From the NCBI GenBank assembly GCA_022750335.1, contig JAKIVX010000002.1, forward strand, positions 53,442 through 117,441: 64,000 nt of DNA. The letters are read 5' to 3'. The position numbers and the translations under genes were made by a program. Shown piece after piece: positions 1 to 64,000 of the stretch (position 1 is the stretch's first letter; every line of letters begins with the position of its first letter). Source of the DNA: Thermoplasmata archaeon. GTDB taxonomy: Archaea > Thermoplasmatota > Thermoplasmata > Lutacidiplasmatales > UBA184. The notes under the pieces were generated by a model. It worked only from the letters and a program-made list of their open reading frames with translations, searched no databases and had not been told where the DNA came from.

Positions 1-510
1 TCGCCCGTCTCGGTGATGGTGAGATTCGCGGCCATAGTCGAGCGCTACCCACTGAATTTTGTGGAAAGCGGCTTGCCGACGGGGACCAACTGGACCGTGT
101 CGGTCGGCGGCTCCCCAGAATCCTCCCCCGGGGCCACGATTTCCTTCCTCGAGACCAACGGGACCTACACGTTTGCGGTCGGAAGCGTCCCGGGATATGT
201 CGCCTCGGCGGGGAGCGGGTCGGTGACGCTTGCGGGGGTCAATCGTTCGGTGACGGTCACGTTCACCCCCGATCGCGCTTCCCCCGAATTCCTCGGACTT
301 TCGTGGACGGATTGGCTGGCCGTCGGTCTCGTGACAGCACTTGCCGTCGGCCTCGTCGTCATCGGCCTTCGCCGACGTCCGGCGCGGGCGTCGACGAACC
401 CCCCCCCAACGCCGGCTCCGCCCCGCACCTCCACTAAGGCCGGACCGCCGCCGAAGGGAAATGCAGGCATAGGGCCGGAGGCCGACCTCTGGCGCCCTCC
501 GCGTCCGTAG
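1..510 (+). CDS. C-terminal fragment of a cell-surface protein (5' partial; reading frame open to the window start). Has a GLPxGTxW-type beta repeat, sequons NWT/NGT/NRS, and a C-terminal TM helix followed by an Arg-rich tail.
   Basis: Frame 1 has no stop back to position 1. Motif ...YPLNFVESGLPTGTNWTVSVGG...NGTYTF... resembles the repeats of archaeal thermopsin-like or surface proteins. C-terminal LAVGLVTALAVGLVVIGLRRRPARAS is a membrane anchor plus basic tail, the same architecture seen in the 47109..47942 protein and the AglB extension. Confidence 0.4.
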   Translation, partial: SPVSVMVRFAAIVERYPLNFVESGLPTGTNWTVSVGGSPESSPGATISFLETNGTYTFAVGSVPGYVASAGSGSVTLAGVNRSVTVTFTPDRASPEFLGLSWTDWLAVGLVTALAVGLVVIGLRRRPARASTNPPPTPAPPRTSTKAGPPPKGNAGIGPEADLWRPPRP

Positions 511-580
511 GGCGGGCCGTCCCCCTGGGTCCCCGACCCGGTTCCCCAAATGAGATAGGGATGCGAGGGGCTCGGCCGTT

Positions 581-1783
581 GTGTCGTCCCCCGCACCGCT
601 GAGCTACTCCTCGTACCACACGTACTCGGAGTGCCCCCTACGGTGGAAATTCCTGTACCGGGACCGACTCCCCGAAACGCCGCGCGGGTACTTCACGTTC
701 GGGCGAGTCGTCCACTCGGTGCTCGAGGAGATCATACGACCGCTCGTCGTTCCGACCGCGCGGCGCGTGTCGCTCGGAGACGCCCAACGCACGCTGGATG
801 AGTGGCATCCGTCGGGAAGCACACACTCCCCGCACCTCGAGATAACACGCGAACAACTGTTGGAAGCCTACGACCGCATCTGGTCCAGCGAGGGGTACAC
901 TACTCCCGAGGAAGAGGCCCGGTATCGGACCCTGGGACGCGACCTCCTCCTCCGATATTACGAACGACTGGTGCGGGAACAACCCCATCCGGTTTCAGTC
1001 GAGGAACACCTCGAGGCTCGATGGGACGGTATCCCCATCCACGGGTACATCGATCGGATCGACCGCACTCCCGACGGGGGTCTCGAGATAATGGACTACA
1101 AGACGTCGCGGGAACTCTCCGGAGAAGACGCCCGCCAATCCGAGCAGCTCTCGATCTACCAGGTCCTTGTCGAAAGCAACTACACGGAGCCGGTCGAGGG
1201 ACTCACGCTCTATCACCTCCGATCCTTGACACCCCATCGAGTTCCGCCGAGGCCTCGGACGGCCCTGCTCGCCCTCCACGACCGTCTCGGGTCGGTCCAG
1301 GATGGGATTCGCGCCGAGGCCTTCGAGCCGACCCCGGGGCGGCAATGCTCCCGTTGCGACTTCCAGTCCCGATGCCCGGAGTTCCGTCCGGTGCCGACGT
1401 CTGACGAACCGAGGCTCCGCGAGCTGGTCGACCGTTTTGAGACCTTGAGACACGACGAACGACGCCTTGAGGAGGAGCTGCGCAAGACCGCGGAAGAGCT
1501 CCATCGCGCCGCCGAAGGGTTCGGGGTGCATCGAATTCCGGGAACCCGGTCGGTCGCGATCCGGCGTCGAGAGGAGACGTGGCAGTATTCCTTGAACGGG
1601 ATCCGGCCCGAGGTCGACGCCGCCGGCCTCGACGAACGGTTGGGGAAGGGCACCCCGGAAGAGGTGCGGCGGGTACTCCGGGATGCGAGCGTCGACCCCG
1701 AATTGCGCCGTCGGATGGCCGAGACGGGGTCCCGTCGGGTCAAGTGGTATTGGGAGCTCGATGAGGGCACCCCAAGCGGGTAG
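581..1783 (+). CDS. PD-(D/E)XK nuclease, Cas4/RecB-like, with a 4-Cys Fe-S cluster signature and a C-terminal coiled-coil region
   Basis: N-terminal YSECPLRWKF motif (conserved Tyr/Cys of the Cas4/AddB nuclease fold). D...DYKTSR matches the D-EXK core. C-terminal CSRCDFQSRC is C-x2-C-x5-C, which with the N-terminal Cys gives the Cas4-type 4-Cys arrangement. The C-terminal 120 aa are Glu/Arg-rich helical sequence. Confidence 0.55.
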   Translation: MSSPAPLSYSSYHTYSECPLRWKFLYRDRLPETPRGYFTFGRVVHSVLEEIIRPLVVPTARRVSLGDAQRTLDEWHPSGSTHSPHLEITREQLLEAYDRIWSSEGYTTPEEEARYRTLGRDLLLRYYERLVREQPHPVSVEEHLEARWDGIPIHGYIDRIDRTPDGGLEIMDYKTSRELSGEDARQSEQLSIYQVLVESNYTEPVEGLTLYHLRSLTPHRVPPRPRTALLALHDRLGSVQDGIRAEAFEPTPGRQCSRCDFQSRCPEFRPVPTSDEPRLRELVDRFETLRHDERRLEEELRKTAEELHRAAEGFGVHRIPGTRSVAIRRREETWQYSLNGIRPEVDAAGLDERLGKGTPEEVRRVLRDASVDPELRRRMAETGSRRVKWYWELDEGTPSG

Positions 1784-1840
1784 CCTCGTGCTTCGCGAGC
1801 GCCGAGCAAAGGATATCTAGCCCACCCGGTAGGCTCCCGT

Positions 1841-2908
1841 ATGGGGATTCCCCTCTCTTCCAATGCCCGACTCTCCTCGCTGGAGGGTCGTGCCCCGGCC
1901 ATCACGACCCTGTGCTCTCATTCATCCTTACAGATATTCCACGGGGCTCGGAAAGAGGGGTTTCGGACGATCGGCCTCGCGGCGGGGACTCCTCCCCGGT
2001 TCTACGATGCCTTCCCGCTCGCGCGGCCGGACCGGTTCGTAACCGTGCCTAAGATGGCAGATCTTCCCTCGGTGGCCGATCATCTCCGGTCCGAAGCGGC
2101 CGTGATCGTCCCGCACGGGTCCTTCGTGGAGTACATGGGGGCCGACGCGTTCAGCGCCTGGGACGTTCCAGTCTACGGGAACCGGAAGGTCATTTCCTGG
2201 GAGGCTGACCGGAAGAAATCCCGGGAATGGCTCGAATCCGCCGGGGCGACCATGCCACGGCGGTACGACCACGCCTCGGAGGTCGACGGGCCGGTCATCG
2301 TGAAGTACTACGGGGCGAAGGGCGGGAAGGGATTCTTCCTCGCCAAGAACCGGGAGGCGCTCGACGACTTCCACCCGACGGGACCCTACGTCATCCAGGA
2401 GTACGTCCTCGGCACCCGGTACTACATGCATTTCTTCTACACACCGCTCTCGGACCGAGGGTACCGGGTCGGGCACGGTTCGCTCGAACTCCTCGGGATG
2501 GACCGGCGCGACGAAGCGAACATCGACGAGCTCTACAAGCTCGGTGCCCATGAAGAATTGGTCCGCGCCGGGATCCGCCCCACCTTCGTCGTGACCGGCA
2601 ACGTCCCCGTGGTGCTGCGGGAGTCGTTGCTGCCGCGGGCCTTCGAGGTGGCCGCTCACATCGTCGAACGGTCGATCGAACTGTTCGGGGGGATGGTCGG
2701 CCCGTTCTGCCTGGAAGGGATCATGACCGAGGAGCTCGAATTCAAGGTTTTTGAGATCTCGACCCGGATCGTCGCGGGTACGAACCTGTTCATCTCGGGA
2801 AGCCCCTACTCCGATTTCGTGGAGCCGAACCTCTCTACCGGCCGACGGATCGCCCAGGAGATTCGGCGAGCCCTGGATACCGGTCGCCTCGCTGAGATCA
2901 TCAGCTGA
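1841..2908 (+). CDS. purP: 5-formaminoimidazole-4-carboxamide-1-beta-D-ribofuranosyl 5'-monophosphate synthetase (PurP, ATP-grasp; archaeal purine biosynthesis)
   Basis: Matches the PurP family signatures ...[10 protein letters not shown]..., ...VPVYGNRK..., and the ATP-grasp core ...[16 protein letters not shown].... The true start may be a non-ATG codon slightly downstream of 1841. Confidence 0.7.
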
Positions 2909-2939
2909 GTCGCCCCGCCCCGGAGGGAGCTCGTCCACT

Positions 2940-3902
2940 GTGTCCGCGTCGAGTGACTTCGCCGTCGAGGTCGAGCACCTCCGGAAGGTGTACGCCAAGA
3001 GCAAGGATCAGAAACCCGCGCTGGACGACCTGACCCTCAAGATCCCCAAGGGTCGTGTCTACGGCCTCATCGGTCGCAACGGCGCCGGCAAGACCACGTT
3101 CGTTCGGATCGCGTCCACGCAGCTCGCCCTGACCTCGGGCCGCCTCTCGGTCCTCGGCCTGGACGTGAAGACCCAGACCCGCGAGGTCCGGAGACGGATC
3201 GCCTGCGTTCCTCAGGAATCCCGACCCCTCTATTTCCTCAACACCCAGGAGGTCGTCTACCTGTACCTCAAGATGCGGGGGATGGAACCGGTCGAGGCCC
3301 GGCGTCGGACCCGCGATGCGCTCGAAGAACTCTCGCTCACCGAGTATCGAACCAAGCTCGTCTCCCGGCTCTCGGGGGGGCTCCGTCGCCGGGCCCTCTG
3401 CGCGATGGTGCTCGCTTCCGACGCGGAAGTGCTCTTCCTGGACGAGCCGACCACGGGGCTCGACCCTCTCGCGCGTCGCGAGGTGTGGAAAGCGGTGCGC
3501 CGCACGATCCGGGAACACCGGACGATCGTGCTCACCACTCACTACCTCGACGAGGCCGAAGCGCTGTCCACCCGACTGGCCCTCATCGAGAAGGGCCAGT
3601 TGCGCCTCGAGGGCTCTCCTGAGGACCTCCGGGCGCGAGTCCGGTATCCCTACCGCGTGACGGTCCAGAGTCCGTTCCCGCGGGAGGAGCTCGAGTCGTA
3701 CGGCCGGGTGGCCCCGATCGAGGGCGGATTCCTCGTGTTCGCCCGGGAAGCCGATGCGCGCGAAGTGGCACGCAAGGGGCTCGAACGGGGACTTCGCGTG
3801 TCGCTCGGGCCCGTCAGCCTCGAGGACATCTTCCTCGAGGTGGTAGGAAAATCGATCGAGGAAGATGCTCCCGCGGAGGGGCTCGAGGAGGCGTCCGCGT
3901 GA
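2940..3902 (+). CDS. ABC transporter ATP-binding protein
   Basis: Walker A GRNGAGKTT, ABC signature LSGGLRRR, Walker B VLFLDEPTTGLD. GTG start at 2940 after the purP stop. The upstream part of track ORF 2751.. overlaps purP and is rejected. Confidence 0.85.
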   Translation: MSASSDFAVEVEHLRKVYAKSKDQKPALDDLTLKIPKGRVYGLIGRNGAGKTTFVRIASTQLALTSGRLSVLGLDVKTQTREVRRRIACVPQESRPLYFLNTQEVVYLYLKMRGMEPVEARRRTRDALEELSLTEYRTKLVSRLSGGLRRRALCAMVLASDAEVLFLDEPTTGLDPLARREVWKAVRRTIREHRTIVLTTHYLDEAEALSTRLALIEKGQLRLEGSPEDLRARVRYPYRVTVQSPFPREELESYGRVAPIEGGFLVFAREADAREVARKGLERGLRVSLGPVSLEDIFLEVVGKSIEEDAPAEGLEEASA

Positions 3903-4645
3903 GCTCCCGGCATCGCTTGCGTTCCCTGCTAACGCTCGTCCAGATCAACGGCATCATCCCGATCCGGACCCAGCCACTCTACATCCTCAGCCTGGTCGCC
4001 TCCCCCCTCTCGTTCCTCTTCTTCATTTTCATCATTTCGAAGGGAGCACTCCTCGCCTTCGGCGTCACGGGAGGGATGATCCTGACGATGCTGTCGGTGG
4101 GCACTGGCCTTCAGAGCGACCTGACCCACTACCGCCACGACCTCAAGTTCCAGGATGTCGTGGTCGCCTCGCCGGTCGAAGCGCCGATCTACGTCGCGGG
4201 GATGGCCCTCTCCGAGCTCGTCTACTCCTTGCCCGGACTCGCCGTATTCGTCGTGATATACTTCCTCGACGGCCTCGCCACCCCGCTGAGCATCGTGGTG
4301 CTCACCGGGACCCTCCTGCTCGTCTGGGGGTTCGCCTGCGCCCTCGGGTTCACGCTCGCGACCTGGTTCGAAGATGTCCGGGAAACGTTCCTCTTCAGCC
4401 CGCTCATCTCCCTTGCCCTCACGGTGCTCCCGCCGGTCTACTACCCGCTCAGCTACCTCCCTGGATGGGCCCAGACCGCGGCGCGGTTCTCGCCGACGAC
4501 GTACGCGGCCCAGTTGGTGCAGGGGACGGTCGGGCTCGTCCCCCTCTCCTTCAACGAGGCGGTGATCGACTGGACGGTCCTCGGGGCATTCACCGTGGCG
4601 CTCTTCGTCATCGCGGCGTTCAAGGCCCGCTGGCAGGAGCCATGA
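3899..4645 (+). CDS. ABC-2 family transporter permease
   Basis: Six predicted TM segments, ABC-2 type. The start overlaps the ATPase stop by 4 nt (GTGA), suggesting translational coupling. Confidence 0.75.
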   Translation: MSSRHRLRSLLTLVQINGIIPIRTQPLYILSLVASPLSFLFFIFIISKGALLAFGVTGGMILTMLSVGTGLQSDLTHYRHDLKFQDVVVASPVEAPIYVAGMALSELVYSLPGLAVFVVIYFLDGLATPLSIVVLTGTLLLVWGFACALGFTLATWFEDVRETFLFSPLISLALTVLPPVYYPLSYLPGWAQTAARFSPTTYAAQLVQGTVGLVPLSFNEAVIDWTVLGAFTVALFVIAAFKARWQEP

Positions 4646-4730
4646 GCGAGCGCTTCTGCCGGAAAAATGGACCAGTTATCTGACCCGTCGCGCGAGGTGT
4701 TATGTACCCCGCGTCTCGTGGAGCCGCCCG

Positions 4731-4970
4731 ATGCTTTCGTTCGCGGACAGTCGTGGTTTCGAGAACTTCGATGAGCGGTTCTCGCACTGCCTGTTCTGCG
4801 GCCGGACCCTCGTCGTTCTCCCCGAGGACCGGCGGGGCGGAAGCTGTTTCGACTGCCTCGCGCTCTCGGTCGCAGCCCCGTCCCCATGCCCGGAATGCCG
4901 GAGCCTGATCCCGGGCGAGGACCGCGCGCTCGGCTGCGCTACCTGCGGCTGGTACCCGATCCAAGACTGA
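4731..4970 (+). CDS. Double zinc-ribbon small protein
   Basis: Four CxxC pairs (CLFCG, CFDC, CPEC, CATCG) in 79 aa. Confidence 0.4.
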   Translation: MLSFADSRGFENFDERFSHCLFCGRTLVVLPEDRRGGSCFDCLALSVAAPSPCPECRSLIPGEDRALGCATCGWYPIQD

Positions 4971-5229
4971 ACGGGCGTCCGAGCCGTCGGGGCTCCCTTC
5001 GGGCGCTCAATCTCCACCGACCGCTCCTCCGCTAAGCTTATCGGGCGAATTCGGTCCCAACGACAGGGCGTGCCGAGGTGGCTCAGTCCGGTACGGCGCG
5101 AGTCTGGAAAGCTCGTGGCGGAATACGCCTCGGGAGTTCAAAGGTGAGGGACGGCGGACCCGTCCCCGCGGGAATTCTCCCCCTCGGCGCCACCCTCCGC
5201 CTCGACCAAACTGGACCGGGGGACGCTCG

Positions 5230-5724
5230 ATGAGCGTCCCGGACCGCCGCGCCGTGCCCGCACTCCTCCAGGTCGACTCCATCCTGATCCACCTGGCCGG
5301 GCGGAACGCCCTGGCCGAGGTGTGCCGGTATCTCGTCCATGAGTTTCCCCACTACCCCTGGGTGGGGATCTACCGTCGGGAGGACGCTATGCTGGTCCTC
5401 GACGCCTACAACGGGCCTGAGGCCACGGAACACGTGCGGATCCCGCTCGACCGCGGGATCTGCGGGCAGGCGGCGCGGGAGAACCGAACGGTCATCGTCG
5501 ACGACGTCCGGGCCGCCCCGGAGTACCTGGCCTGCTTCCTCTCGACCCGGTCGGAGATCGTGGTCCCGATCCACGACGGACCGGACGTGCTGGGCGAGAT
5601 CGATATCGACGGAAATCAGGTCAAGGCGTTCGATGCGAGCGACCGGCGGTTCTTGGAGCAGGTCGCGGCGAAGCTCGTGGACGCGGTCCGGAAGAGCGCG
5701 GCGGAGCCGCCGCCGCCCGCCTGA
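5230..5724 (+). CDS. GAF domain protein (free methionine-(R)-sulfoxide reductase-like GAF)
   Basis: ...GICGQAARENRTVIVDDV...YLACF...SEIVVPI...VLGEIDIDG... is the typical single-domain GAF/fRMsr pattern. The 3' end overlaps the convergent gene by about 100 nt, so one of the two ends is uncertain. Confidence 0.65.
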   Translation: MSVPDRRAVPALLQVDSILIHLAGRNALAEVCRYLVHEFPHYPWVGIYRREDAMLVLDAYNGPEATEHVRIPLDRGICGQAARENRTVIVDDVRAAPEYLACFLSTRSEIVVPIHDGPDVLGEIDIDGNQVKAFDASDRRFLEQVAAKLVDAVRKSAAEPPPPA

Positions 5725-6448
5725 GATTCCGCCCGATCGTTCGGAGGGCCCCCGCGAGGGCCGCGCGTCGGTCGAACGGAGCGAATACCCCCGTCGGCGC
5801 GGTGGGCGGCCGCTGCTCGAGATCCTCGGCGATCTGGGAGAGGGCACGGCGGAGCTCGTCCACGATGGGAAGGTCGGCTTGTTGGCTCGTCCGGGACAGG
5901 GGGTTGAGGTCGATCGAGATCACCTTCTTCCCCAGCGCCCGCAGTGCTTCCGTCCGGTCCCCGTCCTCAAGCGGGACGATACAGAGGTCGGCGACGAGGA
6001 TCCCCCTCCGGTCGACTTGGGCCCGGTCCGACGGGAGTCCGGGAATACGGGCGGTGGGGCGGACACCGAGCGGGTGGCGGACTCCCGCCTCGCGCAAAGC
6101 GTCGGCGACCGCGCGCGCGCGGGGTCCGGTCCGGTGGAAGAGGTTGACCTCGACCGCGAGGCCGGGACACGCCCGAGCGAGACGCGCCACTTCCGACGCA
6201 GCCAGGGCGGCGACGTTCCCGTTCACGCTCAACACCGGACGCCGTGCCTGTCGGAGCCACCCCGCCGCAGCGGCCTCGGCGAGGCGCGCACTGGGGGTGG
6301 TATGTTCCCCCAGGAGGTAGTCGAACGTCTCGCCCCTGCCGTGGGCGATGAGCCCTTCCGGGGCCACGAGTCCGGTTCGGCTCAGCTCGGTTAGACGGGC
6401 CCGCACCCGGAGACTCGCGTACCGGGGGTGCGAGGGTGAGAGGCGCAT
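5621..6448 (-). CDS. Archaeal 4-phosphopantoate--beta-alanine ligase (phosphopantothenate synthetase, DUF137/COG1701 family; CoA biosynthesis)
   Basis: Start is the internal ATG (complement of 6446..6448, MRLSPSHP...); the upstream 61 codons of the track ORF are low-complexity. Motifs LIAHGRGETFDYLLGE, VLSVNGNVAAL, IDLNPLSRTS fit the archaeal PPS family. The C-terminal 60 aa are low-complexity and may be misframed in the overlap with the GAF gene. Confidence 0.55.
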   Translation of the reverse strand: MRLSPSHPRYASLRVRARLTELSRTGLVAPEGLIAHGRGETFDYLLGEHTTPSARLAEAAAAGWLRQARRPVLSVNGNVAALAASEVARLARACPGLAVEVNLFHRTGPRARAVADALREAGVRHPLGVRPTARIPGLPSDRAQVDRRGILVADLCIVPLEDGDRTEALRALGKKVISIDLNPLSRTSQQADLPIVDELRRALSQIAEDLEQRPPTAPTGVFAPFDRRAALAGALRTIGRNLRRAAAAPPRSSGPRPRASPRPAPRTAGRSHRTP

Positions 6449-6461
6449 GGGTCCGGGATCG

Positions 6462-7199
6462 TCAGGTGCCGTTGGAGGCGGTGTCGCGAGCCGGGGTATC
6501 GGAAGCGTCCGCGCCGTTGACACGTCCCTCGAGGGCGGCCACGCGCTGTTCGAGCGGAGCCAGTCCCTCCTCGAGGACCTTGCTGAGCGAGAGCTTGAGA
6601 CTCTCCTCGAGGGCGAGGATGTCCCGGCCAAGGTCGATGATGCGGCGAGCGTTCTCGTTGAGAAGCAGGCGGTTCTGCGTCGCGACCCGGAACGTGTCCG
6701 ACAGGTCCTTCGTCAGTTGCGACGACCGTTGGGCGAACGACTCGACGGACTCCCCGATCGGTTTCCATTTGTTGTCCAAGTTCGCGATCAGGTCCTGGGA
6801 GATCTTCTGGGCAGCCGTCCCTACGCCGGTGCCGATTTCCTTGCCGACGCGGTCGGCGACCCCGTTCTCGAGCTCCTGGAGCCGGGTCTTGAGCTCGGCC
6901 CCGAGCGCATCGCGCACGGCGTCGCCCCGCTGCTGGCGGTCCTCGACCGACTGGATCCGGGCCGTGAGATTCGAGTAGGCGGTCTGGATGAGCACGTCAA
7001 AGTGCTGGGTCGTGGACTCCTGGGCCCGCAAGAGGAGGTGCAGGATCCAATGCTCGCGACCCTTCGTCTCGGATAGCGGACCCCGGTCGAGTCGGTCCCG
7101 GACCTCGCGGTCCTCCAAGATGGACTGGAGTTCCTTGAGGATCTCGAGTCGGAGGGCACTGGACGACGACCCCGCGCCCGCCGGCACACGCCCGGCCAT
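6462..7199 (-). CDS. Coiled-coil protein, hypothetical
   Basis: 245 aa, strongly helical heptad-like sequence rich in Q/E/R/L, with no enzyme motifs. A TATA-like TACTATAAGA sits 25-30 nt upstream. Confidence 0.4.
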   Translation of the reverse strand: MAGRVPAGAGSSSSALRLEILKELQSILEDREVRDRLDRGPLSETKGREHWILHLLLRAQESTTQHFDVLIQTAYSNLTARIQSVEDRQQRGDAVRDALGAELKTRLQELENGVADRVGKEIGTGVGTAAQKISQDLIANLDNKWKPIGESVESFAQRSSQLTKDLSDTFRVATQNRLLLNENARRIIDLGRDILALEESLKLSLSKVLEEGLAPLEQRVAALEGRVNGADASDTPARDTASNGT

Positions 7200-7220
7200 G
7201 GGTCGCGATGGGGGCTCGGC

Positions 7221-7230
7221 TACTATAAGA
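7221..7230 (-). promoter_or_regulatory. TATA-like box (TACTATAAGA) 25-30 nt upstream of the 6462..7199 gene
   Basis: Lies in the 60-nt gap between two minus-strand genes. Confidence 0.3.
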
Positions 7231-7258
7231 GTTCGCGAGAGTGGGCGCTCGCGCCCTC

Positions 7259-8410
7259 TTACAGAAATTCATCGCCCAGGAGTTCCCGGGCGACGACCAA
7301 TCGACGGATCTCGCTCGTCCCGGCCCCGATCTCCAGTAGTTTCGCATCGCGGGCGAGACGTTCGATCGGAAGGTCCCGCATGTAGCCATACCCGCCGTGG
7401 ATCTGGATCGCGGCGAGCGCGTGACGCGTGGAGGCCTCGGAAGCGAACGTGAGCGCGGCCGCGCTCTGACGTAGGCTTCGGCGATCCTTCCCCACGGAGT
7501 CGAGTGCCGCATAGGTCAGTCCACGGGCGGCTTCGAGGTCGGCATACATGTCGGCCAGCTTGGCCTGGACCAGTTGGAAGTGTCCGATCTTTTGCCCGAA
7601 CTGTTCCCGTGAGCGGGCGTAGTCGAGGCTCCGTTCGAGACATTCGGCCATGATGCCCACGGGGATCCCCGCCAGCACGGCCCGTTCCACGTTGAGCCCT
7701 CCCATCATGATGGAGACGCCTTCGTTCTCGACCCCCACCAGTTGCTCGGCGGCCACTTCGCAGTCCTGGAAGGCGAGCTCCCCGGTCGGCGAGCCCCGCA
7801 TCCCCATCTTGTCCAGGCGCTTGGCGACCGTGAAGCCACGGGTCTTGCTCGACACCAAGAAGGCGCTGATCCCGTGGGCGCCCCGTTCCGGTGCGGTCTT
7901 GGCGTAGACCAGCAGCCAGTCGGCGACGGGACCGTTCGTGATGAACTGCTTCGAGCCGTTCAGCACGAAGTGTCCCCCGTGGCGTTCGGCACGTGTCCGC
8001 ACGGCCACCGCATCCGACCCGGCTTGCGGCTCGGTGAGGGCGAGCGCTCCGACGGCCTCCCCTGAGATGATCGCGGGCAAGGCCAACGAGCGTTGCGCCG
8101 GAGTCCCGTTCCGGGCCAGGTTGTCTCCGAACAGGTTGGAATGGGCGCCCACGCTGAGGGCGAGGGCCGGGCTGACCCGGGCGATCTCCTCGAGAATGAG
8201 CGCCTGGGCGAGATACGAGAGTCCCAGGCCCCCGAACTCGGTCGGGAGGGTGACCCCCAAGAAGCCCTGCTCGCCCAACCGACGGAATACCTCCCGCGGG
8301 AAGTACTCTTCGCGGTCCATCCGCTCCGCGACCGGAGCGATCTCCTTTCGGGCGAAGCGCCGCGCGGCCTCACGCAGCTCTCGCTCCTCGTCCGAGAGTG
8401 CGAGGTCCAT
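7259..8410 (-). CDS. Acyl-CoA dehydrogenase
   Basis: Full-length ACAD fold motifs ...[10 protein letters not shown]..., ...GSKQFITNG..., ...[28 protein letters not shown].... Confidence 0.85.
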
Positions 8411-10023
8411 CAGCCCGACGACTCCCGTCGGCGCTTAACTCTTGTCGGAGGTCGGTGGGTCCCACGGGAGTCGGCCCGCCGGACCACGAGCCCGATATGG
8501 AGCCGCCAGGAGGGCAGCGTGCGGGGATGATCCGATCGGAAATGGGCGCCCCGGCTTTCCGTCCGTCGCAGGGCCGCCCGCGCGATCAGGTACGCCGTGA
8601 GGGCGGCGTTCGCCACCGGTCCGGGCACCTCGCGCGCTGACGCGGGTTCCATCTTCGCCCCGAGTTGCTCGAACGTCTCGACGGCGGACCGAAGACCGGC
8701 GGCGTTGCGCACGATGCCTACCTCGTCCCATAGGGTGGAACGAACCCGCTCGATCCCCGACCGCTCTTCGGGTAGTCCGGACCCGACGGGCAGCGGGAGC
8801 TGGAGGACGAGGTCTGGCGGGGTGGGCCCGCCCGCGGTCGGGTGCAGCAAGTGACGGGCCACGCGCTCCCCGAAGACCAACCCCTCAAGGAGGGAGTTAC
8901 TGGCGAGGCGGTTTGCCCCGTGGACGCCGGTCGAGGCAACCTCACCGCAGGCGTAGAGCGAGGGGATCGTCGTCCGCCCATCGACGTCGGTCGTCACGCC
9001 CCCGATCATGAAGTGCGCCATCGGGGCCACGGGGATCATGTCCCGCGCGGGGTCGATGCCGTACGTGGCGAGGAACCGGGTCACCGTTGGAAATCGGGCG
9101 TAGAGCCGGTCGGCGGGGATGGCGGTGGCGTCGAGGAACACGGAGGACTGGCCGCTCCGATCGAGCTCCCGTCGGATGGCCCGGGCCACCACGTCGCGCG
9201 GCGCCAACTCCGCGTCCGGGTGCGCTCGGACGAGAAACCGATCGCCCGCAGCGTTCCGCACGAGCGCCCCCTCCCCCCGCAGCGCCTCGGTGATCAGGAA
9301 TCGCGGAGCTCCGTCCCGAGCGAACACGGTCGGATGGAACTGGATGAACTCCATGTCCGTCAGGAGCGCCCCCGCGCGGAATGCGATCGCGACCCCCTCG
9401 CCGGTAGCGATCGAGGGGTTGGAGCTCTCGCGGTAGAGGCTACCGGCGCCTCCGGTCGCCAGCACGACGGGACGTCCCGCTTCGACCTCCAGTCCCTTCC
9501 CCCCCTCCCGAGAGAGAACGGCGACCGGGCCGTCGCTCCCTCCCGGCCGCAACGCCCGTAGCACGGTCCGCTCCCGGGCGTCGATCCCCTCTTCGAGTAC
9601 GCGTCGCTTGAGCGTCTCCTCGATGGACGCGCCGGTCGCGTCGCCCCCGGCGTGAAGGATCCGGGCCCGGGAATGGGCGGCTTCGCGTCCGAGCGATATC
9701 CGTCCGTCGACTGTATCGAAGGGGACTCCGTACCGAACCAGGTCGGCGATCCGGCGGGGCCCTTCGTGCGTGAGGATCCGGGCCGCCGCGAGGTCGACCA
9801 GTCCCGCCCCCGCCCGAACAGTATCGGCGAGGTGGCGCGCCGGCGAATCATCCGGTCCGAGTGCGGCCGCGATGCCGCCCTGCGCGTAGCGCGTGTTGGA
9901 CTCCTCGAGTCGAGACTTCGTCACGATGGTCGGGCGGAGCCCCAACTCTTTGGCTCGCAGAGCGACGTAAAGGCCCGCGATCCCGCTGCCGATGATCAGC
10001 GGCCGCCGCTCGGCCCTCACCAC
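8410..10023 (-). CDS. nadB: L-aspartate oxidase (FAD-dependent, NadB; succinate dehydrogenase flavoprotein family)
   Basis: N-terminal IIGSGIAGL dinucleotide fold, ...[11 protein letters not shown]..., ...[14 protein letters not shown]..., ...HFMIGGV...[23 protein letters not shown].... Confidence 0.8.
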
Positions 10024-10082
10024 GGGGGGGAAGACGGGGCCCGGAGGTATAGCGGCTCCGAGGCGGGCACGCTCCTATACCC

Positions 10083-11471
10083 GTGTGGGCTCCGTGGCCC
10101 GTGTCGCTCGCCGGAGCCGCGCTCCCGGCCGAGCCCGATTGGAGCGAGGCGGTCACGGTCCGCGAGGACCCCGACCTCGCCCGCGAGCTCATGTCACGAC
10201 TGCGCCCGACCGGCAGCCCCCGTCGGACGAGCGTCACCGACCTCCTCTCCCTCCGACCGGCCTACTGGCGATTCACCGTCGGGGCCCCGCCCGCCACTCC
10301 CGAACGGGAAGCCATGCTCGAGAGCGGGCGGCGCCTGCACCGCATCCTAGGCCTCGTCTACGCGCCTGAAGGGCAACTCGAGGCCCGAGTACACGACACG
10401 CTCGTCCAGGGACGGATCGATGTGCTCGGGGACCGGCCGATCGAGGTCAAGACCAGTGGGTACGCACCTCCGGCTCGGGACCCGGTGTCGGAGCGACCCG
10501 AGCACGTCGACCAGGTGGCGATGTATTCGACGTTGCTCGGGGTCAACGCGGCCCGCTTGGTCTACTTGCACACGGCCGGGGAAGAGGTCCGGGCCGCGGC
10601 CACCTACGATCTCGAATTCGCCTCGTTGGACCCGATCCGAACGGCGATGGGGGCCCGAGTGCGTTCTCTTACGACCGCGTGCGGCCAAGGTTCGCCGGCG
10701 GGCCTGCCCCGCTGCCCGTGGTTCGCCCGAGGATGCGAGTTCCGGGGCGCCAGCGTCTGTGACTGTACCGGCGATGAGCTGCCGGCGGCGTCGCTGGTCG
10801 CCGACGCAAGCCCCCGGTCGACCCCTCGACCGGAGCTCGCGCGCCTCCTCGAGGACGCCGTGCGGGCTCGGCTCGCCGCCACGCACCCGCCCTCGATCCA
10901 CCGATTCCGCGACCTACTCTATCCACGCCGGGGGTACTTCGATGCCACCGGGCCGCCGGAGCCGTCGCTGGTAACTCCTTACGAGTCGGAAACAGACACC
11001 TACTCTCGCCTCGTGGAGGCGCTCGATACGGGGCCAGTTGGGGAGGCCACGCGCCTGCCGACGCTCGCGGACGAGCCCGACGAGGAAGTGGGGGGATTCC
11101 GAGGAGCGCCCGTCCTGGTGCGAACCTCCCGGGCCTCCCGGCGCCTCGACCCGTCCACGGTGCTCGACCGGTCCCCCCAACATGCGCTCCAGCTGGGGTT
11201 CCGGTGCGTCGCCACGGGCACGAATCTCGCCCGGCTGGTGATGGGCTACGAACGGGCGACGGAGTCCGAGCGTATCCAAGTTCTCGAAATGACGTTCGAC
11301 CCCTCCGCGACGTTCTCCCGGGTTTGGCGCTCGCGCGTCCGCCGGCTGGACGCCGCCCGGACCCGCGGGGACCCCACCACGCTCGACCCGTGTCCCGCGT
11401 GGATGTTCGACGGATGTCCCTACCGGGACCGGTGTGGCTGTGGCTCCACCGCGGGTGCCTCCCAACGGTAG
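10083..11471 (+). CDS. PD-(D/E)XK nuclease paralog with two Cys clusters (Cas4-like, uncharacterized)
   Basis: ...RIDVLGDRPIEVKTSGY... gives the D...EVK core. Cys clusters CGQGSPAGLPRCPWFARGCEFRGASVCDC and CPAWMFDGCPYRDRCGCG. The 3' end overlaps the convergent GNAT gene by about 50 nt. Confidence 0.45.
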   Translation: MWAPWPVSLAGAALPAEPDWSEAVTVREDPDLARELMSRLRPTGSPRRTSVTDLLSLRPAYWRFTVGAPPATPEREAMLESGRRLHRILGLVYAPEGQLEARVHDTLVQGRIDVLGDRPIEVKTSGYAPPARDPVSERPEHVDQVAMYSTLLGVNAARLVYLHTAGEEVRAAATYDLEFASLDPIRTAMGARVRSLTTACGQGSPAGLPRCPWFARGCEFRGASVCDCTGDELPAASLVADASPRSTPRPELARLLEDAVRARLAATHPPSIHRFRDLLYPRRGYFDATGPPEPSLVTPYESETDTYSRLVEALDTGPVGEATRLPTLADEPDEEVGGFRGAPVLVRTSRASRRLDPSTVLDRSPQHALQLGFRCVATGTNLARLVMGYERATESERIQVLEMTFDPSATFSRVWRSRVRRLDAARTRGDPTTLDPCPAWMFDGCPYRDRCGCGSTAGASQR

Positions 11472-12391
11472 ATCCGAGTGGACAGTACTCGCCGGAAACC
11501 CTCCGAATCGTACAATTGGAGGGCTGATGTGTTCGAGGCCGTCACCCAGAGGCGGACCGATTCATATCCCAAACCGACCAACGAGCGCATCGCCCAGCGC
11601 ACGAGGAATCTCCCGAGTCCGCGACGTCGGCGTTCGGGGTCGACCATGATGTCGAGAAAGACCGCTTCCCGCGCCGTCACCTGGGCCGTGAGGATGCCTC
11701 CCACCAACCGCGTCGGGCCTTCCTCGAGCAACGCCGTGGAGGCCGGATCGAGGAACAGACCGAGCCCGTTGTCCAAGAGCCCCGTGAGCACTCGAGCGTA
11801 CTCTTCGACGGATCCTCCGACCAACAAGTCATCGGTCGTGCTTTGGAACGACCGCCAGTCGAGGTCCGCGAGGGCCTCCATCGTCACGTCCCGGATGGGA
11901 ACCCGTACCACGCCACCGGGCGGGGACGTCGGTGCCTTCGTATCGTCCGGCCGCAGCGCCCGGACCATGGCGTGTCGCTCGATCACGAGTGACCCCGGAC
12001 GCCGGAGGGACTCGAGGGCCCGCTCTTCTGCTTCCACGGTCAGTCCGGTGAATCCCACGCTGACCGAACGGGCGGAGCCGGACAAACCCTCGACCAGCGA
12101 TTGGGCGAGAGCGACGGTCCGGGCCTCGTCCGCACAGTGTACGTGGCCCCACGCTCGGGTCCCTCGGAGGTTCCCGAACGCGATTCCACCGGAGGGGGAC
12201 CCCGGAGAGTAGAACCAGCCCGGTTGCCGGCCCGCCCGCAAGTCCTCCGCAGCGGTCTCGACCCAATTTCCCTGGAAGTCCTCGCCCCGAAGCACGAGCT
12301 CCTTGCGGACCGCCTGCACGAGTTCGAGCAACTCGTCCACGGAGGCGGCCGTGGCCGGGCGCGGGCTCTCGATGGCGGGGGCGGAGGTCAC
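11420..12391 (-). CDS. GNAT family N-acetyltransferase (tandem or extended GNAT)
   Basis: C-terminal acetyl-CoA binding motif ...RRRGLGRFLVRWAMRSL...GYESVRLWVTASNTSALQLYDSEGFRRV.... The 4-nt stop/start overlap with prs supports an operon. Confidence 0.6.
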   Translation of the reverse strand: MTSAPAIESPRPATAASVDELLELVQAVRKELVLRGEDFQGNWVETAAEDLRAGRQPGWFYSPGSPSGGIAFGNLRGTRAWGHVHCADEARTVALAQSLVEGLSGSARSVSVGFTGLTVEAEERALESLRRPGSLVIERHAMVRALRPDDTKAPTSPPGGVVRVPIRDVTMEALADLDWRSFQSTTDDLLVGGSVEEYARVLTGLLDNGLGLFLDPASTALLEEGPTRLVGGILTAQVTAREAVFLDIMVDPERRRRGLGRFLVRWAMRSLVGLGYESVRLWVTASNTSALQLYDSEGFRRVLSTRIYRWEAPAVEPQPHRSR

Positions 12392-13266
12392 GGGGCCGGG
12401 AGCTCGGCGCGGAGGATCTCGGCGATATCGGGGGCGACGGAGGCCTTCTCCGCGGCATTCCCCAGGGTATCGGTCGAGTAGACCTCGTCAGTGACGGCCT
12501 TGATGCGTTCGAAGGCGTCCTTGAGGAACAGTCCGTGGGTGCAGGCCGCGCTGATCGCGCCGGCGCCCCGCTTGTGGAGGAGCTTGGCCGCCTCGACGAT
12601 CGTGCCGCCAGTGGTGATGACGTCGTCCACCAGGACCAGGTGCTTCCCCTCGAGCGGGATCGGGACCTCGGCGGGCATCCGCAGTTCGACATGCTCGCTA
12701 TCGATCCGTTTCTTGTCCAGGGCGAACCAGGGTTTCTCGAGGAGGGTGGCCATCCGGCGCACGCGATCGACCCCGCCCTTGTCCGGAGAGACCAGGAGGT
12801 CGATGGGGCGCTCGCGCAGGAGTCGGGCGATCGCCGGGATCCCGGACGCCTCGAACGCCGGTTTGGTGAAATTGCGCAGGATCTCCGGCGAGTGCAGGTC
12901 GACCATGACCACGGCGTCCGCTCCAAGCTCTACGTGGCGGCTCAGTGCGCGCGCACTCAGTGGCTCGCCCGGGAAGAACCGTCGGTCCTGCCGTGCGTAG
13001 CCGAAATACGGGACGACGGCGACGACCTTCCGAGCCCCCGCCTCCCGTACGGCGTCTTCGAGCAAGAACAGCTCCAACAGGTCGGCGTCCGTGCGGGTCG
13101 ACTGGACGATGACGACATCCTCGCCCTCGAGCCGACCGCCGACCCGGACATACATCTCCCCATCGGGGAATCGCTTGGTGAACGGGATGCCGAACGGAGC
13201 GTTCGAGAGTTCGCGTGAGATCCGCTCGGCGAGAGCGGTCGAGGCCGTCCCTCCGATGACGTGCAC
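12388..13266 (-). CDS. prs: Ribose-phosphate pyrophosphokinase (PRPP synthetase)
   Basis: ...FPDGEMYVRV..., PRPP-binding loop ...LVLVDDVITTGGTIVEAAKLL..., ...YFGYARQDRR.... Confidence 0.9.
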   Translation of the reverse strand: MHVIGGTASTALAERISRELSNAPFGIPFTKRFPDGEMYVRVGGRLEGEDVVIVQSTRTDADLLELFLLEDAVREAGARKVVAVVPYFGYARQDRRFFPGEPLSARALSRHVELGADAVVMVDLHSPEILRNFTKPAFEASGIPAIARLLRERPIDLLVSPDKGGVDRVRRMATLLEKPWFALDKKRIDSEHVELRMPAEVPIPLEGKHLVLVDDVITTGGTIVEAAKLLHKRGAGAISAACTHGLFLKDAFERIKAVTDEVYSTDTLGNAAEKASVAPDIAEILRAELPAP

Positions 13267-13323
13267 GTGCGAGAACCCCCGGGGACCGGACCGGGGCGGG
13301 GACTAAAGCGTTGCCCGCTCGTG

Positions 13324-14661
13324 CTAGAGTTCTTCGTCCTCCGGGTCGGGCCGCTTCGACTTCGACGCCCGATGGACCTTGGGAGGAGGGCGTCCGCGGT
13401 GCACCCGAGTCTTGGAGGGGGCAGCGGCCTTCGCGCCGGTCCGGTGGACGGGAGGGGCCGAGGCACCGTCGTCGTCCTCCTCCGCCTCATCCTTCGAGGC
13501 GCCCCAGGGACGCAAGGATCGGAGGAAATGCCGGGCCCGAGAGGCATTTCCCTCGGGGAGATCCTCGACCTCCTCCTCTTCGTCTTCTTCCGCCTTTCGT
13601 CGAGGGTCCTCGATGCCCTCCACGCGAAGCGCGTAGTGGAGGCCGAACGCGAGGAGGATGATCCCCGCCACGGAGAGGCCGAGGAACTGCCAGGATTGCG
13701 GGGGGACCTCCCCGGTCGTGCTGCTGCCTTCGATCCAGAGTTTGAGGGCGCCGACCCACGGGATCATCCCGCGGGCGACCCCGATGACCCACCCCGGCTC
13801 GACCAATTGACTCAACTGGAATCCAGCGGACTGGTCGTACGTCCCCTGCCCGCCACCGATGTTGTTGTCGCCCATCGTGATGTAGCCGGAGTGTTCGCCG
13901 AGCAGCGAGGGTTGCAGCGCGATGCTGACATTCACATCGGCCCATCCGATGTGGAACAGGTCGAGGGTCGACTTGAGGTCGGTCGTACCGCAATCGTTGA
14001 TGACCCCGGCTCGGGTCGTGGTTCCCGGAGTGGCGTAGACCGCCCCGGAGGCGTTGCCGCACGGTCGTCCCGCGAGGCCGTAGGCAGTGTATCCGCCCAC
14101 GCTCGGCACCCATTGCAGGAAGATGATCGCCCGATGGATGACGGGCGTTCCGGCGGCTCCGTTCGGAGCATAGAGTAGGACATCCCCAAATTCTCCGTAC
14201 GTGCTGTACCCGTTCTGTTGCGCCACGACGTACGGCTGGATCGTGGAATTCGGCACCTTCTGGGCGAGCACGAGGTCGCCGGTGTTGATGTCCCCCAGCA
14301 CGTCCGAACTCCCGTGCTGCATGCTCATGGACTCCACCACGTAGACCGGGGGCCAGTTCTGGGTGAAGGCGAACAGGCAGACCACGAGGAGGATCACGAT
14401 CGCGAGCGCCACCAGGGGCGCGAAGTACAACGAATCTCGCGCCCGCCAGAAGATCCGGGGGCGAGCGCTCTCGTCCTTCTCGGATGAGGCTGGATCCGGT
14501 TCGGTCCCTCCCTCCCGCGACCAACCCCGAATGGGCCGCGGTCGACCCCGGGCGGGGGTTGGGCGGCCGGTCCTCTTCCTCGATCGGCGGGGAGGTCCGT
14601 CGTCCTCCGCGTCGTCCAGTTCCGCCTCGTCCTCGTCGGACGAGTCGGTCCGTCGGGCCAT
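13324..14661 (-). CDS. Archaeal signal peptidase I (Sec11/S26B-type), with charged N- and C-terminal extensions and a large insertion
   Basis: After the TM helix, VVESMSMQHGSSDVLGDINTGDLVL aligns to the Sec11 box VVxSGSMEP...GD (catalytic Ser). PVIHRAII is the His box, and the GDNN box is present. An Asp/Glu-rich N-terminus, a second TM and a KR/DE-rich C-terminal tail flank the catalytic region. Confidence 0.6.
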   Translation of the reverse strand: MARRTDSSDEDEAELDDAEDDGPPRRSRKRTGRPTPARGRPRPIRGWSREGGTEPDPASSEKDESARPRIFWRARDSLYFAPLVALAIVILLVVCLFAFTQNWPPVYVVESMSMQHGSSDVLGDINTGDLVLAQKVPNSTIQPYVVAQQNGYSTYGEFGDVLLYAPNGAAGTPVIHRAIIFLQWVPSVGGYTAYGLAGRPCGNASGAVYATPGTTTRAGVINDCGTTDLKSTLDLFHIGWADVNVSIALQPSLLGEHSGYITMGDNNIGGGQGTYDQSAGFQLSQLVEPGWVIGVARGMIPWVGALKLWIEGSSTTGEVPPQSWQFLGLSVAGIILLAFGLHYALRVEGIEDPRRKAEEDEEEEVEDLPEGNASRARHFLRSLRPWGASKDEAEEDDDGASAPPVHRTGAKAAAPSKTRVHRGRPPPKVHRASKSKRPDPEDEEL

Positions 14662-14795
14662 GCCTCGCCCTTCGGGCGGGCCCCCATAACCCTTCGGCTC
14701 GACCGGTACTTCCGGGGGCCGAGCTCCTCTCGTGAGGAAGCGAACGCTTATGGTTCGCTCCCCCGAGAACCGACCGGAACCACGGTGCGCTCTCC

Positions 14796-15425
14796 ATGCG
14801 ACGGATCGACCTCTCGATGCCTCTCCGACCGGGAATGCCGACCTTCCCGGGGGACGTTCCGTTCCGGGTCGAACGGTCTACGTCCCTCGAAAAGGGAGAC
14901 CCCTACAACCTCTCGCAGCTCTTCCTGGGCTCGCACTCGGGAACTCACCTCGACCCTCCCCTCCACTTCCTCCCGGGCGGATCCCCGGTCGACCTCCTCG
15001 ACCTCGCGGTTCTGAACGGGCCGTGCCGCGTCGTGGAAGTGCGGCCGGGCGCCTCCCGCATCGGTCTCGAAGATCTACCGGCCTTCCCTTCGGGAACGCA
15101 CCGGATCCTCTTCCGAACGACCAACTCTGCACGATGGGCACGGGGGGAGGGGTTTTTTCCGGATTACGTCGCCCTGACCCTCCCCGCGGCCCGGGAGTTG
15201 ATCGAGCGCGGCATCCGGCTCGTGGGGATCGACGCGCTGTCGATCGAGTCGGACCCCACCGAGAAGTACCCGGTGCACCACGCGCTGCTCGGAGCGGGGA
15301 TCCCGATTCTCGAAGGGCTCCTCCTCCAGGACGCTCCGCCGGGCGTGCACGAGCTGGAATGCCTCCCCCTTCGCATCGTGGACGGAGACGGGGGCCCGGC
15401 ACGGGCGATCCTCCGCGTGGACTAG
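14796..15425 (+). CDS. Cyclase-family protein (kynurenine formamidase-like, PF04199)
   Basis: ...LGSHSGTHLDPPLHF... metal-binding motif and ...RLVGIDALSIE.... Length about 209 aa, typical of the family. Confidence 0.7.
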   Translation: MRRIDLSMPLRPGMPTFPGDVPFRVERSTSLEKGDPYNLSQLFLGSHSGTHLDPPLHFLPGGSPVDLLDLAVLNGPCRVVEVRPGASRIGLEDLPAFPSGTHRILFRTTNSARWARGEGFFPDYVALTLPAARELIERGIRLVGIDALSIESDPTEKYPVHHALLGAGIPILEGLLLQDAPPGVHELECLPLRIVDGDGGPARAILRVD

Positions 15426-15434
15426 GTACCGTCG

Positions 15435-15866
15435 ATGGGACTGTCGCCGCCCGGTTCGGGACCCTACGACCTCTCGCTCGCGACCGCGGGGTTCCTCGTC
15501 CTCGCCATCAGCTTGTGCCTCTTCGTGGTGATGTTCTTCGTGCTCCGGAATTACCACCCCAATCGAAAGCGAGGACTCGAGGGGTACCTCGAGGGGGCCG
15601 GCGTCAGCCTCATCTTCCTCATCCTGGGGTTCGCTCTGGTCGTCGCCCTCGTCATACACGACCCCCGCGGCAACAAGACCTCGTACGCCCTGTACACCAC
15701 CGTCCTCACAGGATACTGGCTGGCGTTCGCGATCCCGGTCGTGACGGTGGCGAGCTCGATCCAGGCGCGTTCGCGAGGGGCGATCGCGTGGCTGCTCCCC
15801 TCGATGCTCGTCGCGGCCCTGATGTTCGTCGGGCTGTTCGGGTACTACTACCTGGCTCCCGCCTAG
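15435..15866 (+). CDS. Integral membrane protein, hypothetical (4 TM)
   Basis: Four hydrophobic helices and a positive-inside pattern. No homolog recognised. Confidence 0.4.
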   Translation: MGLSPPGSGPYDLSLATAGFLVLAISLCLFVVMFFVLRNYHPNRKRGLEGYLEGAGVSLIFLILGFALVVALVIHDPRGNKTSYALYTTVLTGYWLAFAIPVVTVASSIQARSRGAIAWLLPSMLVAALMFVGLFGYYYLAPA

Positions 15867-15876
15867 GTGGACCCCG

Positions 15877-16059
15877 TCAGTCCCGTTCCCCGGGCGGCAG
15901 GAGGTCGGGGATGCCGTCCGAGATCGGGTAATCGACGTGGCAGGCCCCGCAGGTGAGCGTCCCGTCGAGGATCTCCTCCCCCTCGGACCGTCCGGCGGTC
16001 AACCGCAACTCGCCGCGGCAGACCGGGCAGCGCAGGATCTCGAGCAGGTCGGGCCTCAC
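15877..16059 (-). CDS. Trm112-like zinc-ribbon protein (DUF343)
   Basis: 60 aa with a GTG start. LLEILRCPVCRGEL...LTCGACHVDYPISDGIPDLL is the Trm112/YcaR CPxC...CxxC...GIP signature. The start overlaps the aIF2-gamma stop (GTGA). Confidence 0.55.
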   Translation of the reverse strand: MRPDLLEILRCPVCRGELRLTAGRSEGEEILDGTLTCGACHVDYPISDGIPDLLPPGERD

Positions 16060-17288
16060 TTCCCACCGCCTTCCACGATCCCGTAGCCGATGAGCCGCCA
16101 GGCGTTCAGTTTCCGCGAGATCGCGACCCGGCTCCCGGGAAACACCGTAACGGACCGGTTGAGCGCGAGCTCGACGTCGTCCCCGCGGGCGCTCGTGACC
16201 TTGCCGGCGGCGATCGTGGTCCCCACCGTGACGGCGAGGACCTCGCTCGTCCGGATCTTTTCCACCTTGATCTCGCGCTGGGCGCCGAGGACGCGATCGA
16301 GGAGGGTCGCATGCAGCCGCATCTTCTGGCTCACCGGTGGAAGCGTTCCGGCGGTCCCGACGAGACGACCGGTGAGTCCGTCCCCCTTCGCGAGGGACGG
16401 GTCGAGGCTCGTCCCGAGCGCGGCGAGACCGCCCGGATGGAGCTCGTCCCATTCCTGACCGCCGGAAATGATCGACGTAACTTTGGTATGCAGGGACTCC
16501 GCGTGAGACCCCGTTCCCGATTGGGGGCCGGGGCGGATCTCGATCTCCTCTCCGACTTTGAGGTGACCTTGGATGAGGGAGCCCCCGAGGACCCCTCCCT
16601 TGAGCTCCGCCGGCCGAGTGCCGGGTCGGTTGATATCGAAGGAGCGGGCGACGTACATGAGGGGCGGCTTTTTCGGGTCCCGAACCGGGGTCGGGATCGT
16701 CTCTTCGATCGCCCCGATCAGCGCGTCGATGTTGACCCGGTGGTTCGCGCTGACCGGGACCACTGGTGCCGACGCGACGGGGGAGTCCTTCAAGAAATCC
16801 ACGATCTCCCGGTAGTTCTGTTCGGCCTGCTCGCTCGTCAGGAGGTCGATCTTGTTCTGGACGACGACGACCTTGCGCACGCCGATGATGTCGAGCGCAT
16901 ACAGGTGCTCACGAGTCTGCGGTTGCGGCACCGTCTCGTTCGCTGCGACGAGGAGGAGCGCCCCGTCCATGATCGCAGCACCGGAGAGCATGGTCTCCAT
17001 CAGCGTCTCGTGACCGGGAGCATCCACGAACGACACGGCCCGCAGGAACTTTGATTTCCCCCCCTCGGGGCAGTCCGGAGAGTTGCTGTAACCGAGGGAG
17101 TCCGCCGTTTCAGGACACTTGTAGAAGGCCGCGTCGGCGTAGCCGAGCTTGATCGAAATGCCGCGTTTCAACTCTTCGGAGTGGCGGTCAGTCCACTCGC
17201 CGGTCAGTGCTTGGGTGAGGGTGGTCTTGCCGTGGTCTACGTGGCCAACCAGGCCGATATTGACTTCGGGTTGTCGAGGGACCTTCAT
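16056..17288 (-). CDS. eif2g: Translation initiation factor 2 subunit gamma (aIF2-gamma)
   Basis: GLVGHVDHGKTTL G1 motif, ...DAPGHE..., NKID G4, domain II/III conservation, and a length of 410 aa. The Zn-knuckle region keeps only 2 Cys (CPETADSLGYSNSPDCPEGG). Confidence 0.9.
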   Translation of the reverse strand: MKVPRQPEVNIGLVGHVDHGKTTLTQALTGEWTDRHSEELKRGISIKLGYADAAFYKCPETADSLGYSNSPDCPEGGKSKFLRAVSFVDAPGHETLMETMLSGAAIMDGALLLVAANETVPQPQTREHLYALDIIGVRKVVVVQNKIDLLTSEQAEQNYREIVDFLKDSPVASAPVVPVSANHRVNIDALIGAIEETIPTPVRDPKKPPLMYVARSFDINRPGTRPAELKGGVLGGSLIQGHLKVGEEIEIRPGPQSGTGSHAESLHTKVTSIISGGQEWDELHPGGLAALGTSLDPSLAKGDGLTGRLVGTAGTLPPVSQKMRLHATLLDRVLGAQREIKVEKIRTSEVLAVTVGTTIAAGKVTSARGDDVELALNRSVTVFPGSRVAISRKLNAWRLIGYGIVEGGGK

Positions 17289-17662
17289 GACGCAGCGAGG
17301 AGCTCCGCGAGGGGCTTCCCGCCCTTCTGCTCGACCACGAGGTTGATCTGAACCGTATCCTCGCTGATCGTGTTGCCGCGGAACGTCCGGCGCTTTCGCA
17401 TTCCCAGCCGAGGGGCCTCGAATCCGAATCCGTCACCCACGTAGAGGCGGAGCTGTCGGGCACCCGGAAGACCGGGCCGCAGTGGGAAACCGCTCTTGTC
17501 CGTGCCTCCGGTGATGCGGAAGGTGTATCCCGAAGCGCCGATCAATTCACCGCCGACCGTCTCCCCGATGCGTTTGCCCAGGAATCCGGCGGCTTGCGGA
17601 TCGGTCACCGTGCGCGCGATCGAAAGGGCGCGCTCCGAGATGACCAGCTTGTATTCGACCAT
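17285..17662 (-). CDS. rps6e: 30S ribosomal protein S6e
   Basis: MVEYKLVISE...GFPLRPG...MRKRRTFRGNTISEDTVQINLVVEQKG matches S6e end to end. A TTTAAATAG box sits about 35 nt upstream. Confidence 0.85.
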   Translation of the reverse strand: MVEYKLVISERALSIARTVTDPQAAGFLGKRIGETVGGELIGASGYTFRITGGTDKSGFPLRPGLPGARQLRLYVGDGFGFEAPRLGMRKRRTFRGNTISEDTVQINLVVEQKGGKPLAELLAAS

Positions 17663-17694
17663 CCATCCTCAGGTGCGGCGCGCGACCGATACGT

Positions 17695-17705
17695 CCTTTA
17701 AATAG
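17695..17705 (-). promoter_or_regulatory. TATA-like box (CTATTTAAAGG on the minus strand) about 35 nt upstream of rps6e
   Basis: The TTTAAATA core is the only AT-rich stretch in the 17663-17697 intergenic region. Confidence 0.4.
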
Positions 17706-18645
17706 CTTGTGCGAGCCGTTCCAGCGGCGAGTCGAGCAAGGCCACTCCGGAAAGGGAGCTTCCCAGCCCCGCGGCACAGTTGACCGGGCCGGAGGAGTTG
17801 GTTAGCACCGACCCCGTGCCGGAAACGGTCGCATTGAACGCGGCACCGGTCTCGTTGATGGGATAGGGCAGCGGGCAGGAGGTGTCGGCCACCTCCCAGA
17901 GCGGAGAGCTGGTGATGACCGAGTAACTGACCCCTCCCACTCCGGCGAAGATCTGCGCCGCCCCCGGGTGGTCGTCGAGGAAGGCAGCCCCGCCCGAGGC
18001 GTTGGCCGCGGCGACCAGGGCCGGGGAGTCCACCTCAGTTGACGGGAAGTCGTCGAGCGAGACCGAGCTCCCGAGGCACGTGCCCGCGGTGAGCGAGAAG
18101 AGGGCGGTGGGGATCCCGAGGTCGACCGAGACCAGGAGGAGGGTTCCGCTCCCGTCCGAGAAACCGAACAGCCAGAACGCCGCGTGCCCGGCCGGGGTTG
18201 AGGTTGGGGTCGCGTCGACGGTCAGATCGGACGGAAGCCCGGGGAGGACGGACAGCGAACAGTTGGACGTGAGATTGCTGAGAGAGGTGAGATTCGCCAG
18301 CGGCAACGCCAAGCTGGACCCGATGCGAACTCCGGCGGCCAGCTCCGCGCTCCACGTCCCCGACTCGGCATGGGAGGCGGCGATCCCCGCCACCGACTCG
18401 GATTCGGAGAAAGTGGAGTATGTTTCGGTTGTGGTTCCGGCTGGCTTGGGGGCGAGGGAGGCCGCTACGGCGAGGACGGCCACGATGACCACGGTTGCCA
18501 CCACGATCGCCACGACCGGTACGAACCACCGACGGTTCCGCAACGGGACGGGGGGCGAGGCGGACGGCGCAGTCTGGACCGCCGGCCCGCCCGGAGGCGA
18601 TGAGGGAGATCCTTCGGACGGAAGTGACGGCGTTGACGGGCTCAT
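17698..18645 (-). CDS. Secreted or membrane-anchored sequon-rich protein, hypothetical
   Basis: Start at the internal ATG (complement of 18643..18645); the upstream 88 codons of the track ORF are low-complexity and would overlap the divergent peptidase gene. Pro/Ser-rich N-terminus, one TM, then a Gly/Ser/Thr/Ala-rich ectodomain with many N-X-S/T sequons (NLTS, NCS, NAS, NET, NAT, NSS). Confidence 0.45.
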   Translation of the reverse strand: MSPSTPSLPSEGSPSSPPGGPAVQTAPSASPPVPLRNRRWFVPVVAIVVATVVIVAVLAVAASLAPKPAGTTTETYSTFSESESVAGIAASHAESGTWSAELAAGVRIGSSLALPLANLTSLSNLTSNCSLSVLPGLPSDLTVDATPTSTPAGHAAFWLFGFSDGSGTLLLVSVDLGIPTALFSLTAGTCLGSSVSLDDFPSTEVDSPALVAAANASGGAAFLDDHPGAAQIFAGVGGVSYSVITSSPLWEVADTSCPLPYPINETGAAFNATVSGTGSVLTNSSGPVNCAAGLGSSLSGVALLDSPLERLAQAI

Positions 18646-18751
18646 CGGTGGACTAGGTCGGAGAGGGTAGAAAACAACCACCGACCCTCGTGCCCGCCCA
18701 GCCTCGGGATTAAGAGGGAGCCGCCTTCTCGCGCGACGGGAGCCAGCGATC

Positions 18752-19672
18752 TTGGCCGCAGTGGGATCCGTCTGGCTCGATCTGGGCGCCCTCTTTCTCC
18801 TCGCTGGACTCACGTTCGCGGCAGTTCTAGATGTTCGGACCCGAGAGGTTCCCGACCGACTCTGGCAGGTCCTGGGGGTACTCGGGGTCGTCGGGGGGTC
18901 GGTCGTCATCGCCCCCGACGGAACGCTCCCGTTGGCGTTCTGGCTGCTCAGTGCCGGCCTGGCCCTCGAGCACGTCTTCCCCTGGGACGCCGGAGGCGAG
19001 GGTTGGGTCGGGGAGTGGGCCGATTATCTCGAACTCATCGCCTACGTGGGCGTCTCGGCCCTAGTCGGGTTCGGTGCGTACCGCTGGGGCATCGGCGGGG
19101 GAGGTGTCCCCCCCGGGGCGGTCGCTCTCCTCGTGACGGTCCTGATCGCGCGAGGGCTGTTCGAAGCCGGCGTCCTCTATGGAGGGGCGGATGCGAAGGC
19201 GCTCATCATCGCGGGGATCTTGGTTCCCCTCTTCCCCGTTCCCTGGATCGGAGTCCCGGCGAGCACCCACCTGCTCACTTCCCTGGTTCCGTACGCCATC
19301 GACCTCCTGATGGACGCCGCCCTTCTGTCCGTCGTCGTGCCGATCGCCGTCGCTGTCGTCAATCTCCGCCGGAGCGAATTTTCCGTCCGCACCGGATTCA
19401 CGACCTACACGATCCCCGTGGGCGAATTGCCGCACCGATTCGTATGGGTCCGCGATCCGAGATATCCCGTCGATCCCGAGGCCGAGGCGTCCATCGAGAC
19501 CTCGGAAGAAGACCGACGGTGGAGGACCAAGGTGGCCCGGGAGCTCGAATCCCGCGGGATCTCCCGTGTACGGGTGGGTCCCCAACTTCCGTTCATCGTG
19601 CTCATGGCCGGAGGAGCCCTCGGAGCCCTGTTGCTCGGCAACTGGATCGTAGACCTCCTTGCCCTCGTGTGA
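18752..19672 (+). CDS. Archaeal type IV prepilin/preflagellin peptidase (A24 family, FlaK/PibD-like)
   Basis: Polytopic membrane protein. The first catalytic Asp sits in ...AVLDVRTREVPDRLW... and the second in ...GGADAKALIIAG..., which is the aspartic GxGD-type protease family architecture. Confidence 0.65.
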   Translation: MAAVGSVWLDLGALFLLAGLTFAAVLDVRTREVPDRLWQVLGVLGVVGGSVVIAPDGTLPLAFWLLSAGLALEHVFPWDAGGEGWVGEWADYLELIAYVGVSALVGFGAYRWGIGGGGVPPGAVALLVTVLIARGLFEAGVLYGGADAKALIIAGILVPLFPVPWIGVPASTHLLTSLVPYAIDLLMDAALLSVVVPIAVAVVNLRRSEFSVRTGFTTYTIPVGELPHRFVWVRDPRYPVDPEAEASIETSEEDRRWRTKVARELESRGISRVRVGPQLPFIVLMAGGALGALLLGNWIVDLLALV

Positions 19673-19738
19673 CCCGACACGCCGGGGTCCGACGGAAAGG
19701 TTTTCTCCCCAGTCCCGGTCCAACCGTTCGGCGATACG

Positions 19739-20155
19739 ATGGTGCGTCGATTGAAGACCGGGCCGATCCGCGTGTTGATCGCGAAACCGGGACTCGACGG
19801 CCACGACCGGGGAGCGAAGGTCGTCGCGCGAGCACTTCGCGACGCCGGCATGGAGGTCATCTACGCCGGCTTGCGACAAACGCCGGAGGAAGTCGTGCGG
19901 GCCGCGCTCGAGGAGGATGTCGACCTCATCGGGCTGTCGATCCTGTCCGGTGCCCATATGGCTCTCTTTCCGAAGATCCTCAAACTGCTGAAGGCCCAGA
20001 AGGCGGGGAACATCCCGGTCTTTGCCGGCGGGATCATCCCGGACGAGGATGCGCGGCGGCTGAAGAAACAAGGCATCCGGGCCATTTTCGGGCCGGGGAC
20101 CACGCTCCAGGAGATCGTCACCACCGCCCAGAGATTGGCGCGCGGCCCCGCATGA
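19739..20155 (+). CDS. Methylmalonyl-CoA mutase, C-terminal cobalamin-binding subunit
   Basis: ...[44 protein letters not shown]...[13 protein letters not shown]... is the B12-binding DxHxxG fold of the MCM small subunit. Confidence 0.85.
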
Positions 20156-21117
20156 CCGGGTCGGCCCGAACGCCGCCCCTGGCGCGGGCCATCCTCGCGG
20201 GAGACCGACGGGCGCTCGCGCAGACGATCACGGCGATTGAGAACGGCGACACACGGGTCTCCGCGACGCTGAGGGCCCTCTACCCGCACGCCGGCAGCGC
20301 CCCCGTGATCGGGCTCACCGGTCCGCTCGGTGTAGGCAAGTCGAGCCTGCTCAGCGTCCTCATCGGGCTCTTGCGGGAGCGGGGAAAGACCGTCGGGGTC
20401 GTTGCGATCGACCCTTCGAGCCCGTACACCGGGGGTTCTGTCCTCGGGGACCGGATCCGACTCGAACGAAAGGCGAACGACGACGGAGTGTTCTTCCGAT
20501 CCATGGCGAGTCGGGGCGAGGCGGGAGGGGTGGCCGCGTCCACCCGAGAGGTCGCGCGCCTCTTGGCCGCCGCCGGGTACGATGTCATCTTCGTCGAGAC
20601 GGTCGGTTCCGGCCAGGTCGACGTCGCGATCCGCGGGATCGCGACCACGAGCGTGGTCGTCCTCGTGCCCCATCTGGGGGACGAGGTCCAAACGCTCAAG
20701 GCGGGACTGTTCGAGATCGCCGACGTCTTCTGCGTCAACAAGGCCGACCTGCCCGGTGCCGACCTGGCCGCGAGGGACCTTTCCGAGCTCGTCGCCCTCG
20801 GGGCCGCGCGCGACGGCTGGGCGCCCGTCATCGTTGCGACGTCGACCACCCGACCCGCCGGGATCGAGGAACTCTGGCGGGCCATCGAAGCACACGAGCA
20901 GTTCCTCGATCAGACCGGACTCCGCGTCGCGCACGAGCGCGCCCGCCTCAGCGCGGAGATCACCGACCGGGTGAAGGACCGGGTGGGACACGAGGTCGCC
21001 GAACGCCTCGATCACGACGTCGAACTCCGTCGCCTGCTCGACCGGGTCGTCGCACGGAAGATCGATCCAGCCGGTGCGGCGGAAGAGCTCTTCCGCACGC
21101 GCTATGCGACGAGATAG
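20152..21117 (+). CDS. meaB: Methylmalonyl-CoA mutase-associated GTPase MeaB/ArgK
   Basis: Start at ATG 20152, overlapping the upstream stop by 4 nt (ATGA). P-loop [14 protein letters not shown], ...[10 protein letters not shown]..., ...CVNKADL.... The 5' 1.1 kb of the track ORF 19003.. is rejected. Confidence 0.85.
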
Positions 21118-21122
21118 GTCCG

Positions 21123-21665
21123 ATGCCCGTATCCCCGCTCCTCCTGTTGTCGCTGGTCCTTCTCGCCCTCGCGGTGCTCACGTACTTCGTGTACGCCTCG
21201 TTCGCCTTCGGCGCAGGGTATCAGCCGACCCCGCGCCGCGCGGTGCGCACCATGCTGCGCTGGGCCGAGGTGGGGCCTTCCGATACCGTCTACGACCTCG
21301 GGGCGGGGACGGGTGCGATCGTGTTCCGGGCGGCCCGCATCTATCGGGCCCAGGTGCTGGGGGTGGAGGTGGAGCCCTTGCGCTACCTCATCCTGCGGGT
21401 GCGCCGTCGTCTGGGGGCGAATGGGGACCGGATTCGGCTCGTCTGGGGAAACCTCTTCCGGCTCGATTTCCACGAAGCGACGGTGGTCACGGCCTTCCTA
21501 TGGCCGGGGGCAATGGAGCGCCTTCGGCCCAAGTTCGAATCTGAGCTACGTCCGGGCGCCCGGGTCGTCAGCCACTGCCACAAGATCCCGAACTGGCGAC
21601 CGACCCAGTACGACCCGGAGACTGACGTCTACCTCTATCGCTGGCCCGATGCGCGCGCGCCCTGA
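21123..21665 (+). CDS. Small class I SAM-dependent methyltransferase with an N-terminal TM segment
   Basis: Motif I VYDLGAGTGAI, with post I and motif II spacing typical of small RsmD-like or protein methyltransferases. Confidence 0.6.
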   Translation: MPVSPLLLLSLVLLALAVLTYFVYASFAFGAGYQPTPRRAVRTMLRWAEVGPSDTVYDLGAGTGAIVFRAARIYRAQVLGVEVEPLRYLILRVRRRLGANGDRIRLVWGNLFRLDFHEATVVTAFLWPGAMERLRPKFESELRPGARVVSHCHKIPNWRPTQYDPETDVYLYRWPDARAP

Positions 21666-22039
21666 CGGACCGCCTTCTGCCAAGTTCCGTCGGCCCAGCG
21701 GAATGCTCCGCAGACGGCGAGAGCTCCCCGTCCGCCTTTAGGGAATGGGGCCGCCGATCACGCCGATGATCCCGAGGTAAGCGATCGCGGTCCCGATGAT
21801 GATCGCTCCCGCGAACAAGAGGATCACGAACAGACGGGAGGGAGCGGTGGAGGGAAGAGGCGCGGACACGCCGCCTTCGATTTTCGCGGGATTGATACGG
21901 GCATCGTACGTATGTCCGCCTCCGCCACGGCACCCCGGTTACCCCCGTCGGGGGCACGCGCGGCCCCAGACCGCCTCGCGAGCGTCCCGTCGGCCTCCGA
22001 TAGGCGCAACGCGGTCGAACGAGGACCGAAGCCGCGGTT

Positions 22040-23005
22040 CTACTGAGGACCCGGGTTCCGGAAGTGGTCGGCCGACTTCTCGTGACCGACGGCTTTCTCA
22101 TCCCGCGGCGTCTTGTGGTGTTCCGCGGACTTTCCGTGGTCCACGACCTTGGCGTGCTCGGCGGACTTGGAGGGTTCCTCGGGCTTCGCTTCGGCCGTCT
22201 CCTTCGCAGGCGGCTCGTCCTTTTCCGACTCCGCGGGTTTTTCGCCCTTCTCGTGCTTTTCCGCCTTCTCGGGAGTCGGGGTGACGTACTCCTCGACCAC
22301 CTTGATGGTGTGGGGAGCGACCTGCGCGCGGATCTTGTCGATGACCCGGGGTTTCGAGGCCATCCAGGAGATGTCGAACTTGGAGCGGTCGGGCACCGTG
22401 AGTGTGACGACTTTGTCGTGGATCGTGATCTGGAACTCGGCGGCACGGCCGTACTGGAGCTCCACGATCGCCCGCACCTGGTCGACGGGCTCGGAGATGA
22501 GGTCGGTGACCTTGAACTTGCCACGGACCTTGCGACCGGAGAACGGCGGGTTGAAATCGACGCGAACCCGGGCCTGCGTGAGCGTCACGACCCGTCCCCG
22601 GCGGCCCTCGATCGTGAGGACGGTCCCGAGGTCCAGGTGGGCGTCTTCCCGCCGCATCTCGGGAAGGCGGGAGACCTCGTGCATCGAGAACAATTCGATG
22701 AGGTTGGGGTCCCGCTCGCCGAAGGCGTCGGCGGGAGCGAACTCCTTTTCGACCTCCTCTCCCACCTTGAGTCCCACGAGGGCACTTTCAATGCCGGTGG
22801 GGAAATAATCGCCACCGATCAGGTGGGGGCGGGGTCCCCAGGACGTGCCGGCCGTCGCGGGAACGTTGGCGGTCTGAGCGACCTCTTCATGGGTCGTGTC
22901 GATGAGGTCGGTCCGCCCTCCTCCTTCGGCCCACAGGTCGTAGTCCAGTCGAACCAGGTGCCCGGTTTGGGCGGCCCCGTGGTGCTTGGAGGTCTCGGAT
23001 GGCAT
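22040..23005 (-). CDS. FKBP-type peptidyl-prolyl cis-trans isomerase (archaeal long type with IF insert) plus a charged KE-rich C-terminal tail
   Basis: ...LVRLDYDLWAEGG...LIDTT...HLIGGDYFPTGIESALVGLKVGEE...FGERDPNLI... is the FKBP/SlyD core. The C-terminal 100 aa are Lys/Glu/Pro/His-rich. Confidence 0.75.
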   Translation of the reverse strand: MPSETSKHHGAAQTGHLVRLDYDLWAEGGGRTDLIDTTHEEVAQTANVPATAGTSWGPRPHLIGGDYFPTGIESALVGLKVGEEVEKEFAPADAFGERDPNLIELFSMHEVSRLPEMRREDAHLDLGTVLTIEGRRGRVVTLTQARVRVDFNPPFSGRKVRGKFKVTDLISEPVDQVRAIVELQYGRAAEFQITIHDKVVTLTVPDRSKFDISWMASKPRVIDKIRAQVAPHTIKVVEEYVTPTPEKAEKHEKGEKPAESEKDEPPAKETAEAKPEEPSKSAEHAKVVDHGKSAEHHKTPRDEKAVGHEKSADHFRNPGPQ

Positions 23006-23084
23006 GGCCCCGCCGAATCGGGCGGTCGCTTAAGGTTTGCTCGAGAGTGGCGCCCCCGCTCGAGAGGGGAACGGCAGGTTCGCC

Positions 23085-23933
23085 CTAGGGCTCGGGCTCC
23101 GGGTTGGGGAGGATGACGCGCCACTTCCGGACGCGGCTCCATCGGAGTCGGGCGTGGACGAGCGCGACTGGTTTCATCGCCGCTTCCACGAATCGAAGCG
23201 GGTGACGGACCGGAGGACGACGTTCCCCGAGGCGATGCCCGAGCTCCTGGTTCTTGAGGAGCGACATCGCCATCGCGACGAGGTAGCGGTACCGCTTTCG
23301 GGCCCAGGGAACGAATCCCGGGTCCGCCCCAGGCTGGTGGTACACCCAGGCGTCGGGCACGAACGTCCCCCGCAAACCCGCTCGAACGGCCCGAGACTCG
23401 ACGTCGTGGTCCTCGGCGAAGGGAATGCGGGGGTCAAATCCAAGCCGACTCAGGGCCGGAGTGCGCCACGCGGAGTTCTGGAGCGGTAGGTAGGTCACGT
23501 GGGCGGGGACGAGGTCTTCGTAGATCGAGCGCTCGAGCAGCTCCATGTACCGTTCGATCGAATTGTTCGGGGGGCGCGCCGGTCGAGTCGGTCCTCCGCT
23601 AAAATCGGCCGTCCCCGCTTCCAGAGGAGCGACCAGTCGTTCCAGCCACTCGGGGGGTGCGGTCTCGTCGGAATCGAGGAACACCGTGAGATCCTCCCGG
23701 ATCAGGAGTTGCGCCCCGGCCCGCGCATCGACCACGCCTCCGGGGAACCGGGCGATCTCGATCGTCAGTTCGGGATGGGCGGATCGGGCGCCACGGAGGA
23801 ATTCGGGAGGGGACCGGGTGGACGCCGCGAGGAGGATCCGGTCGGGCTTCCGGTGCTGCCGCGCGAGCGACGCGAGTGCGTCGATCAGGCGGGGATCGTC
23901 GCGCACCGCGATCTCGACGCAGACAGAACCCAT
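23085..23933 (-). CDS. Glycosyltransferase family 2
   Basis: Start at the internal ATG (MGSVCVEIAVRDD...). ...ILLAASTRSP... and the DxD motif ...FLDSDE... are present. The upstream 20 codons (GTG start at 23993) are possible but less likely. Confidence 0.65.
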   Translation of the reverse strand: MGSVCVEIAVRDDPRLIDALASLARQHRKPDRILLAASTRSPPEFLRGARSAHPELTIEIARFPGGVVDARAGAQLLIREDLTVFLDSDETAPPEWLERLVAPLEAGTADFSGGPTRPARPPNNSIERYMELLERSIYEDLVPAHVTYLPLQNSAWRTPALSRLGFDPRIPFAEDHDVESRAVRAGLRGTFVPDAWVYHQPGADPGFVPWARKRYRYLVAMAMSLLKNQELGHRLGERRPPVRHPLRFVEAAMKPVALVHARLRWSRVRKWRVILPNPEPEP

Positions 23934-24010
23934 CGACGGCTTCTCGGGCGGGCAGCCCTTCCGTGCCCTATTCCCCCAAGTCCTTAATCTCACGGCCCGG
24001 TAGGTAGGAC

Positions 24011-25054
24011 GTGCGGGTCGTCCTCATCGGTGGGGGAGTCCAACCCATCCCCCCGACGGGTTACGGCGCGGTCGAACGGATCCTCGCAGATTTCCAGGCA
24101 GCCCTGATCGCCGCGGGTCATTCCGCCGTGGTCGTCAATCGCGTCCGCCATCGGCGGATGCGGGACGAGTACCCGTTCGCCCTCGAGCTGCCGGGCCTCC
24201 TCCGTGGGCTCGAGTACGACGTGCTCCACGCGAACACCCCCGTCGTCGGAAATCGGCTCGCCGGCCGCGGACTCCCGTTCGTCTACACCTCCCACTCGCG
24301 CCATTGGTTCTTCCGAGAGCAGCTCTCGCACCGGTGGGGCTATTGGCTGGAACGACGAGCCGTGCGACGGGCCACGGCCGTCGTGGCGCTCACCGAACGA
24401 TTGGCGCAAACGATGCGGACGACCGTGCCCTCTCCCCGACCGTTGCCGATCTCCGTCATCCCCTTTGGAGTGGACGCGGACCGGTTCTCTCCCGACTGGC
24501 CCTCCCGGACCGGCCGGCGAGCGCTCGGCGTGGGGGTCGTCCTCCCCTTCAAGCGGTGGGAGCTGGCTGCCCGAGCCTTGCGCGGAACCGGGATCCACCT
24601 CCGGATCGCGGGCCCCCAACCTTCGGAGACGTATGCGGCTTCCCTGCGTCGGGCCGGAGACTCCGTCGAACTTCTCGGCGAAGTGGACGACGCCTCCCTC
24701 CGGAAGCTGTACGCCGAGAGCGACTTCCTGATCCACCCCAGTGCGGTCGAGGTCCTCTCCGCCACCGTCCTGCAGGCTCTGGCCGCCGGACTACCCGTGC
24801 TCGGAGGGGGCGCCGTGGAGAGCGTCATCGAGAACGGCCGTACCGGTTGGGCCGTGCCGGATCGGGAATCGATCTCGTTCACCCAGGGCCTCCGCGAGCA
24901 TGCCCTCGACCTGAGCGCCAGCGAGCCTACCCGGCGGGCGATGGGGGAGCAGGCTCGTGCGGTGGCGCGGGAAACGTACTCGTGGCCGCGCGTGGTCGCG
25001 GCGCACCTCGCGGTCTACCAGGGCGTCGTCGGGGAACGTTCTAGGACGCCCTGA
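24011..25054 (+). CDS. Glycosyltransferase family 4 (GT-B, glycosyl transferase group 1)
   Basis: N-terminal MRVVLIGGG...PPTGYGAVE, and a C-terminal EX7E-type motif ...AVEVLSATVLQALAAGLPVL.... Confidence 0.7.
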   Translation: MRVVLIGGGVQPIPPTGYGAVERILADFQAALIAAGHSAVVVNRVRHRRMRDEYPFALELPGLLRGLEYDVLHANTPVVGNRLAGRGLPFVYTSHSRHWFFREQLSHRWGYWLERRAVRRATAVVALTERLAQTMRTTVPSPRPLPISVIPFGVDADRFSPDWPSRTGRRALGVGVVLPFKRWELAARALRGTGIHLRIAGPQPSETYAASLRRAGDSVELLGEVDDASLRKLYAESDFLIHPSAVEVLSATVLQALAAGLPVLGGGAVESVIENGRTGWAVPDRESISFTQGLREHALDLSASEPTRRAMGEQARAVARETYSWPRVVAAHLAVYQGVVGERSRTP

Positions 25055-25988
25055 GGAGTTCAGCGATCGTCCGATCGATGGCCGCCGCACTCGTGTGCTG
25101 GGGCGACCAACCCAGCCGACCGATCTTCGCTATCGACAGCAGCTGTTGAGGCACGTCTCCGGTCCAGCCGCGGTCTCCGCCCGTGTACTCGATGCGGGCG
25201 CGGCCCCCTGTCGCCGCCACGACCTTTTCCGCGATCGTTCGCACGCTGATCTGGTCGGCGGCTCCGAGGTTGAAGATGTTTACGCGTTCGTGGGCGCGAT
25301 CCCCTGCGAGGAGCATCCCCCCCACGCAGTCCTCGGTCCGCAGGTAGCTCTTGGCTTGCCGTCCGTCCCCCAGCACCTCGAGTCGGAGCGGGGTCCGGCC
25401 GAGCTTGGCGAGGAAATCGGGGAGGATGCCGTGGTCCATGCCCGGTCCGATGATGTTCGCGAAACGAAAGATGTGGACCTGCATCCCGTACGAGTGCGCG
25501 TAGGCGGAGAGCAGGCCTTCGGAGGCGAGTTTACCAGCCGCGTATTGGGACTCGGGACACAGGGGCCCGTACTCCTCGGGCGTGGGAAAGACCGTCGCCT
25601 GGCCGTAGATGACGCTGGAGGAGGAGAACAGGATCCGAGGGACGTCGTGGCGGCGGGCGGCTTCGAGGAGATGGAAGGTCGCGAGGGTGCCATTCTCGAG
25701 GTCGACGGACGGGTCCGCCGTCCCCTTGCGGATATCCGGGTTGGCCGCGATGTGCCAGACCTGCGCCACTCCGCGCAGTTGGTCCTGGAATTCGACCGGG
25801 CGGCGAAGGTCCGCGACCGTGAGCGTCACCTTCGGTGAGGTGGTCAGCCGGTCCGCGCGGCCCGAAGAGAGGTTGTCGATGACCCGCACCTCTTCCCCCC
25901 GGGCGACGAGGGCCTTCACGAGGTTGCTGCCGATGGCTCCGGCCCCTCCCGTCACGAGGCTCGGCCCGACTCGATCGGGAGGCGTCAC
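25041..25988 (-). CDS. NAD-dependent epimerase/dehydratase (UDP-sugar 4-epimerase-like extended SDR)
   Basis: LVTGGAGAIGSNLV Rossmann motif, and catalytic ...SSSSVIYG...YAAGKLASE... (S-Y-K). A TATA box sits about 25 nt upstream of the start. Confidence 0.8.
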   Translation of the reverse strand: MTPPDRVGPSLVTGGAGAIGSNLVKALVARGEEVRVIDNLSSGRADRLTTSPKVTLTVADLRRPVEFQDQLRGVAQVWHIAANPDIRKGTADPSVDLENGTLATFHLLEAARRHDVPRILFSSSSVIYGQATVFPTPEEYGPLCPESQYAAGKLASEGLLSAYAHSYGMQVHIFRFANIIGPGMDHGILPDFLAKLGRTPLRLEVLGDGRQAKSYLRTEDCVGGMLLAGDRAHERVNIFNLGAADQISVRTIAEKVVAATGGRARIEYTGGDRGWTGDVPQQLLSIAKIGRLGWSPQHTSAAAIDRTIAELLRAS

Positions 25989-26011
25989 GAGGGAAGAACC
26001 ACTCAGGGAAG

Positions 26012-26022
26012 CATATATAAAT
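26012..26022. promoter_or_regulatory. Palindromic TATA-like box (CATATATAAAT) between divergent genes. About 25 nt upstream of the epimerase start (leaderless, minus strand) and about 50 nt upstream of the + small gene.
   Basis: An isolated AT-rich island in a roughly 70% GC context. The spacing fits archaeal BRE/TATA at about -26. Confidence 0.4.
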
Positions 26023-26068
26023 GGAGGGCCGCCTAAACAGGCCTACCGCTGCCTCTGCGGGACCCCCA

Positions 26069-26293
26069 ATGCGCACCTACGTACGGATGACCTTCCACTC
26101 CGAGGGCGCGGACCCCACGAAGGTACTCGCAGCGATGCGTTCCGTCGGGTTCGAGGAGTCCATGGGGATGCACGATTTCGTGTTCCGATGGAGGGACAAG
26201 GCGACATTGGATGACGTCATCCGGCTGGTCACCGAAATGCACGAACGATTGAAGGGTCTCGACGTGAACTACGAAATCACGACCATTTCGTGA
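26069..26293 (+). CDS. Small hypothetical protein (about 74 aa)
   Basis: MRTYVRMTFHSEGADPTKVLAAMRSVGFEE.... Good codon usage, preceded by a strong TATATAAA box. Could alternatively start at ATG 26021. Confidence 0.3.
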   Translation: MRTYVRMTFHSEGADPTKVLAAMRSVGFEESMGMHDFVFRWRDKATLDDVIRLVTEMHERLKGLDVNYEITTIS

Positions 26294-26309
26294 TCCGGAC
26301 CTTTTACTG

Positions 26310-26696
26310 ATGCCGCGCGAGGAGCTCACCCGAATCGAGCGTCTGCTCCTGGTGCATCTCTTGGACCATCGCGGGAACCAGGTCCGGTTCGAGGCCGATC
26401 AGTGGACCACCGAGTTCGGGATCGCACGCAAGTTTGCCGGCGAGGACCCGGGGGACCTGAAGAACGCCATGCGAACGCTCGAGATGGGACGGATGATCTA
26501 CCGACGCACCCAGTACGTGGTCGGGTACTCCGAACCCAAGCATGTACTCTCCCTCACCGCGACCGGTCATCGGATGGCGATCGAGGTGCAGCGCGACGAA
26601 CTTGCCTCCCCGCCGGAGGCGATGACTCCGGAGGCACCCGCCACCGCAGCCAGCGCCGGATCCACCGCCGGTCGGGAAACGCGCCACCGATCATAG
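26310..26696 (+). CDS. Putative winged-helix DNA-binding protein, hypothetical
   Basis: ...IERLLLVHLLDHRGNQVRFEADQWTTEFGIARKFAGE... resembles an HTH followed by a wing. Adjacent to the small protein and the GNAT gene. Confidence 0.35.
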   Translation: MPREELTRIERLLLVHLLDHRGNQVRFEADQWTTEFGIARKFAGEDPGDLKNAMRTLEMGRMIYRRTQYVVGYSEPKHVLSLTATGHRMAIEVQRDELASPPEAMTPEAPATAASAGSTAGRETRHRS

Positions 26697-26710
26697 GGGC
26701 GATCCCTCCG

Positions 26711-27253
26711 TTGCACGGACCGAAGGTGCGGCTGCGTCCGCCCGTTCCCTCCGATTATCCCACGCTCTACTCCTGGTTCAGTAATCCGGAGATCGTCGCG
26801 CCGTACGACCGATTCCTCTCCGAGAGCTACGACGGGTTCGTTCGGTCCATGGCGGTGCCGGACAACGACCCGACCTCCCTCGCCCCCCGGTTCGTGGTCG
26901 AACGCTCAGGCGCCCCGGGACCGGTGGGGGTCGTGGGCCACTTCTCCCCCCACCCCGTCCTCGAGACCGTGGAGGTCTGGTACATCATCGGCGACCCGGC
27001 AGTACGGGGGCAGGGGCTCGGCCGGGAAGCGGTGCAGTTGTTGACCGATCATCTGTTTCGCTCCACCTCTGTCGAACGGGTCGGAGCGACCTGTGACGTG
27101 GAGAATACCCCCTCATCCCGATTGGTAGAGGGCCTCGGATTCCGACGAGAGGGAACCCTGCAGGGTGCCTTCTATCACCACGCGCGGTGGCACGACGTCC
27201 ACCTCTACGGGGTCACTCGGGAGGAGTGGTCGCGCCGGGCCGCGCCAACGTGA
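26711..27253 (+). CDS. GNAT N-acetyltransferase (RimJ/RimL-like)
   Basis: ...VRLRPPVPSDYPTLYSWFSNPEI...VEVWYIIGDPAVRGQGLGREAVQLLTDHLF...GFRREGTLQ.... TTG start at 26711, or GTG at 26726. Confidence 0.65.
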   Translation: MHGPKVRLRPPVPSDYPTLYSWFSNPEIVAPYDRFLSESYDGFVRSMAVPDNDPTSLAPRFVVERSGAPGPVGVVGHFSPHPVLETVEVWYIIGDPAVRGQGLGREAVQLLTDHLFRSTSVERVGATCDVENTPSSRLVEGLGFRREGTLQGAFYHHARWHDVHLYGVTREEWSRRAAPT

Positions 27254-28037
27254 ATCCGACGCGACTCCCCCCACCGGACGCGACCGTAGGAACCGTCCAT
27301 CGGACCTCTCCGATCTCGGCCGTCGACCGGACGTGGGTCCCCCCACACGGGCACGAATCCTCCCCGTCGACCTCGATGACCCGCACCGGATCGACGTGGG
27401 GCGGAAGTGGAACGAGGCCGGAGCGGCCGGCGACAGGGAGCGCGTCCCACTCGGCCCGCGGCACGTGGCGGATCCTCACCGACCGAGGCCGCCGGACGAT
27501 CTCGACCAGGTCCAATTGGATCAATTCCAGGGCGGGCGTACGTACCTCCCCCTCCAGGTCGATGGTCGCCTCCATGCCGCGGAGCACGGCTTTGCGCGTC
27601 CGAAGACCGGTTCGTTCGAACGTTCGGGCGCTCAGCAGGTGCTGACCGGTGTGCAGTCGCATGTGCTGATGCCGTCGGTCCCAATCCACGAGACCCTCCA
27701 CCTCGGCGCCGAGGGGGAAGGAAGACCGCTGGCCCGGGAGAGCCCGAGTCCGGTGGAGGACGGCCGGCCCGCTCTTGGTTACATCGACGACCGGAACCGT
27801 CGTGTCGCCCTGACGGAGGGTTCCATGGTCGGCCGGTTGGCCCCCTCCGGCCGGGTAGAAGTACGTACGGTCAAGGACGAGGCCACCGGGCGGGAGCGCC
27901 ACGACTCGCGCACGGAACGACCGGACATACGCCGACGCCATGTCGGCGAGGTAGGCGAGTTCGGTCACGTCCGACGAACCTTCTGCAGGGAATAACCGCT
28001 CGCGCGTCGCCGCGGGCCCCGTTCGGACCCGATTCAA
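27213..28037 (-). CDS. alaX: Alanyl-tRNA synthetase editing-domain homolog (AlaX-M type trans-editing protein)
   Basis: HxxxH zinc motif ...HTGQHLLS... and CxxxH motif ...CPCGGTHV... with spacing typical of AlaX. About 270 aa. Confidence 0.7.
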   Translation of the reverse strand: MNRVRTGPAATRERLFPAEGSSDVTELAYLADMASAYVRSFRARVVALPPGGLVLDRTYFYPAGGGQPADHGTLRQGDTTVPVVDVTKSGPAVLHRTRALPGQRSSFPLGAEVEGLVDWDRRHQHMRLHTGQHLLSARTFERTGLRTRKAVLRGMEATIDLEGEVRTPALELIQLDLVEIVRRPRSVRIRHVPRAEWDALPVAGRSGLVPLPPHVDPVRVIEVDGEDSCPCGGTHVRSTAEIGEVRWTVPTVASGGGSRVGFTLARPGATTPPE

Positions 28038-28144
28038 TACTCGGGGAACCGTGAAGAGCGGCGTCCCTTAGAGTCGGATGGACGGGCCCCGGCCGCCCGC
28101 CTGCGAGGGCCTTTCACCGAGAGGGCGAAGGCGCGCTCAGGGAA

Positions 28145-28156
28145 CCTTTTTAGATA
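28145..28156 (+). promoter_or_regulatory. TATA-like box (CCTTTTTAGATA) about 30 nt upstream of the PCNA start
   Basis: AT-rich element with typical spacing for a leaderless archaeal mRNA. Confidence 0.4.
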
Positions 28157-28184
28157 GGACCGATGTCAGGCGCCGAGGCTTACG

Positions 28185-28913
28185 ATGTTCAAGGTTCGCA
28201 TCAAGATGGAGAACCTCCGCGAGGTCGTCGAGGTTGTCTCCACGCTCGTCACCGAGGTCAAGCTTTCTGTCTCGAAGGAAGGGCTCGAGGCCAAGGCGGT
28301 GGACCCGTCCCATGTCGCGATGTTGGTCCTCAAGCTTAACAAGGGGATCTTCGAGGAGTTCACCGGAGAACCGACCGAAGTCGGGGTGGACATCGACAAG
28401 CTGAAGGAAGTGTTGCGGCTCTCCAAACCCGGGGACATCATCGAACTCCAGTTCGACGGCAAGCGCCTCATCGCGTCCGTCGGGAGGCTCACTCGGCAGA
28501 TGGCCGTGGTCGACCCGGCCGGCATCACCGACCCCAAGGTCCCGAACGTCACCCCTCCCGCGAGCGTCACGGTGAAGATGGAGGACCTCCGCCAGGGAAT
28601 CCGGGGCAGTGAGAGCTTCACCGACCACGTCACCCTGAGCGTCGACCCCGAGGCCTTCACGATGCATTCCGAAGGAGACACCGACCGGCTCGACCTGCGT
28701 CTCCCCAAGGACGCCTTGAGCAAGCTCGAGGTCAAGGAAGCGGTGAAGAGCATGTATCCGCTCGACTTCTTCTCGGCGATGGTCAAGGCGATCACCGCCG
28801 AGGAAGCGACGCTCCACGTCGGGAACGAGTACCCGCTCAAGATCGAATTCTCGATGGGCACGGGTCGCGGCGAAGGGCGCTACCTCCTCGCACCGCGGGT
28901 CGAAGAGGATTAG
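28185..28913 (+). CDS. pcn: DNA polymerase sliding clamp PCNA
   Basis: MFKVRIKMENLREVVEVVSTLVTEVKLSVSKEGLEAKAVDPSHVAMLVLK... is the canonical archaeal PCNA N-terminus. Length 242 aa. A TTTTTAGATA box sits about 30 nt upstream. Confidence 0.9.
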   Translation: MFKVRIKMENLREVVEVVSTLVTEVKLSVSKEGLEAKAVDPSHVAMLVLKLNKGIFEEFTGEPTEVGVDIDKLKEVLRLSKPGDIIELQFDGKRLIASVGRLTRQMAVVDPAGITDPKVPNVTPPASVTVKMEDLRQGIRGSESFTDHVTLSVDPEAFTMHSEGDTDRLDLRLPKDALSKLEVKEAVKSMYPLDFFSAMVKAITAEEATLHVGNEYPLKIEFSMGTGRGEGRYLLAPRVEED

Positions 28914-28984
28914 GACGATTCACGCGGGCCGCCCCGCCTGAAACCGCCCGCAGACCTCTTAATCGGCGTCCCGGTGTTCTACCG

Positions 28985-30190
28985 ATGTCCTCCCCTCCTG
29001 AGCACGCCGTCGCGATCCTTTCCGCCGTCCGAACTCCGATTGGCGCCTACGGGGGAGCGCTGCGGACCGTTCCGGCGACCGCCCTCGGGACCCTCGTCGC
29101 GACCGCCGCGATCGAACGGGCGGGGCTCGCTCCCGCCGAGGTCGAGGAGGTTCTCTTCGGGATGGCCATCCAGGCCGGAGCCGGCCAGAACCCGGGACGA
29201 CAGGTGCTCCGCGGGGCCCACATCCCGGATCCCGTGGGCGGGGCGACCATCAACATGGTATGCGGTTCGGGGATGAAGGCCCTGCACCTCGGATACGCGG
29301 TCATCCGCGCGGGCCTCTTCGACCGGGTCCTGGTCGGCGGGATGGAGTCGATGTCGAGCGCCCCCTACTTGCTTCCCGGTGCGATGCGCTGGGCCCACCC
29401 ACCGGGACCCTACACGCTCGATGACGCCATGCAACGGGATTCACTCATCGACGCCTACGAGGGCCACGAGTTGATGGGGCTCACGGGCGAGCGGATCGCC
29501 CATAAATTCCATCTCACCCGCGCCGAGATCGACGCCTTCGGCCTTCGGAGCCACTTGCGGGCGTCGGCCGCCGTGCGCGATGCCACGTTCGACCCGGAGA
29601 TGGTCCCCGTGCCGCGGGAGCTCGTGCCGGGCCTGGAAGGACTCGCTCGGGATGAGAGTCCTCGGGCCGATACCACTCTGGAGAAGCTGGCTCGCTTGAA
29701 ACCTGCGTTCGCCGCGGACGGATTGCTCACCGCGGGTACCACCTCTCGCCTCTCGGACGGGGGCTCCGCCTTGGTGCTGGCGAGCGCGGCCGAGGTCCAC
29801 CGTCGGGGCGCCAAGCCGCTCGCGTGGGTCCATTCCCTCGCCGAGAGCGGGGTCCATCCGCGGGATGTCATGGAATCCCCGATCCCGACCGTGAAGCGCC
29901 ACCTCGAACGGACGGGACTCCGCCCCTCCGACTTCGACCGGGTCGAACACAACGAGGCCTACGCCTCCGCCTCGCTGGCCGTCCAGCGCACGTTCGGGTT
30001 CACGGAGGAGCAGTTCAACGTACACGGAGGGGCCATCGCGCTCGGCCACCCCATCGGGGCGAGCGGCGCACGGATCGTGACCACGCTCGTCCACGAGCTT
30101 GTCCGCTCCGGAAAATCCCTCGGACTCGCAACCCTGTGCATGGGAGGCGGCAACGGGCTTTCCCTGGCCGTCGACCGTGAGGGTCTCTAG
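28985..30190 (+). CDS. Acetyl-CoA C-acetyltransferase (thiolase II)
   Basis: ...NMVCGSGMKAL... active-site Cys, ...GHPIGASGARI..., and C-terminal ...CMGGGNGLSLAV... motifs. Confidence 0.9.
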   Translation: MSSPPEHAVAILSAVRTPIGAYGGALRTVPATALGTLVATAAIERAGLAPAEVEEVLFGMAIQAGAGQNPGRQVLRGAHIPDPVGGATINMVCGSGMKALHLGYAVIRAGLFDRVLVGGMESMSSAPYLLPGAMRWAHPPGPYTLDDAMQRDSLIDAYEGHELMGLTGERIAHKFHLTRAEIDAFGLRSHLRASAAVRDATFDPEMVPVPRELVPGLEGLARDESPRADTTLEKLARLKPAFAADGLLTAGTTSRLSDGGSALVLASAAEVHRRGAKPLAWVHSLAESGVHPRDVMESPIPTVKRHLERTGLRPSDFDRVEHNEAYASASLAVQRTFGFTEEQFNVHGGAIALGHPIGASGARIVTTLVHELVRSGKSLGLATLCMGGGNGLSLAVDREGL

Positions 30191-30274
30191 ACGCGGCCCA
30201 CTTCGCGGCGCGCCGGGCGCGTTCCCGCCGGCCTCTTCGCAAGCGTTAACAACCCGACGATTGGTCCCCCGCCG

Positions 30275-31027
30275 ATGACGTGGACCTCGAGTCAGAAGTA
30301 CCTCGCCGAATTCCTCGGAACGTTCGGATTGCTGGCCTCCGTCGGGGGAGCCGCGGTCTTCTCGGGATTGATTTCGGCAGGCCTGCTCGACAGCTCGCGC
30401 ACGATCCTGATCGCCGCCGCCCTCGGCTTTGGTGTCCTCGGGATGGCGTATGCATTCGGAGACATTTCCGGCGGCCATTTCAACCCCGCCATCACCATCG
30501 GCTTCTGGGCCTCGGGCCGCTTCCCTGCCCGGGAGGTCGTGCCCTACATCGTCGCCCAGGTCCTCGGGGGAATCACCGCGATGGGGATCATCGCGGGGAT
30601 CGCCTACGGAGGCCCGACCGGCTTCTTCTCCTCGGTCCAGGCCGGCGCCCTCGCCTCGCAGGGATACACGGGAAACGGGAGCGGGTACCTATACAGCGCC
30701 ACCGCGGTCTTCCTCCTCGAAGTGCTGTTCACCTTCTTCCTCGTCGCCGTCGCGTTGTTCGTCACCCGCGCCGAGAATACTTCGAAGAACATCGCTGCGA
30801 TCGCGATCACCATGACCCTGTTCATGACCAACCTGGTCGCGATCCCGGTCGACGGAGCCTCGATCAACCCCGCCCGTAGTTTCGCGCCCGCGATCCTCTC
30901 GGCGTTCTGGCCGTCCGGACAGTGGGCGATCAAGGAGGACTGGATCTTCTGGGTCGCACCCATCGTCGGCGGGCTCATCGCGGCGTTCGTCGAGCGCGCC
31001 CTCCGACCGCGGGGCCACCCGACTTAA
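30275..31027 (+). CDS. Aquaporin / MIP family channel
   Basis: Two NPA boxes, ...GGHFNPAITIG... and ...SINPARSF..., across six TM helices. Confidence 0.9.
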   Translation: MTWTSSQKYLAEFLGTFGLLASVGGAAVFSGLISAGLLDSSRTILIAAALGFGVLGMAYAFGDISGGHFNPAITIGFWASGRFPAREVVPYIVAQVLGGITAMGIIAGIAYGGPTGFFSSVQAGALASQGYTGNGSGYLYSATAVFLLEVLFTFFLVAVALFVTRAENTSKNIAAIAITMTLFMTNLVAIPVDGASINPARSFAPAILSAFWPSGQWAIKEDWIFWVAPIVGGLIAAFVERALRPRGHPT

Positions 31028-31046
31028 ACGGGGCCCCGCCGTCGCG

Positions 31047-31460
31047 CTAGACCCCGAGGGCCACATGGCCCTCGGGGCTGAACAGACGGTCGGATCGGTC
31101 CGCCGGCCCGTAGTAATGGACCAGTCCCGGACCGCTCGTTCGGGCCCATTCGATCCCCTGCTCCTTGAAAGTCGGGGGCTCCGCGCCCACCTCGATGACC
31201 ATCTCGATCAGATGCGGCGGGGCCGTGATCCCGTCCCGGGCGATCCGGAGCGAATCGTTGGCTTCGTCGAGAACGACCCAGGACAGTGGCACGACCAGGT
31301 GGAGGCGGAGCAGCCGGGGGCGGAACTGGCTCTCGCTTTCCGTTTCGGTCCGAGAGAACACGGCGTACTCCTCCGCCTCGAACGTCGCCAATCGATCGAA
31401 CTGAAAGGATCGCTGCCGGAACTCGAGGACGTTGATCTCGAGGTCGGACGCGGTGAGCAC
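31047..31460 (-). CDS. Hypothetical protein
   Basis: 137 aa ORF with reasonable codon usage. No recognised motifs. Confidence 0.3.
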   Translation of the reverse strand: MLTASDLEINVLEFRQRSFQFDRLATFEAEEYAVFSRTETESESQFRPRLLRLHLVVPLSWVVLDEANDSLRIARDGITAPPHLIEMVIEVGAEPPTFKEQGIEWARTSGPGLVHYYGPADRSDRLFSPEGHVALGV

Positions 31461-31535
31461 ACGGCGCTCAGCCGGGCCGTCTAGATAACGTCCGGGGCGT
31501 TCGTCCGATAGAAGAGGTCGCCACCTCGGGGGAAC

Positions 31536-31546
31536 CCTAATAAACC
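31536..31546 (+). promoter_or_regulatory. TATA-like box (CCCTAATAAACC) about 28 nt upstream of the L41e ORF
   Basis: Supports expression of the tiny L41e ORF as a leaderless transcript. Confidence 0.35.
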
Positions 31547-31569
31547 GTTACCCCTCCCCCCGCCGTCCT

Positions 31570-31677
31570 GTGAAACGCTCCTCGAGGGTCTGGAAGAAGC
31601 GCGGCCACATGCGGTGGAAGTGGCGCAAGAAGCGGATGCGGAGACGCATGCGCGCCCAGAAGATGCGAAAGCGCTAA
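31570..31677 (+). CDS. rpl41e: Ribosomal protein L41e (very small basic protein); alternative ATG start at 31609
   Basis: Not in the ORF track because it is shorter than 60 aa. [35 protein letters not shown] contains [23 protein letters not shown], which closely matches eukaryotic/archaeal L41 ([25 protein letters not shown]). A CCCTAATAAACC TATA-like box sits about 28 nt upstream. Confidence 0.5.
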   Translation: [35 protein letters not shown]

Positions 31678-31765
31678 CGCGCTTCGTGTTGCGGATTCCA
31701 ACCTCTTCCGTCCCGGCCCTCCCTGGGTTCGGGACACGACCTGCAGGAATCAGGTCGGTATCGAC

Positions 31766-31983
31766 TTACCACGTGATGCGGTCGAGTTTCCGCGCGAGCT
31801 TTGTCGTCTTTTTCCACTCCCGGTAATGGTCCCGGCAGAGCGGGGCCCGTCGCCCCTTGTCCGGGAGCCGGTCGAACGCCTTTCGAGCTTCCGCGAGAGC
31901 CAGGTGTCGGACGGAGGGGGCCCCGCAGCCGGGCACGACGCAGGGTTCCTCGACCTCGGGTTCGTGCGAGGGACCGGGGGGCG

Positions 31984-31987
<4 letters not shown>
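31766..31987 (-). CDS. Possible small Cys-containing protein translationally coupled to sucD (hypothetical)
   Basis: The GTG start overlaps the sucD stop (GTGA). 73 aa ...[45 protein letters not shown].... No known family. Confidence 0.25.
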
Positions 31988-32864
<877 letters not shown>

Positions 32865-32868
<4 letters not shown>

Positions 32869-34001
32869 GCCGAACCTCCGGCGGCGGCCGCGACCACGGC
32901 CTGGGCGGATTCCTTCAGCTGGGGGATGGATGTGACTCCGGCGGCGCGAAGGATCTCGATCCCTTCCTTCTCGTTGTTGCCCCGGATCCGGGCGACGAGC
33001 GGAAACCGTTCGTTCGCGGGGACCTGACCCATCGCGTCGACCAGGCCCTTTGCGACCGTATCGCACCGCGTGACCCCACCGAAGATGTTGAGGAAGACCG
33101 CTTTCGGTTTCGCTCGGGCCATGAGGAGGAACGCCTCCGTAACCTTGCGGGGGTCGTCGGTGCCGCCGAGGTCGAGAAAGACCCCGGGGCTGCCTCCGAA
33201 CTCCTTGAGGACATCGAGCGTGGCCATCGTGAGCCCGGCCCCGTTCGCGATCACGCCGATGTTCCCGTCGAGCTGGACGAATGCGATGTCCTTCTCCCGC
33301 GCGATCTCCTCGAGCGGCGTCCGGTCGTCCCGGAGGGCGGCGTACTCGGGGTGGCGGAAGTTCGCGTCGTCCTCGATGATGACCTTCGCGTCGAGGGCCA
33401 CTAATCCGTCCCCCACGACCGCCAGCGGGTTGATCTCGACCAGTTCCGCATCCTCGGCCTGGAACAGTCGCCAGAGGGACTCGAGCAGGCGGTCCAGCGA
33501 TCGGGCCGGGCCGCCGGTAAGTCCGAGCACCTTCGCGACCCGCCGCTTCTCGAACGACGTCAGTCCGGGGAACGGGTCGACGTGCTGACGGTCGATCTCG
33601 GCGTCGTCGACCGACTCGATCTCGACCCCGCCGTGACCGCTGGTGATCAGTACCGGAAGACGCGCGCTTCGGTCGAGTGTGATCGAAAGGTAGAGCTCCC
33701 TCGAGAGGGACAGTTTCTCCTCGAGAAGCACCTCTTTGACACGCTCTCCTTTGAACTCGAGCCCGAGGATCGCCTCGGCGGCGGTCCGAGCCTCAGCCGC
33801 GGTCGCGGCGAATCGGACCGCACCACCCTTTCCGCGACCGCCGGCCAGGACCTGGGCCTTGACCACGCACGGAAGCGGGACGGTACCGTCGAGTACGAGG
33901 GCCCCGGCCTCCGCCGCCGAGCGTGCCACCGCTCCCTTCGGGAGAGGGACCCCGTACTTCCGAAAGACCTCTTTGCCCCGCCACTCCGCCAGTTTGACCA
34001 C
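32865..34001 (-). CDS. sucC: Succinyl-CoA synthetase beta subunit (ADP-forming)
   Basis: ATP-grasp N-terminal domain ...[15 protein letters not shown]..., C-terminal ligase-CoA domain, 378 aa. Confidence 0.9.
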
Positions 34002-34039
34002 GCCGCAGCACCCCTCGGCGCGCCGAGCCGGGCGGTCTA

Positions 34040-35404
34040 TTAAGGCCGACGGGGAGGACGTCGCCGAGCGCCGCCGCCGCCGCGCCGACGCGCGGGACCT
34101 CGGGAGCTGACCCCGGAACTGGAACGGGAGGCAGTCCCCGTCGCCGCGTGCGTCACGTTCGCGATCTCGCGGCCCAGGTCATCGAGGAGCTTGCCCGCGA
34201 CGTCCGGTTTTGGCCCGCGGATCCATTGCCCCCTTCCCACGCCCGAGAGCACGATCACGCTCGTGTCGCTCGCTCCCATCGCGCTGACATCATTGGCGAC
34301 GACCCAATCCGCTCCGGTCTCGGTCCGCAATCGCTCGCCTTCGGCCTCGAGCTGTTCGGGAGTCGCTCCCGTTTCGAGCTTGAACCCGACCAGGCGGGTC
34401 GGTCGGGGGGCGAGGCTCCGCAACGTCGGCAACACCTTCGGGGCCCGCCGCAGGGCCAAGGTGAGCACGGCATGGTCGCGGGAGGCGATCTTTCCGCTCC
34501 GAGGCTCGAGCGTGAAGTCGGACAGCGCCGCTGGCACCAGGATCGCGGCCGCGCGGGCCAGATCGGCCCGCCGTAGTCGGGCCAGTGCGATCAGGTCCTC
34601 GACCCCCTGCCAGCGGACCAGAGGGAGCCAGGCTGGCGGGGTCACCTGGAGGGCTCCCGCCCAGAACTCCACCTCCGCGCCCCGGAAGTATGCTTGCGTC
34701 GCGAGGGCGACCGCCATCGTCCCGGAACTCTCGTTCGTCAGCGATCGCACCGCGTCGATCTTCTCGCGCGACGCGCCCCCGATCACGATGAGACGTCGTT
34801 GGGCCCAGGGTCCGCTCGCGAGGCGGTGAAGGACCGCTGCGGCGACCTCCTCGGGTGTCGCGATCTTCTCCTCCCCCTCGGTCGAGGCCCCGTGAAGGAC
34901 GGCGACGCCCCACGATCGAAGCCGCTCCAGATTCTCCCGGACGGCCGGATTGAGGCCCATGTGCGAGTGCATCGCGGGCGCGATGAGGAGCGGAACGCCC
35001 CCGCCGAGGGCGACCGAGGCGAACGAGGTCACGGCGGTGTCGTCGATCCCCTGGGCGATCTTGGAGATGGTGTTCGCCGTCGCCGGAGCGATGAGCATGA
35101 GGTCCGCCCGGTCGTCTCCGGGTCCGAGGAAAGTGACGTGTTCGACGTTGCCCGTGAGCTGGAGGACGGGCGGGTGACCGGTCGCGAACTCGACCGCCTC
35201 GGGGGTGATGATCCGCGTCGCCTCAGGGCTCATCACCGCGCGGACCTCGGCACCATGCCGGAGCAACTCTCGGATGATCCGAGGTACCTCCACTGCGGCG
35301 ATGGAACCCGAGATGCCCACGATGATCCGTTTCCCCTCCAACAGGCGGGTGGTACGACCGCGAATTGCTCGACTGGGGTGCACGGCTCCTCCCACGGGCG
35401 CCAC
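34040..35404 (-). CDS. coaBC: Bifunctional phosphopantothenoylcysteine decarboxylase / phosphopantothenate-cysteine ligase (CoaBC/Dfp)
   Basis: N-terminal flavoprotein domain ...GKRIIVGISGSIAAVEVPRI...PAMH..., C-terminal DFP (CoaB) domain ...VANDVS.... Gly/Arg-rich low-complexity C-terminal tail. Confidence 0.85.
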   Translation of the reverse strand: MAPVGGAVHPSRAIRGRTTRLLEGKRIIVGISGSIAAVEVPRIIRELLRHGAEVRAVMSPEATRIITPEAVEFATGHPPVLQLTGNVEHVTFLGPGDDRADLMLIAPATANTISKIAQGIDDTAVTSFASVALGGGVPLLIAPAMHSHMGLNPAVRENLERLRSWGVAVLHGASTEGEEKIATPEEVAAAVLHRLASGPWAQRRLIVIGGASREKIDAVRSLTNESSGTMAVALATQAYFRGAEVEFWAGALQVTPPAWLPLVRWQGVEDLIALARLRRADLARAAAILVPAALSDFTLEPRSGKIASRDHAVLTLALRRAPKVLPTLRSLAPRPTRLVGFKLETGATPEQLEAEGERLRTETGADWVVANDVSAMGASDTSVIVLSGVGRGQWIRGPKPDVAGKLLDDLGREIANVTHAATGTASRSSSGVSSRGPARRRGGGGARRRPPRRP

Positions 35405-35469
35405 CGGGCAGAAGTATTAGGTCCTCCCGTCGGAGGCTCCCTTAAGGAGCCAGTACCTCTCCACGCGCG

Positions 35470-36345
35470 ATGAGCTCAGGAGCGACCGGGGGCGGAGAGC
35501 CCCCGCGAAAGGCCGATGTCGGTGGGGATCCTGCGCCGACGGGCACCGAGTTGCCGGTTCTCACGGCGACGAGCCAGTTCGCGGAGATCGGGCGACAGAC
35601 GGGGCGGTCTCGGGAGATCGTCGCTCCCAAGACTGTGGAGAGAGGTGTGGTCGTTTTCGACCTCGACGGGACCATCCTCGACGATCTCGGATTGATCTGC
35701 ACGGTCGCGGCCGACGTCTTCGAGAAGGCGTTCGGCACGCCGGCCGCGGAGGGTCGGGTCCATTACCTCGCGACCACGGGCATGCCGTTCGAAGCGCAGC
35801 TCTCCCAACTCTACCCCGAAGCCCCCGCGGAACTTCGGGCGTCCACGGCGCGTACGTTCCATCAGCGCAAGGTGACGGAGGCGTACGCCAAGGCGAAGCC
35901 GTTCCCGGAGATCCCGAAACTACTGAAGCGCGTGGACCAGGAGCACTGGACGATGGTCATCTCCACCGGCGCGGAGACCGAGATGGCCGAACTCATCCTC
36001 GAACGGGAAGGGCTACGGTACTGGTTCGAGGAAGTCCTCGGTTCCGCCGACGGGACCAAGCGGGAGCATCTCGCGGAGTATGCCCGGCGCTATCCCGGGG
36101 CCCCGATGTTCATGGTCGGTGATTCCCGGTTCGACATGGAGGCCGCCCAGTCGGTCCCGGGAGTCCGAGCGATTGGCCGCGCTTCGTCGGTGCGCGGCTG
36201 GACCCTCACGCCGGCGGACCTCGCCCAATGGGGGGCTGTTTGGGCCGACTACTCTCTCTCGGAGCTGCCCGAAGTGCTCGCCGGGCTCACCGCAAAGAAG
36301 GGTCGCGCCCGCGGGCCGGCGAGCGCTCCTCGACAGCGTCGGTAG
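35470..36345 (+). CDS. HAD-superfamily hydrolase
   Basis: Motif I VVFDLDGTILD and motif IV ...VGDSRFDMEAA.... Gly/Pro-rich N-terminal tail. Confidence 0.65.
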   Translation: MSSGATGGGEPPRKADVGGDPAPTGTELPVLTATSQFAEIGRQTGRSREIVAPKTVERGVVVFDLDGTILDDLGLICTVAADVFEKAFGTPAAEGRVHYLATTGMPFEAQLSQLYPEAPAELRASTARTFHQRKVTEAYAKAKPFPEIPKLLKRVDQEHWTMVISTGAETEMAELILEREGLRYWFEEVLGSADGTKREHLAEYARRYPGAPMFMVGDSRFDMEAAQSVPGVRAIGRASSVRGWTLTPADLAQWGAVWADYSLSELPEVLAGLTAKKGRARGPASAPRQRR

Positions 36346-36517
36346 GGCCGGGACCGAGAGTCTCAAGGCGCGGGGGAGGGCCCCGCGCCTCTTTGAACCC
36401 GGGTCGAGGGATCCACAGTCCCCCAGGATAGGCCAAGCTACCCCATCCCGGCCACGTCGATTGGACGGCGTGCTCTCAAGAAAAGGTTTCCCTCGCGCGG
36501 ACGCCCGACCTCTGAGG

Positions 36518-36775
36518 TCACGGGGGGCGAGTTCGCCCGTCCGGGAGGTCTTCCCGCGCGTCCCGGCCTGAACGGGCCTGCGATGATGCACGTTCTCGGG
36601 CCTCGGCCCCGGCGACGTAGAGGAAGAACGACCCCAGCACGAGAGCAAAGGCGACCGCCAGGTAGGAGGACGAGAACTCGACCCCGGCTCCGGCCCAGAC
36701 CAACCCCACCGCGAAGGCGAGCCCCAGGCCGATCGTGAGGGCCCCGCCGATCCAGAACGTCTTCTCCCGCGTCAT
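36518..36775 (-). CDS. Small membrane protein (2 TM), hypothetical
   Basis: MTREKTFWIGGALTIGLGLAFAVGLVWAGAGVEF...AVAFALVLGSFFLYVAGAEARE.... The internal ATG is taken as the start. Confidence 0.3.
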   Translation of the reverse strand: MTREKTFWIGGALTIGLGLAFAVGLVWAGAGVEFSSSYLAVAFALVLGSFFLYVAGAEARERASSQARSGRDAREDLPDGRTRPP

Positions 36776-36813
36776 CGCGAAGCCGGATCCCGGGAGGTTC
36801 CGGGGTCGTCCTC

Positions 36814-37572
36814 CTACTTGTAGGCCCAGACGACGGCCTGACCGAAGAACCGCCAGGGAACGCCGACGTGGGCAAATCCCGCTTTTGCGAGCGCGGCCGT
36901 CTCGGCCGCCACCGTGCTCGGACGGTCGAACTGTTCGTGGTCGTGCCAAACCTGCTGGAGCCGGGCCCACTCGACGCCTCCCCGAGGCGAGCGCTGCGCG
37001 GCGGTGGCGATCTGAGAGTACCGCTGGTCGAAGAGAGGATCCTCGGGGAGGTGATCGTCGGCGTCACCGAAGTAACCTCCGCGCGGGAGGGCTCGGAAGA
37101 TCCGGCGGAACAACTTCCACTTCTCCGGGTCCGCAAGGTGGTGGATCGCGAGCGCGGAGACGACCGCATCGTAGGGCCGATCGGCGAACTGGCCCAGGTC
37201 GCCGTCGACGAGCTCGACCCGGCCACGGAACGGTCGCAGCTTCGTCCGCGCGCGCGCGATCATCCCGGGGGAAAGGTCGATCCCCGTTACGTGCGCGTGG
37301 GGGAACTGCTCGAGGAGAAGGGCTGTCAACGTGCCGGTGCCGACCCCAAGTTCGAGCACCCGAAATTCACGGGTGGGGGAGTACGGGATCCCGCCGAGGA
37401 GGGTGCGATGCAGGTCCGTGTACCCGGGCATCGAGGCCCGAGCCGTACGATCGTACGCCGGTGCTTCGCGGTCGAATTCCCGGCGAAGTGCCGGCCCCTT
37501 CCGGGTCGGAGCCATCGTGGGGTCCAACGGAACGAGGACATAGAGCTTCGGGGCGGCCGACCCCCCCGCCAA
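36814..37572 (-). CDS. Class I SAM-dependent methyltransferase (type 11/12)
   Basis: ...VLELGVGTGTLT... motif I, ...AVVSALAIHHL.... Possible later start at MAPTRKG (37515). Confidence 0.65.
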   Translation of the reverse strand: MAGGSAAPKLYVLVPLDPTMAPTRKGPALRREFDREAPAYDRTARASMPGYTDLHRTLLGGIPYSPTREFRVLELGVGTGTLTALLLEQFPHAHVTGIDLSPGMIARARTKLRPFRGRVELVDGDLGQFADRPYDAVVSALAIHHLADPEKWKLFRRIFRALPRGGYFGDADDHLPEDPLFDQRYSQIATAAQRSPRGGVEWARLQQVWHDHEQFDRPSTVAAETAALAKAGFAHVGVPWRFFGQAVVWAYK

Positions 37573-37635
37573 ACCTAAGCCCAGCGCCCCCTTCGTGCCC
37601 TAGGGCGGACCGATTGGTCCCGAAGAGCGCGGAAC

Positions 37636-38001
37636 ATGTCGGGAGGAGGGGGTCGGGGTCTCGCGCTCGGGCTCGGAATTCTGGGAGCGATCCTGATCGT
37701 CCTCGAAGGACTGGTCGACGCGGCCCGCGGGGTGGTCTTCCTCGCCTTTGGGCACGCCGGCTTCGCCGTCGGAGCCTGGTCGCAGAGCGTGCTGTTCATC
37801 TTGCTCGGATTCGTCCTCCTGGTCGTGGTCGTGTACGGACGGGCCGCACGACCCGACGGGAGTCGGGCCGCGGGGCTGGTCCTCGTCATCATCCCGCTCC
37901 TCGGGTTCGTCCTGTTCGGGTTCCTTGCGGGCATCCTGGTACTACTGGGTGCGGTCCTTGTGCTGGCCGCCGGGATACTGTACTTGACGGCCGGCTCGTA
38001 G
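37636..38001 (+). CDS. Integral membrane protein (4 TM), hypothetical
   Basis: Highly hydrophobic 121-aa protein with Gly-rich helices. Confidence 0.4.
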   Translation: MSGGGGRGLALGLGILGAILIVLEGLVDAARGVVFLAFGHAGFAVGAWSQSVLFILLGFVLLVVVVYGRAARPDGSRAAGLVLVIIPLLGFVLFGFLAGILVLLGAVLVLAAGILYLTAGS

Positions 38002-38092
38002 AGCGACCGGACCGGAACCCGGACACTCCGCGAGCGACGGGGATTCGGTGCGGCTCACGTCGGAACGGGTTGGGTCTCCGGCAGGACGGGTC

Positions 38093-38734
38093 CTAAGGAC
38101 ACGTCGTGGCCGTCTGGCAGTTGTTCATCGTGACGACGATGTCGCTCACGGACGGCAACTCGGTGGACGGAACTCCCAGATCGACATAGAGGCCGACGCT
38201 GAAGACCGCCGTCCCGACGGTCGTCGCCGAATTCGAATCAAAGTAACCGTTCCCGAAGGCGTAGACATTGGGCCCGGCGGGGAGGTTGTAGATGATCTCC
38301 ACCTGCACATCGAACCCGACCGCTGCGGTCGTGGGTTGGTTCATGGTGAGCATGACCTGAAGAGCCGAGTCGCCGAGGAACAGCGCCGCCGAACCCGCCA
38401 CCGCGGAGAAATTTTCCCCGCAACCGGTGCCCGCGCAGGCGGTGAGGAGGACGTTCTCATCGAACGTGGAGTTTAGTCCGTGCCCGGTGCCCTGAGCCTG
38501 GGTTCCGGCGGGGCCGTCGAGGCCCGTGATGAGGACTCCTGACACGCTGAGGAGCTGGGTCGATTCGACCGACGCGACGATAAAACCGGTGGGCGCCGTC
38601 ACGGTAATGCTCGAACTCTGCGTCGGTCCCGTGGTCTGCAGAGTACCCGCCGCCAAGGTCCAGCCGCCGGCGAGAGCCAACACGGCGATCACCGTGGCCG
38701 CGTAGACAGTTCTTCGAGCAATCGGTCCGCTCAT
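38093..38734 (-). CDS. Secreted protein with N-terminal signal/anchor (possible RR motif), hypothetical
   Basis: Start at the internal ATG (MSGPIARRTVYAATVIAVLALAGG...). Thr/Ser/Gly-rich beta-type ectodomain with two CxxxC-like cysteine pairs near the centre and C-terminus. Confidence 0.4.
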   Translation of the reverse strand: MSGPIARRTVYAATVIAVLALAGGWTLAAGTLQTTGPTQSSSITVTAPTGFIVASVESTQLLSVSGVLITGLDGPAGTQAQGTGHGLNSTFDENVLLTACAGTGCGENFSAVAGSAALFLGDSALQVMLTMNQPTTAAVGFDVQVEIIYNLPAGPNVYAFGNGYFDSNSATTVGTAVFSVGLYVDLGVPSTELPSVSDIVVTMNNCQTATTCP

Positions 38735-38771
38735 CGATCCACACCCGTTGGGAAAAACAATGGCGAATCTA

Positions 38772-38783
38772 CGTATTAATACG
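38772..38783. promoter_or_regulatory. Perfect palindrome CGTATTAATACG (a TATA-like element that reads the same on both strands) between divergent genes (38734 minus-strand start and 38856 plus-strand start)
   Basis: A second TATA-like GTATAACA at 38824..38831 lies about 28 nt upstream of the + gene. Confidence 0.35.
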
Positions 38784-38855
38784 CAAGGGTCGCGTCGCTT
38801 TCGAGCACATTTCGCACCGGTTCGTATAACACTCGGCTGGGTCCGGGTCGATACT

Positions 38856-39524
38856 ATGAAAGGGAGGGCGGAGCCATTCTCCGTCGCATTGAGCCCCACG
38901 TCCCGGTCCGAGCCCGCAACCGCACCCGATCCGACCCGATGGTGGACGACTTCTGAGTTCCGCCGCAGCCTGCCTCTGTTCATCGCTGCGGCGATCTTCT
39001 TCGGGACGGGGATCCTCCTCCGATTTGGATTCCCCGCGGACGCCAACTACGGTCCGGGGGTGTTCGCGTTCTGGGCCCTGCTTCTCGCGTTGGGATTTAC
39101 CTGCACGATCGGAGGCGTCATCTCCTGGACGCTTGCGGGGGACGCGAAAGCCCCGACCGCGGAACCCGAGCCCTCCGCACCCCCTCCCGCCTACCTGCCC
39201 ATCGACTTCCCCGAACCCACTGCAAAGGCATCCGCTCCGGCCGAGGCTCGGTCCTACCGCTCCCGTCCGGTATTCGGCCGTCCCTCCCCCGAAGTTCGTC
39301 CCGTCGGGGTCTCCGGAGATTTCTACGAAGGACCCACGGACTCCGAGCGTTTCGAGGGACCGTCGTACGTCCTTCCTATCGATGTCGCGCCGCTCGCGGA
39401 TCCCGAGCCGACCGCTTCTCCGGCGACGAGCGCCGAACCCGTGGAAGAGGTCCTGGCCGACCTCGAGCGGATCGAGCGGGACCTCGCGCCACGGGCGCGA
39501 GCGGTCGAGCCCTCCTCGACGTAG
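38856..39524 (+). CDS. Membrane protein with a Pro/Glu-rich cytoplasmic or extracellular tail, hypothetical
   Basis: Two TM helices followed by PEPTAxP-type low-complexity repeats. Start at ATG 38856. Confidence 0.4.
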   Translation: MKGRAEPFSVALSPTSRSEPATAPDPTRWWTTSEFRRSLPLFIAAAIFFGTGILLRFGFPADANYGPGVFAFWALLLALGFTCTIGGVISWTLAGDAKAPTAEPEPSAPPPAYLPIDFPEPTAKASAPAEARSYRSRPVFGRPSPEVRPVGVSGDFYEGPTDSERFEGPSYVLPIDVAPLADPEPTASPATSAEPVEEVLADLERIERDLAPRARAVEPSST

Positions 39525-39567
39525 ACCAGAGGCCACCTGTTAAGAGGCGGCCCGGGAGTTTGCCACC

Positions 39568-40179
39568 GTGGTGCTCGTCCCGCTCGGGTCCGTCGACGTG
39601 AGTTCGCTCCGATGGCTTCGCACCCTCAACAGTCCCGCGGGATTCACCCTGTACTCGGGGGATCGGCCGGTCGCCGAGGTCACCTGGGCCAGCGCGAACG
39701 GCTCTCGCGCATTGGCGACGACCGCGGAGGGTCGATGGACCCTGAAGCGGGCCGGGTTTCTGCTTCCCCATCTCACGCTGCGCGTCGAGGGAGCGCCGAA
39801 CGACGCCGCGCGGATCACGCTACACGCCGATATTCGGGCCGACCTCGCCCGGACCGAGGTCACCGCGGGTCGGATCGGCGACAACTATCATCGGGTCGAT
39901 TTCGTCGCGGGCCCCCAGTTTCGTTTCAGCCGGACCGGGGTGCAGACGCCGGCCTGGCGGGTCCGCACGGACGCGGGCGTCGAAGTCGCCCACATCGAAC
40001 CGTTGCGAGAGGGTCGGACGCTGACCTCGGCCGCGGTCATCGTCACTCCCGAAGGTAGCGGGCATCCCGAACTCCTGGCGGTGCTCGTCTTCACGTGGTA
40101 CTTCATCGTGCTCGCTTGGTTCGAGGACGAGATCCTCGCCCCGCTCGAGCGGATGATGTCCGACCTCGAACGACGGTAG
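39568..40179 (+). CDS. Hypothetical protein with a C-terminal hydrophobic helix
   Basis: 203 aa with normal composition and no motif match. Confidence 0.4.
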   Translation: MVLVPLGSVDVSSLRWLRTLNSPAGFTLYSGDRPVAEVTWASANGSRALATTAEGRWTLKRAGFLLPHLTLRVEGAPNDAARITLHADIRADLARTEVTAGRIGDNYHRVDFVAGPQFRFSRTGVQTPAWRVRTDAGVEVAHIEPLREGRTLTSAAVIVTPEGSGHPELLAVLVFTWYFIVLAWFEDEILAPLERMMSDLERR

Positions 40180-40191
40180 CGCGGTCGACCG

Positions 40192-40341
40192 TCACGCCGG
40201 TGGGATCGACTGCTTCTTCCACTCGACGAAGCAGGCGCTGCAGAGGTTGTGCATGTGGGCTCCGTCTCCTTCCAGGACCGCGGTGGTCCGGGTGATCGTC
40301 GCCTGGCACCGGTCGCAGATGATCTGACCGTCTCGGATCAT
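40192..40341 (-). CDS. Small zinc-ribbon protein (about 49 aa)
   Basis: MIRDGQIICDRCQATI...HNLCSACFVEWKK has two CxxC motifs. Confidence 0.3.
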   Translation of the reverse strand: MIRDGQIICDRCQATITRTTAVLEGDGAHMHNLCSACFVEWKKQSIPPA

Positions 40342-40407
40342 GCGGGGGGGCACCGACCTCGCTCGAATAGCTCGGCAGCGTACTAAACGGGCATGTCGTG
40401 CCCGCAC

Positions 40408-41466
40408 CTACACCGGCGCCAAGGCGCGCACGAGTCGGGGGATCATGACGTCGTACCGGGGAACCGAATCGCCGTGGATCCCGTCAAACTCCTCGTGGTC
40501 GACCCGACCACCCTGAGCTCGGGCTTCCGCCGCGAAGATCCGGGCGCCCACGTCGAGGCCGAACTCGTCCCGCGTGCCCCCGTCGACATACACGTATCGA
40601 AGTTGGCGGAGCGCGGCAGCGTACCGAGACGTACGGACCATCCGCACCGGATCCCACGCGAGCCACCGGTTCCACACGTCCTCGCGAACCGCCCCCGTCG
40701 TGAGGTCGAACGGAAGGTCGAACTCGCCGGGACGGTCCGGGACGGGTGAGTAGCAGGACGCATACGCCATCAATTCGAACGCCATCACCTGCGGGTTCGA
40801 CGGGGCGAAATTGCTGGTCGGTTCCGAGAGCATGAGCCGCAGGAGGGCCTCGGGACCCCCGATGCGGCGGAGGGCCCGGAAGGCCAGGGGAAACGCCGGC
40901 AGGTAGGTGTATTCGAAGTAGGCGTCCCCGGCGTTCGAGCCGGCCGCCGAGAACAGCTCCGGGTGCCGGAGGGCGAGCACGAGCGCGCCGAATCCGCCGC
41001 TGGACGTCCCAAGCGTCGCGGTGGGTCCGGTCCCGTATTTCCGTTGGACCCAGGGCAGGACCTCCTCGACGATGTAATCCTCGTACGGTCCCGTGGCCGT
41101 GGAATTGAGATACTGGCTCCCGCCCAGGCTCGTCACGGCGTCCGGGGCGACCAGAACCGCCTCCGGGACGGCCCCCGTGCGGATCAAGTGGTCGAGGCGG
41201 CGAACGATCGTGCTCCGGAGGAACAGCGGCCGGTTGAAGTGGTACCAACCCGATCCCGTGTACCCGGACAGAAGGACGAGGAGCGGTCGGCCTTCGGTCT
41301 TTCCCGAGGGTGGTAGGTAGACCGGAAGGTCCCGAACGCTCGGGTCTCCCCAAGGATTTCCCACCAACCGGGTGCTCTCGAACCGATGGACCTCGACCGA
41401 ACCGGCGAGCGGAGCCGGAAAAACCTTCTCGCTGCGTGACCCTACGGGAACGGAGATCGACATCAT
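40408..41466 (-). CDS. Esterase (alpha/beta-hydrolase, putative esterase/enterochelin-esterase-like family)
   Basis: Start at MMSISV (complement of 41461..41466). GxSxG nucleophile elbow ...LGTSSGGFGAL..., ...LLVLLSGYTGSGW.... Confidence 0.7.
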   Translation of the reverse strand: MMSISVPVGSRSEKVFPAPLAGSVEVHRFESTRLVGNPWGDPSVRDLPVYLPPSGKTEGRPLLVLLSGYTGSGWYHFNRPLFLRSTIVRRLDHLIRTGAVPEAVLVAPDAVTSLGGSQYLNSTATGPYEDYIVEEVLPWVQRKYGTGPTATLGTSSGGFGALVLALRHPELFSAAGSNAGDAYFEYTYLPAFPLAFRALRRIGGPEALLRLMLSEPTSNFAPSNPQVMAFELMAYASCYSPVPDRPGEFDLPFDLTTGAVREDVWNRWLAWDPVRMVRTSRYAAALRQLRYVYVDGGTRDEFGLDVGARIFAAEARAQGGRVDHEEFDGIHGDSVPRYDVMIPRLVRALAPV

Positions 41467-41584
41467 TGCCCCGAGGCTGCGGGGGGTCTTGACCCTGCGG
41501 TGGACAGCACCGAGAGGACCGAGGGCAACTCGCGGGAGGGCGCCAACCGAATGAGGCCCGGAGGAATGGGGGGCCGGGAGCCGC

Positions 41585-41950
41585 ATGGAGCTGCTGGGTC
41601 CGGAGTCCTTCGAAGGACAGCGCCTGCTCCGTCCCGGCACGTGGGTGGTGAATTTCTCCGCGGACTGGTGCCCGTTCTGCGAGCAGTTTCTTCCCACGTT
41701 CGCTTCCCTCGAAGGGACGGGGGAGTTTCAGGTCGCGATCGGGGACCTCACGGATCTCGAGAGCCCGTTGTGGGATCGGTTCGACCTGGCCGTAACGCCC
41801 ACGCTCATCGCCTTCCGAGAGGGGATGGTCGTCTTTCGCGCAGACGGACGGCGCGGGATCGGACTGGGCCAAGACGCGGTCCGAGCGGCCCGGGCTGCAC
41901 TGGCCCCGGGCTCGGGCCGGCCCTCGAGTTCGCCCGGCCCCCGTCCTTAA
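41585..41950 (+). CDS. Thioredoxin-like protein
   Basis: ...WVVNFSADWCPFCEQFLP... is a CxxC active site in thioredoxin-fold context. Confidence 0.65.
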   Translation: MELLGPESFEGQRLLRPGTWVVNFSADWCPFCEQFLPTFASLEGTGEFQVAIGDLTDLESPLWDRFDLAVTPTLIAFREGMVVFRADGRRGIGLGQDAVRAARAALAPGSGRPSSSPGPRP

Positions 41951-41973
41951 GGGTCCTCCCAACTTCCCGTCGG

Positions 41974-42816
41974 ATGATGTCGAAAGGGCCTCCGGCTCCG
42001 GGGCGTGGGCACCCCGTCGCTCTCGTCACGGGCGGCGGTACTGGGATCGGGCGGGCCATCGCCGCCGCGTTCGCCGACGAGGGGTACGACCTCGCGATCG
42101 CTAGCCGATCGGCCGCCCACCTCGAAGAAGGCGCCCAGCTACTCTCCCGGGGTGGTGCCCGGGTCGTGACGATTCCCACTGACGTCCGGGAGTCCGACCA
42201 GGTGGAGCGGATGATCGAGCGGGTCCGATCCGAATTCGGCCGGCTCGACGTGTTGGTGAACAATGCCGCGGGCAACTTCGTCGCCCCCGCCGAGCGGATC
42301 ACGCCGAACGGGTGGCGCGCCGTGGTCGGCATCGTCCTGGATGGGACCTTCCTCTGTTCTCGGGCGAGCTTTCCTCTCCTGAAAGAGGCCCCGTCGCCCT
42401 CGATCGTCAATATCCTGGCCTCGTACGCCTGGATGGCGGGTCCGGGGACCGCGCACTCAGCCTCGGCGAAGGCGGGAGTACTGGCCCTCACCCGTACGCT
42501 CGCGGTGGAGTGGGCCCGGTATCGCATCCGCGTGAACGCCGTCGCACCGGGCCCCATCCGGACCGAAGGAACCGATCGGCAGTTGTGGGTGTCACCGACC
42601 GTCGTCGAGCGGATCCGGAAAGGAGTACCCATGGGCCGGTTTGGTACCGTAGAGGAAGTAGCCGAGGCGGTCCGATTCCTCGCTGGCCCCAAGGCGTCGT
42701 ACATCACCGGTCAGGTGCTCCCGGTCGACGGAGGGCAGTGGCTCGGCAAGGGCGTTCTCGAGCTGTTCGAGGAAGGAAGTGACGCCCCCCCTCATGCAGA
42801 GAACCGACCGGATTGA
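41974..42816 (+). CDS. SDR-family oxidoreductase (short-chain dehydrogenase/reductase)
   Basis: ALVTGGGTGIGRAIA (TGxxxGxG), NNAG, and catalytic S...YxxxK (...SYAWMAGPGTAHSASAKAG...). Confidence 0.85.
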   Translation: MMSKGPPAPGRGHPVALVTGGGTGIGRAIAAAFADEGYDLAIASRSAAHLEEGAQLLSRGGARVVTIPTDVRESDQVERMIERVRSEFGRLDVLVNNAAGNFVAPAERITPNGWRAVVGIVLDGTFLCSRASFPLLKEAPSPSIVNILASYAWMAGPGTAHSASAKAGVLALTRTLAVEWARYRIRVNAVAPGPIRTEGTDRQLWVSPTVVERIRKGVPMGRFGTVEEVAEAVRFLAGPKASYITGQVLPVDGGQWLGKGVLELFEEGSDAPPHAENRPD

Positions 42817-43000
42817 TCCGGTCGAACTGGTTCGCGGGAATCATCGATCGAGATCGATCAGCGGTTCCGGCCGGCATGCTGCGGAGGAGACCCACTTGGC
42901 GAGGCGCCGGCTCGAGCCCGTCACGGCTAGAACGTTCGGCACAAACAACGGATCGACGTGTCAGCGCCCACCGGAACCGGCGCCGACCCACGGCGTGGTT

Positions 43001-43831
43001 TCAGTGGGAAGGCACGTTCCGTTCCAGCAGGAACGAGAGCAGGACGCCGCAGTATTCCGAGGGGTGGGTGACCTGGGGGGCGTGACCAGCCCCTGGTAGC
43101 TCGAGCTCGGTCGAGTTCGTGAGCGTCGCCACGAGCAACTGTAGTACATCTCGGAGGAACGGCGGGCTTTGGCCGCCCGACGTCAGCAGGACCGGGAGGA
43201 GGAGCTCGGAGAGTTGGGACGCCGGAGGGCGGAGAGAGTCGGGGTCCCCGTACTCGATGACCCAACGGTCCATGTGGGCCGCGAACTCGACCCGGACGGG
43301 TTCGGGCAAGCGCTCCCATGCGCCGGGCGTTGTCGAGAAGACCTCCACGACCACTTTCGCAGCCGCGGCCGAATCTCCCCTGGCCACGAGTTCCACGATC
43401 TGTCCGATCCCGTCCAGGAACCGTCGTCCTAGGTCGGCCGTCGCCGGCGCCTCCGCCAGGAGGCCGAACAACGGGGGCTCGTGGATCGAGAGGCTGCGAA
43501 CGAGTTCAGGCCGTTCGGCCGCCAGCCGGAACGCGACCGGTCCGCCGTAGGAGTGCGTGATCAGGTGCACGGGATAGAGGTCGAGCGACTCGAGCAACGC
43601 GGCGAGATCTTCAGTGTCGTTGGCGACCGGTCGCTCGCTCGGTCCGGGGGAACTTCGGCCGAACCCCTTCCGGTCGTACTGGAGGACCGTCAGGCTCTGG
43701 GAAAGGATCGGCGTGACGCGCGACCAGGTGGTGTGGTCGACCAACGACCCGTGGACGAGGACCGCGGGGTCGCCGGAGCTCCCTACGAGCTCGTAGTACA
43801 GGTCCCCCCCGCGGATACGCGCGATTGACAT
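43001..43831 (-). CDS. Alpha/beta-fold hydrolase
   Basis: Start at MSIARI (complement of 43829..43831). ...VLVHGSLVDHTTW..., nucleophile elbow ...ITHSYGGPVA.... Confidence 0.75.
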   Translation of the reverse strand: MSIARIRGGDLYYELVGSSGDPAVLVHGSLVDHTTWSRVTPILSQSLTVLQYDRKGFGRSSPGPSERPVANDTEDLAALLESLDLYPVHLITHSYGGPVAFRLAAERPELVRSLSIHEPPLFGLLAEAPATADLGRRFLDGIGQIVELVARGDSAAAAKVVVEVFSTTPGAWERLPEPVRVEFAAHMDRWVIEYGDPDSLRPPASQLSELLLPVLLTSGGQSPPFLRDVLQLLVATLTNSTELELPGAGHAPQVTHPSEYCGVLLSFLLERNVPSH

Positions 43832-44317
43832 GCAGCCTTCGTGCCCGCGTCGCCGCAGGGCCCGGGGGGGCAGCCGGTCCGCCGCATTAGGGGCGCGGGG
43901 GGCAGGACGGTCCGAAGGGCTTAGGCGCGTCCGCGTGCTGAGCCGCGGGTAGCTCGATGGTCGCCTCTCGCCCGCCCACACCGCTGCCGGATTGGCCGCG
44001 CTCATGAGCGCGATATTCCAGCGCCCGCTGTGCGACATGGGCAAGGCCTACGACTACAGTTTTCGTCCGCTGATCGGAGATCCGGACGCCGGCTCCGGGG
44101 GTGGGTGTGATGAACGGCCCCATCGCGTCGAGCTCTTCTCCGCGGGGACCGACCCGGTTGCCGACCCGTTGCAGTGGCGAGGGTTCGGGCTCTGCGCGGA
44201 GCACGAATCCCAGCTTCGAGGGTTCGATGCGAAGGTACAAGCACGAGGACTGCGTTCGCGGTTTCGACCCGGGAGCGCCGCCGCGCCGGCGTCGGTGCCC
44301 CACGGGAGGTCGCGCGC

Positions 44318-45169
44318 ATGACGGAGCATCCCCCCGATCGGCTGGACGCCGGGTTTCGGTTGAACGACGAACATACGATCCCGTGCGTCGGTCTTGGGGT
44401 GTTCCAGTCCCAGCCAGGATCCGTCACCCAACAGGCCGTCCAGTGGGCGCTGGAAGCGGGCTACCGGATGATCGATACGGCCTCGATGTACCAGAACGAG
44501 GCTGATGTCGGCGCAGGGGTGCGCGCGAGCGGGCTTCCCCGCAAGGACGTCTTCGTGACCACCAAGCTCTGGCACTCGGACCACGGCTACGAGGCCTCGC
44601 AGAAGGCATTCTATGCGAGCCTTCGTCGTCTGGGGCTCGAATACATCGACCTCTACCTGATCCATTGGCCCCGCGCTCCGTCCCCGACCGTCCGCCTCGA
44701 GTCCTGGAAGGGGCTCGTGAAACTCCAGAACGACGGTCTCTGCCGCAGCATCGGGGTCAGCAACTACACCGTGCGCCACCTGCAGGAACTCCTCGACGCT
44801 TCGGAGACCGTGCCAGCGGTGAACCAGGTCGAGTTCCACCCGTTCGTCTACGACCCGCGGCTGCTCGCCTTCTGTACGGAAAACGGGATCCGGCTCGAGG
44901 CCTGGTCTCCGATCACCCGGGGGAAGATGTTCGACCATCCGGTCGTCGCCGAGACCGCAACGGCCCACGGTCGGACCCCGGCCCAGGTGATGCTCCGATG
45001 GGGCCTGCAACATGGCGTGGTCGAGATCCCCAAATCCATCCACCGGGACCGCATCGTCGAGAACAGCCGAGTGTTCGATTTCTCTCTAACCGACTCCGAA
45101 ATGGAAGCGTTCGACCACCTCCAGGGCGGCCCGCGCGTGGGGGCCTGGAACCCCGCCGACATCCCCTGA
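44318..45169 (+). CDS. Aldo/keto reductase (2,5-diketo-D-gluconate reductase-like)
   Basis: ...GLGVFQ...EAGYRMIDTASMYQNE...VFVTTKLW...IDLYLIHWP...IGVSNY.... Confidence 0.85.
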   Translation: MTEHPPDRLDAGFRLNDEHTIPCVGLGVFQSQPGSVTQQAVQWALEAGYRMIDTASMYQNEADVGAGVRASGLPRKDVFVTTKLWHSDHGYEASQKAFYASLRRLGLEYIDLYLIHWPRAPSPTVRLESWKGLVKLQNDGLCRSIGVSNYTVRHLQELLDASETVPAVNQVEFHPFVYDPRLLAFCTENGIRLEAWSPITRGKMFDHPVVAETATAHGRTPAQVMLRWGLQHGVVEIPKSIHRDRIVENSRVFDFSLTDSEMEAFDHLQGGPRVGAWNPADIP

Positions 45170-45269
45170 AGGACCCTCGTCGGGGTCGCACCGTGGGGCC
45201 CTTCCCCTCGCCAGAGGGGGTTCGAATTTGCCGCCCCCCACGTGCCTTAATATATTCAGCCTCGTAGAG

Positions 45270-45563
45270 ATGTTTGGTTCAGCCATGGTCAGTGTCGAGG
45301 TAGCCCACGAGAAGTGCACGGGATGCACCCACTGCCGAGATGTTTGCCCCGTGACCGTGTTCGAGATGCAGCCTCGCGAGAACTGGCCGGACGTCGTCGA
45401 CGACGCGAACGTCGCGGCGAAGTTCCAGTTCCGCGCCGAGAAATCCGCCGTGATCCACGGCCCGGACTGCATCATGTGCGAGGCGTGCCTGTTCGAGTGC
45501 GAAGGCGAGTGCATCACCATCGTCGATGACGAGGGCACCGTGCACAAGTCGACGTACAAGTAG
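45270..45563 (+). CDS. 4Fe-4S ferredoxin (2 x [4Fe-4S])
   Basis: CTGCTHCRDVCP and CIMCEACLFEC cluster motifs. Confidence 0.8.
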   Translation: MFGSAMVSVEVAHEKCTGCTHCRDVCPVTVFEMQPRENWPDVVDDANVAAKFQFRAEKSAVIHGPDCIMCEACLFECEGECITIVDDEGTVHKSTYK

Positions 45564-45643
45564 GCCGGTCGTCCTTCGCCGGCCGTCGCCGAGTTCCTTT
45601 GATCCTTCCCGTTCGGGAAGGGTGGGTCCCGTTCCGGGGACCG

Positions 45644-46627
45644 TTACACCGTGGTTAGGATCGGTCGGTAGAACGCCGTCCGGACGAGCGCCGGTCCGCC
45701 GGCGGCGGGAAAGCGCACCCGGACCGCCTGGCATCGACCGAAGGCGGTGAATTCGAGTGAGTACCAGATGGCCTCCCAGTCGCCGCCGGGGCGCTCGAAC
45801 GCCTCGCCGAAATGGTAGGTGAGGTCCATCATGCGGCTGGCCTTGCGCGCGGGCGCGTACGACCAGTCGAGGGCCTCCGCCGCCGAGTGCGGCGGGGTCG
45901 GGTGCGGGCCCCCCTCGAGCGACCCCTCGACCGTGAACGGACCGGCGGTCAGCCCCCGGCCCAGCCGATAGCGGGCCCAGGTCGTTCGGACGTGCGTGCC
46001 GTCCCGCCGCTCGGAGAGTAGCAACCACCGGAACGGGTTGCCGGTCGGTACGGGGACGGCGTCGGGCGCGAGCGCCGGCAGGTGGCGGGTGATGAAGTAC
46101 CGCCCCGCGAGTCGGATGCCGATGTAGGCCCCGTAGAACACCATGAGGCCGTAGACCGTAGCGAGGTACACGTCGAACGCGACATGGTTGCGCTCGACGC
46201 CGAGGAGGAGGTAGAAGGCCCCCACCGAGACCGCGAGGGTGAGGAAGTTGATGGCCCGGTCGGCGTCCAGTTCGAGCTTCCTCTCGGAGAAGGGGAGGAA
46301 CGGAGGCACGGAGAAGTGGGTGAACCCGTCCCCGAGGATGTGGGCGATCCCGCCCGCTTCCATCACGAGGAAGTAGATGAGGGCCGAGCCCGGAGCGAGG
46401 AGCGGTGCGACGATCGCCCCGACGAGGGCGACCACGGTGACGCCGAAGAGGGAGTGGGTGATCCCGTGGTGGCGGAGGATCGGCCAGCGCTTGGCCAACG
46501 GGAAGAAGAGCGCATCCGCGTCCGGGATCCCTCCGGCGAGGGCGCCCGCTGCGAGGTAGGACGGGTTGGGCCCGACGAGCCCGAACGTGAGCAGGTAGGC
46601 CAGTAGAACGTGGGTGAACAGGTCCAC
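45644..46627 (-). CDS. Membrane-bound metal-dependent hydrolase (YdjM/DUF457 family)
   Basis: N-terminal MDLFTHVLLAYLL... plus ...HHGITHSL... and ...HILGDGFTH... His clusters in a polytopic membrane protein. Confidence 0.6.
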   Translation of the reverse strand: MDLFTHVLLAYLLTFGLVGPNPSYLAAGALAGGIPDADALFFPLAKRWPILRHHGITHSLFGVTVVALVGAIVAPLLAPGSALIYFLVMEAGGIAHILGDGFTHFSVPPFLPFSERKLELDADRAINFLTLAVSVGAFYLLLGVERNHVAFDVYLATVYGLMVFYGAYIGIRLAGRYFITRHLPALAPDAVPVPTGNPFRWLLLSERRDGTHVRTTWARYRLGRGLTAGPFTVEGSLEGGPHPTPPHSAAEALDWSYAPARKASRMMDLTYHFGEAFERPGGDWEAIWYSLEFTAFGRCQAVRVRFPAAGGPALVRTAFYRPILTTV

Positions 46628-46642
46628 AGCCCGGCGAAGGGC

Positions 46643-46909
46643 CTAGAGCAGGCCCTCTTCCATCACCTCGACCGATTCCACGTGCGGCACCTTGGCGAGC
46701 GCATGTTCGACCGATTCGAGGACCCCGCCGGTGTCGGGCATCACGACCGAGACGAGCAGGGCCTTCAACCCGAAGGCGATGTCCTTGACCTGCATCCCCC
46801 GGAGGGTGACCCCGGAAGGGAGGGTCGCGTGGACGGCCTTGGCCACGCCTTCCATGTCGGTCTCGACGCCCTGGGGCATTAGTCGGAAGAGGACCGCCAC
46901 CTGTCCCAT
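46643..46909 (-). CDS. ef1b: Elongation factor 1-beta (aEF-1beta)
   Basis: Start at the internal ATG (MGQVAVLFRLMPQGVETDME...), 88 aa, aligning along its length to archaeal EF-1beta. Confidence 0.8.
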   Translation of the reverse strand: MGQVAVLFRLMPQGVETDMEGVAKAVHATLPSGVTLRGMQVKDIAFGLKALLVSVVMPDTGGVLESVEHALAKVPHVESVEVMEEGLL

Positions 46910-46917
46910 TGGCGCTC

Positions 46918-47091
46918 CTAGGGCCCATCGAAGCCGCACTTCGGGCAGGCGTATCCGACGGATTGGTCCCGGCACCGGGTACAGCGGCCGATCACGGCCT
47001 CCCCGCACTGGGGGCAGGGGAACTGGGTCGCGCCCGGGCTCGGTACGGCCCGGCCGCAGGAGGTGCATCGCAGGTCAGTGGTGGACTGCAT
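46918..47091 (-). CDS. Zn-ribbon protein conserved upstream of aEF-1beta (COG2888-like)
   Basis: [16 protein letters not shown]...[31 protein letters not shown] has four CxxC motifs and sits in the conserved archaeal position immediately upstream of ef1b. Confidence 0.55.
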
Positions 47092-47108
47092 GGGAGGGTG
47101 CGACGGGC

Positions 47109-47942
47109 CTACTTCTTCGAAGTGCCGCGCCGACGCGCGCCCACCCGGGCGCCGAATATAAAGAGTGCCCCGATGAACGCGACCGCGCCCGCGACGTACC
47201 ACAGCGTGTAGCTCGGCGGGGGTGCTGGGATGTAGAAGGTGACCGAGTACACGGTGGTGTCGTTCGCGAAGCGGACGAGGCCGTGGACCGTCGTGAGATA
47301 GATGGAGAACGTGTGGCTACCGGAGGAGAGCCCGAGCGTCGGGTACTGGAAGACGAACGCGTAGTTGGAATGGGGCAGCATGGTCGGGACGCTGACGTTC
47401 CCCACCACGGCGCCGTCCAGGTTGACGAGCACCGGGAACGACGTCACGCTCTGGTTGCCGATGTTGTAGAGGGTCGTGGAGAGGATGAACGGCTGAACGA
47501 CCGTCACGCTGACGCTGAAGTTCGTGGTGACGTTGGTCGTGTTCTGCGTCGACGCGAGCAGGACCGAGATGGTCAGCACTTCGCTCACGTTCGCGACGTT
47601 GAGCTTCACCTCGCCGGGGATGTTCGTCAGTATCCGCCCCGACGAGGGAGCGATCGAAACACCGGTCGTGTTCGGGCCCTGGACCGTGAGGTAGTAGGAA
47701 AGATTGCCTGTGATGGTTCCGTTCGGCGCGACCGCGGGGCCGCCCGTGCCGTTGATCACGAACGAACCGACCCCGTGGTAGGCGAGCACTTTCGGTCCGG
47801 TGATGTTGCCGGTCACGACCCCACCGTTGCCCGACGGGTTCCCGTGCGCCCCGGGCAGCGCGGGCAGGCCCGCGACGGTGCCCACGAGGAGCAGGCCGAC
47901 CAGCAGCAGGGCCCGCAGCGCGATCCTCATCGGCGCGTCCAC
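47109..47942 (-). CDS. Sequon-dense secreted surface protein with Sec signal peptide and C-terminal TM anchor plus basic tail (probable N-glycoprotein)
   Basis: [30 protein letters not shown] signal peptide. At least 12 N-X-S/T sequons in 277 aa (NIT, NGT, NGT, NLS, NTT, NVS, NTT, NVT, NFS, NQS, NVS, NDT). C-terminal ...[28 protein letters not shown]. The start overlaps the aglB stop region by 16 nt. Confidence 0.55.
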
Positions 47943-50900
47943 CTCCGGGTCTTGACCCAGCGGCGGACCAGGAGCGCGATGGCGAGTCCGATCGCGGGGA
48001 CGAACACGAGCGCCGGGATGTAGGAGGAGAGCGTAGTCGCGGTGGCGTTACCGACGTCGGGGCCGGTGACGATCAACGTCGGGCCGGAGAGGGGATTGCC
48101 GGGAGCGAGCGACCCGAGCGGGACCTTCAAGGTCGTCGACGCGGAGACGGCGCCGCTCGCATTGATCACGATCGCCGACAGGGTGACACTGCCGACGGGG
48201 ACGAAGATCGACCCGAGGGCGCTCAGGTTGAGCTCCGCGGAAGAGTTCACGCCCGGCGTGAGCCCGACGGGCCCGTTGAGGCTCCCGTTGCCGACCCGGA
48301 TGCTGATCGCCCATCCGAGCGACTCGATCCGCGATTGATCGACTATTGTCAGTCGGACGTCCTCATAGGCGTTGCCGGTGTTGACGAGGAAGAACGGCAC
48401 CAGCGCTTTGGTCGTGCTGAGGGTCGGGCCCGCGCTCGGTGTAGGCCCGATCGCGACGCCGTAGTAGGCGTGGATGTCGAGCGTGGGCCCCGGCGTGACC
48501 GTCCCCGCGATGGTGTCGTTCGCGAGCTCGAGCTCGAGGAGTACCGGCGGATGCAGCACGACCGTCCCCGCCGGCACGAGGATCGACACCTCAGCCGGGA
48601 ACGTCGCGCCGGTCGGGCCGGGCCGGAGGGTCACGTTGGTGAAGCTGAAATTGAAGGTCCAGTACGACGGGGAGCCGACGGGATGGACCGTGATCGGGGC
48701 ATTCCCCGAATCCCGGATCGTGAATTGATAGGTGACGCGCGCGCCGGCATTGATCGTCTGGGTCGGGGAGCCGACGAGCGTCCCGGTCGCCCGATAGTTG
48801 AAGGAGTACGCGAGCGAGACGTTGAGGGCGACGTTGCCGGATGCCACGGTGAGGACGGAGGTTCCCGAGGCGTTCGTGGGCACTCCGTAGGGAGAGCCGA
48901 CCGCCGACGCCGTGACGGTGTAGACGCCGACCGGGAGGGCGAGGGAGAACGGGACCCCGACGGGGAGTCCGGTGTACACGGATTGAGTGCCGAACACGGT
49001 CTGGACGACGACCGTCGCCGGACCCAGCGAGGCCGCCGAGCCGTTCGGGCCGGAGACGGTGACGGTCGTGCTCCAGGTGGGGCGCAGGTTGACCGAGACG
49101 GGCGCAGCACCGGGCAGGGCGAACACGCTGGTCAGGTTCGCGAGGGGTTCCGAACCACCGCCGGCCGTCGCGTACAGGGAGTACGCTCCCGGGGCCAGCG
49201 CGACCGAGAACGTTCCGTTCGAGGTGTTGAGGAGCGTGACGGTGGTGGCCGGATACGGGCCTACCAAGCGCAGGGACCCGGGTTGGAGGCCGGGGACCCC
49301 AACCGCCGACAGCGTTCCGTTGAGCCACACTGAGTTGACGGTCGGGACGACCTCGAGCGGGCAACTCGAGGCGTTCTCGGTGGTTTCACACACGACCGTC
49401 GAGGGGATCGAATAGCTGACGAAGTAGCTCCCGTTCGATCCGGCGGTGAGGAGCGTCCCGTTCGCGGACGCAAAGAAGAGGGTGTCGGCCGGCAGAGTCG
49501 TGGAGAACGAACCGTTCACGACGGCGGTCCGGAGGGTTGACCCGTTGGACGTTCGGAGCGTCAGGGTCGTGTTGAGCTTGACCAACGAGCCCTCTTGGGT
49601 GAGGAGTGTGCCGGTCGTCGAGACCCCGAGCGTGCGGAGGGAGATCGAGGGCGTGATCGCGCCGGAACCGCTCACGCTCACCCGGACGAGGCTCGCGTAG
49701 GTGACTCCCGCGACCACCTCGGATGCGTGCGCGGTGTACGTCCCGGGAGCCGTGTAGAATCCCTTCGTGTAGTTCTTGCCGTTGACGGTGATGTTGAACC
49801 CCGGCGAGGAGAGGGCCACCGTCGCGTTGGCGAGCGTTCCTCCACTCGGGAGCAGGAGGGTGCCGGTCGAGTTGATCCCCGGCACGAGATGCAGGGTCAG
49901 GTTCGACGAGTAGGCACCCAACGGGATGGTCGTGTTCAGGAGGGACGAGGGGAGGTAGACGACCGTCCCGCTACCAATCACCGCACGGGCCGAGACGGTG
50001 TAGGGTCCGGGGGTCGTCGTGAAGGAGAAGACCGGGCCCCCGATCAGTTGGTGGGAGATTGCGGGAGCGCCGAGAGAGGTGAGGTTCACGGTGACCGAGG
50101 TCCCGGAAGGGAGCCCGACGACCGACAGCTGGACGTTGACGGGTCGAAGGGAGAGGACGAGGCGATTCATTGAGGCGAGTCCTGGACCGGTCAGCCCGCA
50201 CTCCGAAGCGGGAAGGAATCCGGCCGACTGGACTCGGACACAGTAGCCGCCGGCCGATAGGGGGATCGTGCTCGGCACGTAGTACGCGACCGTGCCGTTG
50301 AAAGAGGCGAGGGACGGCAGGGTGGGACCGTTCGGCCCCGCCGAGAGGGAGACCGCGGCCGCGATGGCGGGGAAGAGTGTGCCGTCCGACTGCGGGGTTC
50401 CGACGGTGAACCGCGTCGCGACGGCCCCGACCGGCGCGAGCGGCAGGACGGTGGGGAAGAACAGCGACACCTGGGTGAGCGCGGCGGAGATCGACGCGAG
50501 CCCCGTGGAGGGGCCCTCGAGCGCGAGGACCGTGTAGTTCCCGAGGGGGAGGAGGACGGAGTAGGCTCCGCCCGCCGCAGCCCACGTCGTCACCTCGCCG
50601 TACCCGAGCCCGTATACGAGAACGGCTGTCTTCGACGAATTGAAGCCCCCCGTCGTGGCCACCGTGCCCGAAAGGCGAGCGGTGGTCCCCAGGGCGAGCG
50701 GCGTCAGCGAGGTCGGCAGTCCGGGGAACGCTGACACGCTCGTGAGGGCCGACTCGAGGGAGTTGCCCACGTAGCCGAGCGCGTAGACCGAGTAGTTTCC
50801 GATCGGGAGGGTCGCGGTCACGACGCCCGAACCGCTCGACGTAACGACCGTTCCGTTGCTCGTCGAACTCTCCAGGGCCGCGAGCGGCGACTCGGAAGCA

Positions 50901-53900
50901 TTCGGGAAGCTCGGAAGGGGGGCGAACCGGACGGGGACGTTCGCGACTCCCACTCCGTTAGCCTCGACCAAGAACTGGACCGTGGCCGTCGGCTGGACGG
51001 AGAGGTTGGTCTCCACCGACGATCCGGGGGCGGAGATCGCGACCCTCACGCCGGCAGAGCGCTGATTGAGCAGGGGCCCGGAGGCGACGAGAGTGTAATT
51101 GCCCGGGCCGATCCCCGAGATGGTGTAATTGCCGGTGGAGTTGGTGGTGTAGGCTCCGACCGAGCCGTTGGAACTCGACGCCGTGACGACTGACCCGCCC
51201 ACCGGCAGGCCCCCCGAGAGGACCACTCCGGAAAGCACCGCCGGAGCGAGGCCGACCGAGCCATTGGCCATGCCGCCCGGGTTGAGGAACTGCCCCGACT
51301 CGGAGTAGTTGTGCCCGGCATACAGGATGCTGTAGTTGTACACCCCCGGAACGACCGACGGCAGGTTGAACGTGCCGTCCCGGTCGGTGGTGGCCGTCAC
51401 GGCGGTCTGGCCCGTGCTTCCCCACAGGACCGCTTGGGCACCGGCGACGAGCAGGTCCCGGTTGGGGTCGTAGGTGGAGTTGTTCGCGATGTTCCAGTAG
51501 ACCGTGCCGCTGAACTGCGAGGATCCGAGCTGGACGGGCAGCGTCAGCGTCGGCGCGTCGAATCCAAGCCCGTAGGAGTTCGGGACGTACACCTGGAGGC
51601 TGCGCAGCGAGACCGTACCCTGTTGTTTCAGGCCGTCAATTGAGCCGGACGTGAAGTTCAGGGTATCATTCCCGGGGGGGAGGACGAGGGTGTAGGACCC
51701 GTCCGAAGCGGTCACCGTCGTCATGTGGGGAATCCCCCACTGGTCGAAGGCGGTCACGCGGATTCCGGCGGCGGGCGTGCCGTCGGCCAGGTGGACGGTT
51801 CCGACCACCGTTTGACCGGGGTAGTACTCCAGGATCGATTCGCCGCCCTGGAAATAGCGGAAGTTGCTCGTGTTCGCGACGGCCCCCGTGGTCGCCTTGG
51901 CCTGCGCCACGGCGGCCGGCAGGTTGTCTGCGAGGCAGTTCGATGAGTTGTCGTCCGCCTTCGTCGGGCAATAGTACGCCGTGCGATAGACGACTTCGAA
52001 GTGCTGGAGCATCCATCCCGGCTCGACAGGGGAGTTTTGGAGGTTGGTCGAGAGGCCCGGGATCCCGCCCTGGGACTGGCCGATCTCGGTTCCGTTGTAC
52101 CCGATGTAGGTCCGGTAGATCATCGACTGGTAGAACGGCCCAAAATAATTGATGTTGTACTGCTCGGCCGTCACGTCCGCGGGAACCTGCCCGAGGGGGT
52201 AGGTGTTGCCGTCCGAGCCGAGGACCGTTACGTTGAAGAAAGAGGACGGGAGGCCGGCGGTGTCGATGACGCGGCCGGTCAGGTCGGCGGGAGCGTAGAA
52301 GATCCCCGTGTCCTGGCCGCTGAAGGGGAAGAGCCGGCTGTCGGTCATGTCGTAGCGGATCGACCACCCCGTGTACGCCTGCAGGTCGTCGTAGACCTTC
52401 GCCACCCCGGTCAGGGTGAGGGCGGATCCGATGTAGTACGAGGTCGCGAGGTACATCGCATTGTCGTCCGTCAGGGTCGAGGCGTCCACGGGGAGGTAGC
52501 GCGTGGGATTAGCGACGACCAAGGTGTAATCCGCGCTCTCGTTCGAGAGCAGCGTGTGCAGCCGCGTCAGGTTGAGCCCGTCGCGGGCGAGGATCACGTT
52601 GAGCGACGTGGGCAGGTACGGCTCGCCGCTCTTCGTCTGCTCGGCCTGGAGCAGGGTGGTCGCCAGGACCCCGATCGCGTTGGATTCGTTCTGGGCGAGG
52701 AGGAACTGACCGGCCGGGTCGATCCCGTTTTGGAAATTGTCCGCGACACTGGGATGGTCGCCCTGATCGATCGCCTGGAACCCATAGTCCCACCAGCTGA
52801 CGAAAGCGGGACGGTTGGGGGCGGGCGTATTCGTATCCTGGGTGGCCAACCAGTTGTATCCGGCGCTGTCGTATTGGTTGGGCGTGTCGAGGGACGTGCC
52901 GGCGGCGCCGAAGTAGGCGTTGGACGCCCCCACGGTGGAGCTTGGCTGGAGCCACGAGGGCAGCGAGTTCGCGACCTGGACCGAGAACCCGGACTTCGTG
53001 TTGCCCGGAATGCCCGCGTCGATGGAGATCCAGATGTTCGGGAGGATGAGTCCGACCACGAGCAGCATGATGAGGACGTGGCGGATCTTGAACGCGCGGC
53101 GGAACGCCGAGAGCTGGCTCCGGCGGTCGGAGAGGGACGCGACCGTACGGCGCAGTTCCGGGTAGCCGGCCACATCGAGGGCCCGCCGGAGCCCTTCGGC
53201 CGGAAGGAGTGCGAACGCGGGCGAGCCGAGCAGGAAGAACTTCGCGGCCGAGATCGGGAGGTAGATCGAGAGGATCGAGAAGACGAGGAAGACCGCGGTC
53301 GCTCGGGGGAATTTTCCTCGGACGAGCTGGACCGCGAACAGGACCACGCCGACGAAAGCGAGGAAGAAGGTGATCACTCCGTACCCGACGACCAGCTCGT
53401 CGATGGACGGGGCCTGGGCCTCGGCGACGGTCGAGTAGATGAGGTTCTTGACGAAGTAGCCCTGGCCGGTGACGATGCTCGTGAAGTAATCCGGACTGAT
53501 GACCGCGAGCGCGACGGCCGCGAGCGCCACCTCGCCGACCAGGACGGGAATCGAGAGGACCCACGGGGAGTCCCGCAGCATCAGGAACGGTAGGAGGAGG
53601 AGGAGCACGCCGAAGAAGAGGAGCAGCGGGAGCCCGAACCAGATGGCGAACTGGTTCTGGGCGAGGTAGTACGGAATGGCCATCGGGAAGCCGACGAGCC
53701 CGACGATCCACATCGAGACGTACAGGCCGAACGAATCGACGCGGCGGATGCGCTCCGCGATGAGGAGGATGAGCACCGAGAGGGCGATGACGACGACCCC
53801 GTACGTGTACCCCTGCCAGGCCAACGCAAGCGCGCCCAAGCTGACCCCCGTGAAGACCGCCCATTTCACGGCCGAGCGTTCGGTCCGCAGGAACGTTCGG

Positions 53901-54526
53901 ACGCCCTGGTAGAACTGCTTCGGGTCCCGGTACGAGCCGACGTACCGGTTCCTGCCGACCGCCTTGACCGTCCGGATCCAGGAGTAGAGTACGATCAGGA
54001 TGAGGAAGGTGTAGAACGAGAGGTAGTTGGCATAACCAAAGATGGACGAATTGATACTGGCCGGCAGGAAGGGGAAGATCATGGCCGCGATGAGGCCCAT
54101 CCGGCGGGAGCTGACCTCCTTCCCGACGAGGTACACGGGGAAGACCGTCAGCGCCGCCCACAGGGGACCCTGGAGCTCAAGGAACCAGGCGCCCGCCTCG
54201 ATGGCGTTCCCGCCGAAGAACGGCGCGAACAGGATCCCGAGGATGGCGTTCATCCAATCGAACAGCGGCTCCCGCGGGTTGATCGCCCCGAACGGGAACT
54301 TGAGCATCGGGTCGTGGATGAGATTCGCGTGGGTCAGAATGATGTACGTCGTGACGCGCGAGTGGTAGTACGAGTCCGAGCCGCCGGCGTAGGTGTAGAG
54401 AGCGCCCCATTGCTGGACGACCGGGAACGTCCAGACGGTCCGGACGAGGAAGGCCGAGGCGAAGGCGCCCAGCAGGATGGCGACGGTCCAGATGTTGCGG
54501 CGCCACCACCCTGAGGTCGACTGCAT
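47927..54526 (-). CDS. aglB: Oligosaccharyltransferase AglB (STT3 family) fused to a giant C-terminal extracellular extension of about 1300 aa, with a terminal TM anchor
   Basis: 2199-aa uninterrupted ORF. The N-terminal ~560 aa hold the multi-TM STT3 membrane domain. The catalytic periplasmic domain carries ...FVSWWDYGFQAIDQG... (the WWDYG motif). After about residue 900, tandem transthyretin/CarboxypepD_reg-like repeats (pattern G.V.L.DGTPAAG..V.........TASDGSY.L.LPPGNYTL) hold several dozen NxS/T sequons. The C-terminus ...[25 protein letters not shown] is a TM anchor plus basic tail. A GTATAAATAG TATA box sits about 50 nt upstream. Confidence 0.85.
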   Translation of the reverse strand: MQSTSGWWRRNIWTVAILLGAFASAFLVRTVWTFPVVQQWGALYTYAGGSDSYYHSRVTTYIILTHANLIHDPMLKFPFGAINPREPLFDWMNAILGILFAPFFGGNAIEAGAWFLELQGPLWAALTVFPVYLVGKEVSSRRMGLIAAMIFPFLPASINSSIFGYANYLSFYTFLILIVLYSWIRTVKAVGRNRYVGSYRDPKQFYQGVRTFLRTERSAVKWAVFTGVSLGALALAWQGYTYGVVVIALSVLILLIAERIRRVDSFGLYVSMWIVGLVGFPMAIPYYLAQNQFAIWFGLPLLLFFGVLLLLLPFLMLRDSPWVLSIPVLVGEVALAAVALAVISPDYFTSIVTGQGYFVKNLIYSTVAEAQAPSIDELVVGYGVITFFLAFVGVVLFAVQLVRGKFPRATAVFLVFSILSIYLPISAAKFFLLGSPAFALLPAEGLRRALDVAGYPELRRTVASLSDRRSQLSAFRRAFKIRHVLIMLLVVGLILPNIWISIDAGIPGNTKSGFSVQVANSLPSWLQPSSTVGASNAYFGAAGTSLDTPNQYDSAGYNWLATQDTNTPAPNRPAFVSWWDYGFQAIDQGDHPSVADNFQNGIDPAGQFLLAQNESNAIGVLATTLLQAEQTKSGEPYLPTSLNVILARDGLNLTRLHTLLSNESADYTLVVANPTRYLPVDASTLTDDNAMYLATSYYIGSALTLTGVAKVYDDLQAYTGWSIRYDMTDSRLFPFSGQDTGIFYAPADLTGRVIDTAGLPSSFFNVTVLGSDGNTYPLGQVPADVTAEQYNINYFGPFYQSMIYRTYIGYNGTEIGQSQGGIPGLSTNLQNSPVEPGWMLQHFEVVYRTAYYCPTKADDNSSNCLADNLPAAVAQAKATTGAVANTSNFRYFQGGESILEYYPGQTVVGTVHLADGTPAAGIRVTAFDQWGIPHMTTVTASDGSYTLVLPPGNDTLNFTSGSIDGLKQQGTVSLRSLQVYVPNSYGLGFDAPTLTLPVQLGSSQFSGTVYWNIANNSTYDPNRDLLVAGAQAVLWGSTGQTAVTATTDRDGTFNLPSVVPGVYNYSILYAGHNYSESGQFLNPGGMANGSVGLAPAVLSGVVLSGGLPVGGSVVTASSSNGSVGAYTTNSTGNYTISGIGPGNYTLVASGPLLNQRSAGVRVAISAPGSSVETNLSVQPTATVQFLVEANGVGVANVPVRFAPLPSFPNASESPLAALESSTSNGTVVTSSGSGVVTATLPIGNYSVYALGYVGNSLESALTSVSAFPGLPTSLTPLALGTTARLSGTVATTGGFNSSKTAVLVYGLGYGEVTTWAAAGGAYSVLLPLGNYTVLALEGPSTGLASISAALTQVSLFFPTVLPLAPVGAVATRFTVGTPQSDGTLFPAIAAAVSLSAGPNGPTLPSLASFNGTVAYYVPSTIPLSAGGYCVRVQSAGFLPASECGLTGPGLASMNRLVLSLRPVNVQLSVVGLPSGTSVTVNLTSLGAPAISHQLIGGPVFSFTTTPGPYTVSARAVIGSGTVVYLPSSLLNTTIPLGAYSSNLTLHLVPGINSTGTLLLPSGGTLANATVALSSPGFNITVNGKNYTKGFYTAPGTYTAHASEVVAGVTYASLVRVSVSGSGAITPSISLRTLGVSTTGTLLTQEGSLVKLNTTLTLRTSNGSTLRTAVVNGSFSTTLPADTLFFASANGTLLTAGSNGSYFVSYSIPSTVVCETTENASSCPLEVVPTVNSVWLNGTLSAVGVPGLQPGSLRLVGPYPATTVTLLNTSNGTFSVALAPGAYSLYATAGGGSEPLANLTSVFALPGAAPVSVNLRPTWSTTVTVSGPNGSAASLGPATVVVQTVFGTQSVYTGLPVGVPFSLALPVGVYTVTASAVGSPYGVPTNASGTSVLTVASGNVALNVSLAYSFNYRATGTLVGSPTQTINAGARVTYQFTIRDSGNAPITVHPVGSPSYWTFNFSFTNVTLRPGPTGATFPAEVSILVPAGTVVLHPPVLLELELANDTIAGTVTPGPTLDIHAYYGVAIGPTPSAGPTLSTTKALVPFFLVNTGNAYEDVRLTIVDQSRIESLGWAISIRVGNGSLNGPVGLTPGVNSSAELNLSALGSIFVPVGSVTLSAIVINASGAVSASTTLKVPLGSLAPGNPLSGPTLIVTGPDVGNATATTLSSYIPALVFVPAIGLAIALLVRRWVKTRRWTRR

Positions 54527-54573
54527 CGATCGCCGGCTCTCCTCGAACCGGCGGCGCGCGAGACCGAGGGGGT

Positions 54574-54583
54574 GTATAAATAG
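54574..54583 (-). promoter_or_regulatory. TATA box (GTATAAATAG) about 50 nt upstream of aglB, plus a second AT-rich element at 54591..54603
   Basis: Strong consensus-like TATAAATA in the 54527..54638 intergenic region. Confidence 0.4.
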
Positions 54584-54638
54584 CCTGCTCTTACTTAATT
54601 TTCGACGGCGGCGGAAACCGTCCGGGGCCGGTCCGAAA

Positions 54639-55163
54639 TCAGTCGTCCGCGCGGAACCGGTAGAACCAACGTCCGTCGCCGATGTCGAACGATTCTAGGC
54701 GAACCGACTGTCCGATCCGGAGCTCGGTCCACGCCCGACCTTCGATGCGACCGAACAGGCGGAGCGGGACGCCGTCCAGGTCGACAAGGCCGACCGCGAA
54801 CGGAACGTCGCTTTCCATCCCCAGGGGCGCGCCTCCGAGGACCGCGCTGAACGCGTAGATCCGACCCCGTTCGGGAAGGTCGACCCAATCAACGTCCTCG
54901 GTGTGGCAACCGGGACATGCGGTTCGGGGCGGCCAGAGGAGCACTCCTTCCTGGACACAACGGGTCGTGGAGACCCGGCCTTCTTTGAGCCGCTCGAAGA
55001 AGCGTGACAGTCGAGTCTGGTCGGCCGTCTCGAGGGGGAAGAAGTCCAGCAGGAACGGCTTCTTTTCCCGGGGACGGGATGTCGGATCCGGGCTGGGGAC
55101 CGGCTCCGGTGTCGGTGCCGCGAGGGTGGGTGTGGGCCGTCGGGGGCGGGCCTCAGCGCTCAT
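54639..55163 (-). CDS. DUF35 OB-fold/zinc-ribbon protein (thiolase/HMG-CoA-synthase complex scaffold-type)
   Basis: Start overlaps the thiolase stop (ATGA). ...TTRCVQEGVLLWPPRTACPGC... rubredoxin-like Zn ribbon followed by an OB fold ...GRIYAFSAV...FAVGLVDLDGVPLRLFGRI.... Pro-rich N-terminal tail. Confidence 0.75.
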   Translation of the reverse strand: MSAEARPRRPTPTLAAPTPEPVPSPDPTSRPREKKPFLLDFFPLETADQTRLSRFFERLKEGRVSTTRCVQEGVLLWPPRTACPGCHTEDVDWVDLPERGRIYAFSAVLGGAPLGMESDVPFAVGLVDLDGVPLRLFGRIEGRAWTELRIGQSVRLESFDIGDGRWFYRFRADD

Positions 55164-56344
55164 GCGGCCCCTCCCCGCTGGTAGATCATCACCGAGTGGA
55201 CGTTTGCGCTGCCCGACAGGTTGTGGACGAGGCCCCATTCGGGGTCCGGTACGGTCCGAGCCGCCGGGGCTGCGCCCGACATCTGGCGGTAGACCTCCAC
55301 AGCCTGGGCGATCCCGGTCGCCCCGAGTGGATGGCCACATCCTAGCAGACCGCCGCGGGGGTTCACGACGAGTTTCCCGCCGATATCCCCTTGACCCTCC
55401 GAAGCGAACGGGCCGCCTTTGCCGGGCTCGGCCCATCCGAACATCTCGTACTCGACGATCTCGGAGATCGTGAAGCAGTCGTGGATCTCGGCGAAGTCGA
55501 CGTCGTCCGGTCCGATACCGGCCCGTCCGAACGCTTCTCGGGCGGCGTGTTTGAGGCCGACCCAATCGGTCAGGGACCCCGCGTTGGCGAGGTTGTGGAA
55601 ATCCGAGTACTGTCCCGTTCCCCGGATCCAGGCGGGCCGGTCCGTGTACGCCCGCGCTCGGTCGGCCGCGACCAACACGACCGCGGCGGCCCCGTCGGTC
55701 ATGGAAGAGCAGTCACCGAGCCGCAACGGAGGGGCGACGAGGGGGAGGCGCGCGAGCTTCTCGCGGGAGAAGGTCTTCTCATAAAACTGCGCTTCGGGGT
55801 TCGAGTTCGCGAATCGGTGGTTCTTCTCGGAGACAGCAGCGAGCTGGTCGTCCGTGGTCCCATACTCGAGCTGGTGGCGCTGGGCCACCATCGCGAAGAA
55901 GGGAGGGGCGGTGGCCCCGTGCGGACCATCCCAGGCCCGGTCCATGACGCTCGCCATGGCCGTGTTGGCTTCGGCCATCGACGGTAAGTTCATCTTCTCG
56001 ACTCCGACGGCGACCGCCACGTCCGAAAGGCCCGACGCGATCGCGGCGTAGGCCGACCGGATCGCGGACTGGCCGGACGCACACGCGAGCTCGGTGCGCT
56101 GGATGATGCGGTGCGGACGGAGGCCCATTTGTTCGGCGGCGAACGGCGCCACGTGGGATTGGAAGGCGAACCGCTCTGGTTCCGCGGCCCCCAAGAAGAG
56201 CGAATCGACGTCCTCGGACCGGAGTTCGGGGACCGACCGGAACAGCGCGACACCGATCTCCTGGGCGAGTTCGGCCCAAGTCGATGCGCGGACCCCGAAC
56301 TTGGTCGTCGCCCCCCCCACCAGGGCCACGTCCCGGACGTTCAT
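55160..56344 (-). CDS. Thiolase, SCP2/archaeal type (acetyl-CoA acetyltransferase-like; DUF35 partner)
   Basis: ...ELACASGQSAI... catalytic Cys context of SCP-x type thiolases. C-terminal ...GCGHPLGATG... and ...NLSGSANVHS.... 394 aa. Confidence 0.8.
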   Translation of the reverse strand: MNVRDVALVGGATTKFGVRASTWAELAQEIGVALFRSVPELRSEDVDSLFLGAAEPERFAFQSHVAPFAAEQMGLRPHRIIQRTELACASGQSAIRSAYAAIASGLSDVAVAVGVEKMNLPSMAEANTAMASVMDRAWDGPHGATAPPFFAMVAQRHQLEYGTTDDQLAAVSEKNHRFANSNPEAQFYEKTFSREKLARLPLVAPPLRLGDCSSMTDGAAAVVLVAADRARAYTDRPAWIRGTGQYSDFHNLANAGSLTDWVGLKHAAREAFGRAGIGPDDVDFAEIHDCFTISEIVEYEMFGWAEPGKGGPFASEGQGDIGGKLVVNPRGGLLGCGHPLGATGIAQAVEVYRQMSGAAPAARTVPDPEWGLVHNLSGSANVHSVMIYQRGGAA

Positions 56345-57474
56345 GCCGGCTCCTCCCGCAGGGCGGCGACGACCCGGTCACCGGCTTCGGACGTGGTGGC
56401 CGTGCCCCCTTGGTCGTAGGTACCGGAACCGCCCCGCGCGAGCACGCGCGCGAGGGTGCGCTCCAGACGGTCGGCCTGGGCGAGGAGGCGCGCATCCTGA
56501 TGACGCCCGCCCAACCAGCGGAGCATCTGTTCGACGGCGAAGAACGTGGCGAACGGGTTCACCTGATTCTTCCCCGCGTACTTCGGGGCCGAACCGTGAA
56601 CAGGTTCGAACATCCCGTGGTCGGTCCCAATGTTGCCACCAGAGGCGAATCCCATACCGCCCTGGAGGACGGAAGCGAGGTCGGTCACGATGTCCCCCAT
56701 CATGTTGGTCGTAACCGCGACGTTGTACCGCTCGGGGTTGCGAACGAGCCACTGGGTGAAGGCGTCGACGTAGGCGTAATCGCGCTCGATCTCCGGATAC
56801 TCCTTCGAGACGCGATCGTACGTTTCCCGAAAGAACCGGCAGCCTTCCATCACGTTCGATTTGTCGATGCAGGTCACGCGCTTCACTCCGTCGCCCGGTG
56901 CCCCCCGGGAGCGATGGCGGGCGAGCTCGAACGCGTAGCGGATGACCCGTTCCGAGCCTTTTCGGGTAATGATCCGTGTGTCGACGGCGACCTCGGTCTC
57001 GCCGCCTCGTCGAAGGCGCCCGCGCGCCGGCGTGTAGAGGTCCTCCGTGTTCTCACGGATGATCACCATGTCCACGAACTTCGGTGACCAGACCTCGCGA
57101 TACTCCCCACTGATCCGGTGCCGGACTCCCGGGTACAGCCGACAGGGTCGTACGTTGGCGAACAGGTCAAGCCCCTCTCGCAGCCCGAGCACCAAGGCGC
57201 GGCCGGCGAGGTCTCCGTTGGGAAGCGACGCGCCCGGCCATCCGACCGCCCCGAGAAGGATCGCGTCGGCCGTTCGAGAGGCAGCTTCGGCCTCGGGTTC
57301 CCACTCGCGTCCCGTCTTGAGGTAGTACTGTCCTCCGCCAGGATACTCGGTGAGGTGCCAGGGAGCGGCGCCCCCTTCCGCCAGGCCATCCAGGACCTTG
57401 CGCCCTTCGCGTAAGACCTCCGGACCGGTACCGTCCCCGGGGAAAACGGCGATCTCGTAACCGGCGTCCTTCAT
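56341..57474 (-). CDS. leuB: 3-isopropylmalate dehydrogenase-family beta-decarboxylating dehydrogenase (LeuB; possibly homoisocitrate or tartrate DH-like)
   Basis: N-terminal ...YEIAVFPGDGTGPEV..., ...IRENTEDLY..., ...GDIVTDLAS...GSAPKYAGKN.... Operon context with leuCD and leuA. Confidence 0.75.
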   Translation of the reverse strand: MKDAGYEIAVFPGDGTGPEVLREGRKVLDGLAEGGAAPWHLTEYPGGGQYYLKTGREWEPEAEAASRTADAILLGAVGWPGASLPNGDLAGRALVLGLREGLDLFANVRPCRLYPGVRHRISGEYREVWSPKFVDMVIIRENTEDLYTPARGRLRRGGETEVAVDTRIITRKGSERVIRYAFELARHRSRGAPGDGVKRVTCIDKSNVMEGCRFFRETYDRVSKEYPEIERDYAYVDAFTQWLVRNPERYNVAVTTNMMGDIVTDLASVLQGGMGFASGGNIGTDHGMFEPVHGSAPKYAGKNQVNPFATFFAVEQMLRWLGGRHQDARLLAQADRLERTLARVLARGGSGTYDQGGTATTSEAGDRVVAALREEPA

Positions 57475-57995
57475 GCCGCTCCGGCCGCGGCCTTGCGGGC
57501 CTCGAGCTCCGCCCGGACCTTTTCGACCAGACCGCCGGCCTCGAGCAGGTCGAGCAGGTGGTGGGGGAGGGGTGGGAAGGTAACGAAGGCCCCTGTACGC
57601 AGGTTCGTGATGCGACCCGCGGACATCTCGATCCGTGCGGTATCGCCCTTCTCGAAGATCCGCCGCACCCCTTTCGCCTCGACGGTGGGGATCCCGAGGT
57701 TGATCGCGTTCCGGTAGAAGATTCGGGCGAACGAGTCGGCGAGCACGGCGCCGACCCCGATGGCCCGCATCGCTTGGGGTGCATGTTCGCGGCTCGACCC
57801 ACAGGCGAAGTTTTCCTCGGCGACGATGATGTCCCCCGCCCGTGCCTCCGCGGCGAATTCGGGCAGCGCGATCTCAAAGACGTGCTTCTTGAGCTCGTTG
57901 GGGTCGATGATCGTGAGGTACTTTCCCGAGATGATCTGGTCGGTGTCGACGTCGGTGCCCAGCACCCACACCCGCCCTTCGATGACGTCCTTCAT
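57471..57995 (-). CDS. leuD: 3-isopropylmalate/homoaconitate dehydratase small subunit (archaeal LeuD type)
   Basis: ...VWVLGTDVDTDQIISGKYL..., ...NFACGSSREHAP.... 174 aa. Confidence 0.85.
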   Translation of the reverse strand: MKDVIEGRVWVLGTDVDTDQIISGKYLTIIDPNELKKHVFEIALPEFAAEARAGDIIVAEENFACGSSREHAPQAMRAIGVGAVLADSFARIFYRNAINLGIPTVEAKGVRRIFEKGDTARIEMSAGRITNLRTGAFVTFPPLPHHLLDLLEAGGLVEKVRAELEARKAAAGAA

Positions 57996-58003
57996 GGCCT
58001 CCT

Positions 58004-59283
58004 CTACATCAGGTCGCGCGGGTCGGTGAGCTCGCCTCGGATCGCCGCCGCGACGGTCGCCGCCGGCGAGAGGAGGTAGATCCGGGCCTCCTTCGCGCCC
58101 ATGCGGCCGGGGAAGTTTCGGTTCGAGGATGAGGCGCAGACCTCCTCGGGGGCGAGGATGCCCATGTTCCCGCCAAAGCAGGCGGAGCAGCTCGAGTTGG
58201 TGAAGACGGCGCCGGCCTCAGTGAACGTCTCGATGATCCCTTCGGCGAGACATTGCTGGTAGATCTTGGTGGACGCGGGCGATACGATGAACCGGACGCC
58301 GGGCGCCACCTTGTGCCCCTTCATCATGGCCGCGCCCTCGCGCAGGTCCTCGATACGAGCGTTCGTGCAGGACCCGAGGAAGACCTGGTCGACCCGGACG
58401 TGCTCCCGGACCACGTCGGGAAGGGGTCGGACGTTGTCCGGCGAGTAGGGACACGCCACCATCGGGGGCATGTCGGTGACGTCGATATCGATGACCCGCT
58501 CGTACGTCGCGTCCGCGTCCGAGAGCAGCGGGTGCATCGAGTGCTTCGCGATGGGTCGGAGGTAGTCGAATGTGGTCTCATCGGGCGCCACCATCCCGGT
58601 CTTGGCGCCCATCTCGGTCGTCATGTTGCAGATCGTGAACCGTTCGGGCATCGAGAGCGCGGCGATGGTCGGGCCGGTGAACTCGACGGCCTTGTACGTC
58701 GCCCCCGTGGTCTTGACCTCTCCCAGGATTCGGAGAATGAGGTCCTTGGCGAACACGCCGGGACCGAACGTTCCGCGGACCCGGACCTGGATTGTCGGGG
58801 GCACCTTCAGCCACAGCCGTCCCAGGGCCAGCACGGCCGCCATCTCGGTCGGGCCGATGCCCGCCGCCACGGCGCCCATCGCCCCGAGCATGTTCGTATG
58901 CGAATCGGTGCCGACCGCGAGGTCTCCCGGAACCACCCAACCGTTCTCGGCGAGGATCTGGTGGCAGATCCCGTGGTTCCCGACATCGTAAAAGTGCGGC
59001 AGGTGGGTCTCGGCTGCGAACTTTCGGAGGATGCGGTGGAGGACGGCGGCGCCTTCCGTGGAGGCCGGCACCCAGTGGTCGATCGCGATCACGACGCGGT
59101 CGGGGTCCCAGACCGTCTCGGCCCCCATCTGGTGGAATGGCAGGACTGTTTGGGCGCCTTGCTCGTGCATCATCGCGAGGTCAACATTCCCCTCGACGAT
59201 CTGGCCCGGGACCACGTGGTCGAGCCCCCCCGCGCGTGCGAGGATCTTCTCGGCCATGTTCATGCCGTGCCCGTTCGACGCGG

Positions 59284-59287
<4 letters not shown>
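58004..59287 (-). CDS. leuC: 3-isopropylmalate/homoaconitate dehydratase large subunit (LeuC, aconitase family)
   Basis: ...MAEKIL..., Fe-S ligands in ...GSCTNARIED... and ...NSSCSACFGG.... Start may be at MNMAEK (59263). Confidence 0.85.
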
Positions 59288-60543
<1,256 letters not shown>

Positions 60544-60625
60544 CCGTCGAGCCGCATTAACCTTTGTCGCGATGCGGGGCCGATTCTTCGGCGGAGGCGA
60601 CGTGCTAACGCTCGCGTGGCATCAG

Positions 60626-60637
60626 TACTTAAATACC
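60626..60637 (+). promoter_or_regulatory. TATA-like box (TACTTAAATACC) in the divergent leuA/korA intergenic region
   Basis: About 55 nt upstream of the korA ATG. A second AT-rich element (AAAGGTTAATG on the minus strand, about 60556..60566) lies 15-20 nt upstream of the leuA start. Confidence 0.35.
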
Positions 60638-60691
60638 GTCCCGTGCTGAAACGCAGTGCACGTCGCGTTCGACGGTAATTCGAGGATTCAC

Positions 60692-62485
60692 ATGACCACC
60701 CCCGCAGCCAAAACGACCCCGATTCCGGAGATGTCCGGCGCCGCCGCTCCGCGCACGCCCCCGCAGTTGTCCGACGTGAGTGTGATGATCGGTGGGCAGG
60801 GGGGCGACGGCACCCTGACCGTATCGGACCTCTTGGGCCGGTACTTCCGCAAGCGGGGCCTCTACGTCTACCTCTCGCGCAACGTCCTCTCCCGGATCCG
60901 CGGCGGTCATGCGGACGCGTCGGTCCGCGGCAGCCGCGCGGCGGTCGCGGCCGTCAAGACGGAGGTGGACGTGCTCGTCGCGTTCGACAAGGAAGCCATC
61001 GAGATCGGTAAGGGTGAACTCGCCGCCCACGGGTACATCCTCTACGATTCGACCACGTTCCAGGTCGACCTGCCGAACGCCACCGGCTTCCCGTTCGCTA
61101 CCCTCGTCGGCGGCCCGCTCGGTCAACCGATCTTCAAGAACACCGCGGCGTACGGGGCGTTGAGCGTCATCTTCGGGTTCGATCCCACGGAGACCCGGGC
61201 GGTCATCGAAGAGCGGTTCAAGCGCCGGGGCGGCGAAGCCCTCGAAAAGAACCTCAAGGCGCTCGAGATCGGGCGGAAGGCCGCCCTCGAAACGCCCGGC
61301 CTTGCCGATCGCTTCTCGATCGCGGACGGGGACGCGCACGATTTCATCATGACGACCGGCAACCAGGCGGCCGCGATGGGGTTCGTCGTGGGTGGCGGAC
61401 GGTTTTTCGCCGGTTACCCGATCACTCCCGCGACCGAGATCATGGAGTACCTCCAGCGCTACCTTCCCGCCTTCCACGGTGTGGTCCGGCAGGCCGAGGA
61501 CGAGCTGGCGGCCGTCAACATGATCATCGGTGCTTCGTACGCCGGGGCCCGGGTCATGACCTCCACGAGCGGCCCCGGACTTTCGTTGATGACCGAGGGG
61601 ATCGGTCACGCCGGAGCGGCGGAGATCCCGATCGTCATCGCCGACTGCCAGCGTGTGGGGCCTTCCACGGGCCAGCCGACGCGGCACGAGCAGTCCGACC
61701 TCTCCCATCTCGCCAACCTCGGGCACGGCGAGTTCCCCCGGTTCATCCTCGCGCCCGGGACGCCGGAGGAATGTTTCCTCCTGACTGCGGAGGCCCTCAA
61801 TCTGGCTGAACGCTGGCGCCTTCCCGTCATCCTCCTGCTGGACGAGGCCCTGTGCCAGAATGCCACGACCAGCCGACGGTTCGAGCTCGACAAGGTCCAC
61901 ATCGACCGCGGGGAGCGCCTGACCGGCGAGGCCGCGGCCGCGCTCACCCAATACAAGGCCTACGCGTTCTCGGAATCGGGCCGCTCGGCCTATGCCCCAC
62001 CGGGGACCCCGGGCATCTGGGCGGAGATCACGGGCAACGAGCACGACGAGTGGGGACACGTGAACGTCAATCCGACGAACCGCGTGCGGATGATGAAAAA
62101 GCGGATGGAGAAGATGGTGAAGGCCCGGGACGAGCTTCCGTCGGCCAACCACTTCGGGTCCACCGACGCGAAGATCGGGATCATCGCGTTCGGGAGCACG
62201 ATCGGTCCGGTGCGGGAGGCCCACGGACTCCTGACGGCCAAGGGAACGGCAGTTCAGATCCTCCAACCCCGGACGCTCTTCCCCGTGCCGGTGCACGAGA
62301 TCGACCCATTCTTGAAATCGGTCGATGTGTGCTACGTCATCGAGCACAACTACACGGGTCAGTTCGCGCGCCTCCTCCGAGAGACCATGCCCTGGCATCA
62401 CACGAAGCTGCGGTCCCTGACCAAGTACGACGGCACGAACTTCCGCGCCCCCCAGGTCGTCGCGGGGATCCAAGGAGGTCCGTAA
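60692..62485 (+). CDS. korA: 2-oxoacid:ferredoxin oxidoreductase alpha subunit (fused gamma+alpha, two-subunit OFOR type)
   Basis: N-terminal gamma-like domain ...MIGGQGGDGTLT... then alpha domain ...GYPITPATEIMEYL..., ...GPSTGQPTRHEQSDL.... 597 aa. ATG at 60692. Confidence 0.85.
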   Translation: MTTPAAKTTPIPEMSGAAAPRTPPQLSDVSVMIGGQGGDGTLTVSDLLGRYFRKRGLYVYLSRNVLSRIRGGHADASVRGSRAAVAAVKTEVDVLVAFDKEAIEIGKGELAAHGYILYDSTTFQVDLPNATGFPFATLVGGPLGQPIFKNTAAYGALSVIFGFDPTETRAVIEERFKRRGGEALEKNLKALEIGRKAALETPGLADRFSIADGDAHDFIMTTGNQAAAMGFVVGGGRFFAGYPITPATEIMEYLQRYLPAFHGVVRQAEDELAAVNMIIGASYAGARVMTSTSGPGLSLMTEGIGHAGAAEIPIVIADCQRVGPSTGQPTRHEQSDLSHLANLGHGEFPRFILAPGTPEECFLLTAEALNLAERWRLPVILLLDEALCQNATTSRRFELDKVHIDRGERLTGEAAAALTQYKAYAFSESGRSAYAPPGTPGIWAEITGNEHDEWGHVNVNPTNRVRMMKKRMEKMVKARDELPSANHFGSTDAKIGIIAFGSTIGPVREAHGLLTAKGTAVQILQPRTLFPVPVHEIDPFLKSVDVCYVIEHNYTGQFARLLRETMPWHHTKLRSLTKYDGTNFRAPQVVAGIQGGP

Positions 62486-62486
62486 G

Positions 62487-63353
62487 ATGGTCGAATCGGC
62501 GAAGCCCGTTCCGCCCATCTGGTGTCCGGGCTGTGGAGATTTCGGCGTCCTCGCCGCCCTCAAGAAGGCCGCGCTCGAGATGAAGGTCGCCACCCACGAC
62601 CTCGTGCTGGTGGGCGGGATCGGCTGCTCCGGCTCGATCCATAACTTCCTCGAGATCAACGGCATCCACGCGCTGCACGGTCGGCTCCTCGCGCAGGCGA
62701 TCGGCGTGAAGCTCGCGAATCCCGCGCTCACCGTCATCGCGGCCGGTGGGGACGGGGACGGGTATGCGATCGGAATGGGTCACTTCATGCACGCGTTCAA
62801 GAAGAACGCCTCGATCGTCTACATCGCGATGAACAACGAGACCTACGGTCTCACGAAGGGGCAGGCTTCCCCCACGAGCCAGATCGGCTTCGAGGGGAAC
62901 ATCGAACGTCCGTTCGACGCGATCCTCACGGCCCTGTCGATCCCGGCGCCCAACCTGATCGCTCGCACGTTTTCGGGCGACCCCAAGACCATGATCTCCG
63001 TCCTGGTCGAGGCGCTGAAGTTCCAGAAGGAGGGCCGAGGGTTCGCCTTCATCGAGGACCTCTCGCCGTGCGTCACCTACAACGACACGTACAAGCTCTG
63101 GCGCGAGAAGGTCCTAGACGTCTCGAAGGTCGAAGGGTACGACCCCACCGACCGGAAGGCGATGTTCCGGATCTGCCTCGAGACGATGGAGGCGGGTCGG
63201 ATCCCGATCGGGATCATGCATCGCCCCAAGGAGTCGATGCGCGAAGGTCTCGAGTCGAAGCTCCTCGGGGACGCGGCCGGGCCCGCCCGGTCCGACATCT
63301 CGCTGGAGCCGAACATGGGCGCGTACCAGAAGCTCCTCGCCGGCATCGCCTAG
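62487..63353 (+). CDS. korB: 2-oxoacid:ferredoxin oxidoreductase beta subunit (TPP-binding)
   Basis: ...WCPGCGDFGVL..., TPP motif ...GGDGDGYAIGMGHFMHA...NNETYGLTKGQ.... Confidence 0.9.
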   Translation: MVESAKPVPPIWCPGCGDFGVLAALKKAALEMKVATHDLVLVGGIGCSGSIHNFLEINGIHALHGRLLAQAIGVKLANPALTVIAAGGDGDGYAIGMGHFMHAFKKNASIVYIAMNNETYGLTKGQASPTSQIGFEGNIERPFDAILTALSIPAPNLIARTFSGDPKTMISVLVEALKFQKEGRGFAFIEDLSPCVTYNDTYKLWREKVLDVSKVEGYDPTDRKAMFRICLETMEAGRIPIGIMHRPKESMREGLESKLLGDAAGPARSDISLEPNMGAYQKLLAGIA

Positions 63354-63401
63354 TTCGACGCACCCGACCGGACGACCCCGTCCGCGAGGAGGAGCGGGAC
63401 C

Positions 63402-64000
63402 ATCTGGATCGGGGTGGACGACACCGACAGTCCGCGCGGAGGTTGCACGACCTACGTGCTCACCGAGCTCGTGGCCCTGGCCCGGCAGCAGGGACTCGAC
63501 CTCCTCGGCGAGCCTCGACTCGTCCGGCTGAATCCCAACATCCCGTGGCGCACCCGCGGGAACGCGGCGCTCTCCGCCCGCTTCGGTCATGGGACCGGAC
63601 CGAGACGTCGTGTGGGAATGATCGGCGGGACCCCGGTCTGGTCCCACCGGCGGGGGCGACCGCCTACGCCCGTCGAACGGACCCGGTATCTCGACGCCGC
63701 TTGGGAGCTGGTCCTTAGAGAGGCGGGAAAAGACGTCGGGACGGACCCCGCCCTCGTCGCGGTCGATCGGCGCCTCCCCGCGGAGGTCTATTGGAGGGCC
63801 GTTCGGGAGGTCGTTCCCGTGTCGCGAGCTCGGACCCGTCTCGAGAAATCCGGTGCGTGGTTCCGGTGGTCGGGGAGTGAGCGGGGGCTGGTCGGTGCGG
63901 CCGCGGCCGTCGCCTGGCCAGGACGCCATCCGACCTGGGAACTGATCTCCTACCGCGAGCGCGCCCGTTGGGGGACACCGCGGGCGGTCGACCCGGCGAG
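63402..64000 (+). CDS. tiaS: tRNA(Ile2) 2-agmatinylcytidine synthetase TiaS (3' partial; start codon uncertain, possibly GTG 63414)
   Basis: ...IWIGVDDTDSPRGGCTTYVLTELVAL... matches the TiaS N-terminal kinase-like motif (VGIDDTDS..GMCTTY). The frame is open to the window end. Confidence 0.6.
   Translation, partial: MWIGVDDTDSPRGGCTTYVLTELVALARQQGLDLLGEPRLVRLNPNIPWRTRGNAALSARFGHGTGPRRRVGMIGGTPVWSHRRGRPPTPVERTRYLDAAWELVLREAGKDVGTDPALVAVDRRLPAEVYWRAVREVVPVSRARTRLEKSGAWFRWSGSERGLVGAAAAVAWPGRHPTWELISYRERARWGTPRAVDPA

Follow-up and report, generated by a model that had tools for sequence, protein, structure and literature searches.

The window analysed here, a stretch of 64,000 nucleotides from a Thermoplasmata archaeon, carries a gene for an unusually large oligosaccharyltransferase (OST) of the AglB type, followed directly by a gene for a small membrane protein, its putative partner (Table 1). 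The aglB frame begins with an ATG start codon and contains no internal stop, and its GC3 of 0.89 is that of real genes in this window of 67% GC. From the N-terminus to the C-terminus, the product has an STT3 membrane domain, an extracellular catalytic domain, a long array of beta-sandwich domains, a second membrane anchor and a short basic tail. The same contig has genes for glycan assembly (GT2, GT4 and a sugar epimerase) at a distance of about 22 kb. A 549-aa open reading frame at 45279..46928 on the minus strand was discarded as an Arg/Gly/Pro-rich wrong-frame artefact; the true genes at that place encode EF-1beta and YdjM.

Table 1. Features of the giant aglB gene and its partner gene, in window coordinates (aa, residues of the giant AglB unless stated otherwise).
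Feature	Position	Strand	Basis
Giant aglB gene	47927..54526	-	Single ORF, 2199 aa plus stop; homologues near-constant in length
STT3 membrane domain, aa 1-505	53012..54526	-	Pfam STT3, hydropathy peaks, profile and Foldseek matches
D51 in GGSDSYYH, first catalytic Asp (AfAglB D47)	54374..54376	-	Invariant; aligned to AfAglB
N167-Y168-L169, replacing the D-H-D / D-H-H second metal-binding motif	54020..54028	-	Aligned to AfAglB D161-H162-H163
T366-V-A-E369, TIXE motif of external loop 5	53420..53431	-	Aligned with AfAglB TIAE
K429, replacing the conserved Arg of the (A)RF motif	53240..53242	-	Clade-specific switch
Extracellular catalytic globular domain, aa 506-900	51827..53011	-	Weak Pfam AglB_core-like match; AlphaFold pLDDT <50
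WWDYG, aa 578-582	52781..52795	-	Invariant in 79/79 loci
About 11 prealbumin/transthyretin-like beta-sandwich domains, aa ~903-1908	48803..51820	-	Pfam (first three), AlphaFold
Two CARDB/DUF11-like beta-sandwich domains (tentative), aa ~1909-2140	48107..48802	-	Conserved N-x-G-N motif in each
Low-confidence linker, aa 2141-2168	48023..48106	-	pLDDT <50
C-terminal transmembrane helix, aa 2169-2190	47957..48022	-	Hydropathy 2.44; helix in model
Cytoplasmic Arg/Trp tail and stop	47927..47956	-	Tail conserved in 66 loci
Partner gene, 273 aa	47109..47930	-	Directly downstream of aglB; its ATG overlaps the aglB TGA as ATGA

A frame of this length could in principle be an artefact of assembly or annotation in which two separate genes, one for an OST and one for a surface protein, had been run together. 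A database search returned one exact match to the 2199-aa protein, in a Thermoplasmata MAG (131-kb contig), and more than 120 homologue clusters at 53-85% identity with sizes of 2178-2211 aa; the exceptions were two entries of 2109 and 2135 aa. Relatives of the giant AglB are encoded in at least 552 species genomes, and among the best 79 loci about 60 hold full-length copies, each from a separate species genome. The identity to the homologues is in register over the whole chain, with 65-91% in the N-terminal part and 41-80% in the C-terminal part. Since the clusters share a near-constant length and relatives occur in so many species genomes, the comparative data indicate that the giant aglB is a real, single and uninterrupted gene with no frameshift or chimera. 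Apart from the length of the frame, which is out of the ordinary, nothing speaks for an artefact, and the same unbroken length in independent clusters, in species genomes from many studies and assemblers, and likewise in distant relatives with only 22-42% identity leaves that explanation with virtually no probability. Thus, misassembly and frameshift are ruled out by comparison.

The initial annotation had taken the OST and its extension for one gene, and the constant length of the homologues across species bears this out. It had also set the size apart from that of typical archaeal AglB, but the giant is no rarity: a giant size (2000-2800 aa) together with a C-terminal anchor is the norm across the wider Thermoplasmata STT3 superfamily, which counts 707 clusters. 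Comparably long AglB fusions are therefore common, and none of them is characterised in the literature searched, in which we found no description of a giant AglB with two anchors; the earlier statement that no characterised AglB has such an architecture agrees with this. Neither glycosylation nor STT3 is mentioned anywhere in the Lutacidiplasmatales genome paper and its supplements. The giant design is thus common in uncultured Thermoplasmata, and it is uncharacterised.

Several methods agree with the initial assignment of the N-terminal part to an STT3/AglB core with about 13 transmembrane helices and a WWDYG motif. Hydropathy peaks mark the membrane domain with its about 13 helices; the sequence WWRR precedes TM1, and the N-terminus is predicted to be cytoplasmic. 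Pfam STT3 (PF02516) matched aa 45-443 (E 3e-9; 37.3 bits versus a cut-off of 24.5), and a weak AglB_core-like match was found on aa 573-621. The best profile match and the best fold match were both to AglB-L of Archaeoglobus fulgidus (AfAglB-L; 3WAJ/3WAK/5GMY/7E9S): the superfamily profile aligned to its residues 3-489 with a whole-chain E of 2e-35, and the fold comparison gave E 1e-13. The AlphaFold model of aa 1-1100 had a mean pLDDT of 60, with the WWDYG domain below 50, and was used for the fold match of the membrane domain only; Foldseek with this domain placed 7e9s and 3wak first, and AglB, STT3A/B and PglB were the top-ranked proteins. Of the curated families, TIGR04154 of NCBIfam (archaeo_STT3, the archaeosortase A-associated STT3 of haloarchaeal and methanogen AglB) scored best, on aa 16-950; at 213.6 bits versus a cut-off of 450, the giant AglB is not a member of it.

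To describe the active site, we read D51, the second metal-binding motif, TIXE, WWDYG and the Arg position of the (A)RF motif. D51 was invariant in 51 superfamily sequences and aligned with the AfAglB motif GGNDPWYY, and E369 of TVAE was invariant in the superfamily alignment. The DK/MI motif, which forms the Ser/Thr pocket, was not located in the poorly modelled catalytic domain. The second metal-binding motif, D-x-D or D-x-H (D161 and H163 in AfAglB), is absent from the window protein, a loss that had been overlooked in the initial annotation. Among the 51 superfamily sequences, 37 have Asp at both positions (D-H-D in 35), 8 have N-Y-L and 6 have other variants. The sequence GYANYL was found in 65 of 76 species loci, and Asp is back at position 167 in 6 loci; the alternation at this position is restricted to Asn and Asp. 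Position 159, near the second metal-binding motif, is mostly acidic in relatives and Asn in the window protein. The position of K429 is Lys in 8 of 8 and Arg in 37 of 37 sequences, a clade-specific difference, and every one of the 76 loci that we read has Lys there. No other clade-specific switch that we observed is as clean as those from D-H-D to N-Y-L and from Arg to Lys.

With the second metal-binding motif lost, one has to ask whether the enzyme is still catalytically competent. Because N167 and L169 are non-acidic, position 159 is Asn and the Arg has become Lys, the canonical metal-dependent mechanism is not assured. It could be argued that the STT3 module of this clade is inactive and has been kept as the anchor or sequon-binding part of a surface glycoprotein, while another OST carries out the glycosylation. 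The two clade-specific switches, the missing Asp at position 159 and the NCBIfam score far under the subfamily cut-off would all be in line with such a pseudo-enzyme. However, we consider it unlikely, as D51, E369 of TVAE and WWDYG are invariant across at least 70 species, and conservation is higher in the STT3 part than in the beta-sandwich array. The residues that took over at the altered positions are fixed as well, with a D/N alternation at position 167 that fits a working site. A weak further point is that a search with a short Thermoplasmatota STT3 returned only 87 clusters, of which no named one had a locus-tag prefix of the MAGs known to bear giants. Since strict conservation acts on the new residues as well as on all the other catalytic motifs read, the active site of this clade, as read from the alignments, is most likely remodelled and still functional.

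Behind the catalytic domain, the chain continues for about 1,250 extra residues, which are extracellular by STT3 topology. Pfam CarboxypepD_reg (PF13620) recognised the first three domains of this region (three stretches in aa ~906-1170, the best on aa 906-964) with 72.1 bits versus a gathering score of 32.3, and gave no match to the later ones. AlphaFold on aa 1000-2199 produced an all-beta model with a pLDDT of 82.9, according to which the later domains are beta-sandwiches as well; their boundaries were read off the secondary-structure string. In the prealbumin-like domains, P-x-G-x-Y-x-V motifs recur and two pairs of Cys are conserved. The last two domains gave only weak matches to DUF7507, NPCBM_assoc and choice_anch_T, and we tentatively assign them as CARDB/DUF11-like; N1939/G1941/N1942 and N2049/G2051/N2052 are nearly invariant. 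In total, there are about 13 beta-sandwich domains in a chain of fixed length, and these domains have diverged from one another while their number does not vary. Foldseek of the array against the PDB returned only generic Ig, macroglobulin (MG) and pilin chains. Because the model has a pTM of 0.48, at which the inter-domain geometry is ill-fixed, we infer rather than observe that the array is a stalk or loop.

The array is also rich in sequons. The whole protein has 54, of which 46 fall in aa 901-2160, where the composition would predict 15; of the Asn in this region, 67% belong to sequons. In 36 homologues we counted 29-45 sequons versus 11-15 expected, and 12 sequon columns were kept in at least 90% of the aligned sequences. 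The enrichment is about threefold and conserved. Thus, the several dozen N-X-S/T sequons of the initial annotation were confirmed. Its description of the region as about 1300 aa of CarboxypepD_reg-like tandem repeats stood in part: the region is all-beta over about 1,250 aa, but it is not a variable tandem repeat, and Pfam sees only three domains.

The hydrophobic core of the C-terminal helix spans aa 2169-2187. The terminal transmembrane helix and the basic tail are kept in the distant giants (22-42% identity), in accord with the proposed tether at both ends. The tail codons double as a GGAGGTGG Shine-Dalgarno-like site (47939..47946) that would serve the partner gene, and they overlap its start, which weakens the case for reading the conserved Arg/Trp tail purely as a signal in the protein. 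We also looked for a PGF-CTERM signal in the window protein; the tail (..YIPALVFVPAIGLAIALLVRRW..) has no PGF, and NCBIfam gave no PGF-CTERM match. PGF-like motifs precede the last helix in the distant giants P0164, P0188 and P0245.

The fixed form of the chain bears on whether the array is an adhesin that binds soil particles, polysaccharides or other cells, with the STT3 part being incidental. The fold does resemble pilins, adhesins and macroglobulin-type chains, and CARDB-like domains are present. Adhesins, however, usually vary fast, whereas this protein has a constant length and register over hundreds of species with an unvarying number of repeats. It is also tethered to the membrane at both ends, and the gene is apparently single-copy amid housekeeping genes. 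We therefore regard an adhesin as very unlikely.

The translationally coupled partner gene had been overlooked in the initial annotation. Its product has a signal/transmembrane segment, a sequon-rich ectodomain with an Ig-like and a CARDB domain, a transmembrane helix and a basic tail, and partner proteins span 250-290 aa. The translation signals are the ATGA overlap and the internal Shine-Dalgarno-like site GGAGGTGG; the aglB stop is overlapped by ATG or GTG in 61 of 66 loci. The CARDB match (Pfam PF07705) of the window partner is borderline, at 22.7 bits versus a cut-off of 22.7, and the partners of distant giants match CARDB without being marked as weak. A partner profile against the PDB found the CARDB structures 3idu, 2kl6 and 2l0d and filamin-like Ig domains. 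BLASTP of the partner against the C-terminal domains of the giant itself gave nothing significant. Within the order, the synteny of the partner may in part be due to gene order being conserved in general. The recurrence of the same pair of giant and partner in distant lineages, in unrelated neighbourhoods with a GC of 33-44%, speaks against this as a full explanation. The partner is fused to the giant in P0188 (hhalign probability 99.7%, E 8e-27). A fusion in P0202 was also considered, but BLASTP gave no significant match, and P0188 is the only true fusion.

These features invite the suggestion that the array and the partner are a built-in accessory apparatus of the OST, comparable to the lumenal non-catalytic subunits in eukaryotes. 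It would hold or present nascent chains as they leave the Sec translocon and would keep the enzyme stable, with no cell coat involved. The fixed number and register of the domains would suit such a role, as would a small subunit that is dedicated, co-translated and sometimes fused. The C-terminal beta-sandwich unit of AfAglB-L aligns to a domain of the array, weakly and below significance, and the short Thermoplasmatota forms (1090-1300 aa) with few such domains make a graded series. However, 13 domains, more than 40 sequons and a second anchor are far beyond what substrate handling would need, and the array and the partner had no similarity to known OST subunits in our searches. As the whole account of the array this seems rather improbable, although it is compatible with the explanation that we prefer below.

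Comparison with known systems places the giant AglB as follows. It shares with AfAglB-L the 13-TM STT3 domain, the first catalytic Asp, TIXE, WWDYG and a C-terminal beta-sandwich peripheral unit. AfAglB-L, in contrast, has about 870 aa with one membrane domain and no second anchor, and it has D161/H163 and the conserved Arg where the giant has N167/L169 and K429; to our knowledge, no dedicated partner gene has been assigned to it. Besides its score under the TIGR04154 cut-off, the window protein has no PGF-CTERM. The short Thermoplasmatota STT3-CarboxypepD_reg proteins (e.g. P0264) belong to the same superfamily with 29-34% identity and have their few prealbumin-like domains after the catalytic domain. 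Most of them retain D-H-D and the Arg; P0248, P0259 and P0264 have no C-terminal transmembrane anchor, and P0264, the one locus examined, has no downstream partner.

Outside the OSTs, the strongest PDB match of the superfamily profile (E 1e-34) was NOMO (Nodal modulator, BOS complex; 9C7V), a chain of 12 prealbumin-like domains that ends in one transmembrane helix and lacks an STT3 domain; Pfam NOMO-type models match faintly. One two-domain stretch of the profile matched four separate NOMO segments, and the likeness is therefore not collinear and at the level of the domain family only; we rejected a specific evolutionary link to NOMO and the eukaryotic translocon. S-layer glycoproteins of the Haloferax volcanii type are heavily N-glycosylated strings of Ig-like domains, attached at the C-terminus through a membrane or lipid anchor. 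The giant AglB resembles them by architecture, with no ranked sequence or fold match, and differs in having no PGF-CTERM and in being covalently joined to the enzyme. Eukaryotic OST (STT3, ribophorins, OST48) offers an analogy only, in that beta-rich, non-catalytic parts on the lumenal or extracellular side and a small membrane subunit accompany a catalytic STT3; neither the array nor the partner showed homology to its subunits, and the extra mass of the giant is mostly in cis.

Taken together, we think it on balance probable that the gene encodes a giant form of the AglB-type OST of acid-soil Thermoplasmata (Lutacidiplasmatales or near), which is probably active, displays its own glycosylated stalk and has a dedicated subunit. 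In this scheme, the STT3 module would insert first, with the N-terminus staying in the cytoplasm. The long tail would next cross the membrane and receive its N-glycans from the catalytic domain of the same chain or from copies nearby. With the last helix, the chain would then come back to the membrane, such that the array would stand as a glycosylated loop or stalk on the cell, which probably has no conventional wall. The co-translated partner would bind as a stoichiometric subunit, and the extension would probably coat the surface or act as a spacer, and also surround the enzyme as a scaffold. Self-glycosylation and an S-layer-like role, both put forward in the initial annotation, would be possible in this scheme. 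A more far-reaching proposal, which we regard as possible but doubtful, is that this is an unrecognised archaeal OST holo-complex, in which a giant AglB with an N-glycosylated, double-anchored stalk would be a principal component of the envelope in cells that lack a wall, and the partner would be the first dedicated accessory subunit known for an archaeal OST; the active site of the clade would then work without the D-x-D/H ligands, and the donor or metal that it needs might be different.

Archaeal AglB is generally taken as a single-subunit enzyme of roughly 600-1000 residues, and in the literature searched we found no description of an accessory subunit or a giant form. In an environmentally abundant lineage, AglB instead comes covalently joined to a presumably glycosylated surface region of about 1,250 residues and has a second anchor and a partner, which would broaden the design space of OSTs. 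The graded series from AfAglB-L through forms of 1,100-1,300 aa to the giants bears on how OSTs gain non-catalytic modules, and D-H-D versus N-Y-L and Arg versus Lys constitute a natural experiment on metal binding by STT3 enzymes. For the uncultured and probably wall-less soil archaea, the giant AglB is a concrete candidate for a component of the cell envelope.

The aglB gene, encoding the giant AglB-type STT3 protein, has a third-position GC of 0.89, at the level of the other real genes in the window (67% GC). A database entry identical to the giant exists from a Thermoplasmata MAG, and more than 120 protein clusters have 53-85% identity to it, nearly all with 2178-2211 residues. A scan with one genome per species found relatives encoded in at least 552 genomes; the best 79 loci were all from Thermoplasmata MAGs (one labelled only Methanobacteriota), Candidatus Lutacidiplasma silvani among them, with full-length copies in about 60. 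Judging from this conservation, the long ORF is real and continuous, as the initial annotation had read it, and an artefact is extremely improbable. The Candidatus Lutacidiplasma silvani locus among the best matches places the organism in or near Lutacidiplasmatales, an acid-soil order previously called TMEG or UBA184. Glycosylation is not mentioned in the paper describing the order.

Pfam placed STT3 at aa 45-443, a weak AglB_core-like match around the WWDYG motif, and CarboxypepD_reg (72 bits) in three stretches at about aa 906-1170; a hydrophobic helix (aa 2169-2190) and a basic tail end the protein. For aa 1000-2199, AlphaFold with 37 sequences gave a model (mean pLDDT 82.9) that was all-beta as far as a disordered linker and the terminal helix. 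The strand pattern and a recurring P-x-G-x-Y-x-V motif suggest about 11 prealbumin-like sandwiches at aa ~903-1908, and two further predicted sandwiches with conserved N-x-G-N motifs (aa ~1909-2140) look CARDB/DUF11-like, with faint Pfam matches. Foldseek of the array model against PDB returned only generic chains of Ig-like domains. Among 36 homologues, identity to the giant was 65-91% in the STT3 part and 41-80% in the C-terminal part, with very few indels; thus the array has a fixed length and is structured, and a variable repeat was ruled out. The giant has 54 N-X-S/T sequons, and aa 901-2160 hold 46 versus 15 predicted by composition, a region in which two out of every three Asn belong to a sequon. 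The 36 homologues have 29-45 sequons versus 11-15 expected, and 12 sequon columns are kept in at least 90% of the sequences. That this array serves as an adhesin seems very unlikely.

The AlphaFold model of aa 1-1100 was poor (pLDDT 60; WWDYG domain below 50), and its membrane part best matched AglB-L of Archaeoglobus fulgidus (AfAglB-L; Foldseek E 1e-13), with STT3A/B and PglB ranking next. In the STT3 family the N-terminus is cytoplasmic and the domain after TM13 is outside, a topology consistent with the profile match to residues 3-489 of AfAglB. This puts the array outside the cell, with the last helix bringing the basic tail back to the cytoplasm, and bears out the proposed tethering at both ends.

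With aa 1-900 as the query, HMMER retrieved just 707 clusters (50% identity) from the whole library at E values up to 1e-3, of which 267 were below 1e-30. Every named match was a Thermoplasmata or Thermoplasmatota MAG, and most matches at 29-42% identity were also 2000-2800 aa. A C-terminal TM helix and basic tail were present in 12 of 13 distant giants examined, the exception (P0245) having a weaker, PGF-like hydrophobic stretch. A PGF-like motif precedes the last hydrophobic segment in P0164, P0188 and P0245 (loci L085, L086; IPGFE, VPGFD, LPGFE); unlike that of the window protein, the anchor of these giants may be processed by archaeosortase. Short forms of 1090-1300 aa had only a few prealbumin-like domains, and no C-terminal anchor was found in those examined. 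The C-terminal beta-sandwich unit of AfAglB-L aligned with one array domain, weakly and below significance. Between ordinary long AglBs and the giants there is thus a gradation of forms. By these searches giants are frequent in this Thermoplasmata lineage, no oddity of one contig, and their architecture is less singular than first thought.

As an STT3/AglB homologue, the catalytic part lies closest to AfAglB-L, but it fails one defining motif of the family and scores under the threshold of TIGR04154, the NCBIfam archaeal STT3 model (213.6 bits over aa 16-950; cut-off 450). Motifs were matched by a 51-sequence superfamily alignment and a profile alignment to AfAglB-L. Asp occupied the first and third positions of the substituted motif in 37 of the 51 sequences (D-H-D in 35), and the substitution extends to relatives down to about 40% STT3-domain identity. 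Together with the conservative neighbours I367V, M423L and A434G, N167-Y168-L169 and K429 were the only clean clade-specific switches in aa 1-900 (8/8 clade sequences versus at least 35/37 others). Across 76 species loci GYANYL was almost fixed, position 167 varied only to Asp (6 loci), and Lys429 was present in all; other branches had further variants, GYD, RHR and RMH among them. Substitution of a catalytic motif might point to a pseudo-enzyme kept as a surface protein, which we consider unlikely: the coordinated, conserved replacement, the retention of the other catalytic motifs examined and the stronger constraint on STT3 than on the array argue against decay and for a site that was remodelled and probably still works. 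Metal dependence of the canonical kind should nevertheless not be assumed. A short Thermoplasmatota STT3 query gave only 87 clusters, none attributable to giant-bearing MAGs, which is weak as evidence on a second aglB. Most clade members have Asp at position 159 (window 54049-54051; IDSS in 53 of about 73 loci); the window protein has Asn there (INSS), which creates an N-S-S sequon beside the altered metal site.

The gene directly downstream of aglB encodes a small membrane protein (the partner). It starts with a signal-like helix, its sequon-rich ectodomain combines a filamin-like Ig domain with a CARDB domain, and a TM helix with a basic tail comes last. A GGAGGTGG site lies 9 nt upstream of its start, within the aglB codons for ..RRW.., and 61 of 66 related loci have an ATG or GTG overlapping the stop of aglB; part of the tail conservation is therefore dual coding. 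Since the whole neighbourhood (leuB, thiolase, DUF35-type protein, aglB, partner, EF-1beta, YdjM) is syntenic across the order, adjacency there proves little alone. Five distant giants (identity 24-30% over the full length and 33-42% over STT3) are also followed by a partner gene of 253-269 aa, whose start overlaps the aglB end in all five, with unrelated flanking genes and GC content (33-44%). P0188 (2667 aa) ends in a 289-residue homologue of the partner (hhalign probability 99.7%, E 8e-27), the junction of TM helix, basic loop and second TM helix preserves the topology, and no separate partner gene was found. The coupling kept across unrelated contexts and the P0188 fusion are strong evidence that giant and partner work together. 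The partner was absent at one 2747-aa giant (P0202) and at the sole short form examined. A phage-sheath-like (contractile injection system) gene (L080/L081, 17222-18649) lies about 1 kb downstream of the P0202 aglB, on a Thermoplasmata contig of 42% GC.

Features of the window and catalytic motifs of the giant
Feature	Position	Strand	Remark
Giant aglB	47927..54526	-	one ORF, ATG start, 2199 codons
Partner, 273 aa	47109..47930	-	directly downstream; ATG overlaps aglB stop as ATGA
EF-1beta, 141 aa	46643-47068	-	real gene; EF1_GNE on aa 59-137 only
YdjM-family membrane protein	45644-46627	-	real gene; 86% identity in related locus L001
549-aa ORF	45279-46928	-	rejected as gene
GT2 glycosyltransferase	23085-23993	-	
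GT4 glycosyltransferase	24011-25054	+	
NAD-dependent sugar epimerase/dehydratase	25041-25988	-	
Adjoining 321-aa ORF	22040-23005	-	no Pfam match
704-aa ORF	19003-21117	+	MeaB match at aa 405-667 only
Metabolic genes upstream of aglB	55160-60543; 60656-63353	-; +	order kept across the order
D51 (GGSDSYYH)	aa 51		AfAglB-L D47; invariant
T366-V-A-E369	aa 366-369		AfAglB-L TIAE; E invariant
WWDYG	aa 578-582		AfAglB-L WWDYG; invariant
N167-Y168-L169	aa 167-169		AfAglB-L D161-H162-H163; substituted
K429	aa 429		Arg of AfAglB-L (A)RF motif; Lys in clade

A small glycan-assembly cluster (22040-25988) lies about 22 kb from aglB. The 549-aa ORF is an Arg/Gly/Pro-rich, wrong-frame product of high GC, and many other window ORFs of 200-550 aa overlapping real genes are likewise spurious. 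At the distant locus L084, EF-1beta has 89 aa and is immediately preceded by a ribosomal aS21 gene of its own (56 aa). Given this and the EF1_GNE limits, the first 58 residues of the EF-1beta ORF in the window may come from a start placed too far upstream or from a small gene merged into the ORF. Pfam recognised nothing in the N-terminal 400 residues of the MeaB (methylmalonyl-CoA mutase-associated GTPase) ORF, which may reflect a start set too far upstream or a domain fusion. Upstream of aglB come the thiolase and DUF35-type (ChsH2 OB/zinc-ribbon) pair, isopropylmalate/isocitrate dehydrogenase, an aconitase-family dehydratase (small and large subunits), an HMGL-like (homocitrate/isopropylmalate) synthase and a two-subunit 2-oxoacid:ferredoxin oxidoreductase.

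Among known proteins, NOMO shares the domain family of the array and was the best non-OST PDB match of the superfamily profile (E 1e-34); a single stretch of the profile matched four segments of NOMO, and the two arrays are therefore not homologous in a collinear way. The giant resembles haloarchaeal S-layer glycoproteins and the accessory subunits of eukaryotic OST in architecture only. Building on a single polypeptide with its domain order, two anchors, sequon enrichment and coupled partner, we propose that the STT3 module would be inserted into the membrane first, the tail would then be exported and receive its glycans in cis or from neighbouring copies, and the terminal helix would re-anchor it, giving a glycan-bearing loop or stalk on a cell that probably lacks a wall; the partner, co-translated with the giant, would be added as a subunit, and the extension would be a surface coat or spacer as well as a scaffold for the enzyme. 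We favour this composite by a modest measure. An accessory apparatus for substrate handling, which overlaps with it, has a low probability, like that of the pseudo-enzyme. The fusion described in the initial annotation thus stands as a single ORF with homologues of nearly constant length, and its interpretation is partly supported.

Literature searches turned up no account of giant AglBs, an accessory subunit for AglB or the present active-site variant, and databases label the giants 'carboxypeptidase regulatory-like domain-containing', 'STT3 domain-containing' or 'hypothetical'. The giant aglB is real, widespread and uncharacterised, and its proposed partner subunit and altered active site make it more interesting than first described.
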